Origin: an uncultured Rhodospirillaceae bacterium
Lineage (GTDB): Bacteria; Pseudomonadota; Alphaproteobacteria; UBA6615
DNA length: 64,000 bases
NCBI GenBank assembly: GCA_964530225.1
Contig: CAZHBA010000057.1
Location: 553 to 64,552 of the forward strand
Direction: 5' to 3'
Shown: in pieces, positions 1 through 64,000 of the stretch
Position numbering within the stretch: position 1 is the first letter of the stretch
How the letters are laid out: the number at the start of each line of letters is the position of its first letter
The notes under the pieces: model-generated
Database searches by the model: none
Told to the model about the DNA's origin: nothing
Seen by the model: only the letters and a program-made list of their open reading frames with translations
Made by a program: the position numbers and the translations under genes

Positions 1-1
1 T

Positions 2-1975
2 CCGGACCGCCTGCTGATCATCGCCCAGGCGCTACGGCTCGGTGTCCCGCGCGATGAAGTCCAGCGATTCACCCACTACGATCCCTGGTTCTTGGAGCAG
101 ATCGCCGGCATCGTCGAGACAGAAACCAAAATCCGTACCAATGGACTGCCGGACGACTACGACGGTCTGCTAGCATTAAAGCAAATGGGTTTCTCCGACG
201 CCCGCCTTAGCGAGCTTAGCGGACAGACCGAAGCCGAAGTGGCGGGCCTGAGAAACACTCTATCATTAGCGCCGACATTCAAACGCATCGACACCTGCGC
301 CGCCGAATTTCCCAGCCAAACGCCCTACATGTATTCGGCCTATGAGGGTTGCGCCGACCAACCCGGCGAGTGCGAATCGCGGCCCAGCGAACGTGATAAG
401 ATCATCATTCTCGGCGGTGGGCCCAACCGTATCGGCCAAGGCATTGAGTTCGACTATTGCTGCGTCCATGCCGTGTTTGCGCTGACCGAGGCGGGCTACG
501 AAACCATTATGGTTAACTGCAACCCGGAGACGGTATCGACCGATTACGACACCTCGGACCGGCTTTATTTCGAGCCTTTAACCGCAGAAGACGTGATCGA
601 AATATGCCGTGTGGAACAGCAGGCCGGTACCCTGAAAGGCGTAATCGTGCAATTTGGCGGACAGACCCCGCTCAAGCTGGCGCGCGCGCTGGAAGCCGCC
701 GAAATTCCCATCCTCGGTACCTCGCCCGATGCAATCGACCTGGCCGAAGACCGCAAACGGTTCCAGGAAATGCTGCATGAGTTGAAATTGCGGCAGCCGG
801 AAAACGGTCTCGCCACCAGCGCCGAAGAAGCGCTCGCGGTGGCGGAAACTCTGTCGTTTCCTCTGCTCATTCGGCCGTCCTATGTACTTGGCGGCCGAGC
901 CATGGAAATCGTCCACGATATGGACGGTGTGGTTCGCTACATCACCGAAGCCGTGAAGGTTTCCGGCGATAGCCCCGTATTGCTCGACAGCTTCCTGCAG
1001 GATGCCATCGAAGTCGATGTCGACGCGCTACGCGACACCAGTAACGACATCTACGTTGCCGGCATCATGGAGCATATCGAGGAAGCGGGCATCCATAGCG
1101 GCGATAGCGCCTGTTCGCTACCGCCGTTCTCGTTGTCCAAACAGGTTCTTGAAGAAATCAACCGGCAGGCGGCGGCGTTGGCGCAGGCGCTAAACGTCGT
1201 CGGCCTGATGAACGTGCAATTCGCCGTCAAAGACGACGAGGTCTACATCATCGAGGTCAACCCGCGCGCCAGCCGCACAGTGCCGTTCGTCGCCAAGGCG
1301 ACCGGGGTGCCAATCGCCAAGGTCGCAGCCCGGCTCATGGCCGGCGAACTGCTCGGCAACTTCAAGCTTGGCAAGAAAATATCCGCAGCGCCACCCGAGC
1401 ATGCTCACGTCGCGGTTAAGGAAGCAGTGTTTCCGTTTGCCCGGTTCCCCGGCGTCGATACGATTTTGGGGCCGGAGATGAAATCGACCGGCGAGGTTAT
1501 GGGTATCGATAACGATTTTGGCCATGCCTTCGCTAAGTCTCAGATCGGCGGTGGCACCAAGGTTCCACTCTTGGGTCGCGCATTTATTTCAGTGCGGGAG
1601 CGTGACAAAGCCAACATAATCGACCTTGCCCGGCGCTTGTCGGAGCTCGGTTTCGAGATCGTCGCCACCCGCGGCACGGCGCGCGCACTCAAGGACCAGG
1701 GGGTTCCGGTCAAAACTATTAACAAGGTGCTAGAGGGCCGGCCCCACGTCGTCGACGCCATGGCCAACGATGAGATCGATTTAGTGTTCAATACGACTGA
1801 AGGGGTGCAGTCGATCGCCGACAGCTACAGCCTGCGGCGGACCGCTCTGACCCAGGCAATTCCCTATTATACAACCGTAGCAGGCGCCCGGGCGGCCCTG
1901 ATGGCGATTGAGGCGATGAGCGACGGTGGTCTTGAAGTCGCGCCGCTACAGTCTTATTTTAGCACGTCATTTTAA
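2..1975 (+). CDS. carB: Carbamoyl-phosphate synthase large subunit, 3' portion; the gene starts before the window.
   Basis: The frame is open from nt 2 and reads ...[10 protein letters not shown]... The second ATP-grasp half and the MGS-like C-terminal domain are recognisable. greA follows, which is conserved synteny. Confidence 0.9.
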
Positions 1976-2087
1976 CAATCTTGTGGCATGATGTGGCCTA
2001 TACAGCATAGCTGCATGCATTATTATGCGTGCAATCGTAGATGCTTCCGCTCGAGTTTAGACTAACTTTTAAACACTTATCAGTATC

Positions 2088-2561
2088 ATGGAAAAAACTC
2101 CAATGACCGCCGAGGGTCATGCGACCCTTCAGGACGAACTCCGCAATTTAAAAACCGTGGAGCGTCCCGCCGTTATCAAAGCCATCGCGGCCGCCCGCGA
2201 ACACGGCGATTTGTCCGAAAACGCCGAATACCATGCGGCACGTGAGCGGCAGGGCTTTATCGAGGGCCGCATCGGCGAGTTGGAGGACGCGACAAAACGC
2301 GCCGAAATCATCGATACGTCCAAGTTAAAGGGCAAAACCGTCCGGTTTGGAGCCAAGGTGAAGCTTGCCGACGAAGATTCCGGTGACGAAATCACCTATC
2401 AGCTAGTCGGCGAATTCGAGGCGGATTTAAAGAAAAAGAAAATCTCTATCGCTTCGCCGCTCGGCAAGGCCTTGATCGGCCGTGAGGCCGAAGACAGTGT
2501 CGAGGTACAAACGCCAAAAGGCGTACGCTACTACGAAATCGTCTCCGTCCGATTCAAATAG
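2088..2561 (+). CDS. greA: Transcription elongation factor GreA.
   Basis: 157 aa with an N-terminal coiled-coil (acidic tip around DLSENAEY) and a C-terminal FKBP-like domain. It lies immediately downstream of carB. Confidence 0.9.
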
Positions 2562-2594
2562 AATAGAATTAGCACCGCCCTGGATTGGACGCCT

Positions 2595-3110
2595 CTAGGA
2601 TTTGATGTCGTCCACCGGCACACCCGACTCGTGCTTGGACGTACGAATTACCTGAAATGTCTGCACCGTCGTCACGTGCGCCGCACTGGTCAGCCGGGTC
2701 GTTAGCTCGTTCTCGTGCGCCGTGTTGCGCGCGACCATGCGCAATAGAAAATCACCGCCGCCGCGGATCATGTCGCAGCGCCGCACTTCTGGCCATGCGC
2801 CGATTTCGGCTTCAAATTGGGACAGCACACCGCCGGCCTGGCTATTGAGGCCGACCAAAGCGTGAAAAGACACTTCGTAACCTAAAAGCTCACCGTCCAA
2901 ATCAGCATGGTAACCCGTGATGTATCCGGCTTTCTCCAATGCTCGCACCCGCCGCAGGCAGGGCGGTGCAGAAATTCCAGATAAACGAGCCAACTCAACA
3001 TTGGTCATCCGCCCGTCATCTCGTAAATTTTGCAAGATGCGACGATCGATGGAATCCAATTTGACCCGGCGCTGGGCCAGACTGTCGGTGGGACCGGAAG
3101 ACATCGCCAT
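2595..3110 (-). CDS. Lrp/AsnC-family transcriptional regulator.
   Basis: N-terminal HTH (LDSIDRRILQNLRDDGRMTNVELARLSG) and a C-terminal RAM/AsnC_trans domain. It is divergent from the operon starting at 3279. The start was chosen at an internal Met. Confidence 0.8.
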   Translation of the reverse strand: MAMSSGPTDSLAQRRVKLDSIDRRILQNLRDDGRMTNVELARLSGISAPPCLRRVRALEKAGYITGYHADLDGELLGYEVSFHALVGLNSQAGGVLSQFEAEIGAWPEVRRCDMIRGGGDFLLRMVARNTAHENELTTRLTSAAHVTTVQTFQVIRTSKHESGVPVDDIKS

Positions 3111-3278
3111 GGAAAACATTTCTCCAAAAATCGGTGGACACCGCCGCGCAATAATAGGAATCACCGCGACCGGTCGCCTATATTAACCGTAAATGGGCTG
3201 GCGTCCCGATGTTAGCAAATTGAAATAATATTTCAATCGGCGCTGGGGGGGGGCGGCTTTCAACAGTTCGGGTTTTCC

Positions 3279-4268
3279 GTGGCTAACACATCGACAACTA
3301 GCCCCGTCACTTGGGTCGTCACCGACGGCCGGCTTGGTATGATCAACCAATGCCGTGGTCTTGTGGCAGCTTTGGGCGTAACGGCCGAAGAAAAAAAGAT
3401 CGTACTTTCGGCGCCGTGGTGCTGGCTACCGCCCGCTATAACCCCTGCCTGGCTAAGCGTGCTGTCTGGGTCAGGCGACCAGCTGTCGCCGCCTTGGCCG
3501 GAATTGCTTATCGGCACCGGACGTAAATCGGTGACACCGGCGCTGGCCGTCAAACGGGCCAGCGGTGGACATACTTTTTGCGTGCAGGTGCAGAACCCCG
3601 ATGTGGCCCTGGAAAAGTTTGATTTGGTCATCGCGCCCGACCACGACCAGCTCAGTGGTAGCAACGTTCTGAATACATTGGGCTCACTGCATGGCATTAC
3701 CGCCACCGTCCTCGACGAAGCCAGAGTGCTCTTCGCCGATACCATTGCCGGGCTACCCCGGCCTCTGATCACCGTGTTACTTGGTGGCCACAATGCGGTC
3801 TACCGCATGGATGAGAGCATCGCCGCTCAGCTTGCCGATGATCTGGCGGCACTCGCTAGTGCCAAGGGTTACGGACTTGCCATCACCGCTTCGCCGCGCA
3901 CACCGAGCAAAACGGTCGACCTAATAAACCAGCGTCTTGCTACTGAACTGGTGAGCTCGAAAGCGGTATTTTGGGACGGCAATGGCGCCAACCCCTATCT
4001 GGGTTATTTGGCGCATGCCGACGCAATCATCGTAACTGGCGACTCGGTGAACATGGTCAGCGAAGCGGCGGCTACGGGAAAGCCCGTCCATGTCATCGAT
4101 TTGCCTGGCGGGTCCGATAAGTTTCGCCGCTTTCATACCGCTATGGCCAAGGCGGGAATTACCCGTCCCTTTAGCGGCGCCATAGAGTACTGGTCCTATA
4201 CCGCACCCAACGATACGAATCGTGTCGCGACGGAAATCCACCGCTGCATGAGCCAACGCGGCATCTGA
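3279..4268 (+). CDS. ELM1 / DUF1022 family protein, a predicted nucleotide-sugar-dependent transferase-like protein.
   Basis: About 330 aa. The N-terminal motif VTDGRLGMINQCRGLVAALG resembles the bacterial ELM1-family signature (xLTDGKxGHENQ). It is the first gene of a tightly spaced four-gene operon. Confidence 0.6.
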   Translation: MANTSTTSPVTWVVTDGRLGMINQCRGLVAALGVTAEEKKIVLSAPWCWLPPAITPAWLSVLSGSGDQLSPPWPELLIGTGRKSVTPALAVKRASGGHTFCVQVQNPDVALEKFDLVIAPDHDQLSGSNVLNTLGSLHGITATVLDEARVLFADTIAGLPRPLITVLLGGHNAVYRMDESIAAQLADDLAALASAKGYGLAITASPRTPSKTVDLINQRLATELVSSKAVFWDGNGANPYLGYLAHADAIIVTGDSVNMVSEAAATGKPVHVIDLPGGSDKFRRFHTAMAKAGITRPFSGAIEYWSYTAPNDTNRVATEIHRCMSQRGI

Positions 4269-4315
4269 GGCATTATGCCCTTTGCAATCCCCCGATCCGG
4301 GGTCTAAGACTCCCC

Positions 4316-4933
4316 ATGGCTGCGCTTAATCTAGCCGCAATCGATTCAGCGATGCCGAGCTATGATCCGTTCGAACACGTGATCGTGCCCGGTGTGTTAT
4401 CGGGCGATGTCTTGTCGGCGATCCACGAAGATTTCCCAAGGATCGATAAACCCGGCAGTCATCCGCTGTCGCAAATTTCCTATGGGCCTCGCTTCAACAC
4501 GCTGCTCGATGAACTGCGGTCGCATGAGTTCGCCGAACGGGTTGGCGCCAAGCTTGGCATCGATCTAGCTAACCGGCCAACGATGATCACGGTACGCGGC
4601 CAGTGCCGGACCACGGACGGCAAGATACACACCGATTCCGTGGGCAAACTGGTGACCGTCCTGATATATCTCAATCCCTCGTGGGAGGTACCAGGCGGGC
4701 AGTTGCGCTTGCTGCGCAACTGCCACGATCTGGATGATTATGTGGTCGAGGTACCGCCCGAGGAGGGCACGTTAGTGGCGTTCACCTGCAGCCCCAACGC
4801 CTGGCATGGGCATCACCCCTTCGAGGGTCAACGGCGGACAATCCAGCTAAACTGGGTCCACAGCCGAGGTTACAAATTGCGCGAACACGTGCGCCACACC
4901 ATATCGGCCAGCTTTAAGAAATTATCCGGTTAG
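4316..4933 (+). CDS. 2OG-Fe(II) oxygenase superfamily protein (prolyl-4-hydroxylase-like).
   Basis: An H-x-D...H iron-binding pattern (HTDSVGK ... WHGHH) sits in a double-stranded beta-helix-sized core. It begins 47 nt after the ELM1-like gene. Confidence 0.65.
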   Translation: MAALNLAAIDSAMPSYDPFEHVIVPGVLSGDVLSAIHEDFPRIDKPGSHPLSQISYGPRFNTLLDELRSHEFAERVGAKLGIDLANRPTMITVRGQCRTTDGKIHTDSVGKLVTVLIYLNPSWEVPGGQLRLLRNCHDLDDYVVEVPPEEGTLVAFTCSPNAWHGHHPFEGQRRTIQLNWVHSRGYKLREHVRHTISASFKKLSG

Positions 4934-4954
4934 GCCGGCGCAGAATTCATCGCC

Positions 4955-6955
4955 ATGGCCCTGAACATCGACACCTTTTCCAACATCAAGGGCGGCTTTC
5001 CGTTTTTCAAGGCGATGGACCATCCCGCGGTCGCGCCGAAAGCGCGCACTCTACTCACCCGCCTAGCCGATAACGGACCGCTGGCGATCTATGACCCGAC
5101 GGGCTTCGCCACGGCATTTTCCGAAATCTATCCGCTGACCGGCCTCGATATCGCCCATGTATATGTGCAGGATTTGTCCGCCCTGGGACAGCAAGTATTC
5201 GGCCACACGACCCAGCCGGTTACCGATTTGGCTTCTGACGATGTTACTTCGCTTCTGGTCGTCGCTTTCGATGCCGACAAGATTTTGCGCGACATCGCGC
5301 TTCTGGTGCCGCCAGCCACCGAAGTTTTCACCCTCGACGAGTTGCGCCTCGACGAGAGCCGACTGACCAACAAAAAACTTTATCTGGACCCGTTCAACTT
5401 TGCGACCAATTTCGCCTGGTTCCGCGACGCGCCAGATGGCCGCGGTGGCCACCTGCACAGCCGCGTGGCAACCGCCAACTATTGGCACCGCTATGGTGCC
5501 CGCGATGTGACCCTGTGGCTAACGCTACTCGATGAAACCGGGGAGACGATCGCCGAGTGGGACCAACCGTTACCCGACGCGCCCGCAGGCATCATCATCG
5601 ACAGCGCCGAGGTACGGGAACGCTTCGGTCTCAGCGACTTTACCGGTCAGCTGTTCTTGCACGCCATCGGCATCGCCGGCCACGATATCGTCAAATATGC
5701 GTTGGATACTTTCGGCGACGATCCCAAAGATCTGTCGTGCACCCATGACGCCAACGCCTGGCCGGCCGATTTTTATGCCGGACTGCCGGCACCGAAGGCC
5801 GACGAACGCGTGGTGCTATGGATCCAAAATAGCCACCCCTGCCCGATCCCCACCAACGCCATCGGCCTCAACCTCATGGGCGACGATGCGGACGCAGTGT
5901 GGCTGGACGAGGAAATTCCACCTTTTGCCACCTACGCGCTTGATGTCGCCCAGCTGCTGCCCGACATTGAGTGGCCGCAGCAGTTGGAAGTGCGCGCCGG
6001 CAAGCATTTCGTGCGGCCGCGTTACGAAATCGAGTGCACCTCTAACGGACAAATCAACCGGCGACGAATGGCGCACACCAATGTCGAGCGCACCGACCTA
6101 GAGCCCAACCCGCAGATCGCCGAGATCAGCAATTTGATGGGCAAGGGTTTCCTGCTTCCAGCACCAGTCTTGCCGCCGGAACGTTACCGCTCAATTATGT
6201 TGCCGACGCCAATGACGCGGACCCAAGAGATCCTGCCGGTCGCCGTCTTGATTTACGACGCAAAGGGCCGCGAGGTCGCCCGCCACAACTTCGGCGAACT
6301 CGCCCGCACCGAATGTGCCGCCATCAATGCCGACGAATTGGGTGATGGCCAGCTCAACGATACACTCGACGGCGAGGCCGGCCACATGGAATTGGTCTAC
6401 GACTTCCCCGCCGCGACGCGCGATGTCGACGGCTGGCTGCATGCGCTGTTCCGCTACGAAGACAAGGCGACCGGCCACGCGGCGGAATCGAGCTTCGGCG
6501 CACACATCTTCAATACGGTGCTGACCTGGAAGGACGAACCCCAGTCCTACACCGACAATCCACCGGGCCTGTCGACGCGGCTGTTTCTGCGCACTGCCCC
6601 GGGTATGGCCGTACCAGGGTTGGCGACGGATGGCGACGGCGCCAACAGTTTCTGCCAACTCATCTATCCCGCTTCAACGCCGTGGCACGGCGCCTCGCAG
6701 ACCGATCTTACGCTTCACGCCGGCGATGGCAGCGTGGTGGCAACACAGACGGTGAATATTCCTTGTGGCGGCTCGCTCTACTGGCTCCTCTCGGACATGT
6801 TTGACGAAAGCCAGCGCGCCCGCGCTGCCGAAGCTGGCCCAGCCGGCGGCGGTTATGTGATGATCCGCGATACCACCTGCCGGTTATTCGGTTATCATGG
6901 CCTGATCGCCGCCGACGGCGCAGCATTCAGCCTGGACCATATGTTCGGATTCTAA
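4955..6955 (+). CDS. Large hypothetical protein (666 aa): an N-terminal ~130-aa domain followed by three roughly 150-aa internal repeats.
   Basis: Long high-GC ORF with coding-like composition and no recognisable catalytic motif. It begins 21 nt after the oxygenase gene, and the next gene starts 22 nt after it. Confidence 0.7.
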   Translation: MALNIDTFSNIKGGFPFFKAMDHPAVAPKARTLLTRLADNGPLAIYDPTGFATAFSEIYPLTGLDIAHVYVQDLSALGQQVFGHTTQPVTDLASDDVTSLLVVAFDADKILRDIALLVPPATEVFTLDELRLDESRLTNKKLYLDPFNFATNFAWFRDAPDGRGGHLHSRVATANYWHRYGARDVTLWLTLLDETGETIAEWDQPLPDAPAGIIIDSAEVRERFGLSDFTGQLFLHAIGIAGHDIVKYALDTFGDDPKDLSCTHDANAWPADFYAGLPAPKADERVVLWIQNSHPCPIPTNAIGLNLMGDDADAVWLDEEIPPFATYALDVAQLLPDIEWPQQLEVRAGKHFVRPRYEIECTSNGQINRRRMAHTNVERTDLEPNPQIAEISNLMGKGFLLPAPVLPPERYRSIMLPTPMTRTQEILPVAVLIYDAKGREVARHNFGELARTECAAINADELGDGQLNDTLDGEAGHMELVYDFPAATRDVDGWLHALFRYEDKATGHAAESSFGAHIFNTVLTWKDEPQSYTDNPPGLSTRLFLRTAPGMAVPGLATDGDGANSFCQLIYPASTPWHGASQTDLTLHAGDGSVVATQTVNIPCGGSLYWLLSDMFDESQRARAAEAGPAGGGYVMIRDTTCRLFGYHGLIAADGAAFSLDHMFGF

Positions 6956-6977
6956 GCAGGAATAATAAGGGGAATTC

Positions 6978-7709
6978 ATGGAGGAGAAAGAATCGCGGAT
7001 CACCACCGCGGAAGGCGAGATGTATGCCTTTTCGGCCTGGCCGGAGGACGACGGACCGCACCCGGTGGTGATCATGTACATGGATGCACCGGGCATCCGC
7101 GAAAAACTGCGCAACTTCGCCCACCGCATCGCCGGCCAAGGCTATTACGCGCTGCTACCCGACCTGTATTACCGGCTCGGCGATATCCGCTTCAACCTGG
7201 CCAACCGCAACGACAAAATGGACGAGATGATCTTCGCTGCATGGCATAGCCTGAGCAACGCCGGGGTCGCCAGCGACACCAAGGCAATGCTCGAATTTCT
7301 CGGCAACGACGCGGAGGCCTCCGACGGTCCCATGGGCTGCGTCGGCTATTGTATGAGTGGCGCCTTCGTCGTCACCGTGGCCGGCACGTTCCCCGACCGG
7401 TTCGCAGCTAACGCCTCGCTCTACGGTGTCTGGATCGTCACCGAGCACGACGATTCGCCGCACCGGCTGGCCGATAAAATCGAAGGCGAAATGTATTTTG
7501 CCTTCGCCGAGCACGACCAGTGGGTGCCCGACAACGTCATTCCCGATCTTACCGCCACCCTCGACACACATGGGGTTGCCCACGAGATCGAAACCTATCC
7601 CGGCACCGAGCACGGCTACGCCTTTCCCGAGCGTGCCACGTACGACGAACCCGCCGCCGAGGCAACGTGGACAAAGATATTTGATCTGTATTCGCGCACG
7701 CTAGGATAA
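6978..7709 (+). CDS. Dienelactone hydrolase family protein.
   Basis: alpha/beta hydrolase fold with the nucleophile-elbow-like motif CVGYCMSGA and a DLH-like N-terminus. It is the last gene of the operon. Confidence 0.8.
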   Translation: MEEKESRITTAEGEMYAFSAWPEDDGPHPVVIMYMDAPGIREKLRNFAHRIAGQGYYALLPDLYYRLGDIRFNLANRNDKMDEMIFAAWHSLSNAGVASDTKAMLEFLGNDAEASDGPMGCVGYCMSGAFVVTVAGTFPDRFAANASLYGVWIVTEHDDSPHRLADKIEGEMYFAFAEHDQWVPDNVIPDLTATLDTHGVAHEIETYPGTEHGYAFPERATYDEPAAEATWTKIFDLYSRTLG

Positions 7710-7779
7710 TTGTGCCTTGCGTGTTACCGGCGCGACTGGGACACTTTTGTGAATTAGGCATTTCCTGGGAGACATTTTC

Positions 7780-8889
<1,110 letters not shown>

Positions 8890-9029
8890 GTTATGTACCG
8901 TTTTGTTCGCGCCAGCCTTGCCTCCCACGGGTGGCCCAACTATCTAAATACCAGCAAAATCAACATGGTCTCGTAAACCAACTCCGCTGGGCGGGTCCCG
9001 GCCGCCAGAAATTACTCAGGAACCCCAAC

Positions 9030-10001
9030 ATGCCCAAAACCCATCACTCCAAGGCCCTGATCATCGGCTCTGGCGCTGCCGGCTGTACGGCTGCCGTCTA
9101 TGCCGCACGCGCCAACCTGAAGCCAACGATGATCCACGGTATGCAACCGGGCGGCCAGTTGACGATCACCACCGATGTGGAGAACTTTCCGGGGTTCGCC
9201 GAGGCCATCCAGGGGCCTTGGCTGATGGAGCAGATGGAAGCGCAGGCGGAGAATGTGGGTACTGAAATCGTCAATGACGTGGTCACCGCCATCGACTTCA
9301 GTGCCCGCCCCTTCGCTTGCGAGTGCGATTCCGGCAACATCTATACTGGCGATACCTTGATTATCACCACCGGCGCCTCGGTACGCTGGTTGGGCCTTGA
9401 ATCCGAACAGAAGTATAGCGGCTTCGGGGTTTCTGCGTGCGCAACCTGCGACGGTTTTTTCTACCGCGACAAGCCGGTAATGGTGATCGGTGGCGGCAAC
9501 ACGGCAGTCGAAGAAGCGCTGTTCCTAACCAACTTCGCCAGCAAGGTGACACTAGTCCACCGGCGCAACGAATTGCGCGCCGAAAAGATCATGCAGGACC
9601 GCCTGTTGCACAACGACAAGATCGAAGTGACTTGGAACTCAGTTCTCGAAGAGGTAGCGGGTACCGACAACCCGCCGGGTGTCACCGGTGCACGGGTGCG
9701 TAACATTAAAACTGATGAGATCACCAAAATTGCTGTCGACGGTATTTTCATCGCCATCGGCCACGATCCCAATACGGCGCTGTTCAAGGGCTATCTGGAT
9801 ATGGACGATGAAGGCTACTTGATTACCGCGCCCGACAGTACGGCCACCAATATTCCCGGAATATTCGCCGCCGGCGACGTGAAAGACAAGATATTCCGCC
9901 AAGCGATCACCGCGGCCGGCATGGGCTGCATGGCCGCACTGGAAGCCGAGAAATTCCTCGCCGCGACCGAGGCAGGCAACACCCGCAACGCCACCGAGTA
10001 G
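9030..10001 (+). CDS. trxB: Thioredoxin-disulfide reductase.
   Basis: FAD motif GSGAAG, redox-active CATC and NADPH motif GGGNTA. The start was trimmed to MPKTHHSKALIIG. Confidence 0.85.
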   Translation: MPKTHHSKALIIGSGAAGCTAAVYAARANLKPTMIHGMQPGGQLTITTDVENFPGFAEAIQGPWLMEQMEAQAENVGTEIVNDVVTAIDFSARPFACECDSGNIYTGDTLIITTGASVRWLGLESEQKYSGFGVSACATCDGFFYRDKPVMVIGGGNTAVEEALFLTNFASKVTLVHRRNELRAEKIMQDRLLHNDKIEVTWNSVLEEVAGTDNPPGVTGARVRNIKTDEITKIAVDGIFIAIGHDPNTALFKGYLDMDDEGYLITAPDSTATNIPGIFAAGDVKDKIFRQAITAAGMGCMAALEAEKFLAATEAGNTRNATE

Positions 10002-10043
10002 CCCGTTGTCGATCAACCAACACTTCGACGGAGTATCCCGCTA

Positions 10044-10943
10044 GTGCCGATGGACTGGGATAAGCTGCGGATATTCCATGCGGTGGCGGAAGCCGGTAGC
10101 TTCACCCACGCTGGTGACAGTCTGCATTTGAGCCAGTCGGCGATCAGCCGGCAAATCAGTTCGCTGGAAGAATCGCTTAATTGCCGGCTATTCCACCGCC
10201 ATGCGCGCGGCCTACTGCTCACCGAGCAGGGCGATTTGTTGTACCGTACCGTGCACGAGGTCTTCGCCAAGCTAACCATGGCCGAAGCCCAACTCAATGA
10301 CGCGCAGGAAAGGCCCCAGGGTCCGCTCAAGATCGCGACAACGGTCGGTCTGGGATCGCTGTGGCTGACGCCGCGCATCCGCGAATTCATCGACCTCTAT
10401 CCCGACATCGAAGTCACCCTGATCACCTCGGACGAGGAGCTCGACGTTTCTATGCGCGAAGCCGACTGCGCCATTCGTCTGACGCCGCCGACCCAGCCGG
10501 ATTTAATTCAGCGCCGCATCACCCGCGTCAACACGCACGTTTTTGCGTCACCCGATTACCTACAGCAAAACGGGATGCCCGACCGGATTACCGATCTCGG
10601 CGCTCATAAATTGATCGTCTACAGCGAAGAAGGCACAATGCCAGCTCCAAATCTCAACTGGCTGCTCAATGCCGCGCGCGAAGCCATCGACGGCGAACCG
10701 CAAAAAATCCTCACCCTCAATAACCTTTATGGGATGGTCCGCGCGGTCGAGGCGGGAATTGGTATCGCCGGATTACCCGATTTCTTCGCCCGGGAATCGC
10801 GCAGCCTGGTTCGTGTTTTACCTGAGCTCGAAGGCCCCGGAAACGATGCTTTTTTTGTTTATCCGGAGGAACTGAGAGCATCGCAGCGTATTGGCGTATT
10901 CAGAGATTTCCTCATTAGAAAAGTCGCCGAAACGCGCTTCTAA
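10044..10943 (+). CDS. LysR-family transcriptional regulator.
   Basis: N-terminal HTH (FHAVAEAGSFTHAGDSLHLSQSAISRQISSLE) plus a LysR substrate-binding domain. Confidence 0.85.
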   Translation: MPMDWDKLRIFHAVAEAGSFTHAGDSLHLSQSAISRQISSLEESLNCRLFHRHARGLLLTEQGDLLYRTVHEVFAKLTMAEAQLNDAQERPQGPLKIATTVGLGSLWLTPRIREFIDLYPDIEVTLITSDEELDVSMREADCAIRLTPPTQPDLIQRRITRVNTHVFASPDYLQQNGMPDRITDLGAHKLIVYSEEGTMPAPNLNWLLNAAREAIDGEPQKILTLNNLYGMVRAVEAGIGIAGLPDFFARESRSLVRVLPELEGPGNDAFFVYPEELRASQRIGVFRDFLIRKVAETRF

Positions 10944-10971
10944 GCGTAAAATAGCTTCTAAGCGTAAAATA
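10936..10971. repeat. Perfect tandem duplication of the 18-bp unit gcttctaagcgtaaaata, overlapping the LysR stop codon.
   Basis: Two identical adjacent units are visible directly in the sequence. Confidence 0.8.
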
Positions 10972-11039
10972 TTAGTGCGAAAATAGAATAAGCTTTTGAT
11001 TTAAAATATTATGTTGGGTATTACAAAACTGCATATCTG

Positions 11040-11256
11040 ATTAACCGATTTGGAACAGTGAGATCGCGCACAGACGTTCTATTTTGAACAGTGTAGCGAT
11101 GCTCTTAAAGCACCGACCGCGTATAGCGCGCCTCCCTCCCGGCGCACACGCGAAGGGCACACGCGAGGGGTTGTGCAAGTAGCCCTTACGTCTCCCAAGA
11201 CGTAAAGCCTCCCTGTTCAACTCGGCCGGACCCCCATCGGGTCCGGCCTTGTTTTT
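11040..11256 (+). ncRNA. Candidate small structured RNA ending in an intrinsic terminator.
   Basis: No credible ORF. Contains a 9-bp hairpin (cttacgtct/agacgtaaag), a direct repeat gcacacgcga x2, and a strong terminator ggccggaccc-ccatc-gggtccggcc followed by TTGTTTTT at 11225..11256. The upstream region is AT-rich and promoter-like. Confidence 0.25.
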
Positions 11257-11289
11257 AACGATTGCTTCAGCCGGCACCCAGCAGTTACC

Positions 11290-11940
11290 GGTAGAGCGGC
11301 TCTTTCTTCAGACCAGTATATAAACCAGCCACGAATTCCGCATACCTACTGAATAACTGCGCCGACACACGGTCGCGCTGGCTGCCGCCGAGCAGCCATT
11401 CGCTTGCCTGGCTCCAGCGCCGATGATTGACCTCCGGATTCACGTTGCCCAGAAACCGTATTCGTTTTCCTGCAGCGCCCCCAGAAGGTCTTAGGGCGTT
11501 GATCGGTAAAGCTGATAATCGACTTGAAGCCGTACCTCCACAGCACCGCCATTGCCCATGCTTCGACGCAGCGGCGACGGTGGAGGCGCTCCTCCAACGT
11601 TACCTTTTTCAACAGATTGCCGATGCCGATCTAGAGTTTTTTCTCGACCATACCATCGATTAAAATCTCCCAGAGACGGATATGGAGCCGCTGGACGCTA
11701 CGCGAGATTTTCTTGTGGGAGCAGAACTCGTAGCGGTTGTTAGTTATAGGTGATGGCATCCCACTCAGCGGTGATATCGCGGTCGAGCACGTAGGTCGGA
11801 TTGCGCTTTACCGGATACATGCCCACCGTCGGGCCCTAGCCCTTCGTCACCATCGCCTGGCTGGTCATCAACCTGGAGATAGTTCCGGTGATAATCGGGC
11901 CGGCCGCAATCGTCTTAGCGGTCTGGCGGTGGTTTAAAAG
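11290..11940 (-). pseudogene. Degraded coding remnant or remnants; identity unknown.
   Basis: Protein-like minus-strand translation (MATPEDVLLNHRQTAKTIAAGPIITG...) is interrupted by an in-frame TAG and several frame changes. Short overlapping ORFs occur on both strands. The 1.2-kb gap between genes is otherwise unexplained. Confidence 0.3.
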
Positions 11941-12145
11941 CACATCTTCTGGCGTCGCCATATATTCGGTCAATTTTCAACCGCGTTTGACTTTGACGAG
12001 CATCATTTCTCCATACGCCTAGAGCACACGTTCCGGATACATTGTGCCACTCCTAAAATGTGTAAAGCGTAAACGAAACGCAGCTCACACGTAGTTCAAT
12101 GTTTTTGTCATGAAACAAACCACTTTTTGCAGTGTTAACCCAGTT

Positions 12146-13357
12146 TTACGCCGTTTGTGGCCCCACCAAACGTTCCAGTAGCTGGTCACGGATCGGCCAA
12201 TGGAGCAGCGCCGCGATGATGCCAAGGGCAATCGAGGCATACCACATCGAGGTGTAACTGCCGGTCGCGTCGAACGCGACCCCGCCCAGCCAGGCACCCA
12301 AAAACGACCCGATTTGATGGCTAAAAAAGACAAAGCCGAACAGCATACCTAGATGTTTGGCGCCGAAAATACGCGCTACCACGCCGCCGGTCAGCGGCAC
12401 AGTCGACAGCCAAAACAGGCCGAACAATGCCGCAAAGACATAAATTGTCCATTCCGTTGTCGGCAGAATCATCAAAGCGGCAATTATGGCCGCACGAGCG
12501 AGATATATTAGACTCAACAAGTGTTTTTGGCGATATTTCTTACTCAACTCGCCAGCGATATACGTACCCACAATATTACCAAAGCCGATCACGGTCAGTG
12601 CCACCGCACTGACACCGGCGCTTAAACCTTGGGTGTCAATATATCCAGGCAGATGGGTACCGATGAACGTGACGTGAAAACCGCAGACAAAAAAGCCAGC
12701 GACCAGCAACAGATAGCCCGAATTTTTGCGTGCGGCAGATAGCACCTCGAATAAATTCAGTTCGGGATCATCTGTGATCACATCCTCCGCCGTATTGAAT
12801 AGGCGCGCCAGAGCCGCCATCAACAGGGCGACCACCCCGGCTGCAAGCAAAGCGAAAAACCAACCAGCAACTCCGATAACAGCCTGACTTACGCTCGGCA
12901 GAATCATTGGGCCCAACGCGCCGATGGTGCTAACGAGGGCCACCGCGTAGGTGCGGTTTTCCGGCGTCACCGCCCGCGACACAGCGCTATATACAACGGC
13001 AATACCGGTGCCGCTCATGCCTAGACCGATCAAAACACCGCCAGTGAGAACTAGTTCGGCTGGCGTGATCGCATTCGCCATCCCAAATACACCAATGGCA
13101 TAGAGGATCGCACCGCCGACTATCACCTTGCCCGTCCCGTAGCGGTCGCCGAGACCGCCGACGAGGGGCTGGGCCGCACCCCACAGCAGGTTCTGAACCG
13201 CTATGGCGAGGCCAAAAAGACCCCGGCTCCACTCCAGATCGATGGTCATCGGCACCAGGTAGAGGCCGAATGTCTGGCGCACGCCCAAGCTTATTCCGAG
13301 TACGGCTGCGCCAGCGATGATAATTGAAATCTGCGGGCGCGTCAGTGCGCGGCTCAT
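12146..13357 (-). CDS. MFS transporter.
   Basis: 12-TM-like hydrophobic profile with an MFS signature region (GGLGDRYG). Confidence 0.8.
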   Translation of the reverse strand: MSRALTRPQISIIIAGAAVLGISLGVRQTFGLYLVPMTIDLEWSRGLFGLAIAVQNLLWGAAQPLVGGLGDRYGTGKVIVGGAILYAIGVFGMANAITPAELVLTGGVLIGLGMSGTGIAVVYSAVSRAVTPENRTYAVALVSTIGALGPMILPSVSQAVIGVAGWFFALLAAGVVALLMAALARLFNTAEDVITDDPELNLFEVLSAARKNSGYLLLVAGFFVCGFHVTFIGTHLPGYIDTQGLSAGVSAVALTVIGFGNIVGTYIAGELSKKYRQKHLLSLIYLARAAIIAALMILPTTEWTIYVFAALFGLFWLSTVPLTGGVVARIFGAKHLGMLFGFVFFSHQIGSFLGAWLGGVAFDATGSYTSMWYASIALGIIAALLHWPIRDQLLERLVGPQTA

Positions 13358-13424
13358 TACCTTGTCCAACACTTGATGAGGTTGACTCTACCGGGGTATT
13401 ACATGCGATCCGTTGGTTAATCTG

Positions 13425-13757
13425 TCAACGTTGCCCGAAAATCGCAAGTTGAAGCGAATTACGGCTCAGATTACGGCGTAGCTGTTGGATAATGCCGCGG
13501 GTTCCCGGCAGATGGGGAAGCATACGTACCACCTCGAACACCGAGAGTGAGGATTCGACGATATCGCCGGTATTAAGCTGCCACAAAACGCGTGGCTCGT
13601 CCTCTAATTCCACCGCATCCACCGCGACCGTAACGCCGGTATTCGTCACGTCACCGCGAAATACTGGCCAGTCGGTGGCCGTTGCCGATGGGTTGGCGAA
13701 CAGCCCGGCGCTAAGCGCAATAACGAGCGAATGCGTATAGCTGTAAAATGTTCTCAT
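13425..13757 (-). CDS. Small exported hypothetical protein.
   Basis: N-terminal signal peptide followed by a single PQQ-repeat-like motif (DWPVFRGDVTNTG). Confidence 0.4.
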   Translation of the reverse strand: MRTFYSYTHSLVIALSAGLFANPSATATDWPVFRGDVTNTGVTVAVDAVELEDEPRVLWQLNTGDIVESSLSVFEVVRMLPHLPGTRGIIQQLRRNLSRNSLQLAIFGQR

Positions 13758-13810
13758 GGCTCGATCATCCGCCTACAAACGGTGCCAAGCCAGTCACAGT
13801 TGTGTGTAGC

Positions 13811-15103
13811 TTAGGCGAGTGACTCCGGCTTGGGTCCGCCCGTTGCCCAGTCGAGCAACTCCACCGTATGGACAATCGGCGCGTCGATGTCGTCGGCGAG
13901 CTGAGTCATACAGCCGATATTGCCGGTGGCGACGATGTCCGGTGTGGTCGCCGTGATGTTGGCGGCCTTGCGCTCACGTAGTTGGTCGGCCAACTCACTC
14001 TGCAAAATGTTGTAGGTCCCGGCCGAGCCGCAGCACAGATGGCCCTCGGCCGGCTCGCTAACCATGTATCCGGCGGCCGACAGCAGATCACGCGGCTGAC
14101 GATGCACGCTTTGGCCATGCTGCATGGAACATGCCGACTGATAGGTCACCCGCAGATCGGCCGCGTTGCCGGTGGCCGGCAATACGGCGCCGAGTTCAGT
14201 AACAAATTCGGTCACGTCGCAGGCCAGCTGCGAAATCCGAGTCGCCTTATGGGCGTAGTCCGGATCGTCGCGGAATATGAAGCCATAATCCTTGATCTGG
14301 GTGCCGCAGGCGCTGGAATTGATAATTACGGCATCGAGGCCGCCGGCGTCGATCTCGCGGATCCAGGCATCGACGGTGGCTTTCGCCTGGGCATGCGACT
14401 GATCGACCTTGCCCAGATGATGGACCAGCGATCCACAGCAGCCAGCGCCGTCGGCAACCACCACCTCAACACCCAGCCGCGTCAGCAGGCGTACTGTCGC
14501 CTCGTTGATCTGCGGCGCCAACACGGTTTGCGCGCAGCCGTTGAGCAAGGCGACGCGCTTGCGGCGTTCACCCTCAGCGGCGATCACTTGCGGCTTGTCG
14601 ACCGGCGACGGCTTGGGCATGCGCCGCGGTGCCAGCGCCAGACTAGCGCGAAACCGCTTGGGCAGCAGCCCGGCGAAAGGGCGCGCTATCATCGCCGCGA
14701 TCAGCGTCAGCCGGAATCGCGACGGATAGGGAATGGTCATCGCCAGACCCCAGCGGATTATTCGGTCCATAATCGACCGGCGGTAGGTCTCTTCGACGTG
14801 TTTGCGCCCCTGGTCGATCAAATGCTGGTAGTGCACGCCAGCCGGACAGGTGGCCATACACGACAGGCACGACAAACAGCGGTCGATATGGGTGACCACT
14901 TCGCGGCTGGCCGGCGCCTCGGCCTCCAGCATCTGCTTTATCAGATAGATGCGCCCACGCGGGCTATCGAGCTCGTCGCCGAGCAGTACGTAAGTGGGGC
15001 AGGTCGCGGTGCAGAAACCGCAATGGACGCAGGTGCGCAGAATATCGTTCACCACCGCGGTGTCGGAATCGGCCAGTTGCGCTAGCGAGAAGTGGGTCCG
15101 CAT
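13811..15103 (-). CDS. glcF: Glycolate oxidase iron-sulfur subunit.
   Basis: Two 4Fe-4S ferredoxin CxxCxxCxxxCP motifs plus CCG domains. It is the last gene of the glcDEF operon. Confidence 0.85.
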   Translation of the reverse strand: MRTHFSLAQLADSDTAVVNDILRTCVHCGFCTATCPTYVLLGDELDSPRGRIYLIKQMLEAEAPASREVVTHIDRCLSCLSCMATCPAGVHYQHLIDQGRKHVEETYRRSIMDRIIRWGLAMTIPYPSRFRLTLIAAMIARPFAGLLPKRFRASLALAPRRMPKPSPVDKPQVIAAEGERRKRVALLNGCAQTVLAPQINEATVRLLTRLGVEVVVADGAGCCGSLVHHLGKVDQSHAQAKATVDAWIREIDAGGLDAVIINSSACGTQIKDYGFIFRDDPDYAHKATRISQLACDVTEFVTELGAVLPATGNAADLRVTYQSACSMQHGQSVHRQPRDLLSAAGYMVSEPAEGHLCCGSAGTYNILQSELADQLRERKAANITATTPDIVATGNIGCMTQLADDIDAPIVHTVELLDWATGGPKPESLA

Positions 15104-15106
15104 CGC

Positions 15107-16357
15107 TTAAACCCCACGATACATGCGGCCAGGGTTGAGGATATGCCGAGGATCGAAGCTGTCTTTCACCCGCGCGGACAGGGCGGCCAAACCGGCGGCC
15201 TGGGGTTGGAAGACTTCGACTAGCGCCCGCACTTCGTCGGAGGCCCGCACCAGCGTCGCATGCCCGCCACCGTGCTGGCCGAGCGCCGAGCGCACAGCGG
15301 CGGTGCCGCCATCGTCGCCATCGTCGTCGACGCGGTACCAGATCAATCCGCCGCCCCAGTCGTAAAACGCCGTACCCGGCCGTGCATTGATTATATCGCG
15401 CAACACCGCCGCGCCTTCACTCGCGGTCACTGAAATGCGCCACAGAGGCTGATTGCCGACCTGAAACGGGACAACATCGCGCACTTCCTGCCAGAATATG
15501 GCCGAATTGGCACTGTGCAATTCCTCTAACGCCCCGAACGAGCCCAGCAGCGCACGCAGTGCCTCGGTGCGAGCTGCCACCGATGTATCGAACCCCTCGA
15601 CCCGCAACGCTGTTACCGCCACGCCGGCGCCGTTGACGTAACCGACCGCGGATTGCGCCGCCACCGGAGCAGGCAAGTGCGCAGCACCAGAGACCTCGTG
15701 GCTGGAGTTGAGTGCCACGGTCATCGCCTGCTGCGTCGTCTTATCGTCGAGACCAAATACTAAAACCGTGCGAATTTTTTCCGACGCCGGCAGCACCTTA
15801 ACGGTGATCTCGGTCAGCGCCGCGAGGGTGCCGTAAGACCCGGTCATCAATTTCGACAGATCGTAGCCGGTGACATTTTTAACCACGCGGCCACCGCTTT
15901 TGATCGCCTCGCCGCGTCCGCTCACGCCCGCTACTCCCAGGACGTGATCCCGCGCGGCACCGGCCTTGATACGCCGCGGGCCGGCCAGATTACAGGCGAT
16001 AGCACCGCCCAGGGTGCCGCCGTCATTGCCATACAGACGGGCCATATGCATCGGCTCAAAGGCCAGTTGCTGGCCACTTCCAACAGCCGCGGCCTCGATT
16101 TCGGCGAGCGGCGTGCCGGCACCGGCGGTGAGTACCAGCTCTTCAGGCTCGTACAGCGTGATGCCGCTTAAATGTGACAGGTCGAGGGTGTAGTCAATAA
16201 TGCGATTGCCTTCACCACTATGTTGGCCAAGTATTGGCCGACCAAGACCGCGCTTAGTCGCGGTGCCAGCAACCTCCAGCGGTACCTCCTCACCGACCGC
16301 CCAGGCAACGATCTCGACCACCTGTGCTGCATTCGTCGGCTGTAACAGTTCGGTCAT
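15107..16357 (-). CDS. glcE: Glycolate oxidase FAD-binding subunit.
   Basis: FAD_binding_4 family protein. It overlaps or abuts glcD and glcF. Confidence 0.8.
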   Translation of the reverse strand: MTELLQPTNAAQVVEIVAWAVGEEVPLEVAGTATKRGLGRPILGQHSGEGNRIIDYTLDLSHLSGITLYEPEELVLTAGAGTPLAEIEAAAVGSGQQLAFEPMHMARLYGNDGGTLGGAIACNLAGPRRIKAGAARDHVLGVAGVSGRGEAIKSGGRVVKNVTGYDLSKLMTGSYGTLAALTEITVKVLPASEKIRTVLVFGLDDKTTQQAMTVALNSSHEVSGAAHLPAPVAAQSAVGYVNGAGVAVTALRVEGFDTSVAARTEALRALLGSFGALEELHSANSAIFWQEVRDVVPFQVGNQPLWRISVTASEGAAVLRDIINARPGTAFYDWGGGLIWYRVDDDGDDGGTAAVRSALGQHGGGHATLVRASDEVRALVEVFQPQAAGLAALSARVKDSFDPRHILNPGRMYRGV

Positions 16358-16361
16358 AGCG

Positions 16362-17855
16362 CTAGAATCGCGGCAGGTTGGGAAATGGCATCTGGCCGCG
16401 GTTGATATGCATGCGGCCGAGCTCGGCGCAACGGTACAGGGTGGGAAAAACCTTGCCCGGATTCAGGAGTTGCTTCGGGTCGAAGGCGCATTTGACCCGC
16501 TGCTGCTGGTTTAAGTCTTCTTCGGAGAACATCAACCCCATCAGATCACGTTTCTCTACACCGACACCGTGTTCACCAGTAAGCACACCGCCAACTTCGA
16601 CGCATAACCGCAATATGTCCGAGCCAAAATCTTCGGCCCGTTCCAGTTCACCGGGATTGTTGGCGTCGTACATGATGAGCGGATGCAGGTTACCGTCGCC
16701 GGCGTGAAACACATTGGCAACGCCCAGTCCGTACTTCTCGGACAATTCCGCCGTGCGCGACAGCACTTCCGGTAACCGGTGGCGCGGGATGGAGCCATCC
16801 ATGCAGTAATAATCGGGGGTCAGGCGGCCGATGGCCGAAAAGGCCGCCTTGCGACCCGCCCAAAACTGCTCGCGTTCCTCTTCGCTCTCGCTGATGCGTA
16901 CCGAGACCGAACCTAAATCATCGGCAATCGAGCATACCTGCTCGATCAAATAATCGACTTCGGCAGGCGGCCCATCAAGCTCAACCAACAGCATCGCCTC
17001 AACATCCAGTGGGTAACCCACTTGCACGAAAGCCTCGGCCGCCTTGATCGCCAGCTGGTCCATTATTTCCATGCCGCTGGGGATAATGCCGTCACCGATA
17101 ATATTGGCAACGCATTGGCCGCTGGCCTCGGAACTGTTGAAGCCGATCATCACCGCCCGGGCAGTTGTCGGTTTCGGCAAAATTCGAACCGTGACTTCGG
17201 TGATAACCCCGAGCAGACCTTCCGAGCCGGTCATCAGGCCCAATAGATCGTAACCTTCGCTGTCCATGTGCTTGCCACCCAGGCCAACGATTTCGCCACC
17301 GGGCAGGACCATCTCGATGCCGAGGATATTGTTGGTGGTGAGACCATATTTCAGGCAATGCACGCCGCCGGAATTTTCCGCCACATTGCCGCCGATGGTG
17401 CAGGCAATCTGGCTCGACGGGTCGGGGGCGTAGTAAAATCCTTCGCCATCGACCGCTTGCGAGATGCCCAGATTGGTCACCCCGGGCTGCACCCGCGCAC
17501 AGCGGTTGTCGTAGTCAATTTCGAGCACCCGGTTGAACTTGCCCAACCCCAGGGTGATGCCATCGGCCAGGGGAAGTGCACCGCCAGACAACGACGTGCC
17601 GGCGCCACGCGGCACGATCTTCACATTGTTCTGATGGCAATAGGCCAGCACCTGGCTCACCTGGGCCACGGTTTCCGGCAGGACGACGATCATCGGTAAT
17701 TGGTGGTAAGCGGTTAGCCCATCGGTCTCGTAGACCGCCATCTCCTTCTCGTCGGAAATCACGCACGGGCCCGACACGATGGCGATCATCGCTGCAACAA
17801 TCTCGCCGCGCCGCACCAATACCGATTGATCGGGATCAGGCATTTTCATCGGCAC
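16362..17855 (-). CDS. glcD: Glycolate oxidase subunit GlcD (FAD-linked oxidase).
   Basis: FAD-binding PCMH domain plus FAD-oxidase C-terminal domain. It is the first gene of the minus-strand operon. Confidence 0.85.
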   Translation of the reverse strand: MPMKMPDPDQSVLVRRGEIVAAMIAIVSGPCVISDEKEMAVYETDGLTAYHQLPMIVVLPETVAQVSQVLAYCHQNNVKIVPRGAGTSLSGGALPLADGITLGLGKFNRVLEIDYDNRCARVQPGVTNLGISQAVDGEGFYYAPDPSSQIACTIGGNVAENSGGVHCLKYGLTTNNILGIEMVLPGGEIVGLGGKHMDSEGYDLLGLMTGSEGLLGVITEVTVRILPKPTTARAVMIGFNSSEASGQCVANIIGDGIIPSGMEIMDQLAIKAAEAFVQVGYPLDVEAMLLVELDGPPAEVDYLIEQVCSIADDLGSVSVRISESEEEREQFWAGRKAAFSAIGRLTPDYYCMDGSIPRHRLPEVLSRTAELSEKYGLGVANVFHAGDGNLHPLIMYDANNPGELERAEDFGSDILRLCVEVGGVLTGEHGVGVEKRDLMGLMFSEEDLNQQQRVKCAFDPKQLLNPGKVFPTLYRCAELGRMHINRGQMPFPNLPRF

Positions 17856-17992
17856 AGTCCCTCACCTCACGCCAGCGCAACCATGTGCCAACCATAGGCT
17901 TCTTGCAGACAACAAAACCCTTCGTTTATCTATCGCGCGATTTTAAATTCACGGTTGGAGGGCCGTCTACGCAAGGGCATTAACGCCCAGCA

Positions 17993-18118
17993 TCAGCCTT
18001 GCCGTGCCTTAAATCGCGGGTTGCGTTTGTTGATGACGTAGATACGTCCGCGCCGCTTCACAACCTGGCAGTTGCGATGGCGCTTCTTTAAAGTTCTCAA
18101 CGAACTAGCGACCTTCAT
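17993..18118 (-). CDS. rpmJ: 50S ribosomal protein L36 (bL36), a cysteine-poor paralog type. It is missing from the ORF track.
   Basis: The minus-strand translation [41 protein letters not shown] (41 aa) matches the L36 consensus MKV..S.K......C.....RG...VI.....KQRQG. Confidence 0.75.
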
Positions 18119-18365
18119 GGATCTGGCTTTCGGCTATCATCGGTACCAAAGTTGGCCAACGGCGCGGAACCTACAAAGCCATCCGCAGGCTGTCAACTGT
18201 ACTGCGACCAGGTTAACAAGCGCGCAAAAAGCTGCGCTCAGAGTGTTTGACATCACCCGCCGTCAGAGAGCATGCTGAACGGCAATTAGGGTCCACCAAA
18301 GACCCAATTTTGTGGGCTAAATAGCGTCAAAAAGAAACACCCGACGGCCCTCAGGGGAAAGCGCG

Positions 18366-19394
18366 ATGAGCATACAGCACGAAACGATCGAAGAACTGAC
18401 GGCCAGTGGCGAGGAAATTCCGATCCTCGATCTGGGTCCCTATCTGGTTGGTGAACCCGGCGCGCTCGATGCGTTGGCAGCCGAACTGCGCCACGCCCAG
18501 GAAGACGTTGGCTTCTACTTTTCGATCAATCACGGCGTGCCGCGCGAGTTGATCCAGCGCGCCTACGATCAGCTGCGTAAACTGTTCGCTCTGCCGGAAG
18601 AGGAAAAGCTCAAGCTCAAGGTCGGCAAGGCGGGGCTTGGCTATATCCCGCCGAAGTCGTCGATCTACGTCACCTCGCCAGTCAACCAAAATACTATGCC
18701 CGACCTCAACGAGGTGATTTTGACGGCCCGCGAACGGCCCGCCGACCACCCGTCAATCGTCGCCGGGCGCCGCTTTACCGGCCCCAATAAATGGCCCAAC
18801 GAGACGTTGGTGCCGGGTTATCGCGAGACGTTGCTGGAATACTACGCGGTGATGGAGGCACTCGGTTACAAGATGTTGCCGGTATATGCCCGCGCACTCG
18901 GCCTGCCGGCGGATTATTTTGAACCGTTCTTCACCGACCCCACCTGGACCACGCGCAACGCCCACTACCCGCCGGCGCAGGCAGAGGACAACCAGTTCGG
19001 CATCGCGCCGCACCGCGACCATGGGTTCATTACGCTGTTACCCCTGTCTGAGGAGCCGGGCCTGCAGGTCCAGTCCAGCAGCGGTAAATGGATTTCGGCC
19101 AACATCATTGAGGACGCGATCGCCGTAAACACCGGCGAGTTCCTGAGCCGATGGTCGAACGGTCGTTTCATGGCTACCCCGCACCGGGTCGTGCCGCCCA
19201 AGCGCGACCGCTATTCGCTCGCCTTCTTCTTCAACCCCACTTGGGATGTGGTGTCGGAGCCCTTTCCCACTTGTGTTGGCCCCGACAATCCGCCGCAGTT
19301 CAAGCCAGGAACTTTCCTCGATTACCTGAACTGGTACGTTGACAGTAACTTCTCGAGTGCCGGTGGCGGCAAACGTCAACACGCTTCTGTGTAG
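18366..19394 (+). CDS. 2OG-Fe(II) oxygenase of the isopenicillin-N-synthase-like family.
   Basis: DIOX_N-like N-terminus (IPILDLG...) and a C-terminal HxD...H core (HRDHG...HRV). Confidence 0.75.
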   Translation: MSIQHETIEELTASGEEIPILDLGPYLVGEPGALDALAAELRHAQEDVGFYFSINHGVPRELIQRAYDQLRKLFALPEEEKLKLKVGKAGLGYIPPKSSIYVTSPVNQNTMPDLNEVILTARERPADHPSIVAGRRFTGPNKWPNETLVPGYRETLLEYYAVMEALGYKMLPVYARALGLPADYFEPFFTDPTWTTRNAHYPPAQAEDNQFGIAPHRDHGFITLLPLSEEPGLQVQSSSGKWISANIIEDAIAVNTGEFLSRWSNGRFMATPHRVVPPKRDRYSLAFFFNPTWDVVSEPFPTCVGPDNPPQFKPGTFLDYLNWYVDSNFSSAGGGKRQHASV

Positions 19395-19486
19395 ACCGCA
19401 ACGGCGCATGGTCGGCCAAGGCGTGATATACAGTTAGATAGTCGAATCGGAATTCTCATTATTATGAATGCGCAGAGGTATTTCGC

Positions 19487-20473
19487 GTGAGCGACCCATC
19501 AAACCCACAGTTCTCGAGCATGCGCCTGGGAAGCCATCCCGAGCGCGACGACGTCGCCTTCGATCTTGAGTCGGTTTTGTCGTCGGTCGTATCGCTGCGT
19601 GCGGCCATTCCCGAAGACGCATTCACGGCGCCAATTCTGGGCACCGAGCGCGAAGGCCAAGGCGTGGTCATCGACAACAGCGGCCGGGTGCTAACCATCG
19701 GTTATCTGGTGACAGAAGCCGAAGAAATCTGGCTGGTCGGCAACAACGGTATGGCGCTGCCCGCCCATGTGGTGGCGTACGACCAAGAAACCGGGTTCGG
19801 ATTGGTACAGGCGCTGGGGAATCTCGGCTTACCGGCAGCAGATATCGGCGAATCGTTCTCGGTCGGTGTCGGCGATCCGGTTATCGTCGCCAGTCAAGGC
19901 GGTGCCGAAGAAGCCGTCAACGCTCAGGTCGTCTCGGTGCGCGAGTTCGCTGGATCGTGGGAATATCTGCTCGACGACGCAATATTTACAATCCCGGCGC
20001 ATCCGAAATGGAGCGGCGCCGGCATGTTTAACCAGATTGGTCAACTGATCGGCATCGGATCGCTTTACATCCAACAGGCGATACCCGGCGAAGATCAAAT
20101 CGACGGCAATATGATCGTGCCGATCGATATCCTGAAACCCATTTACGACGACTTGGTCACGCTGGGCCGCTCCGACAAATCACCGCGACCGTGGCTAGGT
20201 ATGACGACAGCGGAAGCCGACGACAGGCTGGTTGTCGCGGGTCTGGCAAATCGTGGTCCCGCCATGCGCGCCGGGGTCGAATTGGGCGATCTGGTGATAG
20301 GCATCGCCGGCGAACCGGTTACCGGCCTATCGACCATGTTCCGCAAGATTTGGTCGCTCGGCAGCGCCAGCGTCGCTGTACCGCTGACGCTACAGCGCGA
20401 TGGCCGCACTCTGTCCGTCACTGTGGACAGCGGCGAACGCGCCGATTATCTGAAAAAACCGAACGTCAACTAG
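19487..20473 (+). CDS. Trypsin-like (S1C) serine peptidase with a C-terminal PDZ domain.
   Basis: Chymotrypsin-fold region followed by a PDZ-like segment (PWLGMTTAEADDRLVVAGLANRGPAMRAGVELGDLV). Confidence 0.7.
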   Translation: MSDPSNPQFSSMRLGSHPERDDVAFDLESVLSSVVSLRAAIPEDAFTAPILGTEREGQGVVIDNSGRVLTIGYLVTEAEEIWLVGNNGMALPAHVVAYDQETGFGLVQALGNLGLPAADIGESFSVGVGDPVIVASQGGAEEAVNAQVVSVREFAGSWEYLLDDAIFTIPAHPKWSGAGMFNQIGQLIGIGSLYIQQAIPGEDQIDGNMIVPIDILKPIYDDLVTLGRSDKSPRPWLGMTTAEADDRLVVAGLANRGPAMRAGVELGDLVIGIAGEPVTGLSTMFRKIWSLGSASVAVPLTLQRDGRTLSVTVDSGERADYLKKPNVN

Positions 20474-20655
20474 ACCCCCGGCGGCCCCTAGCAGACCCTT
20501 TCGGGCGCTGGCGGGAAAGCTACGTCCGGGACACAACACCATTATCCAACTAAAGGCGGTTGTCTGCCGGGGCTTTTAGGGTGCAGTATTACCCCGCGGT
20601 AACAAATTGCGGGCGTCATTCAAGGCGTTCGCGGTCAACAATCAGGGAGTTGATT

Positions 20656-21678
20656 ATGAAATTTACAGCAATCACAAGCGCAGCCGTTGTGGCGGCAGCG
20701 ATGTGGCTCACCGGCGGCGCTCACGCGGCGACGCTCGACGACGTTAAAGCCGCCGGCCAGTTGAAGTGCGGCATCAACACCGGTCTACCCGGATTTGCCT
20801 TCACCGACGACAAGGGCAACTGGACGGGCTTCGATGTAGCCTATTGCCGGGCGCTCGCCGCGGCGGTGCTGGGCGACCCCGGCAAGGTCAAGTACGTCAA
20901 CCTGACCGGCAAAAACCGTTTTCCAGCGCTCGCCTCGGGTGAAATCGACGTACTATCGCGCAACACCACTTGGACCTTCTCGCGCGATGTCGATTTAGGC
21001 TTCACCTTCATTGGCGTCAGCTATTACGACGGCCAGGGTTTTATCGGCCGCACAGCACTGGGCGTTAAAAGCGCCAAGGAACTGGACGGCGCGTCGATCT
21101 GTATCCAGACCGGCACGACAACCGAGTTAAACCTCGCCGACTTCTTTCGCGTTAACAAAATCAAGTACGAGCCGGTGCCGATCGAGACCAACGAGGAAGC
21201 GCGCAAGGGCTATGAAGCTGAGCGTTGCGACGTCTACACCACGGACGCCTCGGGCCTCGCCGCCACCAAGTCGACCTTCTCGGACGCCAGCAAGCACATG
21301 GTGTTCCCGGAAATCATCTCAAAAGAACCGCTGGGACCGTTGGTTCGCCAGGGCGACGACCAGTGGGCCGACATCGCCCGCTGGACCCTCAACGCGCTGA
21401 TCAACGCCGAGGAACTCGGTGTTACCCAGGCCAATGTTACGTCGATGGCGAACAAGGGTAATAATCCCGAAATCAACCGCATGCTCGGTTCCGAGGGGTC
21501 GTTGGGCGAAATGCTCGGTCTGTCCAAGACCTGGGCGGTCGCCGCTATTAAGGCCGGAGGTAACTACGCAGAAATCTTCGAACGTTACCTTGGCAAGAAC
21601 ACCGCGCTCGGTCTCGCGCGCGGCCAGAACGCACTCTACAAGGATGGCGGCATCCTCTACGCCCCGCCAATGCGTTAA
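20656..21678 (+). CDS. aapJ: General L-amino-acid ABC transporter substrate-binding protein.
   Basis: Signal peptide (MKFTAITSAAVVAAAMWLTGGAHA) plus a periplasmic binding fold. It is the first gene of aapJQMP. Confidence 0.85.
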   Translation: MKFTAITSAAVVAAAMWLTGGAHAATLDDVKAAGQLKCGINTGLPGFAFTDDKGNWTGFDVAYCRALAAAVLGDPGKVKYVNLTGKNRFPALASGEIDVLSRNTTWTFSRDVDLGFTFIGVSYYDGQGFIGRTALGVKSAKELDGASICIQTGTTTELNLADFFRVNKIKYEPVPIETNEEARKGYEAERCDVYTTDASGLAATKSTFSDASKHMVFPEIISKEPLGPLVRQGDDQWADIARWTLNALINAEELGVTQANVTSMANKGNNPEINRMLGSEGSLGEMLGLSKTWAVAAIKAGGNYAEIFERYLGKNTALGLARGQNALYKDGGILYAPPMR

Positions 21679-21694
21679 CCGCAAACAAATGAAT

Positions 21695-21730
21695 GGTCCG
21701 CCCCAAGAGGGCGGACCATTTCTTTTGTGT
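21695..21730 (+). terminator. Intrinsic terminator/attenuator between aapJ and aapQ.
   Basis: Hairpin ggtccgcccc-aaga-gggcggacc followed by TTTCTTTTGT. Confidence 0.7.
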
Positions 21731-22947
21731 ACTTAAATTACCTTGAGTTACTTGCCGTGGCGACCACAAGTCTAACCACCGAAACTGAAGGGCTAAAGTT
21801 CCGGTGGTTGTGGACGGATGAACGTTCGCGCGGGGTTATTTTTCAGTTCCTGGTGATCCTCGGTCTGGCGATTTTCATAGCCTTCATCGTGTCGAACACC
21901 ATTACCAATTTACAAAAAGCCGGCCTAGCGTCGGGTTTCGGATTTCTCGACGAACCTGCCTTTTTCGATATCAACCAGCGCATGATTGAGTACACCTCGC
22001 AGTCGACGTTCGGTCGCGCGTTGATCGTCGGATTTTTGAACACCATTCTGGTGTCGGCGCTGGGCATAATCGCAGCAACGCTAATCGGATTCAGCGCCGG
22101 CGTAATGCGGCTGTCGCATAACTGGATTCTCTGCAAGTTGGTGACAACCTATGTCGAATTCACCCGCAACGTACCAGTACTACTGCAAATTATCTTTTGG
22201 TGGGCGATTCTCACCGGTTTGCCGAAAGTTCGCGACAGCCTGTCGTTCGGCAACGCGGTATTTCTCAATAATCGCGGGTTCAGAATGCCGTCACCGGTGC
22301 CCGAAACCGGTTTCGTGTGGGTGTTTGCGGCATTTGTCGCCGGTGTTATCGCGACCGCCATCATCGCCAAATGGGCCCATAAGCGACAGGACAAAACCGG
22401 CCAGACCTTCCCGACCATATGGGTCGGGTTAGCGTTGATCATCGGACTTTCGGTAATCGTCTATTTCATTCTCGGACAACCACTGGCGTGGGACGTGCCC
22501 GAGCGCACGCGGTTTAACTTTCGTGGCGGCATCAACGTTACGCCGGAGTTGATCGCCCTGTGGTTTGCGCTATCGACTTATACCGGCGCGTTTATCTCGG
22601 AAAATGTGCGCGCCGGCATTATGGCGGTCAGCAAAGGGCAAACCGAGGCAGCATTCGCGCTTGGCCTGCGGCGCAATCAGACCATGCGTCTGATCATTAT
22701 TCCACAGGCGCTGCGCGTGATCATTCCGCCGCTGACCAGCCAATACCTCAACCTGACCAAGAATTCGTCGCTGGCCATCGCCATCGGTTATCAGGATCTG
22801 GTGTCGATCGGAGGTACCATCCTCAACCAGAGCGGTCAGGCGCTCGAGGTCGTCGGCATCTGGATGGCGGTCTATCTGGGTCTTAGCCTGCTCACCTCGG
22901 CCTATATGAACTGGTACAATAAACGCATCGCGCTGGTGGAACGATGA
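21727..22947 (+). CDS. aapQ: General L-amino-acid ABC transporter permease.
   Basis: Multi-TM permease carrying the EAA-like loop. The exact start is uncertain. Confidence 0.8.
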   Translation: MYLNYLELLAVATTSLTTETEGLKFRWLWTDERSRGVIFQFLVILGLAIFIAFIVSNTITNLQKAGLASGFGFLDEPAFFDINQRMIEYTSQSTFGRALIVGFLNTILVSALGIIAATLIGFSAGVMRLSHNWILCKLVTTYVEFTRNVPVLLQIIFWWAILTGLPKVRDSLSFGNAVFLNNRGFRMPSPVPETGFVWVFAAFVAGVIATAIIAKWAHKRQDKTGQTFPTIWVGLALIIGLSVIVYFILGQPLAWDVPERTRFNFRGGINVTPELIALWFALSTYTGAFISENVRAGIMAVSKGQTEAAFALGLRRNQTMRLIIIPQALRVIIPPLTSQYLNLTKNSSLAIAIGYQDLVSIGGTILNQSGQALEVVGIWMAVYLGLSLLTSAYMNWYNKRIALVER

Positions 22948-24053
22948 CCGACCAGCCCTTCCATCGCCAACAAGCCGAACTGCTACCGCACCGGTCCGCA
23001 CCGGCGACCACCGTCGGGGTGATTGGGTGGATACGCGCCAACCTGTTCGGCAGTTGGTTCAACAGCCTGGTGACGCTAGTCATCATCTATGTCGTATGGA
23101 TGGTTTTGTCGTCGCTGATCGACTGGGCGTTCATCAGTTCCCACGTTTCGGGCGAAAACCGGTTCGCCTGCACCACAGACGGCGCTTGCTGGGCTTGGCT
23201 CGACCAACGCATCCAGCAGTTCCTCTATGGCTTCTACCCTGCCGGCGAGACCTGGCGGATCAACTTGGCGTTCGTACTGCTGTTTCCGGCACTGGCGCCT
23301 TGGCTGTTCGACAACGTGCCGGGGGCACGTTACCTGCGCTGGTTCTCGATCGCCTATCCGGTGATCGCGACAATCCTGCTGGCCGGCGGCTTAGGCCTGA
23401 CCGTGGTGACCACCGACAAGTTCGGCGGTTTCATGTTGAACCTTACCGTCGGTCTGGCTGGTATCGTGCTGTCGCTGCCGCTCGGCATCGTGCTGGCGCT
23501 GGGCCGGCAATCGCGCCTACCGATTATCCGTATCTTATCGATCATCTTCATCGAAGCGGTGCGCGGCGTGCCTTTGATTACCCTGTTGTTCGTCTCCAAC
23601 ATTATCCTGCCGATCTTCCTGCCGCCCGATATCGCATTGGACAGCGTGATCCGCGTCATCGTCATGGTGACTGCGTTCGCGTCGGCGTATATGGCCGAAG
23701 TCATCCGCGGCGGCCTGCAGGCGATCCCCAAGGGCCAGTACGAGGCTGCCCAGGCGGTGGGGCTAAGTTACTGGAAGATGATGCGGCTGATCATCCTGCC
23801 GCAGGCGCTGAAGATCTCGATCCCTGGTATCGTCAACACCTTCATCGGCCTGTTCAAGGACACCACTTTGGTCATAATCATCGGCCTGTTCGACATCCTC
23901 GGTATCGCCAACGCCATGGTATCGAACCCCGACTGGCTCGGCCTGTCGTCCGAGACCTACGTGGTCGTAGCCCTGTTCTTCTTCACCGTGTGCTTTTCCA
24001 TGTCGCGGTATTCGATCCACCTCGAGCGCAAGCTCGATACAACGAGACGTTGA
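22944..24053 (+). CDS. aapM: General L-amino-acid ABC transporter permease.
   Basis: Second permease; its start overlaps the aapQ stop (ATGA). Confidence 0.8.
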   Translation: MTDQPFHRQQAELLPHRSAPATTVGVIGWIRANLFGSWFNSLVTLVIIYVVWMVLSSLIDWAFISSHVSGENRFACTTDGACWAWLDQRIQQFLYGFYPAGETWRINLAFVLLFPALAPWLFDNVPGARYLRWFSIAYPVIATILLAGGLGLTVVTTDKFGGFMLNLTVGLAGIVLSLPLGIVLALGRQSRLPIIRILSIIFIEAVRGVPLITLLFVSNIILPIFLPPDIALDSVIRVIVMVTAFASAYMAEVIRGGLQAIPKGQYEAAQAVGLSYWKMMRLIILPQALKISIPGIVNTFIGLFKDTTLVIIIGLFDILGIANAMVSNPDWLGLSSETYVVVALFFFTVCFSMSRYSIHLERKLDTTRR

Positions 24054-24065
24054 GGCGAGGCCGAT

Positions 24066-24839
24066 ATGTCAATTGCAGAAACCACTTCAAGCGCCGGCAC
24101 CGGCGAACCAGTAATTGAGATCACCGGTCTAAATAAATGGTTCGGCCCGTTCCACGTGCTGCGCGATATCAACCTGAGCATCGCCCGGCGTGAACGCATC
24201 GTCATTTGCGGCCCCTCGGGCAGCGGTAAATCGACCCTAATCCGCTGCATCAACCGGCTGGAAGAACATCAAGAAGGGCAAATCGTCGTCGACGGCACCG
24301 TGCTGACAAATAACCTTAAGAATATCGACGCCATCCGCCGCGAAGTCGGCATGGTGTTCCAGTCGTTTAACCTGTTTCCTCACCTCACCGTGTTAGAGAA
24401 TTGCACCCTGGCACCGATCTGGGTGCGCAAGACACCAAAAACGGAGGCCGAGAAATTTGCCATGGAACTGCTCGAGCGGGTCAAGATTCCAGAGCAGGCG
24501 GACAAGTATCCCGGCCAGCTATCGGGTGGCCAGCAGCAGCGCGTGGCCATTGCCCGCTCGCTATGCATGCGGCCCAACATAATGCTGTTCGATGAGCCGA
24601 CCTCAGCGCTCGATCCGGAAATGATCAAGGAAGTGCTCGACACCATGGTCGATCTGGCGGAGACCGGCATGACCATGCTGGTAGTCACCCACGAGATGGG
24701 CTTCGCCTCGCAGGTCGCCGACCGGGTGATCTTCATGGACGAGGGGCAGATCGTCGAGCAAAACACGCCGGACGAGTTCTTCAACAACCCGCATTCCGAC
24801 CGCACCAAGCTGTTCCTCAGCCAGATTCTCAGCCACTAA
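24066..24839 (+). CDS. aapP: Amino-acid ABC transporter ATP-binding protein.
   Basis: Walker [10 protein letters not shown], the ABC signature LSGGQQQR and Walker B MLFDE. Confidence 0.9.
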
Positions 24840-24922
24840 GGCTGGATGATTCTAGCCTTGGTCATAGGTTGGCCGTATCCTACCGCCACGTCAGTGCGCG
24901 CTGCTAGAAGCCTCTGGACTAC

Positions 24923-25066
24923 CCCCTCCCCTCCTTGAGGGGGCTGCGGGACGAACCGTCGTGCTGGTTGCACGACGCAAGTCGGACCGCAGAAAAAATG
25001 CTTCGGCTGGCTTACGCCACGCCATTGGCGTGACGGTCCAGCCTCAGCCCCCTCGCTGGGGGAGGG
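24923..25066. repeat. Structured ~145-bp element bounded by 22-25-bp inverted G/C-rich repeats (MITE/REP-like).
   Basis: cccctcccctccttgagggggctg at 24923-24947 and its near reverse complement cagccccctcgctgggggaggg at 25044-25066. Internal hairpins are present (cgtcgtgc...gcacgacg; cacgcc...ggcgtg). Confidence 0.5.
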
Positions 25067-25080
25067 AATTAGATCGCGGC

Positions 25081-26136
25081 CTAGTCGGTTTGCATCTCGC
25101 TGGCGAGACGCTCACTGAGAACTTCGCTGTAGCCGAACAGCGCCGGCGTGCCACCAGTATGTAGGAACACCACCTTCGATCCGGGCGCGACCGCGCCTTC
25201 CTTCGCCAAATGAACCAGTCCGGCAAGGGCGCGGCCGGAATAAACGGTGTCGAGCAGCAGACCTTCGGTACGCGAGCTCAGCAGCACGACGTCGTAGGTG
25301 GCATCGTTCAAGCGGCCATAGCCCGGCGACAGCACATCATCCATCGTGTGAACGTCTTCGCCAGAGACGACGGCAGATATTCCCAAAAGCTCTTCGACAT
25401 TGCGGCAGTTGGCAGCGATACGCTCAGCTTGCGCTGCGGCGTCGCGGCGCACGCAGATGCCAAACACCGGCGCATTTATACCGAGCGCCCGCAGGCCGAC
25501 CAAGAATCCGCCGTGGGTCATGCCGTTACCCGACGGCACAATGAAGGCGTCGACACTGCCCGGGTCATCTAATTGTTCGACCAGTTCCATGGCACCTTTG
25601 ACGTAGCCCAGCGCACCGGTCGGCGGATTTTCCGGCGCAAGGGGAATGACATAGGGATTGAAGCCCTGGTGCCGATCTTCTTCGGCAATCTCACGCAACC
25701 GGGCGTCCGCACCCGCCTCATCCTCGCCTTCGGGATAGGTGTGAACCGTCGCCCCTAAAAGTTTGTCCAACAACACGTTACCGCCGTTGACATAGCTGTC
25801 GTCGTAGAGCGGCACGCGGTCTTCCAACTGCACATGGCATCTCAGGCCCAGCTTGGCGGCAGCCGCCGCAGCGGCGCGAACATAGTTCGACTGGACGGCA
25901 CCGGTGATCAGAATCGTATCGGCATTCTGCGCCAGAGCCTTGCCCAGATAAAATTCAAGCTGCCGGACCTTGTTGCCACCGAAGGCCAGCCCGGTGGCGT
26001 CGTCTCTTTTTATCTGGAGCTTGAGGCCCAACTCATCTCCCAGCCGTGGCGCCGCCTCCAGGGGGGTTGGGTAATGGCCCAGGGGTGCCAACGGGAAAGC
26101 ATCCAGCAGACCGGAAACCTCGCGGGACGTCATCAT
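25081..26136 (-). CDS. D-cysteine desulfhydrase / ACC deaminase-family PLP-dependent enzyme.
   Basis: PLP-lysine motif GGNKVRQLEF in a tryptophan-synthase-beta-like fold. It is the last gene of a four-gene operon. Confidence 0.8.
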   Translation of the reverse strand: MMTSREVSGLLDAFPLAPLGHYPTPLEAAPRLGDELGLKLQIKRDDATGLAFGGNKVRQLEFYLGKALAQNADTILITGAVQSNYVRAAAAAAAKLGLRCHVQLEDRVPLYDDSYVNGGNVLLDKLLGATVHTYPEGEDEAGADARLREIAEEDRHQGFNPYVIPLAPENPPTGALGYVKGAMELVEQLDDPGSVDAFIVPSGNGMTHGGFLVGLRALGINAPVFGICVRRDAAAQAERIAANCRNVEELLGISAVVSGEDVHTMDDVLSPGYGRLNDATYDVVLLSSRTEGLLLDTVYSGRALAGLVHLAKEGAVAPGSKVVFLHTGGTPALFGYSEVLSERLASEMQTD

Positions 26137-26174
26137 GTCATCGCATCCAAATTACCGTTGATGACCGTGCTGGT

Positions 26175-27335
26175 TTAACCCAACGCGTGTTCTAGTTCGG
26201 CGAGTAGATCGCGTGAGTCCTCGACGCCCACCGACAACCGCACCAGACTATCGCTAATGCCTAGCTCCGCGCGGTTCTCCGGCGGGATCGAGGCGTGGGT
26301 CATGATCGCCGGATGCTCGATCAGGCTCTCCACCCCACCCAGACTCTCGGCTAGGGCGAACAGCCGACAACGCTCGAGGAAAGCGACGCTTTCGTCGAGC
26401 CCCCCTTTGAGGATCGCTGTCACCATGCCGCCATAGCCCTCCATCTGCCGGCTCGCCAGCGCGTGTTGCGGATGGCTTGCGAGGCCAGGATAGATCACCC
26501 GGTCGACCGCCTTGTGACCCTCCAAAAACTCGGCGACCAGTTGCGCGTTCTGCGAATGTTGCGCCATGCGCAGGTGCAGGGTCTTCAGCGCCCTCAGCGA
26601 CAAGAAACTGTCGAACGGGCCGGCGATGCCGCCGACCGCGTTCTGCAAATAGGCCAGCTGTTTGGCGAGATCACCGCGCTCGACGACAACAACGCCGCCG
26701 ACCACGTCGGAGTGGCCGTTCAAGTATTTGGTCGCCGAATGCACCACCACGTCGATGCCGTGGTCAAGCGGGCGCTGGATGTAGGGTGAGGCAAAGGTGT
26801 TGTCGCACACCGAGATCAGCCCGCATTCCTTGGCGACCACGGCGACGGCAGATAAATCGACGATGCGCAGCATGGGATTGGTTGGCGTCTCCACCCAGAT
26901 CATCTTGGTGTTGGGTTTGATCGCCGCGGTGATACGCTCGGGCTTGGTCATGTCGATGAAGGTGAAGTCTAGATTGGACGAGCGTCGGCGCACGTTTTCG
27001 AAGATGCGAAAGGTACCGCCATAGAGGTCGTCCATCGAGATCACATGATCGCCGCTGTCGAGCAACTCCAGCACCGTGCCAATCGCCGCCATGCCCGAGG
27101 CGAAGGCGAAGCCATCGCTGCCGTTTTCCAGATCGGCAACGCATGCCTCATACGCGCCGCGCGTCGGGTTCTGGGTGCGGGCGTATTCGTAGCCCTTGTG
27201 CTTGCCCGGGCTCTCCTGAACGAAGGTCGAGGTGGCGTAAATCGGCGTCATGATGGCACCGGTCGGCGGGTCGGGCTGCTGGCCGGCATGGATGGTCCGC
27301 GTCGCGAACCGAGGCCGGTTAGTCTTGTCGCTCAT
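26175..27335 (-). CDS. Cys/Met-metabolism PLP enzyme of the gamma family (cystathionine gamma-lyase / gamma-synthase / beta-lyase-like).
   Basis: N-terminus TRTIHAGQ... plus the Cys_Met_Meta_PP fold; it ends ...SVGVEDSRDLLAELEHALG, typical of the family. Confidence 0.8.
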   Translation of the reverse strand: MSDKTNRPRFATRTIHAGQQPDPPTGAIMTPIYATSTFVQESPGKHKGYEYARTQNPTRGAYEACVADLENGSDGFAFASGMAAIGTVLELLDSGDHVISMDDLYGGTFRIFENVRRRSSNLDFTFIDMTKPERITAAIKPNTKMIWVETPTNPMLRIVDLSAVAVVAKECGLISVCDNTFASPYIQRPLDHGIDVVVHSATKYLNGHSDVVGGVVVVERGDLAKQLAYLQNAVGGIAGPFDSFLSLRALKTLHLRMAQHSQNAQLVAEFLEGHKAVDRVIYPGLASHPQHALASRQMEGYGGMVTAILKGGLDESVAFLERCRLFALAESLGGVESLIEHPAIMTHASIPPENRAELGISDSLVRLSVGVEDSRDLLAELEHALG

Positions 27336-27365
27336 AACGTCGGGATACTCCACAAACAAAACGCG

Positions 27366-27791
27366 TCAATCGATGATCGCGACTGCGTCGATTTCGATTA
27401 GACAGCGTGGGTCAGTCGCCAACTGCACCACCTGCACCGTCGTCGTCGTCGGCTTGTTGTCACCGAAATATTCGCCCCACACGCGGTTGAGCGAATCCTG
27501 GTCGGACAGATCGGTGCAATAGCGGTTGGCGGTGACGATGTCGGCGAACGTCGCGCCCACCGAGTCGAGACCCTTTTTTATGTTCTCCAAAACCACACGC
27601 GCCTGCCCTTCCATGTCCGGCGGGATGTTGTCGAACTCTTCCGGGATATGCGGGTGGCTGTGATAGACGGGTGTGGCCGTACAACCGGCCAAATAGACGG
27701 TAATGCCGCCAGTCACCTTGATCGCTGGGGCATAGGGCATCCACATGTCCGGCGCATCGGGCCAATGAACGTGTTCGATTTGCTTCGCCAT
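27366..27791 (-). CDS. RidA / YjgF / endoribonuclease L-PSP-family protein.
   Basis: 141 aa with a YjgF-like core. It ends 6 nt upstream of the PLP-enzyme gene. Confidence 0.75.
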   Translation of the reverse strand: MAKQIEHVHWPDAPDMWMPYAPAIKVTGGITVYLAGCTATPVYHSHPHIPEEFDNIPPDMEGQARVVLENIKKGLDSVGATFADIVTANRYCTDLSDQDSLNRVWGEYFGDNKPTTTTVQVVQLATDPRCLIEIDAVAIID

Positions 27792-27880
27792 GGTGTTCTT
27801 CCCTCGAAAAAATTTGCGTAATGGCAGTGTAGCGGGGTTTTCGCCCCCGAAACAGCAGCAGCCCTATGTTGAAACGAACA

Positions 27881-28918
27881 TCAGGCGTCGTAAGGCGCGT
27901 GGTGCCCCTGCCCCAACGGGTCGCGGTAAGCATCGTCGCCGCTGAGTAACCCGCGCACCAGAAGGTCCCTAAAGGACTCGATGGTTTGCGCGACGCCAGT
28001 CGACAGGTCAACTCGCGGCCAGTCGCCAACGAGGCCGCGCAATTCGCTATCGTCGAGACCGCTGACGAAGGGCAGTGGGTCGCCGTCTATACGCACTTGC
28101 GCATCCGGCATCGTTTGCTGGATCATCGCGACCACCTCACCGATCGTCGTATCGGCGCCGCACAGATCACATACATGGGCACCCTCCACGTCAGCCCGCG
28201 CCGCGCGGATGCAGGCGTCGGCGACTTCGACCGTGTGCTGCAGCATGATCGGCCCGTCAAAGGGGATGGCGAAGCGCTGCCCTGCGGCAGCGGCCAGCAT
28301 CGCCTTGGTCGGTGCCGCGGTGACGCCCTGGTCGCGCCCGGGGCCGTAGACCGTGTGGGGCCGAATACCGATGCTCGGTACCTGCCAGGTTTTCCAATAA
28401 ACGTCTGCTATCGCTTCGTCGGCCATCTTGAACGCACCGTAGAGGGTGCTGGGCCAGGCTTCGCCGTCGGACGGCAGCGCCGCGACCGAACTGGCGTAAG
28501 CGAAGCCGCGTATACCCAGCGCGCGCGCCGCTTCGAAGACATTGACCTGGCCGACCACGTTGACCTGTGCACCCCGCACGGGATCGGCATTGCAGAACGG
28601 CACTTGCAGCGCCGCCAGATGAACGATCGCCGATATGTTGTGCTCGACCATGACGTCTTTCAGCAGGTCCGGCTCGCGAATATCACCGGCCACCCACGTG
28701 ACCGCGTCGGCCGTCGCCGGTTCCATCATCAGGTGCAGACGCCGCCGGTCCTCGGCGATATCGAACACCACCGGCATATCACCATCGCGCACCAGATTGG
28801 CAACCACCTGAGCGCCGATACAGCCGGCCGCACCAATCACTAGAATCGGTCCCTCGGATGTGGTTATTTTTGCCTCCCTAGTCAGATCGCTAACAGGTGA
28901 ATAATCGCCTGAACACAA
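27881..28918 (-). CDS. NAD-dependent epimerase/dehydratase (extended SDR).
   Basis: Rossmann motif VIGAAGCIGAQV and a YxxxK-type fold. It is the first gene of the operon. Confidence 0.75.
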   Translation of the reverse strand: MCSGDYSPVSDLTREAKITTSEGPILVIGAAGCIGAQVVANLVRDGDMPVVFDIAEDRRRLHLMMEPATADAVTWVAGDIREPDLLKDVMVEHNISAIVHLAALQVPFCNADPVRGAQVNVVGQVNVFEAARALGIRGFAYASSVAALPSDGEAWPSTLYGAFKMADEAIADVYWKTWQVPSIGIRPHTVYGPGRDQGVTAAPTKAMLAAAAGQRFAIPFDGPIMLQHTVEVADACIRAARADVEGAHVCDLCGADTTIGEVVAMIQQTMPDAQVRIDGDPLPFVSGLDDSELRGLVGDWPRVDLSTGVAQTIESFRDLLVRGLLSGDDAYRDPLGQGHHAPYDA

Positions 28919-29048
28919 CAGGTTACCGCTAACTTAAACAATTTGTTTACCCTATTCGTGTTCCAGTCGCGCTTAAATTTCGGCGAACATAAATGCGTCA
29001 TCTCCAACGCAGTTAACGGGCGAAAGACCACCCCCTAACGACCGACCG

Positions 29049-29671
29049 ATGATCAGCCGATTACACCAGAGTACCTCAGACAGCTTCCTCAGCGGTGACT
29101 ACCGCAAGACAGTCGCCAGTTTGGATGACTTGTTAGCGCTTGTTAAGGCCCGTGAAGTTGCACCGCAACAGATCACGCAGCCGCTTTGGACTATTCCGCA
29201 AAACGCCGAACGTGTTCACGACGCAAAAGTTAGGCAAACCACCAATAATAAAGGCACCTTGCACCACCATACACTCGTTGTGCGCATGGGCGGGGAAGTG
29301 GTCAACGAACTGGCTAAGGGTGAAAGTGAATTCTCGGCAGAGCTAATCTGTTTATCGACTGAAATTCACTACCTTATGCGCAACCTCGACAAGGCTATTG
29401 CAGTCCTCAAGGAGAACGAAGAGAAAATCGTTCGGTGCAGCTGCTTGCCGCCTGCTACATGCTAAACAACCAACCTAACGAGGCCAGCCAGAAAATCTAT
29501 TACCGGCCGTCGTTTGAAATTGCCAAGTGGTTGGTACCTCATATGACCGTCGAATCGATGAAAGATTACCATTTCGGCGCTGAAGACCTGTATTTGCGCC
29601 ATGTCTCCGACCACGTCGTCGAGATAATTTTCCACCTCTTCACTGAATTCGCCTCTGGCGAAGGAGCTTAG
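29049..29671 (+). CDS. Hypothetical protein encoded across two frames (138 aa and 78 aa pieces overlapping at 29435-29465) in a low-GC islet.
   Basis: GC is about 45-50% against ~60% in flanking DNA. The two ORFs overlap by 31 nt in different frames, so this is either a frameshifted gene or two small genes. No homology is recognised. Confidence 0.35.
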
Positions 29672-29734
29672 GCTCTGCGGGCCATTACCCGAGCCGATTG
29701 ACATGCCCGGCCAAGGCGGTTAAATCTCCTCTAT

Positions 29735-29795
29735 CGCGCCGATTTGAGTGGCCAGCTTGCGGGCGCGTAATAAATGCAGCTAAATGGGCGATTTG
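29735..29795 (+). promoter_or_regulatory. Candidate SAM-responsive leader (SAM-II-like) upstream of metZ.
   Basis: CGATTTGA...CCAGCTTGC...GCAGCTAAA arrangement, repeated once more at 29790-29815. A stem (ccgcc...ggcgg) plus T7 at 29809-29838 follows. metZ and metA leaders in alphaproteobacteria commonly carry SAM-II. This is pattern recall only. Confidence 0.3.
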
Positions 29796-29995
29796 AACTC
29801 CGCCCAGCTTGGCTACGGCGGTTTTTTTGTTGTTTTAGAGAGTGTTAAGTAATTCCGGACCGATCCCCCGACGGCAGCGCCGCAAACTGGATCCGCGGTA
29901 ATTTGATGGGCAGCTTGCGTCCGCGTCACCAATAGCTAAAGCGCCGTGGGACAAACGTTCCGCGGGCCCGAACAACGGCCTCGGAACCGATTTGT

Positions 29996-31184
29996 AATGA
30001 CCAAAGATACCCCTAAATTCCGTCAGGAAACCGCCCTTGTGCGCGGTGGCCTAGAGCGCTCGCCTTTCCGCGAGACCAGCGAGGCGCTGTTCCTCAATTC
30101 CGGCTACGTGTTCGACAACGCCGCGCAGGCGGAAGCCGCCTTCAAGGGCGAGAACGACAACTACATCTACTCGCGCTACGGCAACCCCACGGTCAACATG
30201 TTCCAGGAACGCCTGGCCGCGCTCGAAGGCGCCGAGGCGTGCTATGGCACCGCGACCGGCATGGCGGCAGTGTTCGCCTCACTGGCCTGCCAGCTTAACA
30301 CCGGCGACCGGGTGGTGTCCTCGCGCGCGGTGTTCGGCTCGTGCCACATCATCGTCGATCAGATCCTGCCACGCTGGGGCATCGAGACGGCATTCGTCGA
30401 CGGCACCAACCTGGACGAATGGGAAGCCGCCCTGTCGCAGCCAACCAACGTGGTGTTCCTGGAAAGCCCGTCGAACCCCATGCTCGACCTGGTCGATATC
30501 GCCGCAGTCAGTGACATGGCGCACGCCGCCGGCGCCTGCGTCATCGTCGATAACGTGTTCGCCACGCCGCTCTACCAGCGCCCGTTCGAGCTGGGCGCCG
30601 ATATCGTCGTCTACTCCGCCACCAAGCATATCGACGGCCAGGGCCGTTGCCTCGCCGGCGCAGTGCTGGCCAGTGCCGAATTCATGACCGAGAAGTTCAT
30701 GCCGTTCTACCGGCACACCGGCCCGTCACTCAGCCCGTTCAACGCCTGGGTCATACTCAAGGCGCTGGAGACCCTATCGGTGCGGGTTGAACGCCAGTCG
30801 GACGCCTCGCTCGACCTGGCGCGCTTTCTGCTAGAGCAACCGAAAATCAAGCAGATCTGCCATCCGGGGTTGGATAGCCATCCCCAGGCCGAGCTGGCAC
30901 AGCGGCAGATGTCGGGTTTTGGCAATCTGGTGACCTTCGAAGTAGACGGTGGCAAGGACGCGGCGTTCCGGCTGACCGATGCGCTGTCGATCATCGATAT
31001 CTCGAACAATCTAGGCGACACCAAGAGCCTGGTCTGCCATCCGGCGACGACCACCCATTCGCGGCTATCGGAAGAGGAGCGCGCCCAGCTTGGCATCTCG
31101 CCCGGCGTGCTGCGCGTTTCGGTGGGTCTGGAACATATCGACGACCTGAAGGAAGACCTGGAACGCGCCCTCGCCGCGGTTTGA
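29996..31184 (+). CDS. metZ: O-succinylhomoserine sulfhydrylase.
   Basis: Gamma-family PLP enzyme with the typical MetZ N-terminus (MTKDTPKFRQETALVRGG) and ~395 aa length. Confidence 0.85.
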
Positions 31185-31350
31185 GGTGCGGCTTTGCCCG
31201 TCCCGCCGATCCGCCTATATAGTTTATTGCACCGTGCAGGAGAAAACCGCTATGAGCTCGGCTTGAGTCCCAGGAAGTGGACACCGGCTCCATCGAGGCC
31301 AATCTGGTCTACGCCGTCGATACTGGCGCGAAACCGCGATCAACGAGACC

Positions 31351-31680
31351 ATGGCCGATGGTGACATGTCGCGCCGCGTCACCGGCACCTATCAGAGCTA
31401 CACTATGGTCATCCGCGACGGGCGGCCGCTACGCAACAAATTTTCGCTTGAGAAGACCGCCTTCGAGTTCATCGACCCCGACACCGCGGTCACCGACTTT
31501 TTCGACACCGACCAGCTAATGTCGGTCTATTACCCGCAAATCGAGACATTGATTAAGGAGCGTACCGGCGCAGCGCTGGCGGTGACCATGGACAACCCGT
31601 TCATCGCAGAGCGCGTGGTCGGGTCTCGCCACCAGGCCGAGCAGGTGGCGGTCGACGAAAGTCGAAAAACGACGAACTAA
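31351..31680 (+). CDS. Small hypothetical protein.
   Basis: 109-aa ORF. An upstream overlapping ORF at 31277 in another frame suggests a possible frameshift. No homology is recognised. Confidence 0.3.
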   Translation: MADGDMSRRVTGTYQSYTMVIRDGRPLRNKFSLEKTAFEFIDPDTAVTDFFDTDQLMSVYYPQIETLIKERTGAALAVTMDNPFIAERVVGSRHQAEQVAVDESRKTTN

Positions 31681-31716
31681 TTGAATAAGATCGGTAGGCG
31701 CAGCTGGGTCGGCGCG

Positions 31717-32763
31717 TCAGCGCACCCGGACGTGAGGCAAGCCGGTTTTTAATTCACCGATCATCGTGGCAAAGCTGTAACCCTGTTCATGGAACAGCGC
31801 GACCACCGCATCCGCCCGGTCAGCCGGACACGACACAAGTAGACCGCCCGAGGTTTGCGGATCCATCAGCATATTCTTGTGCCACTGCTCTATGTCATCA
31901 GGCACAGCGACATGATCGGCAAAACTTGCCCAGTTGCGGTCAGCAGCTCCCGTGTTGTAACCACTCTGGGCATATTTGAGGGCATGCGGGAGGATAGGTA
32001 ACTTGTCCCAATCCAGCATGGCGGCGAGACCCGAACCCTCGCAGATTTCGAACAGATGGCCAACGAGCCCAAAGCCGGTGACGTCGGTGACGGCGTTGAC
32101 CCCGTCAACATCCGCTAGGTCGACGCCAATAGAATTGAGCTTTGTGGTGCTCATGAGCATCTCTTTGTAGGCTTCGGGATCGAGCTCATTCTTGCTCATG
32201 GCAGCGCCGAGGATACCGATGCCCAACCCCTTGCCCAATATCAACACGTCGCCATCCTTGCCGTCGGAATTACGTTTGATCTTGCCGGGGTGCACGAGGC
32301 CAACTACCGCCAGTCCGTAGATGGGTTCGGGCGCATCGATGGTATGGCCGCCACTGACGGGCACGCCCGCATCGGCACAAGCGCTAACGCCACCGGCCAG
32401 TACCTGCTGGATTTGTTCCTGCGGCATCTTATCCACGGGGAAACCGGCAATGGCTAACGCCATGATTGGCTTACCGCCGTTGGCATAGACATCGGATAGG
32501 GCGTTGGTGGCCGCGATACGGCCATAATCGTGCGGATCATCCACGATGGGCGTGAAGAAATCGGTGGTCGCAACCACGGCCTGTTCTTCACTGATCTTGT
32601 AAACGGCCGCATCATCACCCGTCTCAAATCCAACTAACAGCGCCGGATTTACGACCTGGGGCGGCAGTTTCGAAAGTATGTCTTTAAGCACCGACGGTGC
32701 TACTTTGCAGCCTCACCCACCTCCGTGGGACAGCTCGGTCAGTCTCTTGACCTCCGCGTCCAT
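31717..32763 (-). CDS. selD: Selenide, water dikinase (selenophosphate synthetase), a selenocysteine-containing form with an in-frame TGA at 32713-32715.
   Basis: The track ORF starts at VLKDIL. Extending upstream gives [32 protein letters not shown]..., which aligns with E. coli [22 protein letters not shown], putting TGA at the Cys17 position. An 11-nt spacer then a hairpin uagcacc-guc-ggugcua with GU in the loop follows the TGA (SECIS-like). The rest of the protein aligns with SelD along its length. Confidence 0.85.
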
Positions 32764-32943
32764 GGCCGGACTCCTTTACACTGGATCAAACATCGTTGCG
32801 TTAATCTACGAGGATACAGAATGAATCGGCGACAATAATCGCATCAACGCCGATGGTCACAGCGTCATCCACATCGCGACGGCAAGCGGCGTCTTGTAGG
32901 CCTGCGCCGCCGCCCAACTTTCCAGATGCTATCTCACTCGGCT

Positions 32944-34149
32944 TCATGTCGAACCGTGGATCGTCTTGGCAGCCCGTAGCAACAGCGACTTGTTGGCACC
33001 GTCGGAGTGCCAGAAAGCAGCGGCGTCGCGCACCAACTTCTCGATACCGGCCTCGCGCATGTAGCCGTAGCCGCCGTGCAGTTCGAGCGCCTTGGTAACG
33101 ATGTGCCAGGCTGTCTGGGCTGCAAAAACCTTGGGCAGCGCCGTGTAAGTCGGATCCCACGTCAGTTCACCGTCCGCGGCTCGCGCCGCTTGGTAAACAT
33201 AGGCCCGTGCCGCGTCGAGCATCATGCGCATTTCCGCGATATCGACGGCGACCACGCTGTGCTCGATGATAGGCTTGCCGCCCTGCACCCGGTCGCGGGT
33301 CCATTCAATCGCCCGCTCGTAGGCGGTGGCAGCAACGCCGAGCACCAGCGCAGCCGCATGTACGCTGCTGCCGAGGGAAAATAAGGCGCGCGCCTGGTGT
33401 CCGCGGTCGACTTCACCCAAAATATTTTCATCGGGTACAAAACAGTCGGTGAAATTGAGCTCGGCGTTGGTGGTTAGCCGCTCACCCATTTTGTCGTGCA
33501 CGCGCCCGATGGTGAAGCCTGGCGAGTCGCGTTCAATGAGAAAGCAGGTGCTGCCGAGCATCACACCTTCGTTGGGATTGGTTTGGGCGAACAGGAAATA
33601 CAGGCTAGCGACTGGGCCGTTGGAGATGAAATGCTTGCCGCCACTGATCCGCCAACCACCATCGACTCGCTCGGCCTTGGTCTGATACCGCGTATCCGGG
33701 CTGTCGAACGGGATGATGTAGTCTGACGCGCGCACCGGTTCGCTCGAACCGATCGCCATGAGAAAGTGTGGATCGTCGGCAATCTTGGCAAAAAAGCGTT
33801 GTTGCTGCTCTTGCGTGCCTGCTTTCTGGAGAAACCGGATGAGCTTGTAATTTTGCATCAAGGTGGTGGCAACGCCCTGGTCCGCATTGGCCAGCGTCTC
33901 AACAGCCATGGTTGTGGTCAAATTGTCGGCACCAATGCCTCCATATTCTTCTGCCAACGGCATGGTGCGGAGCCCGATCGCGTCGGCGGCCTCGATGATT
34001 TCCCAGGAAAAGCAAGCCATAGGATCGGCTAAACCATCGAGTTCAGCCGTTACCGGTACGATATGTTCTTCCGTAAATCGACGCACCGTTTCGAGAATAG
34101 CGTCACGTTCGGGGTCGGCGGAAACTGGTTCAGAAAGCCGGACAGACAT
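32944..34149 (-). CDS. Acyl-CoA dehydrogenase family protein.
   Basis: ACAD N-terminal, middle and C-terminal domains; 401 aa. Confidence 0.85.
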   Translation of the reverse strand: MSVRLSEPVSADPERDAILETVRRFTEEHIVPVTAELDGLADPMACFSWEIIEAADAIGLRTMPLAEEYGGIGADNLTTTMAVETLANADQGVATTLMQNYKLIRFLQKAGTQEQQQRFFAKIADDPHFLMAIGSSEPVRASDYIIPFDSPDTRYQTKAERVDGGWRISGGKHFISNGPVASLYFLFAQTNPNEGVMLGSTCFLIERDSPGFTIGRVHDKMGERLTTNAELNFTDCFVPDENILGEVDRGHQARALFSLGSSVHAAALVLGVAATAYERAIEWTRDRVQGGKPIIEHSVVAVDIAEMRMMLDAARAYVYQAARAADGELTWDPTYTALPKVFAAQTAWHIVTKALELHGGYGYMREAGIEKLVRDAAAFWHSDGANKSLLLRAAKTIHGST

Positions 34150-34182
34150 GACATCAACTCCTCAGTGGCGATAGCAGCACTC

Positions 34183-34974
34183 TTAGCGCCCGACGAACTT
34201 CGGTTTTCTCTTCTCGACGAAGGATAGGAAGCCTTCCTTGGTGTCCGCCGTATTCTGAATGTCGGTCAAGACTTCCCAGGTCCAGGGGATACCCTTGGTT
34301 GGGCCGCGGTCGATGGCACCCATGATCGCGCGCTTGGTGCCCTGAACCGCTAGCGGCGCTGCGTCTTCGGCGATATGCGTGGCAATCTCCCACGCCTTAT
34401 CCAGCAATTTTTCTTGCGGTAAAACCTCCGATACCAGTCCCCACTGGTAGGCCTGCTGCGCGTTAATCCGAAAGTGCTTTCCCTCCAGCGACATGCGCAT
34501 GACGATGCCGAGCGGCATTTTGTAAGCCAGCCCCGCCGACTCGACGCCGTTGATCAGCCCGATATTGACGTGGGTATCGAAGAACTGGGCGTTTTCCGAG
34601 GCAATCACGATGTCGCTGTCGGCAACCAGGTGCCAGCCGCCACCGACGCAATAGCCGTTGACCGCACAGATGAACGGCTTTTCGATCGACTGCATCATAT
34701 CGGTCCAGGGCTTGAAGATGGTGTAGCCACCGGTCTCGCCGGTCTCGGCTGTCTTCTTTGCCGCTTCGGTGACGTACATGCCGCTGCAGAATGCCTTGTC
34801 GCCCGCGGCGGCGATAATCATCGCCCAAAGTTTGGGGTCGTTCTTATACTCGGTGAACACCTCCAGCATCTCGTTGCCAGTGTCGACGCTTATGGCGTTC
34901 ATTCTCTCCGGACGATTAAGGGTGAGACAGATAATTCGGCCCCTCTTCTCCACAACGATATCATCATAAGCCAT
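34183..34974 (-). CDS. Enoyl-CoA hydratase/isomerase (crotonase) family protein.
   Basis: Crotonase fold with N-terminus MAYDDIVVEKRGRIICLTLNRPERMNA. Confidence 0.85.
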   Translation of the reverse strand: MAYDDIVVEKRGRIICLTLNRPERMNAISVDTGNEMLEVFTEYKNDPKLWAMIIAAAGDKAFCSGMYVTEAAKKTAETGETGGYTIFKPWTDMMQSIEKPFICAVNGYCVGGGWHLVADSDIVIASENAQFFDTHVNIGLINGVESAGLAYKMPLGIVMRMSLEGKHFRINAQQAYQWGLVSEVLPQEKLLDKAWEIATHIAEDAAPLAVQGTKRAIMGAIDRGPTKGIPWTWEVLTDIQNTADTKEGFLSFVEKRKPKFVGR

Positions 34975-35038
34975 TTTTCTTTCCTCTTTGGTGTCAGGCC
35001 TAAATACGGGTGCGGATAGTACTCGCAGAGACGCTACG

Positions 35039-36181
35039 TTACTGCCGCATCAACGCGCGGCCAATGATCAACCGCTGGATTTCCGATGTGCCTTCGTAGA
35101 TGCGGGTAATTCTGGCATCACGATAGAACCGGCCAACGGGATTGCCGCTAATATAGCCGGCACCCCCCTGGAGTTGCATCGCGTTGTCGGCGACCACCGC
35201 CAGACACTCCGAGGCATAGAGCTTGGCCATCGAGACCGTTTCCGGCGTGGCCCCGCCGTTATCGCAATCGATGGCGGCCTTGTAGGTGAGCCAGCGAGCA
35301 GCCTCGGTGCACGTCGCCATGTCGGCCAGCATGAACCGTATGGCTTGGAAATCTCCGATCGGCTTGCCAAACTGCTTGCGGTCCCGCGCCCAATCAGTCG
35401 ATATTTCGAGTAGCCGCTCGCAGGCGCCAACGCAGCGGGCGGCGACCAGCGGGCGCGCATTGTTGAGAATTTGCATGGCCGCGATCCAGCCATCGCCTTC
35501 CGCGCCGAGCAGGTTTTCCTCCGGAACCTCGCAGTCCTCAAACACCAGCTCGGCGATGGGATGACCCTTCGCCCCCATGGTCTCGTAGATCTCGCCAATC
35601 CGGAATCCGGGGAAATCCGGCTCTACCAAGAAGACGCCGAACTGTTTGTCGGCCTCGCCGGAGTTGGTGCGCGCGATCACCGTGATAAGACCCGCCTTCG
35701 AGCCGCCACTAATGTAGCATTTCACACCGTTCAGGTAGTACCGGTTACCCTTCTTACGTGCGTTTGTCCTCATCCCCCCAACATCGGAACCGGCTTCGTG
35801 CTCGGTGATGGCACAGGCCGCCGTGAGCTCCCCGGTCGCCATCCGCGGCAGGTAGCGCTCCTTCTGGCTCTCCGTCCCCAGTTCGACGATACCCTCTGAG
35901 CCAATCCCGGTATGGGACGCGATCGCGCCGGCAAAACCGAAACCGCTGCGTCCGATCATCTGATGAACGAGCGTGCGAGAAAGCCGGCTAAGACCGCTGC
36001 CGCCATAGGCTTCCGGAATGCTCATCCCGAAAAGACCGAGGGCTCCCGCCTCTGATAGGATTTCCGGCGGAATGGCATTGGTTTCCTCAATCTCATTTAT
36101 CCGTGGCTCGACGCGCTCGTCGATGAACGATCGTACCGATTCCATAAGGTCTTTCTGTTCTGTAGAGATTTGAAAATCCAT
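35039..36181 (-). CDS. Acyl-CoA dehydrogenase family protein.
   Basis: 380-aa ACAD fold. Confidence 0.85.
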   Translation of the reverse strand: MDFQISTEQKDLMESVRSFIDERVEPRINEIEETNAIPPEILSEAGALGLFGMSIPEAYGGSGLSRLSRTLVHQMIGRSGFGFAGAIASHTGIGSEGIVELGTESQKERYLPRMATGELTAACAITEHEAGSDVGGMRTNARKKGNRYYLNGVKCYISGGSKAGLITVIARTNSGEADKQFGVFLVEPDFPGFRIGEIYETMGAKGHPIAELVFEDCEVPEENLLGAEGDGWIAAMQILNNARPLVAARCVGACERLLEISTDWARDRKQFGKPIGDFQAIRFMLADMATCTEAARWLTYKAAIDCDNGGATPETVSMAKLYASECLAVVADNAMQLQGGAGYISGNPVGRFYRDARITRIYEGTSEIQRLIIGRALMRQ

Positions 36182-36184
36182 GGG

Positions 36185-37366
36185 TCACACGCCTTCAGCG
36201 ATTGAACAGCCGAGCTCCTGCATTATTTCTTCCCTGTGCTCGTCCAATCCGGGCACACTCAACAGACCCTTGGTACCCGATCCTTGGATCTTGATCGGCA
36301 CCCCCCATGTCGGCACCTCGCGGCCGCCGGCAAGCCGTGCCGTCTGGATCATGTCGCGCGCCACGACCTGTTCATCGCTGATGACGTCGCCCATCGGGCG
36401 CACGTGACTTAACGGAACGCCTGCGTCGAGGCAGAGGCTTTGCCATTCCTTGGCGTCGCGTGTTGCAAGATAGTCCTGCAGCAGCGGCCGCAAATCGTCG
36501 CGATTTGCGACGCGGTCCGGATTGGACGCAAACCTGGGGTCGTCGGCCAGATGGTCCGCCCCCAGAACGTCGCAAAACCGCTGCCACTGGAATTCGTTGC
36601 AGACCTGAACTAGGCAATCTTCCCCGTCGCGGCAAACGAAGGCGCCCATCGGGTACATACCCATAGTTTCGCTGCCCTGTCGTGCCGGTACGGGCAGGTC
36701 CGCCAGCGCGCCCTGGAGATAGGCGTGCATGAACCCGAGTGCGGACTCCATTAGGGAGACTTCGAGCAGAACGCCTTGCCCGGTTTTCGCGGCAGTATAA
36801 ACACCCGATACGATGGCGCTGAAGGCAAGATAGGCTGTCGCGATATCGATCGACGAGCCGCCGCTACGTACCGGCCCGCCGTCACGCTCTCCCGTAACGC
36901 CCATAATTCCGGTGTAGGCCTGCATCATGGAATCGTAGGCGGGCGCAGCGGCGCGCGGGCCTTTGCGGCCATATCCGGTCACGGAAACCCAGACGAGTTT
37001 GGGATGTGTGGTTTTGAGATCGTTCCAGTCGAGCCCCATTTTCGTCAGCGACCCGGGGCGATAGTTTTCGACGACGACGTCGGCCGTCGACAGCAGCTTT
37101 AAAAAGATGTCCTTGTCGCCCGGCGATTTCAAATCGAGCGATATGCTTCGTTTGCCGCGATTGCAGCTGACGAAGTAGACGCTTTCGCCATCGATGAAGG
37201 GCGGCCAGCAGCGCATTTCGTCGCCACCCGGTTGCTCGATCTTGATGACATCCGCACCCATCTCAGCAGCCAGCATCGTCGACACCGGTCCGGCGATATT
37301 CCGGGTGAGGTCGACGATCCTGATGCCGTCGAGAAGGGGAGGAATTGGTTGCGGCGATGCCGTCAT
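36185..37366 (-). CDS. CoA-transferase family III (CaiB/BaiF-like).
   Basis: N-terminus LDGIRIVDLTRNIAGPVSTMLAAEMGADVIKIE is diagnostic of the family. Confidence 0.85.
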   Translation of the reverse strand: MTASPQPIPPLLDGIRIVDLTRNIAGPVSTMLAAEMGADVIKIEQPGGDEMRCWPPFIDGESVYFVSCNRGKRSISLDLKSPGDKDIFLKLLSTADVVVENYRPGSLTKMGLDWNDLKTTHPKLVWVSVTGYGRKGPRAAAPAYDSMMQAYTGIMGVTGERDGGPVRSGGSSIDIATAYLAFSAIVSGVYTAAKTGQGVLLEVSLMESALGFMHAYLQGALADLPVPARQGSETMGMYPMGAFVCRDGEDCLVQVCNEFQWQRFCDVLGADHLADDPRFASNPDRVANRDDLRPLLQDYLATRDAKEWQSLCLDAGVPLSHVRPMGDVISDEQVVARDMIQTARLAGGREVPTWGVPIKIQGSGTKGLLSVPGLDEHREEIMQELGCSIAEGV

Positions 37367-37679
37367 TGACCCAGTTCTCCGCCGTTGGTGAAGGAGAGCA
37401 TTACGGAGTGGAGCATTTTGGATCCAAATTCATCACAGTACTCGCGTTTTGACAGCCGCTATTTTTATTGCCCCAATCTACCGAACAACACACACGGCCA
37501 TTGGGGTGCTAGCAATAACTATTTAAGCCTTCCGGGTACCGGGTGCCACTGACATAGCTCAAGCGAGCGTCGCTCGTTCAGCGCGCTAAGTCTTTGGATA
37601 ATAGTAGGAGCGGCAAGGACCGTACAATTGCGCAAAATAAAGAGACCAATCCCGCCAGGCACAGGTATACAGGGGGAAA

Positions 37680-37754
37680 TGGTGGGCGCGGTAGGGTTTG
37701 AACCTACGACCCCCTCGATGTCACCGAAGTGCTCTTCCGCTGAGCTACGCGCCC
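37680..37754 (-). tRNA. tRNA-Val (anticodon GAC), with the CCA encoded.
   Basis: The reverse complement GGGCGCGTAGCTCAGCGGAAGAGCACTTCGGTGACATCGAGGGGGTCGTAGGTTCAAACCCTACCGCGCCCACCA folds as a cloverleaf with a 7-bp acceptor stem, a TTCAAAC T-loop and an anticodon loop GTGACAT. Confidence 0.85.
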
Positions 37755-37805
37755 CACCGTCGCGGGCTAGTTGCCGGTAATGAGCACCGCAACGCCCGTC
37801 GCGCA

Positions 37806-38047
37806 TCTTACAACGCCCTTGGTTTGAGAGCAAGTCTGCGCCATAGCGCAGCGAGGCTAGCGGATGCCAGGAACCGACAGAGAGGATGTGGTCGACATTG
37901 TCGACCAGTTCGCGCAGATGAAACGGATTCGACAGAATCTTGGTCGCGCCCATTTTCTCGCGCGCGTTCATGGCCACTGCTCTCCAGCGCCCGCGCCAGA
38001 AACTCCCGCACTGATGTATCGTTCTCAGCTAGCAGAATGCGCGTCAT
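37806..38047 (-). pseudogene. Response-regulator receiver-domain remnant with an internal deletion and frameshift.
   Basis: The N-terminus MTRILLAENDTSVREFLARALESSGH (receiver beta1-alpha1) joins directly, in another frame, to AMNAREKMGATKILSNPFHLRELVDNVDHIL (receiver alpha4-beta5 'GADDYLTKPF' region). The ~60 aa carrying the phospho-acceptor Asp are missing. The reading frame then runs into tRNA-Val. Confidence 0.5.
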
Positions 38048-38285
38048 GGCGTAGCAATCCCCTTAACATTTTCTTAACCATGGCGGCCGCTCGTGTCCTC
38101 ACTACAATATAATATTCATACGCTAATCGGCAGTCCTTGCGAAATTACGAAGCCAGAAACAAAGTTGCCAATAATCATACATAAATACCTTTAATCCCAG
38201 GACCAGCGCATAGTAAAGATTGTACTGCCTTTCGGCGTACGGCCGGGGATGACACAGCACGCAGTTTTGGTTAATCAGTAGGGTT

Positions 38286-39170
38286 ATGGATCAGGAAACC
38301 CGCATCGATGCAGATCAAGCGATCGAGATTCTGGCACCGGCGAGACAAACGGCGCCGGTGGTTTTTTCGTCTCCCCATAGCGGACGTCAATATTCGGAAG
38401 ATTTCCTGGCCACGACATGCCTCGACGAGCAGGCGATCCGGCGATCGGAAGACAGTTTCGTCGACGAAATTTTTGCCCGGGCACCCCTTTATGGCGCCCA
38501 ACTGCTGAAAGCCCTGTTTCCGCGTGCTTTCGTCGACCCCAATCGCGAGCCCTACGAGCTCGATCCAACGATGTTCGAGGAGCCGCTACCCGGCTTCATC
38601 AACAAGCGCTCACCACGGGTCGCCGCGGGTCTAGGAACGATCGCGCGGGTCGTCGCGAGCGGCGCCGAAATTTACACCGGCAAATTGAACTTCACCGAAG
38701 CCCGCGAACGAATCGACCGCTATTACCGTCCTTATCACGAGGCGCTGGAAGACCTCGTTGGAACCACCCAGCGCATTTTTAATCACTGTATCCTGATCGA
38801 TTGCCATTCCATGCCATCGGTCGGCGGACCGATGGAAAACGATGCCGGCCGCCAGCGGCAGGTGGATTTCGTGCTTGGCGACGCCCACGGGCGCAGCTGT
38901 TCACGCGCGCTCACCGTAATGGTCGAGGAAACCTTGCGCGGCATGGGCTACACCGTGGTGCGCAATGCGCCCTATTCGGGCGGTTTCATCACCCGCAACT
39001 ACGGCCGCCCGGCCAAGGGTGTGCACGCCCTGCAAATCGAGATCAATCGCGGACTCTACATGCACGAGCCCAGCTATAGCCGCGCGCCCGAAATGGCGAG
39101 GATTGTCGAGGACATGTCCCGGTTAACCGAACGCTTCCTGGGCCTCGAGCCGCAGGCGCTCGCCGCATAA
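38286..39170 (+). CDS. N-formylglutamate amidohydrolase-family protein.
   Basis: The SSPHSGRQY motif and ~290 aa length fit the FGase family. Confidence 0.7.
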   Translation: MDQETRIDADQAIEILAPARQTAPVVFSSPHSGRQYSEDFLATTCLDEQAIRRSEDSFVDEIFARAPLYGAQLLKALFPRAFVDPNREPYELDPTMFEEPLPGFINKRSPRVAAGLGTIARVVASGAEIYTGKLNFTEARERIDRYYRPYHEALEDLVGTTQRIFNHCILIDCHSMPSVGGPMENDAGRQRQVDFVLGDAHGRSCSRALTVMVEETLRGMGYTVVRNAPYSGGFITRNYGRPAKGVHALQIEINRGLYMHEPSYSRAPEMARIVEDMSRLTERFLGLEPQALAA

Positions 39171-39193
39171 CCACCACCAACCAGCTGAACGCC

Positions 39194-39727
39194 TTGCCCG
39201 GCGACAACGTATCAATCCGCGATGCAACCGAAGGCGACCCAGCGTGGATTCAAGCGATCTACGCTCATTATGTGAACCACGGGCTGGCGTCGTTCGGAGA
39301 AATGCCACCCAATATCGCCAAAATTTCTCGTCGGCGCGATACGGCATGTGACCACGATCTGTCCTATCTGGTGGCCGAAAAGGACGGCACGGTGCAAGGT
39401 TTTGCCTATGCCAGTCTGTTCCGTGGCCGACCGGCGTATCGCTACACGATTGAGGATTCGGTCTATATTGCACCCGACGCGCTGGGCGCCAGTGTCGGAT
39501 CAGCCCCGTTGTCGACCCCGATCGAGCAATGTGCAGAGCGCGGTTTCCGGCAGATGATAGTGGTGATCGGCGATAGCGCCAACCAAGCCTCGATCGGTTT
39601 GCATGCCAAGCACGGTTTCGTCAAAGCAGGTTTGACGCCGTCTGTCGGCTTTAAGTTCAGCCACTGGGTCGACAGCTTCAGCACGCAACAGCCCCTGGGC
39701 CTGGGCGATACTACCCCGCCCGAGTAG
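39194..39727 (+). CDS. GNAT-family N-acetyltransferase.
   Basis: Acetyl-CoA-binding motif region (VVIGDSANQASIGLHAKHGF); 177 aa. Confidence 0.7.
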   Translation: MPGDNVSIRDATEGDPAWIQAIYAHYVNHGLASFGEMPPNIAKISRRRDTACDHDLSYLVAEKDGTVQGFAYASLFRGRPAYRYTIEDSVYIAPDALGASVGSAPLSTPIEQCAERGFRQMIVVIGDSANQASIGLHAKHGFVKAGLTPSVGFKFSHWVDSFSTQQPLGLGDTTPPE

Positions 39728-39803
39728 GGCTCGTTCCATTTGGCTGGAGTTAGCCGGCGTAATGCACATTAGGGCCAACAGGTCGCGGTAACGCCTAAAA
39801 AGC

Positions 39804-39832
39804 AAAAAAAGGCCGTGGTTGAAACCACGGCC
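39804..39832 (-). terminator. Intrinsic terminator for a minus-strand transcript.
   Basis: A-run followed by ggccgtggtt-gaaa-ccacggcc on the plus strand, which reads as hairpin plus U-tract on the minus strand. It lies ~600 nt downstream of the epimerase-like gene ending at 40428. Confidence 0.5.
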
Positions 39833-40427
39833 CAAGTAAAGGGGAGGAAACGCTAAATATGCGGTTCCAGCGCAAGGCGGATACCGCAACACAACAGATA
39901 CTTCGCACTTGCAGCATTTTCAAGGCCTCGTATAACTTTCTGAAAATAAGCATTAGTTGGTTATATCCGTGGCCATAAGCGAAATATTATTACGAAGTGA
40001 TATTGCGTTGCACAATATTCGATAGTCTGTTGGTTTAGATAGCCGAAACCGCGCCATCTAGCATAGGATTTGCTCCCTTTTACCCATGCGTAGAATCTCA
40101 CATTATGGGCTCTGACCGCGCTGACGCTGGCGATTTATCTATCGGTATCGGCCGCTAACGCGATAACACCTCTGCCTTTCGCAAAATTCCGCCGAATTTG
40201 CCAACGTGCAACGCGGGATGCCGAAGCCAGCAGCACCCTGCCCAAGGACCTGTTGACCGCAATTTCGCTGGCAAGAACCGTGTTGATCTGGCCTGTCGGG
40301 CCGGGATTATCGGACGCGGTTGCCACCAATAGTGGGCTCTTTCAATCTGAAAACGACCCAAGCTACAACATGCGCGAGGGGCCCTAAGCCACCAAATCGT
40401 CCGTGGGCGGTCAAATGGCAGGCGCTA

Positions 40428-41408
40428 TTAGCCCCATAAAGTGGCGGATGGCGGGGAAACAAGGCTTTCGCGCACTTCCAGAGGAAATTCCCGGTCTATA
40501 GACAGTAGCAAAGGGCCGTCCAAATCGACGATTTTGGCACCTTGAGCCACTAGGTGAGCCGGCGCCATCGCCAGACTGGTGCCCACCATACACCCCACCA
40601 TAATGTCGAGATTCGCCGCCCGCGCCGCCGCCGCAACTGCCAAAGCCTCGGTAAGTCCACCGGCCTTGTCGAGCTTGATATTGACCATGTCGTAGCGGTC
40701 GGCCAACGCGGCTACGCTAGTACTGTCGTGGCATGATTCGTCGGCACAAATCGGCACCGGATGGTCGAGGGTAACCAAGGCAGCATCGTCGCCAGCCGGA
40801 AAAGGTTGTTCGATCATCTCCACGCCGAGGCCCGCCAGTTCCACTGCCAACGCACCAAAGTCTTCCGGCGCCCAAGCCTCGTTAGCGTCAACGATGAGCC
40901 GGGCATCCGGCGCACCCTCGCGCACGGCGCACACCCGGTCGAGGTCACCGGCGCCGGTCAGTTTCAATTTAAGCAAAGGCCGCGTCGCGTTTTCACGGGC
41001 CACCACGGCCATTGCCTCCGGCGTGCCGACGCTCAGCGTGTAGGCAGTCTCGACCAGCCCGGGTTTCGTAAGTCTTGCCAAGGCCCACACCGGCTTACCG
41101 GTTTGCTTGGCTTGCAAATCCCAAAATGCGCAGTCGATGGCGTTACGTGCCGCGCCCGGCGGCATCACCGTTTGCAGGCTCTCGCGGTCGAGCCCTCCGG
41201 AAATGTCTGTCGCCATCACGGCAATCGCATCGGCAACTCCTTCCGGCGTTTCGCCGTAGCGGATATTGGGTCCGCATTCACCACGGCCTTTATGGTCGCC
41301 GTCATTAAGTTCGGCTACGACCACTACGGTCTCGGTCTTGCTGCCGCGCGAGATCGTGAAATGCTGGCGCAGCGGAAAGGTTTCGACCCGCGCTTCGAGG
41401 GTCACCAT
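40428..41408 (-). CDS. Enolase-superfamily dipeptide/N-acyl-amino-acid epimerase (mandelate racemase / muconate-lactonizing-enzyme family); DgcA-like.
   Basis: MR_MLE N- and C-terminal domains; the ...ISRGS... N-terminus is typical of L-Ala-D/L-Glu epimerases. It lies immediately downstream of a DUF1611 gene. Confidence 0.7.
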   Translation of the reverse strand: MVTLEARVETFPLRQHFTISRGSKTETVVVVAELNDGDHKGRGECGPNIRYGETPEGVADAIAVMATDISGGLDRESLQTVMPPGAARNAIDCAFWDLQAKQTGKPVWALARLTKPGLVETAYTLSVGTPEAMAVVARENATRPLLKLKLTGAGDLDRVCAVREGAPDARLIVDANEAWAPEDFGALAVELAGLGVEMIEQPFPAGDDAALVTLDHPVPICADESCHDSTSVAALADRYDMVNIKLDKAGGLTEALAVAAAARAANLDIMVGCMVGTSLAMAPAHLVAQGAKIVDLDGPLLLSIDREFPLEVRESLVSPPSATLWG

Positions 41409-41418
41409 GGCGGAGCCG

Positions 41419-42420
41419 TTAATCCAGTTTCGCGACGAGCGCGGCGACGCCGTCGATCACCGGGTCAACCGCAGGCAAGCCCGTCCGCGCTGCTATATTG
41501 GCCAGGCAACTCCGGCGCTCATCTTCACTGGCCAGGCCCGAGGTATTCACCGCAACGCCGATACATACCGCGTCGGGATTGGTTAGCCGCGCGGCGCCGA
41601 TATGCCCGTCTATGCAGGTCTGGATGTCAGGCAGCGGTTGATGGGGTAATCCGCGCATGTGTGTGCGTGTCGGCTCGTGGCAAACCACCAGCACGTCCGG
41701 CTGCGCGCCATGCACCAGCCCCATGGTGACGCCGGCATATGAGGGATGAAACAACGAGCCCTGGCCCTCGACCAGATCCCAGTGATCGGCGTCGCTGGCC
41801 GGTGTCAGCCATTCGGTGGCACCAGAGATAAAATCCGATACTACCGCGTCCACCGATACGCCTTCACCGGCAATGAAAATTCCGGTCTGGCCAGTGGCGC
41901 GAAAATCGGCCTTCACATTGCGCAACTGCAATTCGTGACCGATAGCCAACGCGGCATACATTTTACCGACCGAACAATCGGTGCCAACGGTGAGTAGACG
42001 CTTGCCCGAGCGTCGCGCACCGGAACCGACGCTGAACGTCTGCGTCGGGTGGCGCACATCGAACAATTGGCGGTTATTGGCTACCACAGCATCGGCGACG
42101 GTCTCGATATCGGCGACCTTCTGATGCAGCCCGGCAGCAATATCCATGCCAGCCTCCAGCGCATCCACCATCGTCGGCACCCAGGATTCGGGGATCACAC
42201 CGCCACGATTGGCCACCCCAATTACCATCGTGCGGCACCCGACGGCAACGGCCTCGGCAATGGTCATATCCGGCAGACTCAGATCGGCGCGACAGCCCGG
42301 TAACCGAAACTGTCCGAGGCACCAATCACGCCGCCAATGGACGATCCCGCTCGCAGTTTTTGCCGCCAGTTGGTCCGGCGCATCACCGAGAAACATCAGA
42401 TAGGGGTATTCTATTTTCAT
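41419..42420 (-). CDS. DUF1611-family protein (DgcN-like putative N-acetyltransferase).
   Basis: 333 aa with a Walker-A-like segment GTDCSVGKM in the C-terminal half and a CoA-binding-like N-terminal half, as described for DUF1611. Paired with the enolase-superfamily epimerase 10 nt downstream. Confidence 0.55.
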   Translation of the reverse strand: MKIEYPYLMFLGDAPDQLAAKTASGIVHWRRDWCLGQFRLPGCRADLSLPDMTIAEAVAVGCRTMVIGVANRGGVIPESWVPTMVDALEAGMDIAAGLHQKVADIETVADAVVANNRQLFDVRHPTQTFSVGSGARRSGKRLLTVGTDCSVGKMYAALAIGHELQLRNVKADFRATGQTGIFIAGEGVSVDAVVSDFISGATEWLTPASDADHWDLVEGQGSLFHPSYAGVTMGLVHGAQPDVLVVCHEPTRTHMRGLPHQPLPDIQTCIDGHIGAARLTNPDAVCIGVAVNTSGLASEDERRSCLANIAARTGLPAVDPVIDGVAALVAKLD

Positions 42421-42495
42421 CGGTCTCCCGTTGCCGCAAGCCCTGTACGGAGGCTAAGTTCGCTCCAGCAATCCGGCCCCCTCGAAAGGCAAGTT

Positions 42496-44307
42496 ATGTT
42501 TACCACACGACCCGAAATTCGTGGCACATTTGGGATGGTCGCGTCGACCCACTATCTGGCCACCATGGCTGGCTGGGCAATGCTGGAAAAAGGCGGCAAC
42601 GCCTTCGATGCCGCCGTCGCCACCGGGTTGGCGCTACAGATCGTCCATCCCTACCAGAACGGCCCCGGCGGCGATCTTCCCATCGTTTTACACAACGCAA
42701 CGACTGGCAAGACCGAAGCTATCTGCGGCCAGGGCGTGTCACCGCAGGCGGCGACTCTCGAGCGGTTCCAACAAATGGGTCTCGATCTCATTCCCGGCAC
42801 CGGATTGCTGGCACCGTGTGTGCCGGGCGCCTTCGGCGCCTGGATGGTGCTGCTGCGCGATTACGGCACCCTGAGCCTGAGCGACGTTATGCAACCCGCC
42901 ATCGATTATGCTCGCGACGGCTATGCCGTGATGCCGATGATGCGCACGATAATCGACAATGTCGCCGAACTGTTCCGTAGCGCCTGGCACACGTCCGCGG
43001 CAACGTATCTGATCAACGGTGAGCCGCCAGAAGTGGGTACACTGCACAGCAATCCGGTCTTAGCCGAAACCTACGCACGCCTATTGCGCGAGGCCGAAGC
43101 CCAGGACGGTAGCCGCGAGAACGTGGTCGAGGCTGGGCGGCGTGTGTTCTACGAGGGTTTTATCGCCGAGGAAATAGACCGCTTCTGCCGCAAAACCGAA
43201 TGGCTCGACAGCTCCGGCGAGGTGCACGGCGGCTTGTTGACCGGCGACGATATGGTGCATTGGCGGCCCACCATCGAGGCGCCGGCGACCTACGACTATC
43301 ACGGCTATACCTTGTGCAAACCCGGTCCGTGGAGCCAGGGCCCGGTGTTCCTGCAGCAATTGGCTCTGCTCAAGGGTTTCGACTTGGCGGCGATGGACCC
43401 GGTAGGGCCGGACTTCATTCACACCCAAGTGGAATGCGCCAAGCTGGCGCTCGCCGACCGGGAAGCCTGGTACGGTGATCCCGACGTGCACGACATTCCG
43501 CTGCAAAGCTTGTTATCGGAAAACTACAACGATGCGCGGCGCGGCCTGATCGAGACCCAAGCGTCCACTGAGTTACGCCCCGGCAGCCCCGACGGCCGCG
43601 ACCCCCATCTCGCCGAATTCGCAACACTCGATCCTGATCAAGACGAAGTTTTACCAGCCGGAGCCGGCGAACCCAATACGGCACGCAGCGTGGCCAACGA
43701 CCATGGGCCTGCCAACGGCGATACGGTGCATCTCGACGCCACCGACCGGTTTGGCAACATGATCACCTGCATGCCGAGCGGCGGCTGGTTACAATCGTCG
43801 CCGGTGATACCGGCGCTGGGGTTCTGTCTGGGCACGCGCGCGCAGATGTTTTGGCTGCAGGAAGGCTTCCCGACGACGCTACAACCGGGTATCCGTCCGC
43901 GAACCACCCTGAGCCCGACGCTAGCACTGCACGACGGCTCACCGGCATTGGCGTTCGGCACGCCCGGCGGTGACGCTCAGGACCAGTGGGGATTAACCCT
44001 ATTCCTGCGCCACATCCATCACGGCATGGACCTGCAAGAAGCCATCGACGCGCCCAACTTCCATACCGATCACCTACCATCGAGCTTCTATCCGCGCACT
44101 TTCCAGCCCGCTGTGGTCAAGGCCGAAGGCCGGCTGCCGCAGGAAACTATCGACGTCTTGCGAAACCGGGGCCATCGTATGGAAATCGTCGACGACTGGG
44201 CGCTCGGCCGCTTGTGCGCGGTCGGTCGCGAGAAAACCGATGGTGGCTGGCTTCTCAAGGCCGCTGCCCATCCGCGCTTTCAAGAGGCCTACGCCGTTGG
44301 CCGTTAG
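42496..44307 (+). CDS. ggt: Gamma-glutamyltransferase family protein.
   Basis: GGT fold; 603 aa from MFTTRPEIRG. A Thr nucleophile region is present. The track ORF start (42337) is an upstream over-extension. Confidence 0.85.
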   Translation: MFTTRPEIRGTFGMVASTHYLATMAGWAMLEKGGNAFDAAVATGLALQIVHPYQNGPGGDLPIVLHNATTGKTEAICGQGVSPQAATLERFQQMGLDLIPGTGLLAPCVPGAFGAWMVLLRDYGTLSLSDVMQPAIDYARDGYAVMPMMRTIIDNVAELFRSAWHTSAATYLINGEPPEVGTLHSNPVLAETYARLLREAEAQDGSRENVVEAGRRVFYEGFIAEEIDRFCRKTEWLDSSGEVHGGLLTGDDMVHWRPTIEAPATYDYHGYTLCKPGPWSQGPVFLQQLALLKGFDLAAMDPVGPDFIHTQVECAKLALADREAWYGDPDVHDIPLQSLLSENYNDARRGLIETQASTELRPGSPDGRDPHLAEFATLDPDQDEVLPAGAGEPNTARSVANDHGPANGDTVHLDATDRFGNMITCMPSGGWLQSSPVIPALGFCLGTRAQMFWLQEGFPTTLQPGIRPRTTLSPTLALHDGSPALAFGTPGGDAQDQWGLTLFLRHIHHGMDLQEAIDAPNFHTDHLPSSFYPRTFQPAVVKAEGRLPQETIDVLRNRGHRMEIVDDWALGRLCAVGREKTDGGWLLKAAAHPRFQEAYAVGR

Positions 44308-44325
44308 CGGTCCCCCGTTGCCAGC

Positions 44326-45687
44326 ATGACCACGACCACAAACAACGCCATCGGCTTGACCGACGGCCTGCGCAACGGCCCCTACCGCCGCATCTGGAAA
44401 CTGTCGTGGCCGACCATCCTATCGAACCTCACAGTGCCGCTGCTCGGCGCCGTCGACACCGCGGTAATGGGGCATTTGCCCGACGCCGCCTATGTGGGTG
44501 CGGTGGCGGTGGGGGCGATGGTTTTCAGCTTCGTCTATTGGGGCTTCGGTTTCCTCAACATGGGTACCGTTGGCTTCGCCGCCCAAGCGAAAGGCAGCGA
44601 CGACACCGACGAGATTAGGGCTGTTCTCGCCCGCGCATTGTTAGTCGGCCTGGGGCTCGCTGCTGTTATTCTTGTACTACAATTTCCAGTGCGGCTGGGC
44701 GCGCTGACGATTATCGATGCGGAACCACAGGTAGAACAATTAGCGAGCGCTTATTTCGACGTTCGTGTGTGGGGAGCACCGGCGACTCTGGCCAATTACG
44801 GGCTACTGGGTTGGCTGTTGGGCATGCAGTATGTGCGCACGGCCCTCATCGTTCAGGTTCTCATCAACGGTCTGAACGTCGTCCTCGATCTATGGTTCGT
44901 CCTCGATCTCGGTTGGGGCGTCGAGGGAGTAGCTCTGGCGACGGCGATTGCCCAATACGCTGGCGCGTTTCTGGGATTGTTCTTCGTGCTGCGTCACCTC
45001 AAGGTCATCGGCGGGCGTTGGCAGTGTGCAAAAATTCTCGAACCGGTAGCGTTGGCCGAGACCTTTCGGGTAAACCGCGACATTTTTTTGCGCACGCTGG
45101 CGATGATCTTCGCCTGGTCGTTACTCACCTGGACCGGTGCGCGATTGGGCACGACGGCATTAGCGGCAAATGCTATTTTGATGAACTTCCAACTGTTTCT
45201 GGCCCACGGGCTGGACGGTTTCGCCCATGCCACTTCGGCATTGGTCGGCGAAGCGGTCGGCGCCCGCGACCATCGGATGCTGCGCCGCTGCGTTGTCGCC
45301 ACCACTGTCATGGCAATCGTTGTGGCAACCGGCTATACGCTGGTCTATGCCAGTGCCGGCCCGGCGATTATCAGGACGTTCACCACCATCGCTGAGCTAC
45401 GCACGTTCTCGTCCAACTATTTGATCTGGATCGTCATCTCGCCGTTGCTGTCAGTATGGGCCTATCAACTCGACGGCATATTTATCGGCGCTACGCGGTC
45501 CGCCGACATGCGCAACGCCATGGTGATATCAGTGGCGATCTACGTCACAGCAATGGCGACGTTGACCGGGACCTTGGGTAATCACGGCCTGTGGCTATCG
45601 GTGATGATCTTCATGGTCGCGCGGGCGCTGACGCTGGCGGTGCATTACCCCAATATCGAGAAAATGGCTGCCGCTAACACTAACTAA
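44326..45687 (+). CDS. MATE-family efflux transporter.
   Basis: 12-TM protein with a MatE-repeat N-terminus (WPTILSNLTVPLLGAVDTAVMGHL). Confidence 0.85.
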   Translation: MTTTTNNAIGLTDGLRNGPYRRIWKLSWPTILSNLTVPLLGAVDTAVMGHLPDAAYVGAVAVGAMVFSFVYWGFGFLNMGTVGFAAQAKGSDDTDEIRAVLARALLVGLGLAAVILVLQFPVRLGALTIIDAEPQVEQLASAYFDVRVWGAPATLANYGLLGWLLGMQYVRTALIVQVLINGLNVVLDLWFVLDLGWGVEGVALATAIAQYAGAFLGLFFVLRHLKVIGGRWQCAKILEPVALAETFRVNRDIFLRTLAMIFAWSLLTWTGARLGTTALAANAILMNFQLFLAHGLDGFAHATSALVGEAVGARDHRMLRRCVVATTVMAIVVATGYTLVYASAGPAIIRTFTTIAELRTFSSNYLIWIVISPLLSVWAYQLDGIFIGATRSADMRNAMVISVAIYVTAMATLTGTLGNHGLWLSVMIFMVARALTLAVHYPNIEKMAAANTN

Positions 45688-45828
45688 ATATGGCACCCGT
45701 TAACGGAATATTGACGCAAACCGTTGAAATCATGGATTGACACGTGAATCGCTCGCAAGCATGTTCTGGCGTTCCGTCGGAACGGTGTTTATGCAACGCC
45801 AACGGTTGAGTTCAGACAAAGGTCGTAG

Positions 45829-47214
45829 ATGGGCCGAGAGTCCAAGTTCGGTTGGCCGTTAAAACCCCGCGCGATGGCAATCGTCGGTGGTTTGGCAATC
45901 GCCGTTCCAGTGTTTGCGTTCGTTGGTGGTTTCTTCGCCGGGCAAAACGCCGCTGGGCCGCCGGGTGAAGTCGACAACCAAGTCGATACACTCACCCACG
46001 TCCAGTCCACCGCCATATGGGAAGCCGAGGCGGACCATCAGCCGCCGGTGCCCATTACCCGCGTCGTCGCGGTCGAAAGCGGCGATAACCTCGTGGGAGT
46101 TTTGTTGCGCGCCGGCGTCGAACGAACCGTGGCTTATGCAGCGATCCAGTCGCTCAAGAGAAGTTACGACCCCAGGCGCGACTTGAGCGTCGGCGACAAG
46201 TTGCAGGTGACTTTCGGTCTCGTCAACACCAGCGAAACTTCGAACGAGCCCGAAGGTTATGTTCTTTCGCGTCTGACCATTCCCGTCTCCTACGACAGGG
46301 AAATCGATGTCAGCCGCGACAACAAAGGTAGGTTCGTCGCCAGCGAGGTCGAACGCCCTCTCGAACGCGAAACCGTGCAGGTGTCGGGCAAAATAGACAC
46401 AAGCCTATCCGTGGCCGCCGGCGCAATCGGCCTGCCGCCACACGTGCTGGCCGAGTTCATCCGCGTCTACAGCTTCGATGTCGATTTCCAACGGGATATC
46501 TGGCAGGGCGACCACTTCGAGCTGATGTATGATCAGTTTCGCGATAAAACCGGCGAAATCGTCCACGAAAGCGACATCCACTACGCCAAATTGACCCTAC
46601 GTAGCACCGAGCTGCCGTTGTACCGTTACACGACGACGAGGGGAAATTTGGATTACTTCACCGCCAAAGGCCAGAGCGTGCGTAAGACGCTTATGCGCAC
46701 ACCGATCGACGGGGCGCGACTATCGTCGCGCTTTGGTCGACGCCAGCATCCGATACTCGGTTACACGCGCATGCACACCGGCACCGATTTCGCCGCGCCG
46801 CGCGGCACACCGATTTACGCCGCCGGCAACGGCACCGTCGTCCAGGTGGGCCGCAACGGCGGCTACGGTAAGTATGTCCGCATCCGCCACAATGGAACCT
46901 TCCAGACCGCTTATGCGCATCTGTCGGGGTACGCTAGAAAGACCCGCAGAGGTGTGCGCGTGAAGCAGGGCCAGATTATTGGCTATGTCGGGTCCACGGG
47001 GCGGTCGACCGGTCCCCACCTGCATTACGAAGTTCTGCGCAATGGCCGCCAGATTAATCCCCGCAGCGTCCGCATTCCCAGCGGCGAGAAGCTAAAAGGC
47101 GCCGAATTGAAGAAATTCATTGCCCTGCGTGATACCAGGGATACGCAGTTCGCGCGGTTGCGTGACGCCGCGGTGCGGCTTGCCGAAAACAAGGCCGGCG
47201 CAATCCAAAAATAA
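45829..47214 (+). CDS. M23-family metallopeptidase.
   Basis: Zn-binding HxxxD (HTGTDFAA) and HxH (HLHYEV) motifs in the C-terminal LytM domain. Confidence 0.8.
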   Translation: MGRESKFGWPLKPRAMAIVGGLAIAVPVFAFVGGFFAGQNAAGPPGEVDNQVDTLTHVQSTAIWEAEADHQPPVPITRVVAVESGDNLVGVLLRAGVERTVAYAAIQSLKRSYDPRRDLSVGDKLQVTFGLVNTSETSNEPEGYVLSRLTIPVSYDREIDVSRDNKGRFVASEVERPLERETVQVSGKIDTSLSVAAGAIGLPPHVLAEFIRVYSFDVDFQRDIWQGDHFELMYDQFRDKTGEIVHESDIHYAKLTLRSTELPLYRYTTTRGNLDYFTAKGQSVRKTLMRTPIDGARLSSRFGRRQHPILGYTRMHTGTDFAAPRGTPIYAAGNGTVVQVGRNGGYGKYVRIRHNGTFQTAYAHLSGYARKTRRGVRVKQGQIIGYVGSTGRSTGPHLHYEVLRNGRQINPRSVRIPSGEKLKGAELKKFIALRDTRDTQFARLRDAAVRLAENKAGAIQK

Positions 47215-47223
47215 GTAAACGCT

Positions 47224-47934
47224 CTAAGGGTTGATTTGATCATAGGTGGTGCGGCCAGACCCCTCGTTGATAAAGTGATCTTTGACCTCGCTTGGTAAGA
47301 AGCTCGCTTTTACGCAGACCTCCAATAGTAAACGCGATGGCTGGAACCTGGTGGTATAGCCCATTGAAATCTCAGAGCGGTCAAAGAAGCCTTGAGCCAC
47401 TCTCTCTATGAGACCCAGCGCTTCAAAGCCTCTCAGAACCGCTATGAAGTTTCTATACGAGACCTCAGAACCAGTGAACTCGCTTGGGCCGAGTGGTTGA
47501 TAAGACAGTGAGGAGAGTTCTCTGCCATGTCCCAGCAATAGGTCAGCTATTACAGCTGCTACAGCGCGCTCAAATTGTTCCCGCTTTTGTCCCCTGCGAC
47601 CCCTTTTGCGCTGAGGGTCTGCTGCCGTGGCCTCAGCTGCGAGCAGTTGGCATAAAGAACGAGCAGTATCCGAAGCAGCCACATGGTCCAAGGCCATGTA
47701 TCTCGCATTCAGAAGCTCTGTGAGCCTGTCCTCGTTGATTCCACGGCGATCACTATGGTCACCGTCACCCATGTCACTATTGTCAGTTGGGGATAGGTAT
47801 AGGTTCGTCACGTTGAGCCTCTTTTGGTCACTTGGTTGGGGAGGGAATAAACACAAGGAATACACACAAGGAATACGCATGGAGACTCTGTTGGAGCCCC
47901 GTGGGATAACTCGTAACGTTATTGAGAAACACAA
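47224..47934 (-). CDS. Hypothetical protein in a low-GC islet.
   Basis: 236-aa ORF in ~50% GC DNA. No homology is recognised. A perfect 13-bp tandem repeat, acacaaggaatac x2, lies at 47851-47876 near its 5' end. Confidence 0.4.
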   Translation of the reverse strand: MCFSITLRVIPRGSNRVSMRIPCVYSLCLFPPQPSDQKRLNVTNLYLSPTDNSDMGDGDHSDRRGINEDRLTELLNARYMALDHVAASDTARSLCQLLAAEATAADPQRKRGRRGQKREQFERAVAAVIADLLLGHGRELSSLSYQPLGPSEFTGSEVSYRNFIAVLRGFEALGLIERVAQGFFDRSEISMGYTTRFQPSRLLLEVCVKASFLPSEVKDHFINEGSGRTTYDQINP

Positions 47935-47936
47935 AG

Positions 47937-48683
47937 CTTAGCTCCCGACGGAGAACGAACCGGACTTCTGCTGTTCCTTGAGTTCTTCGACGAACTCTTC
48001 GGCTGGACCATAGCCAGCCTGGTAGGCCTCGTTGATCCAATAGAGGCCTTCATCTTCGTCTTCTTCAGAGTTGATACCGAACAGCCGTATCATGCCCAGA
48101 GCGAACTGCGAGGGCTCATAGCCCCTTTCGGTAGCATCTGCATAAAGCTCGATCGCTTTCTGATTTTCAGCTTGCTCGATATCGTCGGGCCCTCTTCTGT
48201 ATTGAAAAGCAGTTGGGCTACACGGTACATGGAGCGTGGTTCTCCCGCCTCAGCAGCCTTTAGGAACCAAGTGAGGCCCTCAAAGAGGTCTTGTTCTACT
48301 CCATCGCCCGAGAACAGCATCTCACCGAGGTTGTACTGGGCACTCGCGACATCCTGCTCTGCTGCGTATCGGTATTCCGTAAGCGCTCGCTCTATATCGA
48401 CTTCGTAGCCCCGCTCACCGGAATGGTACCCGGTGGCAACGAAGAAGCTTGCCTCAGGGTTCCCTAGTGACGCAGAGGCCCGGCAGATAAAATTGCCTTT
48501 CTCATTGCAGGCCGTCTCGCCCTTGGCGTAGACCAACAGGGTCAGACCACCGAAGATTAGAGCAATGCGGAAGACGGCCGTTAGCGCCGAGTAGGCGACC
48601 AAGTTATAGAGCGTTCTCACCAGCACCTCCTTGGCGACTCTATGAGGCCCGTAGACGCGCTTTGGGGCCTCGGTGGCCCCCAT
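47937..48683 (-). pseudogene. Sel1-repeat (TPR-like) protein interrupted by a frameshift near 48165-48175.
   Basis: Sel1 motifs (AQYNLGEMLFSGDGVEQD...KAAEAG) in the 48090-48683 frame continue in a second frame as AENQKAIELYADATERGYEPSQFALGMIRLFGINSEEDEDEGLYWINEAYQAGY, ending at a TAA at 47937-47939. Confidence 0.5.
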
Positions 48684-48992
48684 TGTGGGGTCGGGAGAGT
48701 TCAGGGAGTCCTCACGACGCTCCTGAGGCCGTTACAGGTATGGCTGCAACGCTTGCTCAGGTAATGGAAGGAGAGAGCAGTGAGCGAGCGATGACGATTA
48801 GATCATCGTTGTTCAGAAGGGCAGCAGTAAGGCACAAGTTGGGCGATTTTTTGTGAGCGGCCCAAGTTGACGTTCTGCTATAGAGTTTCAGGATCCTCAC
48901 AAACAGATCAGCAGAGGTTTTATTCCCCCAGAATCCAGCCGCCACCGAAAACGCGGCCTCCAGCAGCGGGTTTAGGCGACTTTCAGGGCCAA

Positions 48993-51593
48993 TTATTCAG
49001 CGGCTTTGGCGTGGAACGTCTCGCCATTAATCACCAGGCCATCGACTACGGCGCTCACATTGACCGTATTGCCTTCATTGATGCGACCTTCGAGCAATAG
49101 GCTGGCCAGCTGATTCTGCAGGCCGCGCTGGATCACGCGTTTGAGCGGCCGGGCACCATAAACCAAGTCGTAGCCGGCATCCGCAAGCCACTCGCGCGCG
49201 GCGGTATCAAGTTTCAGCGTCACCTTTCGCTCCGCCAGCAGTTCGCACAGCCGCGCCAGTTGGATATCGACAATGCCGCCCATCTGCGCCCGGTTGAGGC
49301 GGTGGAACAGCAAGGTCTCGTCTAGCCGGTTCAGAAACTCCGGCCGGAATGCACTGCGCACGACTGCCATCACTTGATCGCGAACCGCCTCACTGTCCTC
49401 GCCTTCCGGCTGATTGGCGAAAAATTCGCTACCTAGGTTCGAGGTCATGATAATCAGCGTGTTTTTGAAATCAACCGTTCGGCCGTGACCGTCAGTCAAC
49501 CTGCCGTCATCGAGGACCTGCAAAAGAATATTGAAGGCATCGGGATGTGCTTTCTCGACCTCGTCGAACAGAACAACCTGGTAAGGACGGCGGCGCACCA
49601 CCTCGGTGAGGGCGCCACCCTCCTCATAGCCCACATAGCCCGGCGGGGCGCCAATGAGCCGGGCGACGGCGTGCTTTTCCATATACTCAGACATGTCGAT
49701 GCGCACCATCGCCTGCTCATCATCGAACAGGAATTCGGCCAGCGTCTTGGACAGCTCGGTCTTGCCAACACCGGTGGGGCCGAGGAACAGGAACGAGCCA
49801 ATCGGCCGATCCGGGTCTTGCAAACCGGCCCGCGCCCGGCGCACGGCGTTCGATATGGCGACAATCGCCTCTTCCTGGCCGATGACGCGGGCACCGAGCC
49901 CCGCTTCCATTTGGAGTAACTTTTCGCGCTCGCCCTCAAGCATCTTGTCGACCGGAATGCCTGTCCAGCGCGACACAATAGCGGCGATGTCGTTTTCCTT
50001 GACCTCTTCATCAAGCATGCGCTCGCTGGAAGCCTCTTCGGATTCGCCAAGGCTGCTTTCGAGTTCGGGAATTACGCTGTAGGCGAGCTGTCCAGCCCGT
50101 TCGAGTTGCCCTTCGCGCTGGGCGATTTCCAACTCCTGGCGCGCTTTATCTAGCTCCTCCTTGAGCTTTTGCGCGCCCGCGAGCTTTTCGCGCTCGGCCT
50201 GCCACACCGCGGTCAGATCGGCGGACTTGCCTTCAAGCCCGCTCAGCTCCCGCTCTAGGACCTCCAGCCTGTCCTTAGAGGCGGCATCAGATTCCTTTTT
50301 CAAAGCTTCGCGTTCGATTTTCAGTTGGATGATGCGGCGGTCGAGCTCGTCGACCTCCTCGGGCTTTGAATCGACTTCCATGCGCAAGCGTGAGGCGGCC
50401 TCGTCGACCAGATCGATAGCTTTGTCGGGCAAAAAGCGGTCGGAGATATAGCGGTTCGACATGGTTGCCGCCGCAACCAGCGCGCTGTCGGTAATACGCA
50501 CACCGTGGTGCAGCTCGTATTTTTCCTTCAGCCCGCGCAGGATCGAGACAGTGTCCTCGACCGAGGGTTCGGAGACAAACAATGGCTGGAATCGCCGCGC
50601 CAACGCGGCATCTTTTTCCACATGCTTGCGGTATTCGTCGAGTGTCGTGGCGCCGACACAGTGTAATTCACCGCGTGCCAGCGCCGGTTTCAGCATGTTC
50701 GAGGCATCCATCGAACCCTCCGCCGCACCGACGCCAACGATCGTGTGCATCTCGTCGATGAACAGAACGACTTCGCCTACGGCAGTGTCGATTTCCTCCA
50801 GGACCGCTTTCAGGCGCTCCTCGAATTCGCCGCGAAACTTGGCACCGGCGATAAGCGCGCCCATATCGAGGGACAAAAGACGCTTGTCGCGCAGGCTCTC
50901 CGGCACGTCGCCATTAACAATACGCAGGGCCAAGCCTTCGATGATCGCCGTCTTGCCAACGCCGGGTTCACCGATGAGGACCGGGTTATTCTTGGTACGC
51001 CGCGACAGCACCTGCACGGTACGGCGTATCTCTTCGTCGCGGCCGATTACCGGATCCAACCGGCCTTCGCGGGCCGCTTCCGTCAGGTCGAGGGTATATT
51101 TTTTCAACGCTTCGTAGGCATTTTCTGCCGTCGGTGAATCGGCCGTGCGGCCTTGACGCAACGCCTCGATCGCTCGGTTCAAATTCTGCGGTGTGGCACC
51201 AGCGCCAGCGAGGATTTTCGCCACCCCGCTGCCCGATGTCATCGCCAGAGCAAGCAGCATACGCTCGACGGTGACAAATTCATCACCGGCCTTTTTGGCG
51301 ATATCCTGCGCGCTCTTCAGATTTTTTGCTGCTTCCGACGCGATATAGACACCGCTGGCACCCTCGCCTTCGACCTTTGGCAACTTGTCGAGTGCGGTAT
51401 CGACTGCTGCCTCCGCGGCAACAGGATCTCCACCCGAGTTACGAATGAGGTTGGCGCACAGTCCTTCCTCGTCGTCGAGCAGGACTTTCAGAAGATGTTC
51501 GCTGGTCAGTTGCTGGTGGGACCGCCCGTCAGCCATATCGTGGGCTGCTTGGACAAAGCCCCGGGCGCGCTCGGTAAACGCTTCGAAGTTCAT
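48993..51593 (-). CDS. clpB: ATP-dependent chaperone ClpB.
   Basis: 866 aa with two AAA+ modules (Walker A GEPGVGKT and GPTGVGKT), a middle coiled-coil and a Clp_N domain. Confidence 0.95.
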
Positions 51594-51757
51594 TTTGCCC
51601 CTCTTTCGCCTTCCTCACCCGAGGCAAGGCATTCTGGCGGACCCAATATGCGGCATCCGCCCAAAGGAAACCATAATTTCGCCGGTGATCGAGGGTACCT
51701 GCAGACGATGCTCAAAGGCACCCGCACCTGCCAAAGGGCAGGCTAACCGGCGTCCTT

Positions 51758-51789
51758 AGATATGGTGTGGCTTTGCCGCAACACAAGCC
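51758..51789 (-). promoter_or_regulatory. Candidate sigma-32 (RpoH)-type promoter upstream of clpB.
   Basis: The minus strand reads CTTG-tgttgcggcaaagccaca-CCATATCT, close to the alphaproteobacterial sigma-32 consensus CTTG-N17/18-CYTATNT. It lies ~170 nt upstream of the clpB start. Confidence 0.35.
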
Positions 51790-51891
51790 ATGCATTCGCT
51801 AATTGTGCGACGCGGTAGCTACACAAAACCGAGCTATCCCGTGGTGCGTACAAGCGGTTAATAATCAATTTACCGAAACAAACTGGCCGCG

Positions 51892-52578
51892 CTATGCGCT
51901 GGCGGGATTGGTATCCTCAGCCGCCGGTTCCGTATCATCTTCCGGTGAAGCCGCTTCGTCGCCTTTGTCCGATGCATTCCGGCCATTCCTGGATTCATTC
52001 GACCGGCGGCTTCGGGTGCGGCGCGCGGGCTTGACATTGCCTTCGCTATTGCCGCTTCCGTTTGTCGGCTCAGCCGGCGCCATATTTTTCTGCTCGGCAC
52101 TCCCTTGTTCCACCGCCTCGATCAGTGCAGCTACGCTTTCCGGCGCATGCTCGGAAGTGGTTTCGGGAGCCGGCTGGGCAGCCGCCTCGGTAATCACGAC
52201 AGCCTCGCCAGTTTCGACCGCATCGTCGTTTGGGACAGTGCGGCCGTTCGTAGCCGCGTTGCTATTTTGGGCAACATTGCCGTTCTGATTCCGGTTATCG
52301 CCACGCTGTTGCGAATCTTCCTGCGCGTTGCGGTTGGCGCCAGAAGCTTCCAGCAACCGGTAATAATGCTCGGCGTGCTGGTAAAAATTCTCAGCCGCAA
52401 TCCGGTCGCCGCTGGACGCGGCATCGCGCGCTAGCTGCTGATATTTCTCGTAGATCTGCGATGAATTACCCCTGACGCGCGCGCCTGGGCCATTACTGTC
52501 GAAGACCTGGTTTCTGGAATTTCCCGGCTTTCTGCCGCCACGGCCTCGCGACCGTCTTGAGTTTGAATTTTGTCGCAT
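51892..52578 (-). CDS. DUF4167-domain protein.
   Basis: Arg/Gly-rich N-terminus followed by the conserved YEKYQQLARDAASSGDRIAAENFYQHAEHYYR block. The alphaproteobacterial position beside clpB is conserved. Confidence 0.7.
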   Translation of the reverse strand: MRQNSNSRRSRGRGGRKPGNSRNQVFDSNGPGARVRGNSSQIYEKYQQLARDAASSGDRIAAENFYQHAEHYYRLLEASGANRNAQEDSQQRGDNRNQNGNVAQNSNAATNGRTVPNDDAVETGEAVVITEAAAQPAPETTSEHAPESVAALIEAVEQGSAEQKNMAPAEPTNGSGNSEGNVKPARRTRSRRSNESRNGRNASDKGDEAASPEDDTEPAAEDTNPASA

Positions 52579-52840
52579 TGCTCCAGTAGTCCGGATTGTT
52601 ACCGCTGCCCGATGACCGCCCCCACGACCTATCTACTTCTGTTCGATCCGAAGACCGAACTAAGACCCGCTCACCCCTGCGGTGGATTGGAGTGCGGTTA
52701 TTTTATTCGGGGGGTTCACCCTCAACTCAAATACTTAATAGATAGTGATCACGTAAGCATTTTTTGTCGTATGAACCGCACCCACACTAGGAAAACCGAG
52801 CCTATATTCCAAGCCTTTTTTCAAAAAAAACAAATCTATT

Positions 52841-53728
52841 CTAGGAATAACGCAAAATAGTAACACGCGGTACTCCTGTAATATCTGCCCGAAAACCCGC
52901 GGGTTTAAAGCCCTCGTCGCGTGCCAGTGAGTCTATTTCTTCGTGTTGACCGGCCCCCATCTCGAATAAAGCGAACCCACTGGGTGCGAGAATTTCGAAT
53001 GTGAGGGGCAATAGAGTTCGATACACATCAAGGCCGTCCCTACCTCCATCCAGAGCTCCCCTGGGCTCGTAGCGCGCCACCTCGGGTGCCAGCCCCGCAA
53101 TATCCCCAGTGGGGATGTAGGGCGGATTACTGATGACCACATCAAACCGCCCAGCGAGCGGTGCGGTCCAGTCGCCGATGATAAATTCCGCGCGGGTACC
53201 AAGACCCAATGTATCGGCGTTGCGCCGCGCTAGCGCAATGGCGGACGGGCTGATATCGACGCCAACCCCCCACGCCGCCGGAAATTCATGCAGCAAGGCC
53301 AGTAAAAGGCATCCGGAACCAGTCCCCAGATCGAGGATACGAAATTGTCGGTCCCGCTCGGGCAAATACTCACACGCGGCCTCGATTATCGTTTCGGAAT
53401 CCGGGCGTGGCGTGAGGACGCTGGCGGAGACTTCGAAGTTGAGCGACCAGAATTCGCGCGTGCCGAGGATGTGGGCTATCGGTTCGCGTGCGCAGCGGCG
53501 AACGGCCATGGCTAACAACATCTCGGCCTCTTGCGTCAACAGACGGCGTTTTGAACGAGCGATCAAACCGGCGGTGGTTTCGCCGGTCGCCGCGCTAACG
53601 AGCAGCCTCGCATCGAGGCGGGCGCTATCCACATCTGCCGCCTCCAGACGCTGTACAATGGTGTTCAGGGCGGTGGCCACATCACCACCGATGTTCACAA
53701 TTTCACCAATGTCCGCCGCAGCTGTCAT
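52841..53728 (-). CDS. prmC: Release-factor glutamine N5-methyltransferase.
   Basis: Class I SAM MTase with the NPPY motif (VVISNPPYIP). It lies immediately downstream of prfA. Confidence 0.85.
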   Translation of the reverse strand: MTAAADIGEIVNIGGDVATALNTIVQRLEAADVDSARLDARLLVSAATGETTAGLIARSKRRLLTQEAEMLLAMAVRRCAREPIAHILGTREFWSLNFEVSASVLTPRPDSETIIEAACEYLPERDRQFRILDLGTGSGCLLLALLHEFPAAWGVGVDISPSAIALARRNADTLGLGTRAEFIIGDWTAPLAGRFDVVISNPPYIPTGDIAGLAPEVARYEPRGALDGGRDGLDVYRTLLPLTFEILAPSGFALFEMGAGQHEEIDSLARDEGFKPAGFRADITGVPRVTILRYS

Positions 53729-53733
53729 GCCAG

Positions 53734-54804
53734 TTAGTTGTCCTGCGCCATGCGTGCCGCCTGATCTTCGGTGGTGAGGGCGTCGACAAGTTCGTCCAAT
53801 GCTTCGCCGTTGAGGATTTTTTCTAGCTTGTGCAGCGTCAGTCCGATGCGGTGGTCGGTAACCCGGCCTTGGGGATAATTATAGGTGCGGATGCGTTCGG
53901 AGCGGTCGCCGGAACCAATCTGGCTACGCCGGTCGGCGGCGCGCTCGTCTTGCTGGCGCTGGCGCTCGCACTCGTACAAACGCGCCCGCAGCACCCGCAT
54001 CGCCTTGGCCCGGTTTTTGTGCTGCGACTTCTCGTCCTGTTGGGTAACCACGATACCAGTCGGTAAATGGGTAATCCGCACCGCGCTGTCGGTGGTGTTA
54101 ACCGATTGGCCACCGGGGCCGGACGCGCGGTAAGTATCGACGCGCATTTCGTTCTCGGCAACCTCGATATCCACGTCCTCGGCCTCTGGCAGCACCGCGA
54201 CGGTGGCCGCCGATGTGTGGATGCGGCCGCTGCTCTCAGTCTCGGGAACGCGCTGGACGCGGTGCACCCCAGATTCGAATCTCAACCGCGCGAACACATT
54301 ACGGCCATTAATACTGGCAATGATTTCCTTGTAGCCGCCAATGCCGGTATTACTGGCGTTCATCACTTCCACTTTCCAACCGCGCAGTTCGGCATAGCGC
54401 TGGTACATTCGGAACAAATTTGCGGCGAAGAGCCCCGCCTCGTCCCCACCGGTACCGGCACGAATTTCCAAAATGGCGTTGCGGGCATCGGCGACGTCCT
54501 TGGGCAGCAACATTATTTGCAGCTGTTCCTCGAGTTCGGGTTCGCGCGCCTTCAGTTCTTCGAGTTCGGCCTCGACCATCGACCGCATCTCGTCGTCGCT
54601 GTCGTCGCGTAAAGAAATGAGGTCCTCGGCCTCGCTGTGGAGGTTTCGTAGCGCGGTGATGGTTTCCACCACCGGGGACAAATCTGAATACTCCTTGGAT
54701 AATTTGGCGTAGGCCTGGGAATCCGAGGCATCGGCCTCGTTCAATAGGCGTTCCAACTCCTTGTGCCGATCGACTACTCGATCGAGTTTTCCTTCGAGGC
54801 TCAT
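53734..54804 (-). CDS. prfA: Peptide chain release factor 1.
   Basis: GGQ motif (SGPGGQSVN) and RF1-type sequence; 356 aa. Confidence 0.95.
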
Positions 54805-54902
54805 GGACTCGTTTTCTCTAGCGGGAGGGAATTTATACTGGTTCGTAACGATTCATCGTTAGACCGCGTCATGGCGGCCGGTTAGCCTAGTGTTAATGCC
54901 GG

Positions 54903-56147
54903 CTAACGGTATTCGGCCAAATGGTCTTTCAATTCGGCCAGCGACACATCGGTTTGCGATCCCTCATCGAGGTTTCGCACCGTCGCGCCGTCGCGCGCCA
55001 GTTCATCGTCACCAAGGAAAATCGCCACCAATGCGCCGATCTTATCGGCGCGTCGCAGACCCCGTTTCAAGCCGCCACGATAGTTTAGTTCGATCATGAA
55101 ACCCGATTTCCTGAGATCGTGCGCCACTTTGAGCGCTGCTTTTTCACCGGCCGCGCCGATGCCAATGACCGAAATCGGACGGGAGCTCACAGGCGCCGAG
55201 CCAATCAACATCGACAAACGTTCGATTCCGGCTGCCCATCCGACACCAGGCGTCGGCTGTCCGCCCATCATCTCCATCAGGCCGTCATAGCGCCCGCCCG
55301 CTAGCACCGTTCCTTGGGCACCGAGCTGGTCGGTCGTGAACTCGAATGCGGTGTGACAGTAATAATCGAGGCCGCGCACCAGCCTTGGGTTAATCTGGTA
55401 GGCAATCTCCAGATCTTCAAGGCCACCACGCACCGTATCAAAAAATGCCTGAGCGTCGGGCGTCAAATAATCGGCGAACGACGGCGCGCCGGTGACGATC
55501 GCCTTATCGTCGTTATTCTTGGAATCGAGAATTCGCAAAGGGTTACGCTCGAGGCGCTGCTGGCTGTCCTCCGACAACTGGTCACGAAAACTCTCCAGAT
55601 AGGCCACCAGCGCGTCGCGATAGGCGGCGCGGCTTTCATTGTCGCCAAGGGTGTTCAGCTCGAGCGTCGTCGCCGGCAGGACACCAAGGGCGTCGAGGGT
55701 CGCCGCCGCCAGCGCGATGACTTCAACGTCGCCGACCGGCTCGGCGATACCAATCAGCTCGACGCCGATTTGAGTGAACTGCCGCAGCCGGCCTTTTTGC
55801 GGCCGCTCGTGACGGAACATCGGTCCGGCGTAACACCATTTCAGCGGCATTTCGTTCTGCAATCCGCCCGACATGACCGCCCGCACAATCCCTGCCGTGC
55901 CTTCCGGCCGCAGGGTCAAGCTGTCGCCCCCTTTGTCCTCGAAGGTGTACATCTCCTTGGTAACGATGTCCGAGGTCTCGCCCAGGGTGCGCTGGAAAAC
56001 GTCGGTAAATTCGAACACCGGCGTTTCGATCGGCCCGTAGCCATAGCTTTCAGCAGCCGCACGCGCGGTATCGACAATATGGACGTGGGTACGTGAATCG
56101 TCACCGATCAGGTCGCGTGTTCCACGCACGGGCCGCAATTTAGCCAA
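54903..56147 (-). CDS. hisS: Histidine--tRNA ligase.
   Basis: Class II aaRS motifs and a HisRS N-terminus (RGTRDLIGDD...); 414 aa. Confidence 0.9.
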   Translation of the reverse strand: MAKLRPVRGTRDLIGDDSRTHVHIVDTARAAAESYGYGPIETPVFEFTDVFQRTLGETSDIVTKEMYTFEDKGGDSLTLRPEGTAGIVRAVMSGGLQNEMPLKWCYAGPMFRHERPQKGRLRQFTQIGVELIGIAEPVGDVEVIALAAATLDALGVLPATTLELNTLGDNESRAAYRDALVAYLESFRDQLSEDSQQRLERNPLRILDSKNNDDKAIVTGAPSFADYLTPDAQAFFDTVRGGLEDLEIAYQINPRLVRGLDYYCHTAFEFTTDQLGAQGTVLAGGRYDGLMEMMGGQPTPGVGWAAGIERLSMLIGSAPVSSRPISVIGIGAAGEKAALKVAHDLRKSGFMIELNYRGGLKRGLRRADKIGALVAIFLGDDELARDGATVRNLDEGSQTDVSLAELKDHLAEYR

Positions 56148-56171
56148 GACAGATTTCCCGGAAAGTTTTAA

Positions 56172-57308
56172 TTATTCGGCCGCCGCCGACAGGCGCTCAG
56201 AGGATAAAGCCAAGTCAGCCTCGATCTCCGCCGCCTTTTCCTCAACAAGTTGGACCAGATGATCGACGATATCCACATCCTGCAACCGATGATGCTGCTG
56301 ACCGGCGATATAAACCTGATGTGTACCCCGTCCCCCACCGGTAAATCCAACATCGGTCTGTACAGCCTCGCCAGGCCCATTGACGACGCAGCCGATCACC
56401 GAGACCGTCATCGGCGTGGTGATGTGAGCTAGCCGTTCTTCGAGCACGCACACGGTTTCGATCACGTCGAACTGTTGGCGCGCACAGGATGGGCACGAAA
56501 TCAGATTGACGCCACGGTGGCGTAGCCCCAGCGATTTAAGCAAGTCGAACCCAACTTTTACTTCCTCGACCGGGTCCGCCGAAAGCGAGACACGGATGGT
56601 GTCGCCAATACCCAACCATAGCAGCATGCCCAGCCCGATCGACGACTTAACCGTGCCGGTGCGCAACCCGCCGGCTTCGGTAATGCCTATGTGGAGCGGA
56701 TAGTCACAGGCCTCGGCCAAGCCTTGATAGGCGGCAACCGCCAGAAACACGTCCGACGCCTTCACCGAGATCTTGAACTCGCGAAAATCTTCGTCCTCCA
56801 GTAGCTTGACGGAATTTAACGCGCTCTCGACCAGCGCGTCCGGGCAGAGCTCGCCGTATTTATCCAACAACTCGCGCTCGAGACTGCCAGCGTTAACGCC
56901 GATGCGCATGGAACAATTGTTGTCGCGCGCGGCTTTGACGACTTCGCGCACCTGCTCGCGCGAGCCGATGTTGCCAGGGTTGAGGCGCAGGCAGGCAGCG
57001 CCCGCCTCGGCGGCCTCGATAGCCCGCTTATAATGAAAATGGATATCCGCTACAATCGGCACGGTGACTTCGAGCAGAATTTGTTTAAACGCCACCGTAC
57101 TGTCCTCATCCGGGCATGACACCCGAACGATATCGGCGCCGGCACCCTCTAACTCGTGTATCTGGGCCACCGTCGCCGCCACATCCGAGGTCAGTGTATT
57201 GGTCATCGATTGTACGGTGACTGGCGCATCGCCACCCACGGCCACGCCTCCGACGGAGATTTGGCGGCTTTTACGGCGATGTATGTCCCTATAAGGGCGC
57301 ACGCTCAT
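56172..57308 (-). CDS. ispG: 4-hydroxy-3-methylbut-2-en-1-yl diphosphate synthase.
   Basis: GcpE family with a C-terminal CxxC...C cluster region (ISCPSCAR); 378 aa. Confidence 0.9.
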
Positions 57309-57430
57309 CGTTTTGTCCTAAAACGGAACGACCAGTTGAAAGCGGGAGTGACTCGCACCGTAACATGCGCGCGGGACTGCTAAATATCAAGCCACCGCAG
57401 ATCCGCGAGGCCAAGCTAAAGAATAGGTAG

Positions 57431-58798
57431 CTACTGAATAACGGCTTCGCCGACTCTCAATAATTCCACATCGAGGCGCACATTATGCAAGATCACACCA
57501 TCCAAACCGATCCGCGGGACCGGGGCGCCATCGACAGAAATGATCAATCCACCAGCATTACCCGTCGACATTACCAAATCATTACGGTTGGGAACCAGGT
57601 AACGATCGCCGGGGCGCAACATACGGGTCAACAGGACGTTCTGATTACCATCGAGGACTTGCACCCAACTGTCAGCGCGGGCGCCAATGACGACCCGTGC
57701 TTCCTGATTTATAACCCCATAGGGTCGCCCATCGTCACCCACATTCGCGACACCTTCATCGGCGGGAATACTCGGTAAATCAGCTAGCAGGGTCCCTAGA
57801 TCCGGCGTTGAGGGTTCAGGCGATGGCGGTGTGGCCACGGTCGGTTTGGCGATAGGCTGCGGCGGCTTTGCGGCCGCATTGGCTGCGGCCGGAGTCAACT
57901 CGTTTTCGTCAAGCGCCAGAGGTTCGGCCACCTCGGCAGGTACCTCGACAACTTTGACCGGAGGTTCGACTACCTTAACAGGCGGCTCGACGGCAGCCGG
58001 CACCGGCACTTTGCTCACGATCTCGATCGGTTGCGGTTCGGCTTGGATTTGCTGTGGCTCAGGCTCGGTTACGGCAGGCTCTGTGGTTGCCGGCGCGATG
58101 GCTTGTTCCAGCTGTTGAACCAGTTTCTCGTCTACGCTGGAGACTTGTTCTTCGGTACCCACGGTCGGTGCATCGGTCTCTTTCTTGACCGGCTCGGTAT
58201 TCGCGGCTGCGGTTTGTTCGATGGTTTTAGCGTCAACAGACATAACCGGTTCGGCCACCGCAACCGCTGCACCATTCGTCTGTTGATCCGCCACCTGCGC
58301 GCCTATCGTCGATTCGAAGCCCGGCGGCGATGGAACGGCGGATACATCCACAGAGTTGTCTGTTTGGAGAAAATACCAACCGGCGAAAACAGCTGCTGCA
58401 ACTACGGTGCAGGCTGCAACAACCTTGCTGGTGGGAAACCAACCGTCGGTCGACGGCTCCGGAAAATCGAGATCGGGTTGCTCTTTGGTCCCGCTCGCTT
58501 CAGCCTTGAATTGATCCAGCAGCGCTGCCGTCTCGAGGCCGAGATAGTCAGCGTAGGAACGAACGAACCCACGCGCGTAAACCTGACCCGGCAGGTCTTC
58601 GTAACGGCCGTCTTCGATGGATTGCAGAAATTTCGCACGGATACGCAAGGAACCAGCGACATCGGCAACGCTGCGGCCAGTGATCTCACGTGCCTCACGC
58701 AGGAAAGCGCCAACATTTTCTGTCAGCGATTCGTCTTGTTCCACATCCACGCGGTCGCCTTCGGTTACATGGAAAGGCTCTGGTTTCACTTCGGCCAT
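57431..58798 (-). CDS. RodZ-like protein (XRE HTH plus DUF4115) with a low-complexity Pro/Ala/Val-rich linker.
   Basis: N-terminal HTH (VGAFLREAREITGRSVADVAGSLRIRAKFLQSIE), a predicted TM segment and a C-terminal DUF4115-like domain. The position after ispG is conserved in alphaproteobacteria. Confidence 0.6.
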   Translation of the reverse strand: MAEVKPEPFHVTEGDRVDVEQDESLTENVGAFLREAREITGRSVADVAGSLRIRAKFLQSIEDGRYEDLPGQVYARGFVRSYADYLGLETAALLDQFKAEASGTKEQPDLDFPEPSTDGWFPTSKVVAACTVVAAAVFAGWYFLQTDNSVDVSAVPSPPGFESTIGAQVADQQTNGAAVAVAEPVMSVDAKTIEQTAAANTEPVKKETDAPTVGTEEQVSSVDEKLVQQLEQAIAPATTEPAVTEPEPQQIQAEPQPIEIVSKVPVPAAVEPPVKVVEPPVKVVEVPAEVAEPLALDENELTPAAANAAAKPPQPIAKPTVATPPSPEPSTPDLGTLLADLPSIPADEGVANVGDDGRPYGVINQEARVVIGARADSWVQVLDGNQNVLLTRMLRPGDRYLVPNRNDLVMSTGNAGGLIISVDGAPVPRIGLDGVILHNVRLDVELLRVGEAVIQ

Positions 58799-58976
58799 TT
58801 ATTACGCCAGTATCTGCTCGCCAAACACATCCGGCTGCAGCCAATTACGGCAATTGGTGTTCTGAATTTCATTAACCAAAATATCCTATCTAACAAGTGT
58901 TAAGTAAAAGAAAATAAACCATCTTCGATGGTGGAAGCCGCTATTTTTAACCAAACCAGTATTGGTGACAACAACC

Positions 58977-59264
58977 CTAAATTGTAATGCCTTGATCGTA
59001 GGCAAATAAATTTAGGCGCGAGCGTATACTCGCGGCGGATGAGGGTAATAAAGTATTTAAATAGCCGCTCATTGTGGCCACATCCAAGCTCAATACCATC
59101 GATTTAACCGGTCCAATATTGGCCGGCGACATCAACAATTCGCGAATACCAATCCCGAGTAAGACCATCGCGGCAAGCGGATCGCCGACCATAACATCGT
59201 GTAATCTACGCAACAGTCGGCGGGAGTCCGTCCAAGGCGCTGTTTAAGCTGTCATTTCTGTCTC
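58977..59264 (-). pseudogene. ptsP: 3'-terminal remnant of phosphoenolpyruvate-protein phosphotransferase (PtsP / enzyme I-Ntr).
   Basis: The open frame encodes ...VGDPLAAMVLLGIGIRELLMSPANIGPVKSMVLSLDV..., matching the enzyme I C-terminal 'LLGLG.DELSMS...IP.VK' region. It is bounded upstream by an in-frame TAA only ~70 nt from the lysC stop, so the ~650 upstream codons of ptsP are absent. Confidence 0.55.
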
Positions 59265-59333
59265 AACTCCGCCGCACAGCGGCCGAGAAAATATCCGAAC
59301 TGCGGCTATTCAGGGTGTTGAATTATCGCGCAG

Positions 59334-60569
59334 TCAGGCGGCGTCGAGCCCGTAGGCGCTGTGCAACGCGCGTAGCGCCAGCTCCGTAAATTCTTCAGCG
59401 ATCAATACGCTAATCTTAATTTCCGATGTCGAGATCACTAATATGTTGATGTTGTGCTCGGCGAGCGCCGAAAACATCCGCGTGGCAACTCCGGCGTGGC
59501 TGCGCATGCCGACCCCGACGACGGACACCTTGACCACGTTGGCGTCGGGCACCGATGCCGCAAAGCCCAGTTCAAACTTGCACGCATCGAGCACACTCAT
59601 GGCACGCTCCAAATCGCCGCGCGAAACGGTAAATGTCAGGTCCGTGGCGCTGCCGTCTTCGGACACGTTTTGCACGATCATGTCGACATTGACGTTGGCG
59701 TCGGACAACGGGCCGAAGATCGCCGCCGCCACGCCGGGTCGGTCGGGCACATGCAGCAACGTAATTTTCGCTTCATCGCGGCTATAGGTAACACCGCTTA
59801 CTATTTCCTGCTCCATTATCTCTTCCTCGGCAACGACCAGTGTTCCTGGCAGATCGCTGCCCACCTTACCGTCAAACGAAGACAATACCTGCAAGGGTAC
59901 GCCATGGTTCATCGCCAGTTGCACCGAGCGCGTCTGCAGGACCTTGGCGCCAAGCGACGCCATTTCCAGCATCTCCTCGTAGGTGATTTTATCGAGTTTA
60001 CGCGCGCGCGTCACGATTCTAGGGTCGGACGTATAGACGCCGTCAACATCGGTATAAATATCGCAGCGCTCGGCACCCAACGCGACGGAAAGTGCAACCG
60101 CGGTGGTGTCGGACCCGCCGCGGCCAAACGTCGTGATGCGGTTATCGGGGCCGAGCCCCTGAAAGCCCGCCACCACACAAACTTGATCGTCGGCCAGCCG
60201 CTGCTCTAGTTCTTCCGTCTCGACACCCAAGATGCGTGCTCTGCCGTGGACGTCGTCGGTGCGAATCGGGATTTGCCACCCTTGCCACGAGCGCGCCGAT
60301 ACGCCCATTTGTTGTAGGCTTAAGGCCAGCAATCCACTGGTTACCTGCTCACCGGTAGAGACGACCGCATCGTACTCGCGGGCATCGTGCATCGGGTTGG
60401 CCTCACTGGTTAGCGCAACCAGATCGTCGGTGCCTCCCCCCATCGCCGACACCACGGCGGTGACCTGGTTTCCCCGTTTGACTTCGACCTTAATCTTGGC
60501 CGCGGCCGCACGGATACGATCGAGATCAGCGACGGAAGTTCCGCCAAATTTTGCCACTATCCGGCCCAT
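59334..60569 (-). CDS. lysC: Aspartate kinase.
   Basis: N-terminus MGRIVAKFGGTSV plus tandem C-terminal ACT domains. The start was trimmed from the over-extended track ORF. Confidence 0.9.
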   Translation of the reverse strand: MGRIVAKFGGTSVADLDRIRAAAAKIKVEVKRGNQVTAVVSAMGGGTDDLVALTSEANPMHDAREYDAVVSTGEQVTSGLLALSLQQMGVSARSWQGWQIPIRTDDVHGRARILGVETEELEQRLADDQVCVVAGFQGLGPDNRITTFGRGGSDTTAVALSVALGAERCDIYTDVDGVYTSDPRIVTRARKLDKITYEEMLEMASLGAKVLQTRSVQLAMNHGVPLQVLSSFDGKVGSDLPGTLVVAEEEIMEQEIVSGVTYSRDEAKITLLHVPDRPGVAAAIFGPLSDANVNVDMIVQNVSEDGSATDLTFTVSRGDLERAMSVLDACKFELGFAASVPDANVVKVSVVGVGMRSHAGVATRMFSALAEHNINILVISTSEIKISVLIAEEFTELALRALHSAYGLDAA

Positions 60570-60701
60570 GACATCTCCATTTACCCATTGCCCCACAACG
60601 CGAAAACCACCGTGTAGAAATTCCTGCCAGACGTCGCATCGATTCTCGGCCTTGCCGGGCAGGGGCGGCGTATCCATACTCAGTCGTTGAATCCATGACA
60701 A

Positions 60702-61493
60702 GTGGCGTTGACAGGACCCGTAATGGCAGCCACCGCGGCAAACTCCAACGACACCCCGTCGATCGACCCTGGCGAACTCGATAAATTTCGCGCCATGGCC
60801 GAAGAATGGTGGGATCCGGACGGCAAATTCCGCCCCCTACATAAATTCAACCCGGTCCGTCTGGAATATATCCGCGATGGGGCGTGCGCACACTTCGACC
60901 GCGATACCAGCTCTTTGAAGCCGTTATTCGGTCTGACGATGCTCGATGTCGGCTGCGGTGGCGGTCTGTTATGCGAACCTCTGGCCCGGTTAGGAGCCGA
61001 AGTCACGGGTATCGACGCTGTGTCACGCAATATCGAGATCGCTAGCGTCCACGCCGATACCGCCGCCGTATCGATCGATTACCGCATGGCAACGGTCGAG
61101 GAACTGGTGGCCGAAAAACGCCGGTTCGATATCGTGCTCAACATGGAAGTCATCGAGCATGTTGCCGATGTCGACGCCTTTCTCAGCGCCTGCGGCTTAG
61201 CAGTCAGTGATGGCGGCCTGATGTTTTTTGCCACCCTGAACCGCACCGCCAAGGCCTTCGCACTGGCCATCGTCGGCGGTGAGTATATTTTGCGCTGGCT
61301 GCCCCGCGGCACCCATGACTGGCGCAAGTTCGTGCGACCGTCCGAGCTGACACGGGAATTGGCCAGCGCCGATATCGAAGTAAACGATTTAACCGGGGTA
61401 ACCTATAGCCCGCTGACGGACCAGTGGTCACTCAACCGGCAGGACCTCAACGTCAATTATATGGGGACGGGCGTGAAAGCTGCCCGAACATAA
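60702..61493 (+). CDS. ubiG: Ubiquinone biosynthesis O-methyltransferase.
   Basis: SAM motif LDVGCGGGLL and UbiG-type length. Divergent from lysC, as in many alphaproteobacteria. Confidence 0.85.
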   Translation: MALTGPVMAATAANSNDTPSIDPGELDKFRAMAEEWWDPDGKFRPLHKFNPVRLEYIRDGACAHFDRDTSSLKPLFGLTMLDVGCGGGLLCEPLARLGAEVTGIDAVSRNIEIASVHADTAAVSIDYRMATVEELVAEKRRFDIVLNMEVIEHVADVDAFLSACGLAVSDGGLMFFATLNRTAKAFALAIVGGEYILRWLPRGTHDWRKFVRPSELTRELASADIEVNDLTGVTYSPLTDQWSLNRQDLNVNYMGTGVKAART

Positions 61494-61508
61494 AGCCAAG
61501 TGAAACGC

Positions 61509-61925
61509 CTAGCTGTTGGGGCGCTTGATCCAGGGTACGCGTCCGACCGGCACTCCCTCGTCGGCCAGTTCTTCGGCTTCGTCGTTGGAGGCGTTACCGT
61601 AGATGTCGCGCGCTTCGGTTTCGCCGTAGTATATGCGCCGCGCCTCTTCGGGAAAATCATCGCCTACATCGTCGAAGTTCTTTTCGATATGGTCGCGCAC
61701 CTCGCCCAGCATTTTGCGCAACTCCGCCGCCTTGGATTTGCGCGTTTCCTTGATTTCGCTTTTCGCCGCAACCGCGGGCGCCATGATCGACTTCGACACC
61801 ACTGTGTCGCCACAGGTCGGGCACACTATCTGCTTTTTCTTTACCTGCTTTTCGAAACTCTCCGAATTGAGGAACCATCCCCCGAATTCGTGCCCTTCCG
61901 CACAGGTCATATTAAAGTTAATCAT
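61509..61925 (-). CDS. DUF1178-family protein.
   Basis: Zn-ribbon-like CAEGH...CPTCGD N-terminus; 138 aa. Confidence 0.65.
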   Translation of the reverse strand: MINFNMTCAEGHEFGGWFLNSESFEKQVKKKQIVCPTCGDTVVSKSIMAPAVAAKSEIKETRKSKAAELRKMLGEVRDHIEKNFDDVGDDFPEEARRIYYGETEARDIYGNASNDEAEELADEGVPVGRVPWIKRPNS

Positions 61926-62035
61926 CGCTCCAAGCGCCGGTTACACGTATAACGCCGGTAAGGGTCTATCACTGGCTTCGTCACCCCGTGAATTGGTAAT
62001 TTCACACCGAAAAGCAAGCGGCTTATTTCACTACG

Positions 62036-62602
62036 ATGGCGCCACAACATCAAGATACTGTTGAACTCCTACCTTCGCCCTGGGTTGAGAGGTTCGCCCC
62101 ACTGATTACCGGCGAGGTTCTCGATATTGCCAGCGGCGCCGGACGCCACTCACGTTATTTTCTGTCCCGCGGCCACCGGGTAACGGCGATCGATTGCGAC
62201 CCTAGTCGCATGTTAGATTTGCTGGATTACGCCGAGTTGGAAATGCACGAGCTGGACCTTGAGGCCGGCGCAGGCGACGGCCCGCTGCCGGGCGGACCTT
62301 TTGGCGGCGTCATTGTCACCAACTATTTGTCGCGACCGCTGCTGCCCGCTATAGCCGCCACCGTCGCCGAGGACGGCGTTCTGTTATACGAGACCTTCGC
62401 GGTCGGGAATGAGGTGTATGGCAAACCGAGAAACCCCAACTTCTTGCTGCAGCCAGCAGAGTTACTCGACGCGTTCGGTGGAGAGCTACAGGTGCTCGCC
62501 TACGAACACGGCGTGACTAAGACACCGCGCACCGCCGTTATACAACGGATTTGCGCGGTGCGTGGAAATGCCAGCAATACGCCACTAGAAAAAACGAATT
62601 AG
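62036..62602 (+). CDS. Class I SAM-dependent methyltransferase.
   Basis: Motif I-like segment VLDIASGAGRHSRYF; 188 aa. Confidence 0.55.
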   Translation: MAPQHQDTVELLPSPWVERFAPLITGEVLDIASGAGRHSRYFLSRGHRVTAIDCDPSRMLDLLDYAELEMHELDLEAGAGDGPLPGGPFGGVIVTNYLSRPLLPAIAATVAEDGVLLYETFAVGNEVYGKPRNPNFLLQPAELLDAFGGELQVLAYEHGVTKTPRTAVIQRICAVRGNASNTPLEKTN

Positions 62603-62605
62603 GGG

Positions 62606-62866
62606 CTAACTTAGGCCCAGCTTGGAATCGAGCTTACCAACGGCGTCGAGGGCGTAGAGATCGTCGCAACCGCCTATATGTTCGTCATTGATAAAAATTT
62701 GCGGTACCTGATGGCGGCCCCTGGCACGTTCCATCATCTCGAAGCGCTTGCCCGGCTTCCAGGTGACATCGGTCTCGGTGAGCTGGACTCCTTTTTTCTT
62801 CAGCAATCGTTTAGCGGCGGAGCAGTAACCGCACATCATCCCGGTGTATATTTCGACGTTCGCCAT
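62606..62866 (-). CDS. grxC: Glutaredoxin 3.
   Basis: MANVEIYTGMMCGYC... with active site CGYC and the C-terminal GGCDDL motif. Confidence 0.85.
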   Translation of the reverse strand: MANVEIYTGMMCGYCSAAKRLLKKKGVQLTETDVTWKPGKRFEMMERARGRHQVPQIFINDEHIGGCDDLYALDAVGKLDSKLGLS

Positions 62867-63009
62867 CGTCCGCATGCCTCCAAATATTTCATCGTATCAA
62901 CTATATAGACCGAATCCAGCAGGGGACCAGACTCACGACGGCGCTGGTAGCACGGCAAACCTAAACCGTCGCCCAATACTGCATCAAATTCGCGTGTTAA
63001 CCGCTTTAT

Positions 63010-63889
63010 TCAATACTCACGACGTGGTGCGTCGACCCGGGCCAAGGTCAATACATGGACCGCCGAGGTGCCAGCGGCGCTGAATATGCGGGCGCATTCC
63101 GATACCATAGCGCCGGTGGTAAAGACATCGGCGACCAACAGAAGCCGCCGGCCTTCGAGCTCACCTGTCCGGCGCGGATTGACGGCGATGGCGTGGCGCA
63201 CATTGCAACGGCATTAGGCAACGTTGAGGCCAGGCTAGCTCGGAGTATGGCGGTAGCGCTGCAGTAGGTCGGGCGCGAACTGAAGCTCCTGGCCGGCAGC
63301 GCTGCGCGCATACCGCCGGCACCAGCATGGCCGATTGGTTGAACCGCCACCGCATTAAGTACAACCGGTGCAGTGGCACTGGCACGGCCAGGTCGGCATC
63401 GGCGATCAGTTCAGCGCCGACGCATGCCAGTCAATGGCCAAAAGTCGGTGCGCCATAGGTGCAGTCGCCATGCTTGAACACCATCACCAAACGGCGGCTC
63501 CGATCGTCATAGTGCAACACCGCCAGCGCCCGTTCATACCGGGGATGTTCGCGAACGCATGCCCCGTAAACCGCATTCCCATTAGGGTCGAACGAGTAGG
63601 GCACGTCGCAAATGGTGCATTGCGGTGCGGTTATGAACTTGGCGTCGACCCGGCATTCCAAACACAGGCTGCCGGGAGTCGCGACCAGGGTATCGCAAGC
63701 CAGGCACTGGGGCGGCAACACGGCGTTGACCACCCCGCGCAGGGCATTGTTGCGCCTTGGCGCAGTACACCTGGTGGTGGTAAGGGTTGGCTCCAAACCA
63801 TGTATCAGTATCGCCGCATATCGGCTGCGTGAGTCAAACCCCGGATGCGGCCCAATTGTGGACAAGTCGCCTACTTTGCCCCGCCGCAC
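63010..63889 (-). pseudogene. comF: ComF-family protein disrupted by at least two frameshifts.
   Basis: N-terminal double zinc ribbon (CLACD...CLEC...CTICD) in frame A, 63431-63889. DLAVPVPLHRLYLMRWRFNQSAML (the ComF 'VPVPLH...RGFNQ' block) is in frame B, ~63290-63385. The PRTase motif LLLVADVFTTGAM...VHVLTLARV is in frame C, 63010-63201. Confidence 0.6.
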
Positions 63890-63909
63890 CGGCGTGCCAT
63901 ATAGGCTAC

Positions 63910-64000
63910 ATGGCCGACCGTATCGAAGTGTTCGACCGCCGATTACTGCGCCAGCACCGCGAGCGGGCCGCGGTCACCCTGGCGGCGCACGGTTTTCTAA
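63910..64000 (+). CDS. 5' end of a gene running off the window; possibly the methyltransferase usually divergent from comF.
   Basis: ATG at 63910 followed by open frame MADRIEVFDRRLLRQHRERAAVTLAAHGFL to the window end. Confidence 0.35.
   Translation, partial: MADRIEVFDRRLLRQHRERAAVTLAAHGFL

Follow-up and report, generated by a model that had tools for sequence, protein, structure and literature searches.

In the window, i.e., the whole stretch of 64,000 nucleotides of DNA that was analyzed, a regulator gene on the minus strand is followed by a run of closely spaced genes on the plus strand:

2595–3164, minus strand: lrp, Lrp/AsnC-family regulator (PF13412, PF13404, PF01037)
3279–4268, plus strand: ELM1/GtrOC1 (KdoT-like) family glycosyltransferase, 329 aa (PF06258)
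4316–4933, plus strand: Fe(II)/2-oxoglutarate (2OG) oxygenase, 205 aa (PF13640, E 9.9e-11)
4955–6955, plus strand: conserved large protein without a name, 666 aa (open reading frame; homologues)
6978–7709, plus strand: dienelactone-hydrolase-family alpha/beta hydrolase (DLH), 243 aa (PF01738, E 4.3e-40)
7780–8889, plus strand: S-(hydroxymethyl)glutathione dehydrogenase (class III ADH; FDH) (TIGR02818)

The genes from the ELM1-like gene to the DLH gene are separated by 47, 21 and 22 nt and lie divergent from lrp, as was described in an earlier reading of this DNA (the sequence-only reading). The profile searches agree with its domain calls and with its naming of the next gene as a glutathione-dependent formaldehyde dehydrogenase, which reaches 607 bits against TIGR02818 (cut-off 544). 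The glycosyltransferase matches PF06258 (Mito_fiss_Elm1) over the full length (E 4.7e-99, 331.8 bits, profile positions 2–302 of 304). The regulator carries an AsnC-type HTH (PF13404, 1.1e-14) and an AsnC_trans_reg ligand domain (PF01037, 1.1e-12), its score of 95.9 against the NCBIfam Lrp equivalog stays below the cut-off of 233, and its listed GTG start lies probably too far upstream. The operon boundary at position 7709 is arbitrary: fdh, trxB and lysR continue on the plus strand, and the first convincing plus-strand terminator-like site downstream of the cluster is located at position 11224, with a weaker one inside the oxygenase gene at position 4386. A function as defence system was discarded, as PADLOC returned only a generic 2OG match.

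The conservation of this arrangement was analyzed in the 80 closest among at least 587 genomic loci, of which 62 had enough flanking sequence for the upstream counts; the downstream counts refer to 56 loci. In 60 of 62 loci the 4.5 kb upstream of the large gene contain an ELM1-like gene, and in 40 of 62 they contain a 2OG oxygenase gene, which is absent from the block in roughly one third. The genes are encoded on the same strand without exception, with short or overlapping junctions and in the order ELM1-like gene, oxygenase gene (optional), large gene. This association is far beyond chance, and the suggested co-occurrence of the DUF1022 protein, the oxygenase and the large protein beyond this genome is thereby borne out. 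Culturable bacteria with the complete block include Pelagibius litoralis, Nitrospirillum, Rhodocista pekingensis and Oleisolibacter albus. The conserved unit consists of three genes and is not the four-gene operon proposed before, which is ruled out by the rarity of DLH, found behind the large gene in no more than 6 of 56 loci (all within L001–L007), and of FDH (5 of 56 loci), and by the variable interval in front of trxB, which elsewhere carries DsbD, SulP, VWA, Fic and ChrA genes. This interval is insertion-prone, and DLH and FDH are clade-specific passengers outside the conserved module. For this reason the proposed link between the oxygenase and formaldehyde released by demethylation is left without support; moreover, as a P4H/PolD-like enzyme the oxygenase belongs to the hydroxylase type. 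Similarly, Lrp, the divergent neighbor, is a conserved synteny partner in the alphaproteobacterial loci and lies outside the mobile core: in 55 of 62 loci its gene lies no further than 4.5 kb upstream, and it is missing in L037, L042 and L051 as well as in every translocated copy, i.e., those of Methylophilaceae, Competibacteraceae and L081.

In most alphaproteobacterial loci the block is surrounded by a housekeeping synteny (carB-greA-lrp-...-trxB-lysR), and it could persist by inheritance alone. According to this explanation, the genes would share no function and the large protein would work elsewhere, for example in the thioredoxin system. This is in agreement with the location of trxB, which in 42 of 56 loci lies no more than 4.5 kb downstream of the large gene, with the situation in Azospirillum, in which the large gene has kept only trxB as a neighbor, ELM1-like and 2OG genes being absent within 7–10 kb, and with four cysteines that are invariant among the closer homologues of the large protein. 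However, in the divergent set C642 is the only nearly invariant cysteine, unrelated genes are inserted between the large gene and trxB, and outside the synteny, i.e., in two Methylophilaceae loci, one Competibacteraceae locus and L081, the large gene accompanies the ELM1-like gene without trxB. An inherited synteny without common function is thus considered quite improbable.

Outside the alphaproteobacterial synteny the module stays together. The gene order is 2OG-ELM1-large-GT4-GT9-MTase-GT in the two Methylophilaceae loci and ELM1-large-GT4-GT9 in Competibacteraceae, and in L081 the ELM1-like and large genes are adjoined by genes for an LpxL-like protein, a GT2, a WaaL-like Wzy_C protein and a GT4. 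In Stellaceae and Aliidongia a tandem-PAP2 gene sits between the ELM1-like and the large gene, and in L043 it is accompanied by a neighboring PMT_2 (ArnT-like) gene. The ELM1-like gene is found among LPS core or Kdo genes in L073, L079, L080, L081, the Stellaceae loci and on Sinorhizobium meliloti pSymB, where the homologue lies beside kdsB (CMP-Kdo synthetase) and kpsF. This does not apply to the window, in which no LPS genes are present near the module, and LPS genes are absent beside the module in most alphaproteobacterial loci. Capsule Kdo transferases are known, and the module might serve another glycoconjugate containing Kdo or a different ulosonic acid, such as a capsule/K-antigen, a lipid linker or a secreted polysaccharide, instead of the LPS core. 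The pSymB homologue, which is encoded together with several further glycosyltransferases on a megaplasmid and not at a core locus, would fit to such a role, as would a Polysacc_synt_3 flippase-like gene near the module in L082. However, the neighbors of the translocated copies are LPS-specific (GT9, Lip_A_acyltrans, Wzy_C/WaaL-like ligase, lipid A PAP2, PMT_2), and the loci scanned showed no genes for capsule export (KpsMT, Wza) next to the module, making this alternative unlikely.

The transferase, named "ELM1/GtrOC1 family putative glycosyltransferase" by PGAP, was previously assigned to a family of unknown bacterial function. However, KdoT from Acinetobacter baumannii (A1S_2903, GtrOC1-type), which is the only characterized bacterial member of the ELM1 family, was biochemically shown to function as CMP-Kdo transferase in the synthesis of the LOS inner core, where it, independently of WaaA, transfers a third Kdo (KdoIII) from CMP-Kdo onto Kdo2-lipid A, and a Rickettsia homologue complements partly (PMC10936431, PMC12856342). 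KdoT adopts a GT-B fold composed of two Rossmann-like domains, and mutagenesis revealed that R180, the second arginine of its SRRT motif, is required for activity whereas R179 is dispensable (PMC12856342). Among 72 homologues adjoining the large gene, SRRT is present in 68 and SPRT in three, including the window; the L081 protein has SRRT. In the window transferase the motif reads S205-P-R207-T208, i.e., only the dispensable first arginine is replaced and the essential second one is kept, so that the motif can be regarded as retained. Compared by family and motif, the transferase and KdoT share PF06258, the donor-binding motif of the subfamily, a soluble or peripheral character and a similar size, and LPS-type clusters house the module where it was moved. 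In contrast, KdoT acts together with GnaT, a GT4 enzyme, while neither a 2OG oxygenase nor a 640-aa protein is associated with it, and the window copy differs by its SPRT. From its sequence, the ELM1-like protein of the window is predicted to be a CMP-ulosonic-acid (Kdo) transferase.

In the oxygenase the iron triad is intact (H105-x-D107...H164/H166) and is accompanied by R173 as the basic residue for the C5 carboxylate of 2OG; all of these residues are invariant both in a set of 20 and in a set of 28 homologues. The protein shows the double-stranded beta-helix fold and is soluble, with a basic C-terminal helix and without a transmembrane anchor. For structure prediction, database homologues were used. 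The characterization as a prolyl-hydroxylase-like 2OG oxygenase holds with respect to PF13640 and the iron triad. However, the nearest solved relative is no prolyl hydroxylase but PolD from the polyoxin pathway of Streptomyces cacaoi (PDB 9blq, 28% identity, by which the substrate is not transferable to the window oxygenase), and the structural matches that come next are prolyl hydroxylases acting on ribosomal and other proteins. PolD is involved in the oxidative processing of an eight-carbon octosyl-acid nucleoside (PMC5365060, PMC12614342). PolD as well as PasI from Photorhabdus asymbiotica (PDB 9ei7), for which no describing paper was found, are secondary-metabolite enzymes from actinomycete and enterobacterial clusters.

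For the Kdo-lipid A region, two Fe(II)/2OG enzymes active at the cytoplasmic face are known: the Kdo 3-hydroxylase KdoO, which forms Ko in Burkholderia and Yersinia, and the lipid A acyl hydroxylase LpxO. The role proposed for the oxygenase is analogous, but no sequence relationship to the P4H/PolD-like module enzyme was detected. For 20 oxygenase members no match to the KdoO family was obtained in Pfam at E ≤ 1, the PDB profile search yielded no KdoO chain at E ≤ 10, and the LpxO/aspartyl-asparaginyl beta-hydroxylase family is absent from the Pfam and PDB matches; an identity of the oxygenase with KdoO or LpxO was rejected accordingly. A literature search for GtrOC1 together with a Kdo hydroxylase gave nothing useful. 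Furthermore, no published description was found for the oxygenase or for the large protein, in line with the earlier notion that the system was not characterized before.

The large protein is 666 aa long in the window and usually 632–662 aa elsewhere. It was said to have no recognizable homology, and indeed there is no sequence match in Pfam, NCBIfam or the PDB; the statement is nevertheless misleading, as at least 4648 homologues in at least 587 species genomes exist, all of them unnamed ("hypothetical"). The predicted architecture of this acidic, cytoplasmic and, by prediction, soluble protein comprises an N-terminal Rossmann-like domain (approximately residues 14–135) and four beta-sandwich domains. 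Its description as a repeat protein is ruled out by the lack of sequence similarity between the domains, the best hhalign probability among the five domain sub-alignments being 10.5%. For the predicted structure neither a whole-fold match nor a match to a catalytic fold was obtained, so that the label "enzyme" is a guess. The ASRT/TM1070 (ASRAH) beta-sandwich superfamily contains predicted sugar-binding domains (PMC2739507); however, these are single-domain proteins of about 110 aa, in contrast to the five-domain large protein with its many invariant polar residues, and a relationship at the sequence level was not found. Many histidine, aspartate, glutamate and arginine residues of the large protein are invariant, as are its C-terminus FSLDHMFGF and the loop E528-PQSY...P537-G-L, which has low confidence in the model. 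The median identity among the homologues is 56%, a degree of conservation similar to that of GreA and Lrp. This housekeeping-level conservation argues for an enzyme or an obligate partner and against the passive substrate suggested by the sequence-only reading.

This loop is a possible target in a further explanation, i.e., a cytoplasmic protein hydroxylation-glycosylation system in which the P4H-like oxygenase would hydroxylate a proline of the large protein that is subsequently glycosylated by the ELM1-like transferase. The invariant and probably flexible loop, EPQSY..(P/A)PGL, contains an X-Pro-Gly motif as candidate site, and the pairing of a P4H-like oxygenase with a glycosyltransferase is known from the prolyl hydroxylation and glycosylation of Skp1 by PhyA and Gnt1, the logic invoked in the earlier proposal of a hydroxylate-then-glycosylate pathway. 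In contrast to the Skp1 system, the module contains a member of a lipid A Kdo transferase family, its oxygenase resembles small-molecule enzymes more closely, and its contexts include LPS clusters. A modification of the large protein appears very improbable. The more general logic of oxidation plus glycosylation remains plausible. The earlier proposal itself named placement of the genes in LPS biosynthesis as an argument against it, and in other lineages LPS core and lipid A clusters are indeed the context of the module.

With moderate confidence, it is suggested that the three-gene module most likely assembles or modifies the Kdo region of the LPS inner core at the cytoplasmic face of the inner membrane. 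Judged by family and motif, the ELM1-like enzyme would act as an inverting GT-B transferase using the CMP form of Kdo or of a related ulosonic acid as donor and Kdo2-lipid A or an early core intermediate as acceptor. The oxygenase, for which the assignment is weaker, may oxidize a carbohydrate, namely the free eight-carbon sugar acid, CMP-Kdo or the transferred residue, analogous to the hydroxylation of Kdo to Ko by KdoO but by an unrelated P4H/PolD-like enzyme. Most tentatively, the large protein could be a dedicated partner. It might be a new enzyme, in which the Rossmann-like N-terminal domain binds the nucleotide-sugar and the ASRT-like beta-sandwiches bind the glycan, or it might serve the transferase as an obligate scaffold. 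Synteny or insertion accounts for the presence of Lrp, DLH, FDH and trxB, which are not components. The departure of SPRT from SRRT in the window transferase, the Azospirillum large gene without an ELM1-like neighbor, the optional 2OG gene, the lack of LPS genes near the module in the window and in most alphaproteobacterial loci, and the possible persistence of the block in the housekeeping synteny count against the LPS reading. The same applies to the oxygenase, which matches neither KdoO nor LpxO and has prolyl hydroxylases next to PolD among its structural matches, and to the large protein with its missing catalytic-fold match.

A bolder version is possible but doubtful: the 640–666-aa protein would define a new family of enzymes whose fold arrangement has no counterpart in the PDB, and together with the PolD-like oxygenase and the KdoT-like transferase it would make and install a so far unrecognized oxidized or remodeled octulosonic-acid residue in the LPS inner core. 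Besides alphaproteobacteria of the Rhodospirillales type, the range of this system would include some beta- and gammaproteobacteria. Less likely is the version in which bacterial cytoplasmic prolyl-hydroxylation and glycosylation take place at the invariant X-Pro-Gly loop of the large protein.

As a summary, the module most likely belongs to LPS inner-core biosynthesis, with the oxygenase and the large protein as its two uncharacterized components. It was long thought that WaaA alone performs Kdo transfer in the LPS inner core, a view that was changed by KdoT in 2024–2025 for Acinetobacter only. Judging from this locus, a KdoT-like step appears to be widespread among free-living alphaproteobacteria, with abundant marine lineages and the plant-associated Azospirillaceae among them, and seems to come with two dedicated uncharacterized partners. 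The family of the module transferase also includes the plant mitochondrial fission factor ELM1, a kinship that offers a further link of interest. Finally, a function for the large protein would annotate thousands of "hypothetical proteins" and could reveal new sugar-acid chemistry or a new organization of core assembly.

The gene for an unnamed 666-aa protein (large protein) lies directly downstream of an ELM1-like glycosyltransferase gene and a small 2OG oxygenase gene, and its surroundings in the window are as follows.

92-1975, plus strand, carB (ORF listing)
2088-2561, plus strand, greA (ORF listing)
2595-3164, minus strand, Lrp/AsnC regulator (ORF listing)
3279-4268, plus strand, ELM1-like, 329 aa, Mito_fiss_Elm1 (PF06258), E 4.7e-99
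4316-4933, plus strand, 2OG oxygenase, 205 aa, 2OG-FeII_Oxy_3 (PF13640), E 9.9e-11
4955-6955, plus strand, large protein, 666 aa, no Pfam/NCBIfam assignment
6978-7709, plus strand, dienelactone hydrolase (DLH), 243 aa, PF01738, E 4.3e-40
7780-8889, plus strand, S-(hydroxymethyl)glutathione dehydrogenase (FDH), TIGR02818, above cut-off
8931-10001, plus strand, thioredoxin reductase (trxB), Pfam/NCBIfam
10044-10943, plus strand, LysR regulator, Pfam/NCBIfam

The spacings of 47, 21 and 22 nt among the ELM1-like, 2OG, large and DLH genes, from which the sequence-only reading had derived a four-gene operon, match the ORF listing. An operon end at 7709 is arbitrary, since in a consensus scan the first convincing plus-strand terminator after the cluster is located at 11224, 3' of lysR; a weaker terminator-like site lies at 4386 within the 2OG gene. 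None of the four encoded proteins contains a hydrophobic segment of membrane-span length. The Lrp ORF as listed has a GTG start 35 codons ahead of the HTH domain; translation probably begins at one of the internal ATGs (MFSMAMSSG...), and the divergent intergenic region would then be wider. No LPS genes occur near the block in the window, its neighbors being a glycolate oxidase, an MFS transporter and an ABC transporter. The glycolate-oxidase-like set of GlcDEF type (13811-17855, minus strand) comprises three genes (FAD_binding_4 plus FAD-oxidase_C; FAD_binding_4; Fer4/CCG iron-sulfur subunit) and adjoins the MFS transporter (12146-13372). A second, unrelated 2OG oxygenase of isopenicillin-N-synthase-like type (18366-19394, plus strand; DIOX_N and 2OG-FeII_Oxy) is followed 3' by a DegP-like protease and an amino-acid ABC transporter. 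Moreover, a SAM-II (alphaproteobacterial SAM_alpha) riboswitch (29726-29803, plus strand, 47.4 bits), 5' of a 412-aa ORF (29946-31184), confirms the alphaproteobacterial origin of the genome.

The large protein had been described as lacking recognisable homology; it has at least 4648 homologues in databases, all labeled hypothetical, and at least 587 species carry the gene (one genome per species scanned). The 80 closest of these species' loci were searched with all ten window proteins, and genes within 4.5 kb of the large gene were counted in loci with enough flank. Upstream, the ELM1-like gene is present in 60/62, lrp in 55/62 and the 2OG gene in 40/62 loci; downstream, trxB is present in 42/56, DLH in only 6/56 and FDH in 5/56, the latter two confined to the nearest relatives of the window. 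In the loci examined, the ELM1-like and 2OG genes invariably share the strand of the large gene, and three arrangements occur: ELM1-2OG-large, ELM1 directly adjoining large, and, in Stellaceae, an insert of ~3 kb between ELM1 and large. In other loci (among them L016, L020, L040, L041, L048, L056, L057) the genes lying between the large gene and trxB are instead DsbD, a SulP transporter, VWA (VWA/PEP-CTERM), Fic, a chromate transporter or cytochrome c, with otherwise stable synteny; this stretch behaves as an insertion hot spot, and DLH and FDH are passengers in it. The four-gene unit thus reduces to the ELM1-like, 2OG and large genes, and the expected co-occurrence is found for the ELM1-like gene and, in part, for the oxygenase, which is missing from the remaining loci. 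Four typical Rhodospirillales-type blocks lie in MAGs labeled Anaerolineae, Rhizobium, Rickettsiales and Candidatus Odyssella (L032, L037, L045, L062), likely due to mis-binning or loose taxonomy labels. In two long-read metagenome contigs (L082, L086) the ELM1-like gene, trxB and others are in fragments, presumably by frameshift errors, and divergent large-protein architectures from such contigs (P0172, P0174) need caution.

Both loci without an ELM1-like gene are from Azospirillum. In the Azospirillum loci L083 (10001-13000, A. lipoferum 4B), L074 and L075, trxB lies 3' of the large gene and a divergent PadR gene 5', and no ELM1-like or 2OG gene is found within 7-10 kb of it. This would fit mere synteny with a thioredoxin-related role of the large protein, an explanation we regard as unlikely; neither lrp nor trxB is present in any of the relocated copies of the block. 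Two Methylophilaceae MAGs have the order 2OG-ELM1-large-GT4-GT9-methyltransferase-GT and one Competibacteraceae MAG the order ELM1-large-GT4-GT9. In L081, which encodes a divergent homologue of the large protein (39% identity), ELM1-large lies beside Lip_A_acyltrans (lipid A late acyltransferase), GT2, a Wzy_C/WaaL-type ligase and GT4. Between ELM1 and the large gene, Stellaceae and Aliidongia encode a double-PAP2 protein (LpxE/LpxF-like), and in locus L043 a PMT_2 (ArnT-like) glycosyltransferase gene adjoins it. The neighbors of the relocated blocks are genes characteristic of the LPS core and of lipid A.

For ELM1 proteins a bacterial function is by now known, contrary to the sequence-only reading. 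In A. baumannii, A1S_2903 (KdoT) was shown to be required for the third Kdo, an eight-carbon sugar acid, of the LOS core (PMC10936431). In vitro it transfers Kdo from CMP-Kdo onto Kdo2-lipid IVA or lipid A, and homologues, including one from Rickettsia, at least partly complemented the mutant (PMC12856342). In its invariant SRRT motif the second Arg is essential to activity and the first dispensable (PMC12856342). Among 72 ELM1 homologues beside the large gene the motif reads SRRT in 68, SPRT in 3 and SRRS in 1, and the ELM1-like copy of a divergent locus likewise has SRRT. The window protein and two close relatives have SPRT (residues 205-208; 3891-3902), the Arg replaced being the one dispensable in KdoT; the published KdoT homologues all have SRRT. 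RefSeq labels the family 'ELM1/GtrOC1 family putative glycosyltransferase', and on S. meliloti pSymB (L085, 6764-9768) such a gene adjoins a GT92-family gene, CMP-Kdo synthetase and KpsF, which is a second, independent tie of the family to Kdo. The product of this gene may be a Kdo transferase that serves the K-antigen of rhizobia, which is rich in Kdo. A role of the block in another Kdo-containing glycoconjugate would accord with this neighborhood, and less so with the lipid A genes beside the relocated copies; we give it a small but real chance. The KdoT family and the LPS-type neighbors largely place the genes in LPS biosynthesis, an outcome which the sequence-only reading had itself named as contrary to its proposed hydroxylation/glycosylation system.

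For the oxygenase, H105, D107, H164, H166 and R173 are invariant in alignments of 20 and of 28 homologues; with its iron/2OG residues retained it is predicted to be catalytically active. Its profile searches found neither KdoO nor LpxO. It had been read as prolyl-hydroxylase-like, whereas it scores 20.6 against Streptomyces cacaoi PolD (9blq, 28% identity) and 20.5 against Photorhabdus PasI (9ei7), compared to about 16 for OGFOD1/Tpa1 and about 13 for prolyl 4-hydroxylases. PolD belongs to the 2OG enzymes of polyoxin biosynthesis that oxidatively process octosyl acid, the nucleoside of an eight-carbon sugar acid (PMC5365060, PMC12614342). This nearness shifts the expectation from protein prolyl hydroxylation toward carbohydrate oxidation. 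Octosyl acid and Kdo/CMP-Kdo are each eight-carbon sugar acids with a nucleoside or nucleotide conjugate, a likeness that may hint at the substrate, 28% identity being too low for substrate transfer.

The large protein shows 55-60% identity across very different alphaproteobacteria and, despite an earlier label, no sequence repeat. When 1.8 billion representatives were searched exhaustively by HMM, no more than 751 clusters matched; of the 150 listed, many are short and incomplete, and a scan of eight divergent members gave no Pfam domain in any of them. The AlphaFold model (pLDDT 84, pTM 0.85) shows a Rossmann-like domain at the N-terminus together with four beta-sandwich domains; Foldseek returned only generic sandwich-domain strings (TM-scores about 0.1), and no recognisable catalytic fold was seen. 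Sugar binding was predicted for the ASRT superfamily (PMC2739507). Many polar residues are invariant even at 34-57% identity, as is the C-terminus FSLDHMFGF, and the protein's median identity over the loci, 56%, comes near the values for GreA (62%) and Lrp (59%). This conservation fits an enzyme or obligate complex subunit better than the passive substrate once suggested. A loop at residues 522-540 (6518-6574; pLDDT below 50) with the strictly invariant E528-P-Q-S-Y...P537-G-L carries an X-Pro-Gly motif, and it may serve as a lid, as a peptide that binds a partner or as a site of hydroxylation. A system that would hydroxylate and glycosylate the protein at this loop is an alternative that we consider improbable.

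As a summary, an LPS inner-core module is the best-supported reading of the block, which we hold with slightly better than even confidence. Most firmly, the ELM1-like protein would perform a KdoT-like ulosonic-acid transferase step. With moderate confidence, the 2OG enzyme would act on carbohydrate, resembling KdoO in function but unrelated to it. Most tentatively, the large protein may be a dedicated partner, possibly binding nucleotide-sugar and glycan. Weak points of this reading are the inherited housekeeping synteny of the alphaproteobacterial loci, the optional oxygenase and the Azospirillum copies without an ELM1-like gene nearby. Neither the pathway context nor the transferase family is new; a literature search found no description of the three components together. 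New is the conserved coupling, in hundreds of species, of a KdoT-like enzyme, a PolD-like oxygenase and a large, unnamed and structurally unmatched protein family.

Follow-up and report, generated by a model that had tools for sequence, protein, structure and literature searches.

The 666-aa protein encoded at nt 4955–6955 of the window, i.e., the whole stretch of 64,000 nt that was analysed, is a member of a real, widespread and uncharacterised bacterial protein family for which there is no Pfam model, name or structural relative. Gene context is the strongest functional clue: since the gene almost always lies beside that of a KdoT-family glycosyltransferase, the protein (referred to below as the target) is probably a player in outer-membrane sugar assembly. 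As a tentative assignment, which we infer with less than even confidence, a KdoT-type transferase of LPS inner-core assembly may have in it a soluble partner that acts as an enzyme or as a binding subunit.

The target orf and its protein family

According to the ORF list and translation, the target orf ran on the + strand from an ATG at nt 4955 to a stop codon at nt 6953–6955, exactly as placed by the first-pass annotation. Its product had a full-length match with 100% identity (P0001) and more than 4,648 homologues, 630 to 690 aa in length and every one named "hypothetical", in at least 588 species genomes, mainly of Rhodospirillales-type Alphaproteobacteria. The N-terminal sequence MALxIxTFSN was conserved among these homologues, thereby confirming the start codon. 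Identity between orders was 57% to 60%, and 58 columns were invariant, many of them His, Asp, Arg, Asn, Gln, Tyr or Trp. Apparent fusions or extensions among the 50%-identity representatives (P0171, P0175, P0195, P0196, P0221, P0256 and P0262) were rejected as Arg-rich frameshifted translations from high-GC contigs.

The earlier statement that the protein has no recognisable motifs was borne out, as the target had no match in Pfam-A 2025 or NCBIfam 20.0 and a search with 35 homologues at E ≤ 10 returned just four single-member chance matches and no family. The best hit of a sequence-profile search against the PDB had E = 0.82, and tblastn against PLSDB plasmids, aimed at an annotated copy, gave no match. 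Hence none of Pfam, NCBIfam, PDB profiles and Foldseek (see below) tied the target confidently to any characterised family, a result that the first-pass annotation had named as counting against it. As had also been noted, neither a hydrophobic segment of transmembrane strength (maximum Kyte-Doolittle 19-residue mean, 1.57) nor signal-peptide-like features at the N-terminus were present, and a soluble cytoplasmic protein is the best explanation. Members of the family were acidic (median pI 5.95) and contained 16 to 37 His residues each. At minimum, the family merits a DUF/Pfam entry of its own in which the domain boundaries are set out.

Domain architecture and internal modules

The AlphaFold2 model of the target was compact and confident (pLDDT 87.6, pTM 0.89). 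In it, an alpha/beta domain at the N-terminus was followed by four beta-sandwich modules, and a single invariant loop was poorly modelled. The initial description, an N-terminal domain plus three repeats of about 150 aa, therefore requires revision, since the modules measured about 125 aa and a further sandwich between the first two had been missed. The N-terminal domain (residues 1–140, nt 4955–5374, + strand, as are all segments below), predicted as a Rossmann-like beta-alpha-beta arrangement from the AlphaFold2 secondary structure with pLDDT above 90, was the least conserved part of the target, only A20, H23 and D47 being invariant among its 140 positions. Module M1 (residues 146–270, nt 5390–5764), delimited by AlphaFold2 secondary structure and by hhalign to M2 and M3, possessed conserved residues that include H236, H243-D244, K247 and H264-D265-x-N267. 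The additional sandwich, designated X (residues 271–395, nt 5765–6139), was seen in the full model, in a sub-model of residues 141–395 and with Foldseek; it carried the invariant residues Q343, R354-P-R356-Y357, H374-x-N376 and R379, and its order of elements was broadly that of M1 to M3, while similarity in sequence to these was undetectable (hhalign ≤0.7%).

Module M2 (residues 396–522, nt 6140–6520), assigned from AlphaFold2, the diverse alignment A2 and hhalign, had conserved residues including H477, W494, H496 and H517-x-x-N520. It was followed by the loop EPQSY..PPGL (residues 523–539, nt 6521–6571), in which 8 of 17 positions were invariant (E528-P-Q-S-Y532 and P537-G-L539); no other part of the target was as highly conserved and, within the low-confidence segment 522–539 of the model, this was the only stretch with pLDDT below 50. 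Module M3 (residues 540–666, nt 6572–6952), supported by AlphaFold2, the M2-M3 hhalign comparison and a global alignment, had invariant residues including D639, R643-L-F-G646 and the C-terminal D661-H662-x-F-G, whereas at least 90% of the sequences shared H648 and the final F666. Each sandwich possessed one invariant His in its last strand (H264, H374, H517 and H662), followed by an invariant Asn in three of them.

The three repeats proposed initially corresponded to real, probably distantly related beta-sandwich modules near the positions given, but the repeats were not demonstrable at conventional significance. Self-BLAST and pairwise BLAST among the segments first proposed gave no repeat signal (best E = 0.13), and hhalign on an alignment of close homologues (A1) gave the module pairs probabilities of just 7% to 11% because its diversity was too low. 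With A2, containing 25 diverse homologues (39% to 80% identity), and z-scores computed against 40 column shuffles, M2-M3 reached a probability of 50.5% (score 29.1, z = 8.7), M1-M2 30% (z = 4.8) and M1-M3 12% (z = 2.9), all of them below conventional cut-offs. Six of seven control segment pairs, including all four with residues 271–395, gave ≤0.7% and z ≤ 1.4; the seventh, the N-terminal domain versus M2 (2.3%, z = 3.1), overlapped the weakest module pair, M1-M3.

These comparisons partly confirmed the view that M1, M2 and M3 descend from one ancestral module, a duplication that, judged from profiles and model, would be very old and falls short of the formal threshold for repeat detection. Independent Ig-like beta-sandwiches, showing weak profile similarity through a common beta-sandwich periodicity, would agree with the blank BLAST results and with hhalign probabilities that peak at 50.5% and fall to 12% for M1-M3; moreover, column shuffling destroys secondary-structure periodicity and therefore inflates the z-scores. 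Nevertheless, we regard such an origin without duplication as unlikely. The equally beta-rich residues 271–395 stayed at background against all three modules, so that beta-richness alone is not the source of the module signal, and the three alignments were mutually in register (M1 37–83, M2 34–81 and M3 34–80). The order b1-b2-b3-b4-b5-helix-b6-b7-b8, with its single helix between b5 and b6, was read from the AlphaFold2 DSSP strings of residues 146–270 and 540–666, and the same order was found in residues 396–522 except that b5 was not called as a strand of at least three residues. When M2 and M3 were aligned globally, their C-terminal halves matched motif by motif (YDF with RDT, LFRY with LFGY, and SFGAHIFN with FSLDHMFGF), so that the similar module ends reported previously hold for this pair.

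Foldseek searches with the target model retrieved just generic tandem Ig-like barrels and no catalytic fold. The top matches, both for the whole model and for residues 141–395, were to the tandem of C-terminal beta-barrels 1 and 2 in transglutaminases (factor XIII, TG2, TG3 and protein 4.2), where Ig-like barrels of seven or eight strands likewise follow one another. Probability reached 0.91 over about 255–270 aligned columns, but TM-scores were only 0.08–0.18 and identity was 7% to 12%. These barrels are non-catalytic appendages, whereas the sandwiches of the target hold most of its invariant polar residues. Identity as a transglutaminase was rejected, as the papain-like Cys-His-Asp core was absent, Transglut_core was not matched and only the C-terminal barrels aligned. 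The sole single-domain match that superposed well was the beta-sandwich protein TM1070 of Thermotoga maritima (PDB 1nc7), which aligned with one of the two sandwiches in residues 141–395 (probability 1.00; TM 0.61–0.63 normalised to the 116–117 residues of TM1070; 117–119 aligned columns; rmsd 4.6–5.0; 14% to 16% identity). To our knowledge TM1070 itself has no characterised function, and its PDB entry title names none; therefore, no function was transferred to the target.

Two other identities were set aside. A glycosyltransferase was rejected, with no such Pfam family matched and no such enzyme among the 50 PDB matches listed by Foldseek for the whole model. For a three-domain cupredoxin or multicopper oxidase, the invariant His residues 23, 264, 374, 496, 517 and 662 were isolated and did not form HxH pairs, and no cupredoxin appeared in the Foldseek or Pfam results. 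Comparison by hhalign of each target segment with an ELM1 alignment gave ≤1.9%, and with the 2OG oxygenase described below no relation was detected.

Neighbouring genes and their linkage

The suggestion that the target is a novel operon component agreed with the arrangement in the window, where this uncharacterised gene forms a tight operon with ELM1-like and 2OG-oxygenase genes, separated by gaps of 47 and 21 nt. The first gene (nt 3279–4268, + strand) encoded an ELM1-family GT-B glycosyltransferase similar to KdoT; it matched PF06258 over profile positions 2–302 of 304 with E = 4.7e-99 and a score of 331.8 bits, the cut-off being 27. The second (nt 4316–4933, + strand) encoded a prolyl-4-hydroxylase (P4H)-like 2OG-Fe(II) oxygenase, which scored 42.9 bits with PF13640 (cut-off 27). 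Its facial triad H105-x-D107...H164/H166 and its 2OG-binding Arg, R173, were intact and conserved in at least 95% of 55 sequences. Its best PDB sequence relatives were a putative hydroxylase and P4H/PHD-type enzymes (9blq, 9ei6, 4iw3 and 6ey1), on which ground a KdoO/LpxO-type role was set aside; a literature search on 9BLQ and 9EI6 returned nothing relevant. Downstream of the target by 22 nt was a dienelactone-hydrolase-family gene (nt 6978–7709, + strand; Pfam DLH, E = 4.3e-40), which belonged to the operon only in marine loci (L001–L004, L006–L008 and L010–L012), the lineage that includes this window. No further LPS genes were located nearby in the window.

The function of bacterial ELM1-like proteins was opaque until work of 2024–2025 demonstrated that KdoT attaches the third Kdo in the core of Acinetobacter, the reason why it needs a partner in vivo having been left open. 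KdoT of A. baumannii (A1S_2903, "ELM1-like"), the only ELM1-like bacterial protein characterised biochemically, has a conserved SRRT motif and acts as a CMP-Kdo:Kdo2-lipid IVA transferase; it can be complemented by a homologue from Rickettsia, and its function in vivo depends on GnaT, the enzyme that follows it (PMC12856342, PMC10936431). R180, the second Arg of SRRT, matters for activity (PMC12856342). Members of the ELM1 family also occur in Acinetobacter outer-core loci as GtrOC1/14/19/22 (PMC4172580), which suggests that donors and acceptors may differ among its members. At the position of SRRT, the protein in the window had S205-P-R207-T208, with Pro in place of the first Arg, a residue that KdoT can do without. 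Of the ELM1 neighbours at 80 target loci, 72 had SRRT and 6 had SPRT, the functionally important second Arg being kept, and S205, R207 and T208 were at least 95% conserved. Thus, the neighbour in the window is predicted to be KdoT-like, and CMP-Kdo:Kdo2-lipid IVA KdoIII transfer by it is putative.

Among 78 distinct loci, an ELM1/PF06258 gene was situated upstream of the target on the same strand, within 6 kb, in 72. The gap between the two genes was below 150 nt in 15 loci and below 900 nt, the size expected with the 2OG gene alone between them, in 43; in L091 the ELM1 stop overlapped the target start. The 2OG oxygenase gene was upstream of the target in 49 of the 78 loci and absent from 29, and both ELM1-target pairs lacking 2OG and 2OG-target pairs lacking ELM1 occurred. 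The pair was observed in at least four unrelated neighbourhoods, beta- and gamma-type contigs included, and within LPS core/lipid A gene clusters of three unrelated lineages. The order was lrp-[ELM1-2OG-target]-trxB in Rhodospirillales, for which an ancestral lrp-trxB synteny with inserted genes was judged more likely than a functional linkage to trxB, and 2OG-ELM1-target-GT4-GT9-MTase-GT on a Methylophilaceae contig of uniform GC. L086 contained genes for an LpxL-type lipid A acyltransferase, GT2, a Wzy_C/WaaL-type ligase, GDSL and GT4 along with ELM1 and the target, and L091 and L093 had GT4, ELM1, the target and MnmC. Across a very large environmental and plant-associated alphaproteobacterial group, KdoT-like genes have in this family a near-obligate genomic partner; the group encompasses Azospirillum, Nitrospirillum, Pelagibius and abundant marine Rhodospirillaceae; its presence in cultured genera makes it open to direct genetic testing. 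No ELM1 gene was near the target in L043, L066, L090 or Azospirillum (L079 and L080), and in Azospirillum 2OG was also missing; a literature search for the Azospirillum core structure gave nothing usable. The KdoT carriers Acinetobacter and Rickettsia had no target homologue among the matches, and therefore neither protein strictly needs the other.

Possible roles of the target

By the assignment favoured here, the target would work in the cytoplasm with the upstream ELM1-family, KdoT-type GT-B enzyme to assemble or tailor the LPS Kdo/inner core, the P4H-like 2OG oxygenase often being an accessory tailoring enzyme. The beta-sandwich modules may build one composite binding or catalytic site, to which the last-strand His of each sandwich, together with R354, R356, Y357, R379, Q343, D265, D639 and D661, would contribute and over which the invariant mobile loop could serve as a lid. 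Such a site might carry out the "next step" on what the KdoT-like transferase has made, or hold that product so that transfer proceeds, analogous to the need of A. baumannii KdoT for GnaT in vivo. The resemblance to the KdoT and GnaT/LpsB system of the A. baumannii LOS inner core lies in an ELM1/PF06258 GT-B enzyme with S-R-R-T that adjoins or works with a second protein, in the cytoplasmic, membrane-peripheral setting, and in the location among LPS core/lipid A genes (GT4, GT9, LpxL-type and WaaL-type) in several lineages. The systems differ in that GnaT/LpsB is a GT4 enzyme, whereas the target is a 630- to 690-aa alpha/beta plus four-beta-sandwich protein of no known family; in addition, the motif in the window is SPRT, and the target family is known from sequence and models alone. 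Characterisation of the target could expose a new LPS inner-core step or a new enzyme fold, or else a bacterial protein that is prolyl-hydroxylated and glycosylated. An extended form of the proposal, which we consider unlikely, is that the family constitutes a new enzyme class, an all-beta catalytic machine of four duplicated Ig-like sandwiches. Equivalent His residues, one from each sandwich, would meet in a single composite active site, perhaps with a metal, that the invariant mobile loop would close, and the enzyme would perform a new step on the LPS Kdo/inner core with a KdoT-type transferase in Rhodospirillales-type Alphaproteobacteria and some Beta- and Gammaproteobacteria.

Several observations weigh against a role as LPS partner. 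No catalytic fold was recognised in the target by Foldseek, and Ig-like tandem barrels are usually non-catalytic; an acidic protein would be an odd binder for the anionic Kdo2-lipid A; and the 2OG oxygenase resembles protein prolyl hydroxylases and not the known LPS sugar or lipid hydroxylases. The loci in which the target stands apart from ELM1, the lack of other LPS genes near it in the window, and the possibility that much of the Rhodospirillales linkage is inherited synteny point in the same direction.

Ig-like sandwiches can be metalloenzymes, and the target could accordingly be a His-rich metal-dependent enzyme of a pathway unrelated to LPS, binding Cu, Fe, Zn or Mn via His/Asp of several sandwiches (cf. 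SOD, PHM and multicopper oxidases) and owing its ELM1 linkage largely to synteny. The His content of these acidic proteins, the invariant His at the equivalent last-strand position of each module, the further conserved H236, H243/D244, H477, H496, D639, H648 and D661, and the solitary target gene of Azospirillum would fit such an enzyme. We nonetheless judge it rather improbable, given that no HxH or other known metal-site motif was present, that neither Pfam nor Foldseek matched a cupredoxin, SOD or PHM, and that the ELM1 linkage persists in four unrelated neighbourhoods, so that synteny inertia is no explanation.

Instead, a cytoplasmic system for hydroxylation and glycosylation might have the target as its hub or substrate; the oxygenase would hydroxylate a loop Pro (N-P-P537-G-L, an X-Pro-Gly site) and the ELM1-like GT-B enzyme would glycosylate it. 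The model here is the Skp1 prolyl-4-hydroxylase (PhyA)/glycosyltransferase pathway of protists, where a soluble protein is likewise served by a 2OG oxygenase of the P4H type together with a glycosyltransferase. The parallel, to which the exposed invariant Pro-containing loop of the target belongs, is by analogy; the glycosyltransferase family differs, and the oxygenase is absent from 29 of 78 target loci. Consistent with a bacterial substrate of this kind are the kinship of the PF13640 oxygenase, its HxD...H and Arg intact, with P4H/PHD protein hydroxylases as nearest solved relatives, the placing of the invariant P529 and P537-G538 in the flexible, low-pLDDT loop, where conservation in the target is highest, and the target being the common denominator of the ELM1-target and 2OG-target pairs. 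However, the loop was just as invariant in the lineages lacking the oxygenase at the locus, its conservation therefore being independent of that enzyme; the ELM1 neighbours retain the KdoT donor-site motif, and the pair is found in LPS clusters. We know of no bacterial precedent for glycosylation of hydroxyproline by an ELM1-type enzyme, and the function of the target itself would be left unexplained. For these reasons we hold this role to be very doubtful. Returning to the proposed partnership with a KdoT-type transferase, the ELM1 neighbours were basic (median pI 9.6) and the target family acidic (5.95), which is compatible with a complex of the two proteins.

The 666-residue protein and its relatives

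The ATG-to-stop ORF at 4955–6955 (+), hereafter the target (666 codons), lay in a same-strand array behind an ELM1-like gene (PF06258, GT-B; 3279–4268, +) and a P4H-like 2OG-Fe(II) oxygenase gene (2OG; 4316–4933, +), and ahead of a dienelactone-hydrolase-family gene (6978–7709, +) followed by Zn-ADH, TrxR-like and LysR genes on the same strand. Intergenic gaps in the array were 21–70 nt, and carB-greA with a divergent Lrp/AsnC gene were located upstream. The predicted protein was strongly acidic (net charge -42, pI 4.7). As the first-pass annotation had described, it carried no recognisable motif: no match was found in Pfam-A or NCBIfam, 35 homologues scanned at E ≤ 10 gave isolated chance matches at most, and both a signal peptide and a hydrophobic segment of transmembrane strength were absent. 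A target profile searched against all PDB sequences reached E = 0.8 at best, so that no confident match to a characterised family emerged from the Pfam-A, NCBIfam and PDB profile searches. The family is unnamed and lacks a Pfam or NCBIfam model; it has no relative of solved structure, and none that is both characterised and detectable by sequence.

When 5.8 billion proteins were searched by word index, more than 4,648 relatives were retrieved; the best 120 were full length with 56–100% identity, and each named one among them was a "hypothetical protein" of Alphaproteobacteria or Rhodospirillaceae MAGs. Scanning one genome per species placed the family in at least 588 species, with cultured carriers including Azospirillum, Nitrospirillum, Rhodocista, Oleisolibacter and Pelagibius, in addition to many Kiloniellaceae, Stellaceae and Inquilinaceae MAGs and a few contigs bearing Methylophilaceae or Competibacteraceae labels. 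Exhaustive searching with HMMER across 1.84 billion representatives at 50% identity gave only 750 matches, the majority fragments, with about 25 full-length clusters; thus, the family is large in membership and narrow in divergence. Several apparently long or fused representatives (P0171, P0175, P0195, P0196, P0221, P0256 and P0262) were Arg-rich frameshifted translations from high-GC contigs that mimic fusions and N-terminal extensions, and as artefacts they were unfit for domain-architecture inference. Some carriers were labelled Anaerolineae, Competibacteraceae or Methylophilaceae (loci L036, L078, L084 and L085). L036 is probably a mis-binned contig, because it retains the alphaproteobacterial synteny ELM1-2OG-target-trxR, while L084 and L085, with a different gene context, look like genuine transfers.

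Domain architecture, probable internal repeats and conservation

The AlphaFold2 model built with a 35-sequence alignment was compact and of high confidence (mean pLDDT 87.6, pTM 0.89), comprising an alpha/beta, Rossmann-like domain (residues 1 to ~140) and four beta-sandwiches, M1 (146–270), X (271–395), M2 (396–522) and M3 (540–666); the loop at 522–539 was the sole segment with pLDDT below 50. The first-pass annotation, which had proposed an N-terminal domain and three repeats of about 150 aa, had therefore overlooked X and overestimated the modules, which measured about 125 aa.

Neither self-BLAST of the target nor BLAST among the segments proposed as repeats detected any repeat (best E = 0.13), and hhalign between modules on an alignment of close homologues was weak (7–11%). 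With a diverse alignment (A2; 25 sequences, 39–80% identity), hhalign probabilities were 50.5% for M2–M3 (score 29.1, z = 8.7), 30% for M1–M2 (score 26.6, z = 4.8) and 12% for M1–M3 (score 22.8, z = 2.9), z being measured against 40 column shuffles, and a single register was common to all three alignments (M1 37–83 = M2 34–81 = M3 34–80). X, as beta-rich as the modules, stayed at background against each of them (≤0.7%, z ≤ 1.4), indicating that beta-sheet periodicity is not the cause of the signal; the sole control pair above background, N-domain versus M2 (2.3%, z = 3.1), overlapped the weakest module pair in z. The order of elements in the AlphaFold2 secondary structure was identical in M1, M2 and M3 (b1-b2-b3-b4-b5-helix-b6-b7-b8, b5 being uncalled in M2). 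Global alignment of M2 and M3 paired YDF with RDT, LFRY with LFGY, and SFGAHIFN with FSLDHMFGF, which is the C-terminal pattern noticed in the first-pass annotation. We judge the triplication to be probably genuine, though ancient and short of formal significance. That the modules merely have the same fold, with no duplication, seems unlikely. X is possibly a fully diverged fourth copy, as judged from its element order and last-strand His.

In A2, with identity down to 39%, the N-domain was the least conserved part (3 of 140 positions invariant), and most invariant polar residues were situated in the sandwiches. The most conserved stretch was residues 523–539 (6521–6571), in which 8 of 17 positions were invariant, namely E528-P-Q-S-Y532 and P537-G-L539 (EPQSY..PPGL, containing an X-Pro-Gly site); this invariant, low-pLDDT loop might serve as a mobile lid or be modified. 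An invariant His occupied the last strand of all four sandwiches, H264, H374, H517 and H662 (codons at 5744, 6074, 6503 and 6938, +), and was followed within 1–3 residues by an invariant Asn in three of them (H264-D-A-N267, H374-T-N376 and H517-I-F-N520), the context in M3 being D661-H662. These findings suggest a repeated functional position, X included despite its lack of sequence similarity to the other sandwiches. At the C-terminus (DH-x-FG-F), D661, H662, F664 and G665 were invariant and F666 was present in at least 90% of the sequences.

Foldseek against PDB, a check that had been proposed for an AlphaFold model, assigned no characterised family; the whole model matched only multi-domain Ig-like arrays at TM ~0.1 (CD109/C3 macroglobulin domains, the Bap BSP domain, GH2 Ig domains and transglutaminase C-terminal barrels). 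A sub-model of residues 141–395 alone (pLDDT 80.2) resembled barrels 1 and 2 as they occur in tandem in factor XIII, TG2, TG3 and protein 4.2 (probability ≤0.91, TM 0.15–0.18), and one sandwich within it superposed well on T. maritima TM1070 (1nc7; probability 1.0, TM 0.62, 119 columns), which to our knowledge is uncharacterised. The search revealed no catalytic fold (GT-A/GT-B, jelly-roll lyase/hydrolase, cupredoxin or propeller), and at this Foldseek sensitivity the overall arrangement had no PDB counterpart.

Gene linkage and neighbouring proteins

Among 78 distinct related loci, each flanked upstream by at least 2.5 kb, an ELM1/PF06258 gene preceded the target on the same strand in 72; the gap was <150 nt in 15 of these and <900 nt, the size expected if 2OG alone intervenes, in 43. 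The 2OG gene was present in 49 of the 78. The ELM1-target pairing holds across unrelated neighbourhoods. The Rhodospirillales context was carB-greA-lrp(-)-[ELM1-(2OG)-target]-(DLH/ADH)-trxB-lysR. In Methylophilaceae-labelled L084, dnaJ-dnaK-grpE(-) was followed by 2OG-ELM1-target-GT4-GT9 (heptosyltransferase family)-methyltransferase-Glyco_trans_1_2 (cluster 4317–12047), and the uniform GC content indicates that this contig is not an assembly chimera. L086 (1156–9833) carried genes for a lipid A biosynthesis acyltransferase (LpxL-type), GT2, a Wzy_C/O-antigen-ligase-type protein, GDSL, GT4, zf-CHCC, ELM1, target and MnmC. Both of these beta-/gamma-type contigs place the pair inside a clear LPS core/lipid A cluster. 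L091–L093 shared the order GT4, zf-CHCC, ELM1, target, MnmC, and in L091 the stop codon of ELM1 overlapped the start of the target. In L087, ELM1 lay beside asmA (opposite strand, ~3 kb off), and the target stop codon was directly followed by the start of a SAM methyltransferase gene. Exceptions were Azospirillum (PadR(-), then target-trxB, no partner nearby), L066 and L043 (2OG-target without ELM1) and L090 (MFS-target-SDR).

Among bacterial ELM1-like proteins, only A. baumannii KdoT (A1S_2903) has been characterised biochemically. This CMP-Kdo:Kdo2-lipid IVA transferase, an inverting GT-B enzyme, adds KdoIII, and its conserved SRRT motif includes R180, a residue that matters. KdoT can be complemented by a homologue from Rickettsia, and in cells it works only with the next enzyme, GnaT, active (PMC12856342, PMC10936431). 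ELM1-family genes are also present in Acinetobacter outer-core loci, as GtrOC glycosyltransferases (PMC4172580). Like KdoT, target-linked ELM1 genes carried SRRT in 72 of 80 loci, whereas six, the window included (S205-P-R207-T208; 3891–3902, +), had SPRT, the Arg lost being the one reported dispensable in KdoT; the Ser, second Arg and Thr were at least 95% conserved. The ELM1 neighbours were basic (median pI 9.6) and the targets acidic (median pI 5.95). The 2OG oxygenase (PF13640) possessed conserved H105-x-D107, H164/166 and R173, and its nearest solved relatives were a putative hydroxylase (9blq, 2e-12), a P4H-domain protein (9ei6), 4iw3 and a HIF prolyl hydroxylase (6ey1). The oxygenase is thus more like protein prolyl hydroxylases than the known LPS hydroxylases.

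Possible role and other features of the window

We tentatively favour the target as a soluble partner of the KdoT-type transferase in cytoplasmic Kdo/inner-core LPS assembly or tailoring, where it would act as the following-step enzyme or as a binding subunit pulling transfer forward. A single composite site would be formed across its beta-sandwiches by the repeated His(-Asn) positions, an Arg/Tyr/Gln cluster (Q343, R354, R356, Y357 and R379) and the mobile invariant loop. The architecture, the lack of a known family and the gene linkage are observed, as is the triplication at the strength given above, whereas this site and the LPS role are inferred. The failure to recognise any catalytic fold, the acidity of the target, the linkage exceptions and the P4H-like oxygenase all speak against such a partner. 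Alternatively, a prolyl-hydroxylation/glycosylation system could target the X-Pro-Gly loop, the protein itself being its substrate or hub, but the loop is just as invariant where the locus lacks an oxygenase, and we consider this improbable. The reading as a His-rich metalloenzyme of an unrelated pathway, linked through synteny, is weakened by the four independent gene contexts and seems rather unlikely. That the family represents a new class of all-beta enzymes, serving an inner-core LPS step yet to be described, is a doubtful proposal. With the target as a KdoT-type partner, the system looks like the KdoT-plus-partner logic recently described for inner-core assembly, but with a partner protein that has no precedent. 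The family offers a sound lead that can be tested; it does not yet demonstrate a new mechanism.

Downstream of the target operon, a GlcF-like Fe-S/CCG subunit gene (Pfam; 13811–15103, -) was followed by two more minus-strand ORFs (15107–17855); the genes syntenic after the Fe-S/CCG gene in L001 (15327–17989) were FAD_binding_4 (glycolate-oxidase-type). A second, unrelated 2OG oxygenase of the isopenicillin-N-synthase-like type (DIOX_N + 2OG-FeII_Oxy; 18366–19394, +) lay next to an operon for an amino-acid ABC transporter and the gene of a trypsin-like/PDZ protease. A SAM riboswitch of the alphaproteobacterial type (Rfam RF00521, SAM_alpha; 29726–29803, +; 47.4 bits versus a gathering score of 36) was located ~140 nt 5′ of a Cys/Met-metabolism PLP enzyme gene (29946–31184), and a tRNA gene (37683–37754, -; Rfam RF00005, 61 bits) lay within a spurious 152-codon ORF (37519–37977).

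Follow-up and report, generated by a model that had tools for sequence, protein, structure and literature searches.

Four neighbouring genes on one strand of an alphaproteobacterial chromosome raise the question of whether they serve one dedicated pathway of sulfur amino-acid metabolism. The genes lie in a stretch of 64,000 nt, hereafter referred to as the window, from an uncultured Rhodospirillaceae bacterium (GTDB lineage Bacteria; Pseudomonadota; Alphaproteobacteria; UBA6615). It corresponds to positions 553 to 64,552 of the forward strand of contig CAZHBA010000057.1, assembly GCA_964530225.1. The cluster can be described as follows.

25081 to 26136, minus strand: DcyD/CuyA-family fold-type-II PLP lyase (PALP) of 351 aa (PF00291, 160 bits), an accessory 3' gene present in the closest relatives only
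26175 to 27335, minus strand: cystathionine gamma-lyase (CGL), 386 aa from the orthologous ATG (PF01053, 497.6 bits); the longest ORF extends to 27359
27366 to 27791, minus strand: Rid-family protein of 141 aa, from a subfamily without Arg105 and with an HxHPH insertion (PF01042, 73 bits)
27826 to 27855, minus strand: conserved promoter-like motif of two parts, CTGTTTC-N15-GCTACACT, ~35 nt ahead of the start of rid
27881 to 28867, minus strand: extended (GalE-like) NAD-dependent SDR of an uncharacterised subfamily (PF01370, 92 bits)

An ORF check of positions 25081-28918 found all four ORFs on the minus strand, at the coordinates given by the original prediction. The longest ORFs are 25081-26136 (PALP, 351 aa), 26175-27359 (Cys_Met_Meta_PP), 27366-27791 (Rid, 141 aa) and 27881-28918 (SDR). 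The Pfam matches are strong, with E-values of 9.6e-47 (PF00291), 2.2e-149 (PF01053), 2.5e-20 (PF01042) and 4.9e-26 (PF01370), and each spans almost the full profile; these are therefore real genes and not chance ORFs. The families first named for them, extended SDR, Rid-family, CGL and DcyD/CuyA-family PLP lyase, are right, and so is the tight co-directional spacing. The gap between SDR and rid is 89 nt. Gaps of 6 nt between rid and CGL and of 38 nt between CGL and PALP are valid for the longest ORFs; the former becomes 30 nt with the CGL start at ATG 27335, which is used by the orthologues and by gene callers. No intrinsic-terminator-like site was found inside 25081-28918, and the spacer between SDR and rid has no significant fold (z = 0.03). 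The GC content of the cluster is 0.61, that of the low-GC islet, which had been noticed before, is 0.52, and the window is core chromosome, with carB, greA, clpB, prfA, hisS, ispG and lysC.

The shared strand, spacers of 89, 30 and 38 nt, and the lack of a terminator inside the cluster speak for a single four-gene operon. In the original prediction, such an operon encodes a non-standard pathway of high alpha,beta-elimination, in which Rid scavenges the 2-aminoacrylate-type products of both PLP enzymes and the SDR readies a sugar-linked or unusual sulfur amino-acid substrate. Established enzymology agrees in that both PLP families yield enamine or imine products (PMC11193023). Furthermore, Niehaus et al. 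(2015, PMC4433059) found RidA, Rid1 and Rid2 genes clustered with those of D-cysteine desulfhydrase and cystathionine beta-lyase. The evidence presented below makes this reading very improbable. With slightly better than even confidence, we regard the locus as a lineage-restricted set of ordinary catabolic or salvage genes for sulfur amino acids, in at least two transcription units and with no dedicated four-gene pathway; the four genes probably do not form one dedicated four-step pathway. Gene identities, the patterns of residues and of synteny, and the conserved motif are direct observations, whereas we infer the transcription units, any role of Rid and the substrates, which for all four proteins follow from family membership only.

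The gene with the clearest identity is CGL. Its product scores 570, 564 and 537 bits against the CGL structures in the PDB from Xanthomonas, Stenotrophomonas and P. aeruginosa, respectively, compared with 436 bits for CGS and 373 bits for MGL. By homology, it is a canonical CGL, an enzyme of reverse transsulfuration, which runs counter to the claim that the locus is not standard transsulfuration. It would convert L-cystathionine to cysteine, 2-oxobutanoate and ammonia, and it may also free H2S from cysteine or homocysteine, as characterised homologues do. CBS lies upstream of CGL on the same strand in 60 of 80 metagenome loci whose orthologues are 60-71% identical, with a median gap of 24 nt. 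No CBS was found in the 64-kb window or in the related loci, and we count this lack of a local source of cystathionine against our preferred explanation.

The protein encoded upstream of CGL belongs to the Rid family (PF01042, 73 bits), so that this part of the name RidA holds, but it is not an archetypal RidA. It scores 57.9 bits against the RidA model TIGR00004, far under the cutoff of 106.25, and in alignments with PH0854, ST0811 and 7kgc, Thr116 takes the place of their catalytic Arg. A Thr at the Arg105 position is invariant in 18 close homologues, and most distant homologues have Ser, Thr or Ala. The segments KPTTTTVQV and PVYH[HS]HPH are invariant; the HxHPH insertion, which sits in a loop lining the RidA active site, is kept down to 36% identity. 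Arg105 of RidA is essential for imine hydrolysis (PMC4433059). This distinct and highly conserved subfamily thus lacks the Arg needed for canonical hydrolysis of 2-aminoacrylate and other imines, and a scavenger role cannot be assumed; the argument for a dedicated 2-aminoacrylate scavenger, on which the single-operon reading depends, needs RidA chemistry. Any role of the Rid protein in the cluster is a putative one, in which its gene would be co-transcribed with CGL. This uncharacterised Rid subfamily is the interesting part of the locus.

The distribution of the subfamily also bears on the pathway. Among the best 80 genome loci carrying this Rid, it is adjacent to CGL in eight, the closest ones (L008-L015), and in the other 72 no CGL, PALP or SDR of this type is nearby. 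The grouping is limited to a few related uncultured bacteria, and these numbers speak against tying the subfamily to the predicted pathway. Rid proteins that are 76-95% identical occur in at least 567 of the scanned species genomes, in at least four unrelated neighbourhoods. Such a spread would suit a general housekeeping gene that just happens to lie upstream of CGL in this lineage; the four genes would be adjacent through shared inheritance of a syntenic stretch of chromosome and would have no functional coupling. The core-chromosome setting and the varying positions of PALP and SDR fit the same idea. We consider it quite unlikely, since in nine of nine genomes a spacer of 30-53 nt, without any element in it, is all that separates rid from CGL, and the conserved motif is upstream of rid only. 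Constant short spacing together with such a motif is a signature of co-transcription. Moreover, two lineages acquired PALP in the same direction as CGL, at a distance of 7-38 nt behind it.

All six high-GC genomes compared (the window and L008-L012) carry CTGTTTC-N15-GCTACACT without any change, and the motif is single-copy in the window, where none is expected by chance. In L009 and L010, it is kept despite a different, opposite-strand gene upstream. Its upstream half is a poor fit to the sigma-70 -35 consensus, and L008, L010 and L012 also have boxes resembling GCTACACT ahead of the start of the SDR gene. Since the motif is invariant whatever gene lies upstream, it suggests a separate putative promoter for rid-CGL, and this internal element argues against a single four-gene operon. 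Because the gap between SDR and rid has no terminator or stable structure, transcription that begins at an SDR promoter is likely to run on into rid, and some transcripts may cover all four genes. In our reading, the transcription units would be, first, the rid-like gene and CGL, plus the DcyD/CuyA-like gene in this genome, driven by the element upstream of rid, and second, the SDR gene as a neighbour with its own promoter.

PALP would be a recent addition at the 3' end of the rid-CGL unit, in the sub-clade of the window. Its top NCBIfam match is D-cysteate sulfo-lyase CuyA with 328.8 bits, under the cutoff of 450, and the DcyD models give 240-264 bits, likewise under cutoff; any substrate assignment is therefore tentative. 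In the PDB, it matches D-cysteine desulfhydrases with 252 and 239 bits and ACC deaminase with 203 bits, and the active-site positions Asn-Lys, Ser-Asn, Tyr and Thr align with these matches. The identity to CuyA of R. pomeroyi is 42%. Orthologues at 76% identity are found in adh_short-PALP-TauE-GST operons, where TauE is a sulfite-exporter-family gene, and those at 58-61% identity adjoin a divergent FAD oxidase. As a member of this family, PALP would form pyruvate and ammonia by beta-elimination from a 3-substituted alanine of D configuration. This could be D-cysteine, which would yield H2S, or else D-cysteate or a sulfonate related to it, which would yield sulfite.

In the SDR, the GAAGCIG segment, a Ser-Ser pair and YxxxK are all invariant, and β2 is followed by an Asp. 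Its top NCBIfam match reaches 70.9 bits, where the cutoff is 475. The AF2 model (pLDDT 93.6) was compared by Foldseek, with TM scores of 0.75-0.78 to UDP-hexose 4-epimerases and equally to GalE-like L-threonine dehydrogenases. Homologues with 78% and 66% identity stand alone, and no sugar-nucleotide or threonine-pathway genes were found near any SDR homologue examined. Nothing in the neighbourhoods or the model supports the proposed sugar-linked substrate, and this weakens the single-operon reading. That reading is further weakened by the start of the gene, which is ATA in two independent assemblies where all orthologues have ATG. The canonical start codon has thus been lost in the source genome; the longest ORF begins at TTG 28918, and gene callers choose GTG 28840.

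Related genomes do not keep the order of the four genes. Among eight informative genomes, only three (the window, L009 and L011) have the DcyD-like gene after CGL. This slot is taken by an opposite-strand Mem_trans transporter in L012, L014 and probably L013 and L015, and in L011 the 270 nt that separate CGL and PALP are full of palindromes. The SDR is split off from rid by an opposite-strand gene in two genomes: a GNAT (acetyltransferase) gene in L004/L009 and another gene in L010. Both patterns disagree with the single operon. The order SDR-Rid-CGL is found in seven of nine genomes with a GC content of 38-64%, in genomes of ~60% as well as ~39% GC, and the SDR proteins in them are as little as 63% identical.

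Such retention could mean selection for a three-gene module. SDR, Rid-like and CGL would then be a clade-specific set of three enzymes, in which the Arg-less, His-rich Rid is a catalyst with altered chemistry in the usual place of CBS, and the DcyD-like lyase is a dispensable addition. The unbroken Rid-CGL pair, the very strong constraint on the Rid subfamily with its invariant HxHPH insertion, and the intact triad of the SDR, whose model is as near to amino-acid-oxidising GalE-like threonine dehydrogenases as to sugar epimerases (rmsd ~3 Å), are consistent with it. However, the whole backbone of ~20 kb is equally syntenic, including the ABC importer described below and, at a greater distance, FGase, GNAT and MR_MLE genes, so that the order may be inherited and not selected. 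In addition, a GNAT gene is tolerated between SDR and rid, rid is preceded by its own promoter-like motif, SDR homologues of 66-78% identity and the Rid subfamily in general are found apart, and the ATG of the SDR is lost in the source genome. We find the module unlikely and return to the set of ordinary genes in at least two units.

The flanking genes are as follows.

20560 to 24839, plus strand: convergent polar amino-acid ABC importer, consisting of a binding protein, two permeases and an ATPase (PF00497, PF00528 twice, PF00005)
29726 to 29959, plus strand: two tandem SAM-II riboswitch aptamers (RF00521) in the metZ leader
29997 to 31184: metZ (MetZ, 579.6 bits against TIGR01325, cutoff 510)

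Substrates plausibly come in via the adjacent importer, whose ATPase is GlnQ/TcyN-like. It adjoins the cluster in L009, L011 and L013-L015, and in L012 its ATPase gene lies where the locus is cut off. On the other side, the SAM-sensing leader that had been suggested for metZ is borne out: RF00521 scores 47.4 bits at 29726-29803, above the gathering score of 36, and 34.4 bits at 29885-29959. The riboswitch and metZ are a divergent neighbour, outside the cluster.

The exact four-gene set has not been described as a pathway, as originally stated, and only Niehaus et al. (2015) treat the general clustering of Rid and PLP enzymes; the pairing of a Rid with PLP lyases, published in that year, is not novel. 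The arrangement described here, with a Rid-fold gene immediately ahead of genes for a cystathionine lyase and a D-cysteine-desulfhydrase-family protein on the same strand, resembles those clusters (PMC4433059). However, their RidA, Rid1 or Rid2 proteins have Arg105, while the Rid described here has Thr, the HxHPH insertion and a score under the RidA cutoff. Compared with the CBS-CGL operon for reverse transsulfuration in Proteobacteria, the CGL is a close homologue of the solved enzymes from Xanthomonas oryzae, Stenotrophomonas maltophilia and Pseudomonas aeruginosa, but the CBS slot upstream of it is taken by the Rid-like gene. PALP shares the fold-type-II PLP family with CuyA of Ruegeria pomeroyi and DcyD of Salmonella/E. 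coli, and has all of their common active-site residues, Asn50, Lys51, Ser78, Asn79, Tyr287 and Thr315 (StDcyD numbering). It differs from the CuyA/CuyZ/CuyR system in that it is 42% identical to SpCuyA, falls under the CuyA, DcyD and subfamily cutoffs, and is not accompanied by an exporter, a LysR regulator or a CuyB racemase in the window; the TauE/SafE sulfite-exporter-family gene next to its 76%-identical orthologues parallels cuyA-cuyZ. The SDR shares the Rossmann GxxGxxG, the Ser/Tyr/Lys triad and a length of ~328 aa with GalE-like extended SDRs, but is 18-29% identical to any solved member. Finally, metZ resembles the SAM-II-controlled metZ of Alphaproteobacteria, in that an aptamer (RF00521) that exceeds the gathering score precedes the O-succinylhomoserine sulfhydrylase gene, and differs in having a tandem pair of aptamers, the second slightly under that score.

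The region 25081-28918 of the window contains four co-directional ORFs on the minus strand, with coordinates exactly as originally predicted:

25081-26136, minus strand, PALP-domain protein, a DcyD-like PLP enzyme (PF00291, 9.6e-47)
26175-27359, minus strand, Cys/Met-metabolism PLP enzyme, CGL (PF01053, 2.2e-149)
27366-27791, minus strand, Rid/L-PSP protein (PF01042, 2.5e-20)
27881-28918, minus strand, NAD-dependent epimerase/dehydratase-type SDR (PF01370, 4.9e-26)

According to both the gene callers and the orthologues, the CGL starts at the ATG at 27335, and the gap between rid and CGL is therefore 30 nt instead of the 6 nt first proposed. The gap of 38 nt between CGL and PALP stands, and 89 nt separate SDR and rid. 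An identical PALP protein is encoded on three metagenomic or MAG contigs, and the window therefore derives from an uncultured alphaproteobacterium. We favour, with moderate confidence in the picture as a whole, an arrangement in which a clade-specific rid-like/CGL transcription unit would have had a DcyD/CuyA-type lyase appended to it in the sub-clade of the window, while the SDR upstream would have a promoter to itself. The substrates would probably be supplied by a convergent amino-acid importer. The CGL would catalyze the gamma/beta-elimination of cystathionine (and Cys/Hcy) and the lyase the beta-elimination of D-Cys or D-cysteate, each as expected for its family.

The CGL has a full-length domain (PF01053, 497.6 bits, profile positions 2-380 of 381), and its PLP-binding lysine motif reads HSATKYLNGHSD. 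It matches the solved CGLs of X. oryzae, S. maltophilia and P. aeruginosa with 570, 564 and 537 bits, respectively. For comparison, the best cystathionine gamma-synthase (CGS) gives 436 bits and methionine gamma-lyase (MGL) 373 bits. Among the curated equivalog models, PRK07811 gave 505.5 bits, just under its cutoff of 513, and PRK07671 gave 504.3 bits (cutoff 594). The CGL was also compared with 80 metagenomic loci whose CGLs share 60-71% identity with it. In 60 of these 80 loci, the gene directly upstream of the CGL, on the same strand and with a median gap of 24 nt, encodes a CBS-like protein of about 465 aa, whose best curated match is, over the full length, cystathionine beta-synthase (CBS). 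These 60 loci provide a clean baseline for the canonical operon. A Rid, PALP or SDR of the window type was found beside the CGL in none of the 80, and no CBS gene is present within the 64-kb window or in the 80 genome loci retrieved through the Rid protein (L008-L087). Based on the scores of the CGL and on this baseline, the enzyme of the window is, as far as its sequence tells, a canonical reverse-transsulfuration CGL, here without its usual CBS partner. Compared with the CBS-CGL operon, the rid gene occupies the position where CBS normally sits. PALP was ruled out as a CBS substitute, as most members of the clade have no PALP at that site.

The Rid protein, 141 aa long, matches PF01042 with 73.1 bits (cutoff 27.3) over profile positions 4-120 of 121. 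[quoted passage not shown] 2015, PMC4433059). In HMMER alignments, made with the single sequence and with the family profile, the residue that pairs with the P-A-R arginine of PH0854, ST0811 and 7kgc is Thr116, in the segment KPTTTTVQV. Thr116 is kept in all of 18 homologues with 76-93% identity. Of 12 distant members (36-62% identity), most have Ser here and the others Thr, Asp, Asn or Ala, except for 1 with Arg. The equivalent of Glu120 is retained as the invariant E133, which pairs with the Glu of the IEIEA motif, and that of Tyr17 as Y20, invariant in close homologues. Furthermore, all subfamily members compared have an insertion, A-x-P-x-Y-H-x-H-P-H (HxHPH), that is absent from RidA; it is located in the loop that follows the third strand and that in RidA lines the active site. 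An AF2 model of Rid, made with the 18 close homologues, had a mean pLDDT of 60, too poor for fold comparison, and was left unused. The original prediction had named this protein RidA and assigned it the scavenging of enamines, a label that fits neither Thr116 in the place of Arg105 nor the score of 57.9 bits with the curated RidA subfamily model TIGR00004, which has a cutoff of 106.25. The protein might process imine products via an altered site, or act in something unrelated; conceivably, the invariant R90 or R129 could replace Arg105.

The Rid subfamily is compact and under strong constraint. In a set of 1.8 billion proteins, the 50%-identity representatives with E <= 1e-30 number only 39, yet at least 567 of the scanned species genomes have a member, with 76-95% identity. 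The HxHPH subfamily spans the Alphaproteobacteria and also occurs in MAGs labelled Burkholderiales, Tectomicrobia, Bryobacteraceae and Flavobacteriales. Among the best 80 genome loci, adjacency of Rid and CGL is confined to the 8 closest (L008-L015), which have Rid proteins 86-95% identical to that of the window and all belong to uncultured Alphaproteobacteria, including MarineAlpha12. The other 72 of the best 80 fall into at least three unrelated contexts, with a carboxyltransferase and a classical SDR, with a uracil-DNA-glycosylase-like gene, or with a thiamine-diphosphate enzyme, and none of the 72 has a CGL, a DcyD-like gene or an SDR of the window type near Rid. The commonest context in L016-L087 is a carboxyltransferase followed by Rid, a classical SDR and two secreted or cytochrome-like proteins. 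We consider it very unlikely that the HxHPH Rid represents a possibly metal-dependent enzyme subfamily that this alphaproteobacterial clade recruited, together with the GalE-like SDR, into a new CBS-independent route feeding or completing the CGL reaction.

Within the clade, the Rid-CGL pair is unbroken throughout, with gaps of 30-53 nt. This tight and constant pairing stands against the explanation that the genes are neighbours without functional coupling, which we regard as quite unlikely. The SDR lies immediately upstream of Rid in the window, in L008 and in L011-L015. In L009, which is the same locus as L004, an opposite-strand GNAT acetyltransferase is located between SDR and Rid, and in L010 this place is taken by an opposite-strand gene. 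The GC content of the clade ranges from about 38% to 64%, and the SDR-Rid-CGL order is therefore old. Synteny is just as good for the ABC importer that flanks the cluster and for the FGase, GNAT and MR_MLE genes farther out, and thus the order is not conserved beyond the background. That SDR, Rid and CGL make a genuine three-enzyme module is, in our judgement, unlikely. Only the window, L009 and L011 have the DcyD-like gene behind the CGL. An opposite-strand Mem_trans (AEC-type) transporter takes up this slot in L012 and L014 and, judging by the spacing, also in L013 and L015, while L010 has other genes there. Five relatives have no PALP at this site. The four genes are contiguous in the window and L011 only, the order in L009 being interrupted by the GNAT gene. 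PALP has a GC3 of 0.70, under the 0.80 of the CGL, and this lower value, along with its patchy presence, fits the view that PALP was recently relocated to the rid-CGL unit, at its 3' end.

A bipartite motif, CTGTTTC-N15-GCTACACT, is located about 35 nt before the rid start codon (window 27826-27855, minus strand). It is invariant in the aligned regions upstream of rid from six high-GC genomes (the window and L008-L012), and it is kept with the SDR as well as with a divergent opposite-strand gene upstream. The motif occurs once in the window, with a chance expectation of 0. In L008, L010 and L012, GCTACACT-like boxes are also found ahead of the SDR, about 35-40 nt before its start, from which we infer that the GCTACACT box fits a putative -10-type promoter element of the clade. 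The CTGTTTC half is a poor match to the sigma-70 -35 element, and a sigma-70 consensus scan of positions 24700-30100 gave no promoter. A riboswitch or attenuator in the SDR-rid spacer was rejected, the fold being no better than that of shuffles (z = 0.03) with no Rfam match; as the spacer has no significant secondary structure, read-through from the SDR could still occur. No intrinsic terminator-like sites were predicted inside the cluster. The proposal of a single operon holds in part: the common strand, the short gaps and the absence of a predicted internal terminator agree with it, whereas the gene order across genomes does not. The CGL-PALP spacer of L011 has a length of 270 nt and is packed with palindromes, which suggests that PALP could be transcribed separately there. 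G/C-rich palindromes of the type CCCTC(T/C)CCC…GGGAG(A/G)GGG are found in this spacer (L011 9640-9830) and, in the window, at about 24920-24946 and 25041-25066, in the intergenic region downstream of PALP, where the flanking genes converge. They resemble REP-type elements or bidirectional terminators.

The SDR (PF01370, 92 bits) is of the extended, GalE-like type. Its motifs GAAGCIG (Rossmann GxxGxxG), an SS pair and YGAFK (Y-x3-K) are invariant in 35 homologues, and it has an Asp after beta2, a residue typical of NAD preference. The protein is far from the cutoff of any curated family, with a best score of 70.9 bits (cutoff 475) and 58.7 bits for GalE (cutoff 262.3), and does not fall into a characterised sugar-nucleotide enzyme family. 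The AF2 model of the SDR is confident (pLDDT 93.6). Foldseek matched it to UDP-hexose 4-epimerases and to GalE-like L-threonine 3-dehydrogenases equally well (TM 0.75-0.78, 18-29% identity), a tie that gives no function; the modelled fold would be compatible with either a nucleotide sugar or a small amino/hydroxy acid as substrate. Homologues of 53-78% identity are found in unrelated neighbourhoods without sugar-nucleotide genes, and the five homologue loci allow no inference of function from context. The sugar-linked substrate once suggested for this cluster finds no counterpart in the window or in these five neighbourhoods, from which sugar-nucleotide and polysaccharide genes are absent. At 28865-28867 (minus strand), the window has ATA where SDR orthologues start with ATG, with a GGGAGG Shine-Dalgarno sequence 5 nt before it. 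The ATA codon is also present in an independent assembly (L002), and 7 of 7 relatives examined have ATG. The alternative starts are an in-frame TTG 17 codons upstream and a GTG, the use of which would truncate the first beta-strand. Since ATA replaces ATG and the alternatives are TTG and GTG, the SDR may be poorly translated in the genome of the window. The absence of Arg105 from Rid, the varying gene content, the internal motif upstream of rid and the lack of any sugar link whatever all stand against the integrated four-gene pathway of the original prediction, which we judge highly improbable.

The PALP protein has all the active-site residues common to Salmonella DcyD and the CuyA enzymes (Asn-Lys, Ser-Asn, Tyr and Thr), namely Asn50, Lys51, Ser78, Asn79, Tyr287 and Thr315 in StDcyD numbering (PMC11193023). 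Its segments GGNKVRQLEF, AVQSNYVR, DTVYSGRA and HTGGTPALF align with the motifs of Salmonella DcyD. The best curated match is D-cysteate sulfo-lyase CuyA with 328.8 bits (cutoff 450). The DcyD models gave 264.5 (cutoff 429), 242.1 (cutoff 610) and 240.5 bits (cutoff 469), and the subfamily model TIGR01275 gave 255.3 bits (cutoff 289.4), so that PALP reaches none of the CuyA, DcyD equivalog and subfamily cutoffs. An assignment as ACC deaminase was rejected. The corresponding models gave 213 (cutoff 392) and 201 bits (cutoff 550), and the residues that we take to be the signature of that enzyme, a Glu after the catalytic Tyr and a Leu in HxGG (Glu295/Leu322 in the Pseudomonas enzyme), are in PALP a Ser (VYSG) and a Thr (HTGG), like in DcyD and CuyA. 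A close orthology to CuyA was rejected as well: PALP is 42% identical to CuyA of R. pomeroyi, whose cuyA locus has an exporter and a LysR regulator, and a 55% identical homologue on a Ruegeria plasmid has no adjacent exporter. In contrast to cuyA-cuyZ-cuyR, no sulfite exporter or regulator of this kind is present in the window. Homologues of 58-61% identity adjoin a divergent FAD-dependent oxidase. The nearest orthologues outside the clade (76% identity) are on marine contigs, in a tight adh_short-PALP-TauE-GST operon (L088-L091, 6239-9521) that parallels cuyA-cuyZ and is a candidate sulfonate (cysteate-type) desulfonation module. By analogy with cuyA-cuyZ, this TauE-linked operon makes us lean towards a sulfonate as the putative substrate of PALP. 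Together with its marine, TauE-linked orthologues, the DcyD/CuyA-like gene could add to the known organosulfonate (cysteate-type) lyases of marine bacteria.

Further features are located beyond the SDR:

28950-29720, low-GC islet (GC 0.52)
29011-28994 and 29265-29253, minus strand, terminator-like hairpins in the islet
29049-29465, plus strand, islet ORF of 138 aa
29435-29671, plus strand, islet ORF of 78 aa
29726-29803, plus strand, first of two tandem SAM-II aptamers (RF00521) in the metZ leader, 47.4 bits (gathering score 36)
29885-29959, plus strand, second SAM-II aptamer, 34.4 bits (gathering score 36)
31717-32762, minus strand, selD

Neither islet ORF has a match in Pfam, NCBIfam or PHROG, and in L004 the slot of the islet is occupied by a methyltransferase gene. 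As the second aptamer spans 29885-29959, metZ (395 aa) starts at the ATG at 29997 and not at the GTG at 29946. The selD gene has an in-frame TGA (32712-32714) at the catalytic position (…LSHGGG[TGA]GCKVAPS…) and probably encodes a selenocysteine-containing selenophosphate synthetase; the ORF list gave it as 324 aa, beginning after the TGA.

If the favoured reading of a rid-like/CGL unit with an appended lyase is true, the cluster would be a set of known sulfur amino-acid enzymes in an arrangement specific to one lineage of uncultured Alphaproteobacteria, which adds little, and a 'RidA' label beside PLP enzymes would be insufficient on its own to establish enamine scavenging. Only the HxHPH Rid subfamily merits follow-up; it is very widespread and strongly conserved, lacks the catalytic arginine and has a conserved His-rich insertion at the site of the RidA active site. 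Its predicted tight co-transcription with a well-understood CGL would offer a concrete assay context for a Rid protein without Arg105. The CBS-CGL operon, the CuyA/DcyD enzymes and the SAM-II-metZ arrangement are textbook or recently characterised systems. Clusters of Rid genes with D-cysteine desulfhydrase and cystathionine lyases were described in 2015, in the general Rid paper that alone was returned by a literature search for the exact gene combination (PMC4433059). What differs from the known clusters is the kind of Rid protein and its place, where CBS is normally found.

Follow-up and report, generated by a model that had tools for sequence, protein, structure and literature searches.

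A selD gene from a lineage of uncultured Alphaproteobacteria with an in-frame UGA that probably encodes selenocysteine

Why does a gene for selenophosphate synthetase (SelD) carry a stop codon exactly at the position of the catalytic residue of the enzyme? The question is raised by a selD gene in the window, the name we use for the whole 64-kb stretch of DNA that was analyzed, in which the conventional open reading frame starts downstream of an in-frame TGA. Our analysis indicates that this UGA, the 17th codon of the gene, most probably encodes selenocysteine (Sec); we put the probability of this reading at about 0.9. Bacterial selD genes that encode Sec by a UGA and a hairpin are already well known. 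The window gene is a further, mis-annotated member of this kind, from a clade of uncultured Alphaproteobacteria/Rhodospirillales that public collections record only as truncated products of 324 residues. The features on which the argument depends are the following.

31717..32763, minus strand: full coding sequence of selD in the read-through translation, 348 codons including the predicted Sec17, and the terminal TGA stop at 31717-31719.
32771..32776, minus strand: Shine-Dalgarno-like AAGGAG, read from the sequence, 7 nt 5' of the selD ATG.
32761..32763, minus strand: ATG start codon, the same in all 8 aligned clade members.
32713..32715, minus strand: TGA in frame at codon 17, where E. coli SelD has its catalytic Cys17; predicted to encode selenocysteine.
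32702..32712, minus strand: spacer GGCUGCAAAGU of 11 nt that separates the hairpin from the UGA and codes for Gly18-Cys19-Lys20 and the start of Val21.
32687..32701, minus strand: hairpin AGCACC-GUC-GGUGCU, a predicted SECIS of the bacterial type (stem, 6 bp; loop, 3 nt).
31717..32691, minus strand: short open reading frame of 324 amino acids with a GTG start, from the conventional list of open reading frames; an annotation artifact.

From position 32763 the minus strand reads ATG GAC GCG GAG GTC AAG AGA CTG ACC GAG CTG TCC CAC GGA GGT GGG and continues from codon 17 with TGA GGC TGC AAA GTA GCA CCG TCG GTG CTT. Past the TGA at codon 17 the frame runs for 331 further codons until the TGA stop at 31719-31717. 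The initial annotation had noted that the conventional reading frame starts past the TGA, and this is the 324-residue frame listed above; its translation upstream through the TGA was reproduced exactly. UGA is also an ordinary stop codon in this genome, where it ends selD itself, metZ, and the neighboring acyl-CoA dehydrogenase gene.

The read-through product, with Cys put at codon 17, reached 490.5 bits against the NCBIfam equivalog NF002098 (cutoff, 299), in a match that covers residues 3 to 340, and 413 bits against TIGR00476 (cutoff, 125). It contains the Pfam domains AIRS (PF00586; E = 2e-27) and AIRS_C (PurM-like, PF02769; E = 2e-19). The match to E. coli SelD (PDB 3u0o; E = 4e-95) extends over residues 6 to 338 of the query and 6 to 334 of the 3u0o chain. 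Because this alignment is free of gaps near the N terminus, codon 17 corresponds to Cys17 and Lys20 to Lys20 of the E. coli enzyme, in agreement with the earlier placement of the TGA on Cys17, and the glycine-rich N-terminal loop aligns as SHGGG-U-GCK (window) over SHGAG-C-GCK (3u0o). By every testable sequence-level criterion of membership the gene belongs to the SelD family, and its product is predicted to form selenophosphate.

The TGA is not a sequencing error, because it is shared by four independently assembled contigs (ENA ERZ27286381, Logan SRR25584962, JGI 3300035250, and NCBI GCA_035092285.1). These contigs are 99.9 to 100% identical to the window, carry the same neighboring genes, and differ from it by 0 or 1 mismatch over the 112 to 190 nt compared around the TGA. 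The gene calls on the independent contigs likewise start past the TGA. The public collection holds the exact 324-residue short product in a cluster of four 324-residue members, for which JGI gives the name "selenide,water dikinase," and the 348-residue form of SelD (with X at position 17) is absent from this collection. The expectation that annotation pipelines would call this selD truncated at its N terminus was thus borne out, as the public gene calls give only the 324-residue product.

How is codon 17 used in related genes? We collected 160 selD loci, 80 from a scan of one genome per species and 80 from a metagenome scan. Across all of them UGA and Cys alternate at the catalytic position. 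The gene in the window belongs to a clade of 12 members (the window, L001 to L007, and L089 to L092), in which the 11 homologs are 70 to 81% identical to the window SelD at the amino acid level; their sources are uncultured members of the Alphaproteobacteria, Rhodospirillales, or Rhodospirillaceae and metagenome contigs without a bin. Codon 17 is TGA in all 12 members and TGC or TGT in more distant homologs; this is the outcome of the comparison of U and C forms that the initial annotation had suggested. In a neighbor-joining tree of the loci from the genome scan, the window and L001 to L007 form one clade, its sister clade (L008 to L011) has TGC at codon 17, and a betaproteobacterial clade with TGA lies outside these two. 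Such a distribution would fit an ancestral Sec form and one conversion from Sec to Cys, which is the reported direction of conversion in the SelD family (PMC1794560).

The UGA is followed, after the 11-nt spacer, by a hairpin whose stem arms are at 32701-32696 and 32692-32687 and whose GUC loop is at 32695-32693; a stability of -7.2 kcal/mol is predicted for this hairpin. With its start 17 nt past the UGA, the loop falls inside the range of 16 to 37 nt from the UGA to the apical loop of bacterial SECIS elements (PMC10778597), and it opens with a G, in agreement with the conserved guanosine of the bacterial apical loop (PMC1976440). The geometry of a bacterial SECIS element, which had been proposed from the first reading of the sequence, is therefore backed by published values for both the distance and the loop. 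The proposed 11-nt spacer is likewise correct, but the proposed stem of 7 bp is not: the 3' arm reads GGUGCUU and not ggugcua, which leaves a stem of 6 bp. The possible seventh pair is U.U in the window and U-U, U-G, U-A, or U-C in relatives.

We asked how often such a structure occurs by chance. A hairpin with a triloop starting with GU and at least 6 bp, 16 to 37 nt downstream, was found at 11 of the 1,610 TGA trinucleotides in the window (0.7%), and the hairpin at the selD UGA is more than chance would provide. A scan of the window for other genes with a UGA and a hairpin yielded no convincing interrupted gene; the matches that overlap long open reading frames (e.g., at 10015 on the minus strand and 41639 on the plus strand) were rejected as shadow frames, opposite well-supported genes on the other strand.

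Among homologs, the hairpin AGCACC-GUC-GGUGCU is identical in all 12 clade members. The betaproteobacterial Sec clade has the hairpin CGCCAGC-GUU-GCUG-A-GCG, one codon further downstream (offset, 20), and a third hairpin is found in the clostridial Sec forms (offset, 33). In the genome set, a hairpin with a loop starting with GU lies 16 to 37 nt downstream of codon 17 in 23 of 25 Sec-type loci and in 6 of 55 Cys-type loci, counts that come from related sequences, with the consequence that a Fisher P value overstates their independence. What counts is, in our view, that GU-loop hairpins of differing sequence appear in three separate Sec clades, at offsets of 17, 20, and 33 nt, and that most Cys clades lack them. 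It is this specific hairpin, and not the folding energy of the region as a whole, that separates the Sec-type from the Cys-type loci. The folding energy of the 60-nt hairpin region in the window is unexceptional (z = -1.2), and the overall minimum free energy does not separate the two types (means of -11.1 for Sec-type and -10.1 kcal/mol for Cys-type loci; P = 0.11). A permissive covariance-model search of positions 32600 to 32800 against Rfam release 15 gave no SECIS-type match; it returned two unrelated families at chance level (E = 6.7 and 9.6). The miss does not count against function, given how short and how diverse the SECIS elements of bacteria are. Compensatory base changes are not seen in the hairpin, and covariation is not possible since none of the 12 clade members differs in the hairpin; its support comes from suppressed synonymous change instead.

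Decoding of the UGA as Sec would need SelA, SelB, and tRNA-Sec. A tblastn search of the window and the 160 loci with E. coli SelA, SelB, and SelU found no match in the 64-kb window, and none in any clade member up to 10 kb from selD. tRNA-Sec is likewise absent from the window and from these 10-kb flanks of the clade selD genes; the RNAs in the window are one tRNA (Val) and a SAM_alpha riboswitch. One tRNA of undetermined type ("tRNA-???") at locus L010 was rejected as a tRNA-Sec, having an N-masked anticodon and a tRNA-Ser-like sequence. The immediate sister lineage gives a different picture. At its locus L093, selA (5468-6880), selB (6894-8825), tRNA-SeC(UCA) (8869-8964), and selD are clustered, and so this lineage decodes Sec. 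The L093 SelD is itself of the Cys type, with 62% identity to the window SelD and 66 to 70% identity to the sister clade, and downstream of its gene is a second UGA-interrupted gene (UxxC, ...IPI-U-PFC...) with a GRDB-family match. Searching 5.8 billion proteins with the L093 SelB returned thousands of SelB proteins, many of them from named Rhodospirillaceae. The best 120 matches were saturated by Rhodospirillaceae SelB proteins at 51 to 56% identity, none of which was linked to the contigs with a clade selD. As the initial annotation had done, we infer that selA, selB, and selC are present elsewhere in the genome from which the window comes; the strong indirect evidence for this is the conservation of the UGA, together with the hairpin and the pattern of selection described below.

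Could the UGA be read as an amino acid other than Sec, or not only as Sec? It could be decoded by near-cognate read-through with Trp, or as Cys via tRNA-Sec when selenium is scarce. Bacterial UGA codons are naturally leaky, and no Sec machinery was found in the window, both of which speak for this possibility. However, with Trp as its catalytic residue the enzyme would have no activity, and homologs have only Cys or UGA at codon 17. The signature of SelB-dependent decoding is, moreover, a conserved hairpin of the SECIS type whose GU loop stands at the canonical distance, as here, and the sister lineage has Sec decoding. Hence, we consider recoding to another amino acid to be very unlikely.

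A second possibility is that the true protein is the 324-residue product that starts at the GTG at 32691, with the 16 codons upstream of the TGA being a separate leader peptide or untranslated. This is the longest conventional open reading frame and the one used by all public gene calls. The pattern of selection on the codons, which we analyzed in eight sequences (the window and L001 to L007), points in the other direction. Codons 7 to 16, which are 5' of the UGA, have a pS of 0.45 and a pN of 0.05 (pN/pS = 0.11), as compared with a pS of 0.55 and a pN/pS of 0.22 in the body of selD. Codons 7 to 16 are under purifying selection and are therefore translated, in frame with the rest of selD. Codons 18 to 24, which follow the UGA and precede the GTG start of the short frame, contain no start codon and vary only synonymously (TGC/TGT and AAA/AAG), and therefore they can be translated solely by reading through the UGA. 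The 324-residue product would also be without Sec/Cys17 and Lys20, two residues that all of the examined homologs retain, whereas the SelD model aligns from residue 3 of the read-through protein. The GTG itself lies within the 3' arm of the hairpin and has no Shine-Dalgarno motif, nothing comparable to AAGGAG being found 5' of it in the window selD, whereas AAGGAG precedes the ATG and a purine-rich block is present at the same distance from the ATG in relatives. When the relatives were checked for the true start, it was found 5' of the TGA, at the ATG that is invariant in the 8 aligned clade members. Taken together, these observations make a start at the GTG extremely unlikely.

The same codons carry a second signal. 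In codons 18 to 26, which include the spacer and the hairpin, pS is 0.18, threefold lower than the 0.55 in the remainder of the gene. Of 188 amino-acid-invariant degenerate codon columns in the eight sequences, 27 show a single codon, and codons 21 to 25, in the hairpin, are the sole run of five invariant-codon columns among the 188. There is RNA-level constraint on the hairpin on top of the constraint on the protein.

Finally, the reading of selD as a pseudogene, inactivated by a TGC-to-TGA nonsense mutation that left an N-terminal fragment and a decaying downstream frame, is effectively refuted by the selection analysis: although TGC becomes TGA by one base change, Sec machinery is not visible in the window, and an adjacent 109-residue open reading frame looks truncated, which hints at local decay, the TGA has been retained in 12 lineages that diverged to 70 to 81% amino acid identity, pN/pS is 0.11 to 0.22 on either side of it, all 12 genes have full 348-codon frames without further stops, and decay would preserve neither this selection pattern nor an invariant hairpin.

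We therefore return to Sec as the residue encoded by the UGA. According to this model, translation would start at the ATG at 32763, and the hairpin 11 nt past the UGA would act as a bacterial SECIS element that recruits SelB-GTP-Sec-tRNA(Sec); the UGA would then direct the insertion of selenocysteine rather than termination. The predicted product is a SelD of 348 residues, with Sec17 and Lys20 in its glycine-rich N-terminal loop. For the window selD, the binding of SelB and the incorporation of selenium are what we infer from these features. The selenium donor for the Sec residue of SelD is itself a product of SelD, and synthesis of the enzyme would therefore depend on the supply of selenium and on pre-existing SelD activity. 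This self-dependence, which the initial annotation had presented as an interesting regulatory arrangement, does apply; it is, however, a known property of Sec-type SelD and of SPS2 and has long been established (PMC1794560, PMC5029168, and PMC4561486). SelD and FdhA are the most widespread bacterial selenoproteins (PMC1794560, PMC5029168, and PMC4561486).

What might a selenium-dependent SelD serve in these bacteria? The genomic context was searched for an answer. Apart from selD, the window is ordinary core chromosome, with carB, greA, a thioredoxin-reductase-like gene, glcDEF-like genes, clpB, prfA, hisS, ispG, and lysC. Synteny between the flanks of the window selD and those of its relatives was not found, and no neighbor in the window flanks selD in relatives. 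Annotation of the flanks in relatives with Pfam and NCBIfam revealed no shared selenium-related neighbor; these flanks include KatG, a LysR regulator, an NRPS-like adenylating enzyme, a phosphodiesterase-like protein with GT2, TGT, a NifU-like protein, and UbiT/UbiU. Upstream of selD, conservation in the clade is limited to about 50 nt, which include the following element.

32802..32808, minus strand: TAGATTA box, about 40 nt 5' of the ATG, a possible -10 promoter element.

The box is conserved in the window, L001, L002, L003, and L006 and degenerate in L004 and L005, and the flanking genes differ. A simple sigma-70 scan did not detect a full promoter at the box.

Two clade members point to a pathway outside proteins. 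In L005 and L091 the gene immediately 5' of the Sec-type selD scores above the NCBIfam cutoff for SenA, the EgtB-like selenoneine synthase (474.8 bits versus 420). A SelD homolog, the selenophosphate synthetase SenC, is part of the sen clusters (bioRxiv 10.1101/2022.04.13.486033). The likeness to SenC of the selenoneine cluster senABC extends to these two loci only, in that senA adjoins selD in L005 and L091 and the other clade members have unrelated neighbors; SenB (TIGR04348) was not seen beside selD in any clade member. The apparent 368-residue N-terminal extension of the L005 SenA frame was rejected as a fusion, being an over-extended shadow reading. For the window, tblastn found no senA in the 64 kb, and no annotated open reading frame matched SenB (TIGR04348). 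Hence, the link to senA cannot be transferred from L005 and L091 to the window, and we rejected the identification of the window selD as senC. In the betaproteobacterial Sec clade selU adjoins selD, which matches the published idea that a Sec-containing SelD can sustain the synthesis of selenouridine (PMC1794560). One could speculate that the Sec-type selD of the clade is a free-standing module, consisting of the TAGATTA box, the leader, and the gene, that has been relocated between unrelated contexts, and that, if SelD is the sole or main selenoprotein, the Sec machinery is kept chiefly to build a SelD that feeds a non-protein selenium pathway (selenoneine or another metabolite). We regard this scenario as unlikely; if true, a free-standing selD module would couple the small-molecule metabolism of selenium to the decoding of Sec.

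Biologically, these results confirm a textbook arrangement, and their value lies mainly in the correction of an annotation and in a further variant of SECIS. The stored 324-residue copies of the window SelD and of its cluster mates lack both catalytic residues, and surveys of selenium use would score this lineage of Alphaproteobacteria/Rhodospirillales as having a defective or non-selenoprotein SelD. The corrected selD call would mark the lineage as Sec decoding. It also adds an independently shaped candidate SECIS, with an offset of 17 nt and a GUC triloop, to the material available for training predictors of bacterial selenoproteins.

Compared with the experimentally defined SECIS of E. coli fdhF, the window hairpin is likewise a stem-loop within the open reading frame with G-U-C in its apical loop, and the loop starts at a similar distance after the UGA (17 nt in the window and 18 nt in fdhF, where the UGA is codon 140; the same script was used for both). 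The two elements differ in shape. The upper stem of fdhF has a bulged U, a 4-nt GGUC loop, and a stability of -4.2 kcal/mol, whereas the window has a perfect 6-bp helix, a 3-nt loop, and a stability of -7.2 kcal/mol. The bulged U of the fdhF element contributes to the binding of E. coli SelB, and a bulge equivalent to it was not seen in the window hairpin. E. coli SelD has a Cys codon and no SECIS where the window selD has UGA, and the two enzymes have the motif SHG-G-[C/U]-GCK and Lys20 in common. The closest likeness is to the Sec-containing bacterial SelD family, of which the SelD proteins of Haemophilus influenzae and Aquifex aeolicus are natural examples: the enzyme is the same, the UGA is at the same catalytic position, and the SECIS hairpin lies within the open reading frame directly 3' of it. 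Within this family, the predicted window element, AGCACC-GUC-GGUGCU at offset 17, is unlike the betaproteobacterial (20) and clostridial (33) SelD elements.

The selD gene of the window is preceded by a short conserved box.

32802-32808, minus strand: TAGATTA box, ca. 40 nt before the start codon (ATG) of selD

The same box is kept at the equivalent position in four loci of the closest Sec-type clade (L001, L002, L003, and L006), and the flanking genes are different in each genome. Because the box is conserved despite these differing neighbors, the sequence comparison suggests that selD carries its own promoter and leader with it when it moves. In three of these closest relatives, the surroundings of selD have an arrangement in common.

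L001/L003/L006, 6977-9586 and 11933-14580: selD-flanking regions

Here, selD is flanked by an 869-aa NRPS-like adenylation protein and by an overlapping pair consisting of a 522-aa phosphodiesterase-like protein and a GT2 glycosyltransferase; neither the adenylation protein nor the pair at these loci has a known link to selenium. In the betaproteobacterial Sec-type selD clade (L012-L016, L019, L023, L112, and L132), the gene just upstream of selD, on the other strand, is selU, which encodes tRNA 2-selenouridine synthase. Several of the freshwater MAGs in this clade are titled "Bordetella parapertussis" in their records, apparently a labeling error.

Two further Sec-type loci of the closest clade have a selenoneine synthase (SenA) homolog directly upstream of selD.

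L005, 2406-3722: SenA homolog
L091, 1162-2475: SenA homolog

The SenA homolog adjoining the UGA-containing selD scores 474.8 bits (cutoff, 420), and no senB is visible on these short contigs. The UGA-containing selD of L005 and L091 may be a Sec-dependent SenC, the SelD homolog of the selenoneine cluster. Neighbors resembling senA also occur at many Cys-type Burkholderiales selD loci.

The sister-lineage locus L093, whose SelD is of the Cys type, contains a compact sel cluster followed by a UGA-interrupted gene.

L093, 5468-12282: selA-selB-tRNA-SeC-selD(Cys), then the UGA-interrupted gene
L093, 11056-12282: UGA-interrupted gene (…IPI-U-PFC…) with a GRDB-family match

The latter probably codes for a second selenoprotein, one belonging to the sister lineage.

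Other features of the window are as follows.

31351-31680, plus strand: 109-aa ORF, convergent with selD
29726-29803, plus strand: SAM_alpha riboswitch (47.4 bits, above the gathering score of 36)
29946-31184: Cys/Met-metabolism PLP enzyme (MetZ-like) ORF, downstream of the riboswitch
4955-6955, plus strand: 666-aa ORF with a strong coding signal (GC3, 0.74)

The end of the 109-aa ORF and the stop codon of selD are 37 nt apart. The ORF covers only positions 26 to 126 of the 263-position CmcJ/NvfI oxidoreductase profile, with 64.6 bits (below the cutoff of 80). On independent contigs the ORF beside selD is likewise 109 aa long, with the precomputed Pfam label PF27522 (YDMC). This ORF represents either the remains of a truncated gene adjoining selD or a small protein made up of a stand-alone domain. 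The riboswitch marks the host as an alphaproteobacterium, and no link of this region to selD was shown; two further sulfur-amino-acid enzymes are encoded at 25081-27359. A Pfam search with the 666-aa ORF gave no match at an E value of ≤1e−5.

Some selD genes with a Cys codon, from Comamonas and Pseudooceanicola (L021, L025, and L047-L050), contain a 5- to 6-bp hairpin with a 5-nt loop starting with GU, positioned 21 nt after the Cys codon. These hairpins may be a by-product of the APGVLS codons; alternatively, they may represent remnant SECIS elements such as those described previously (PMC1794560).
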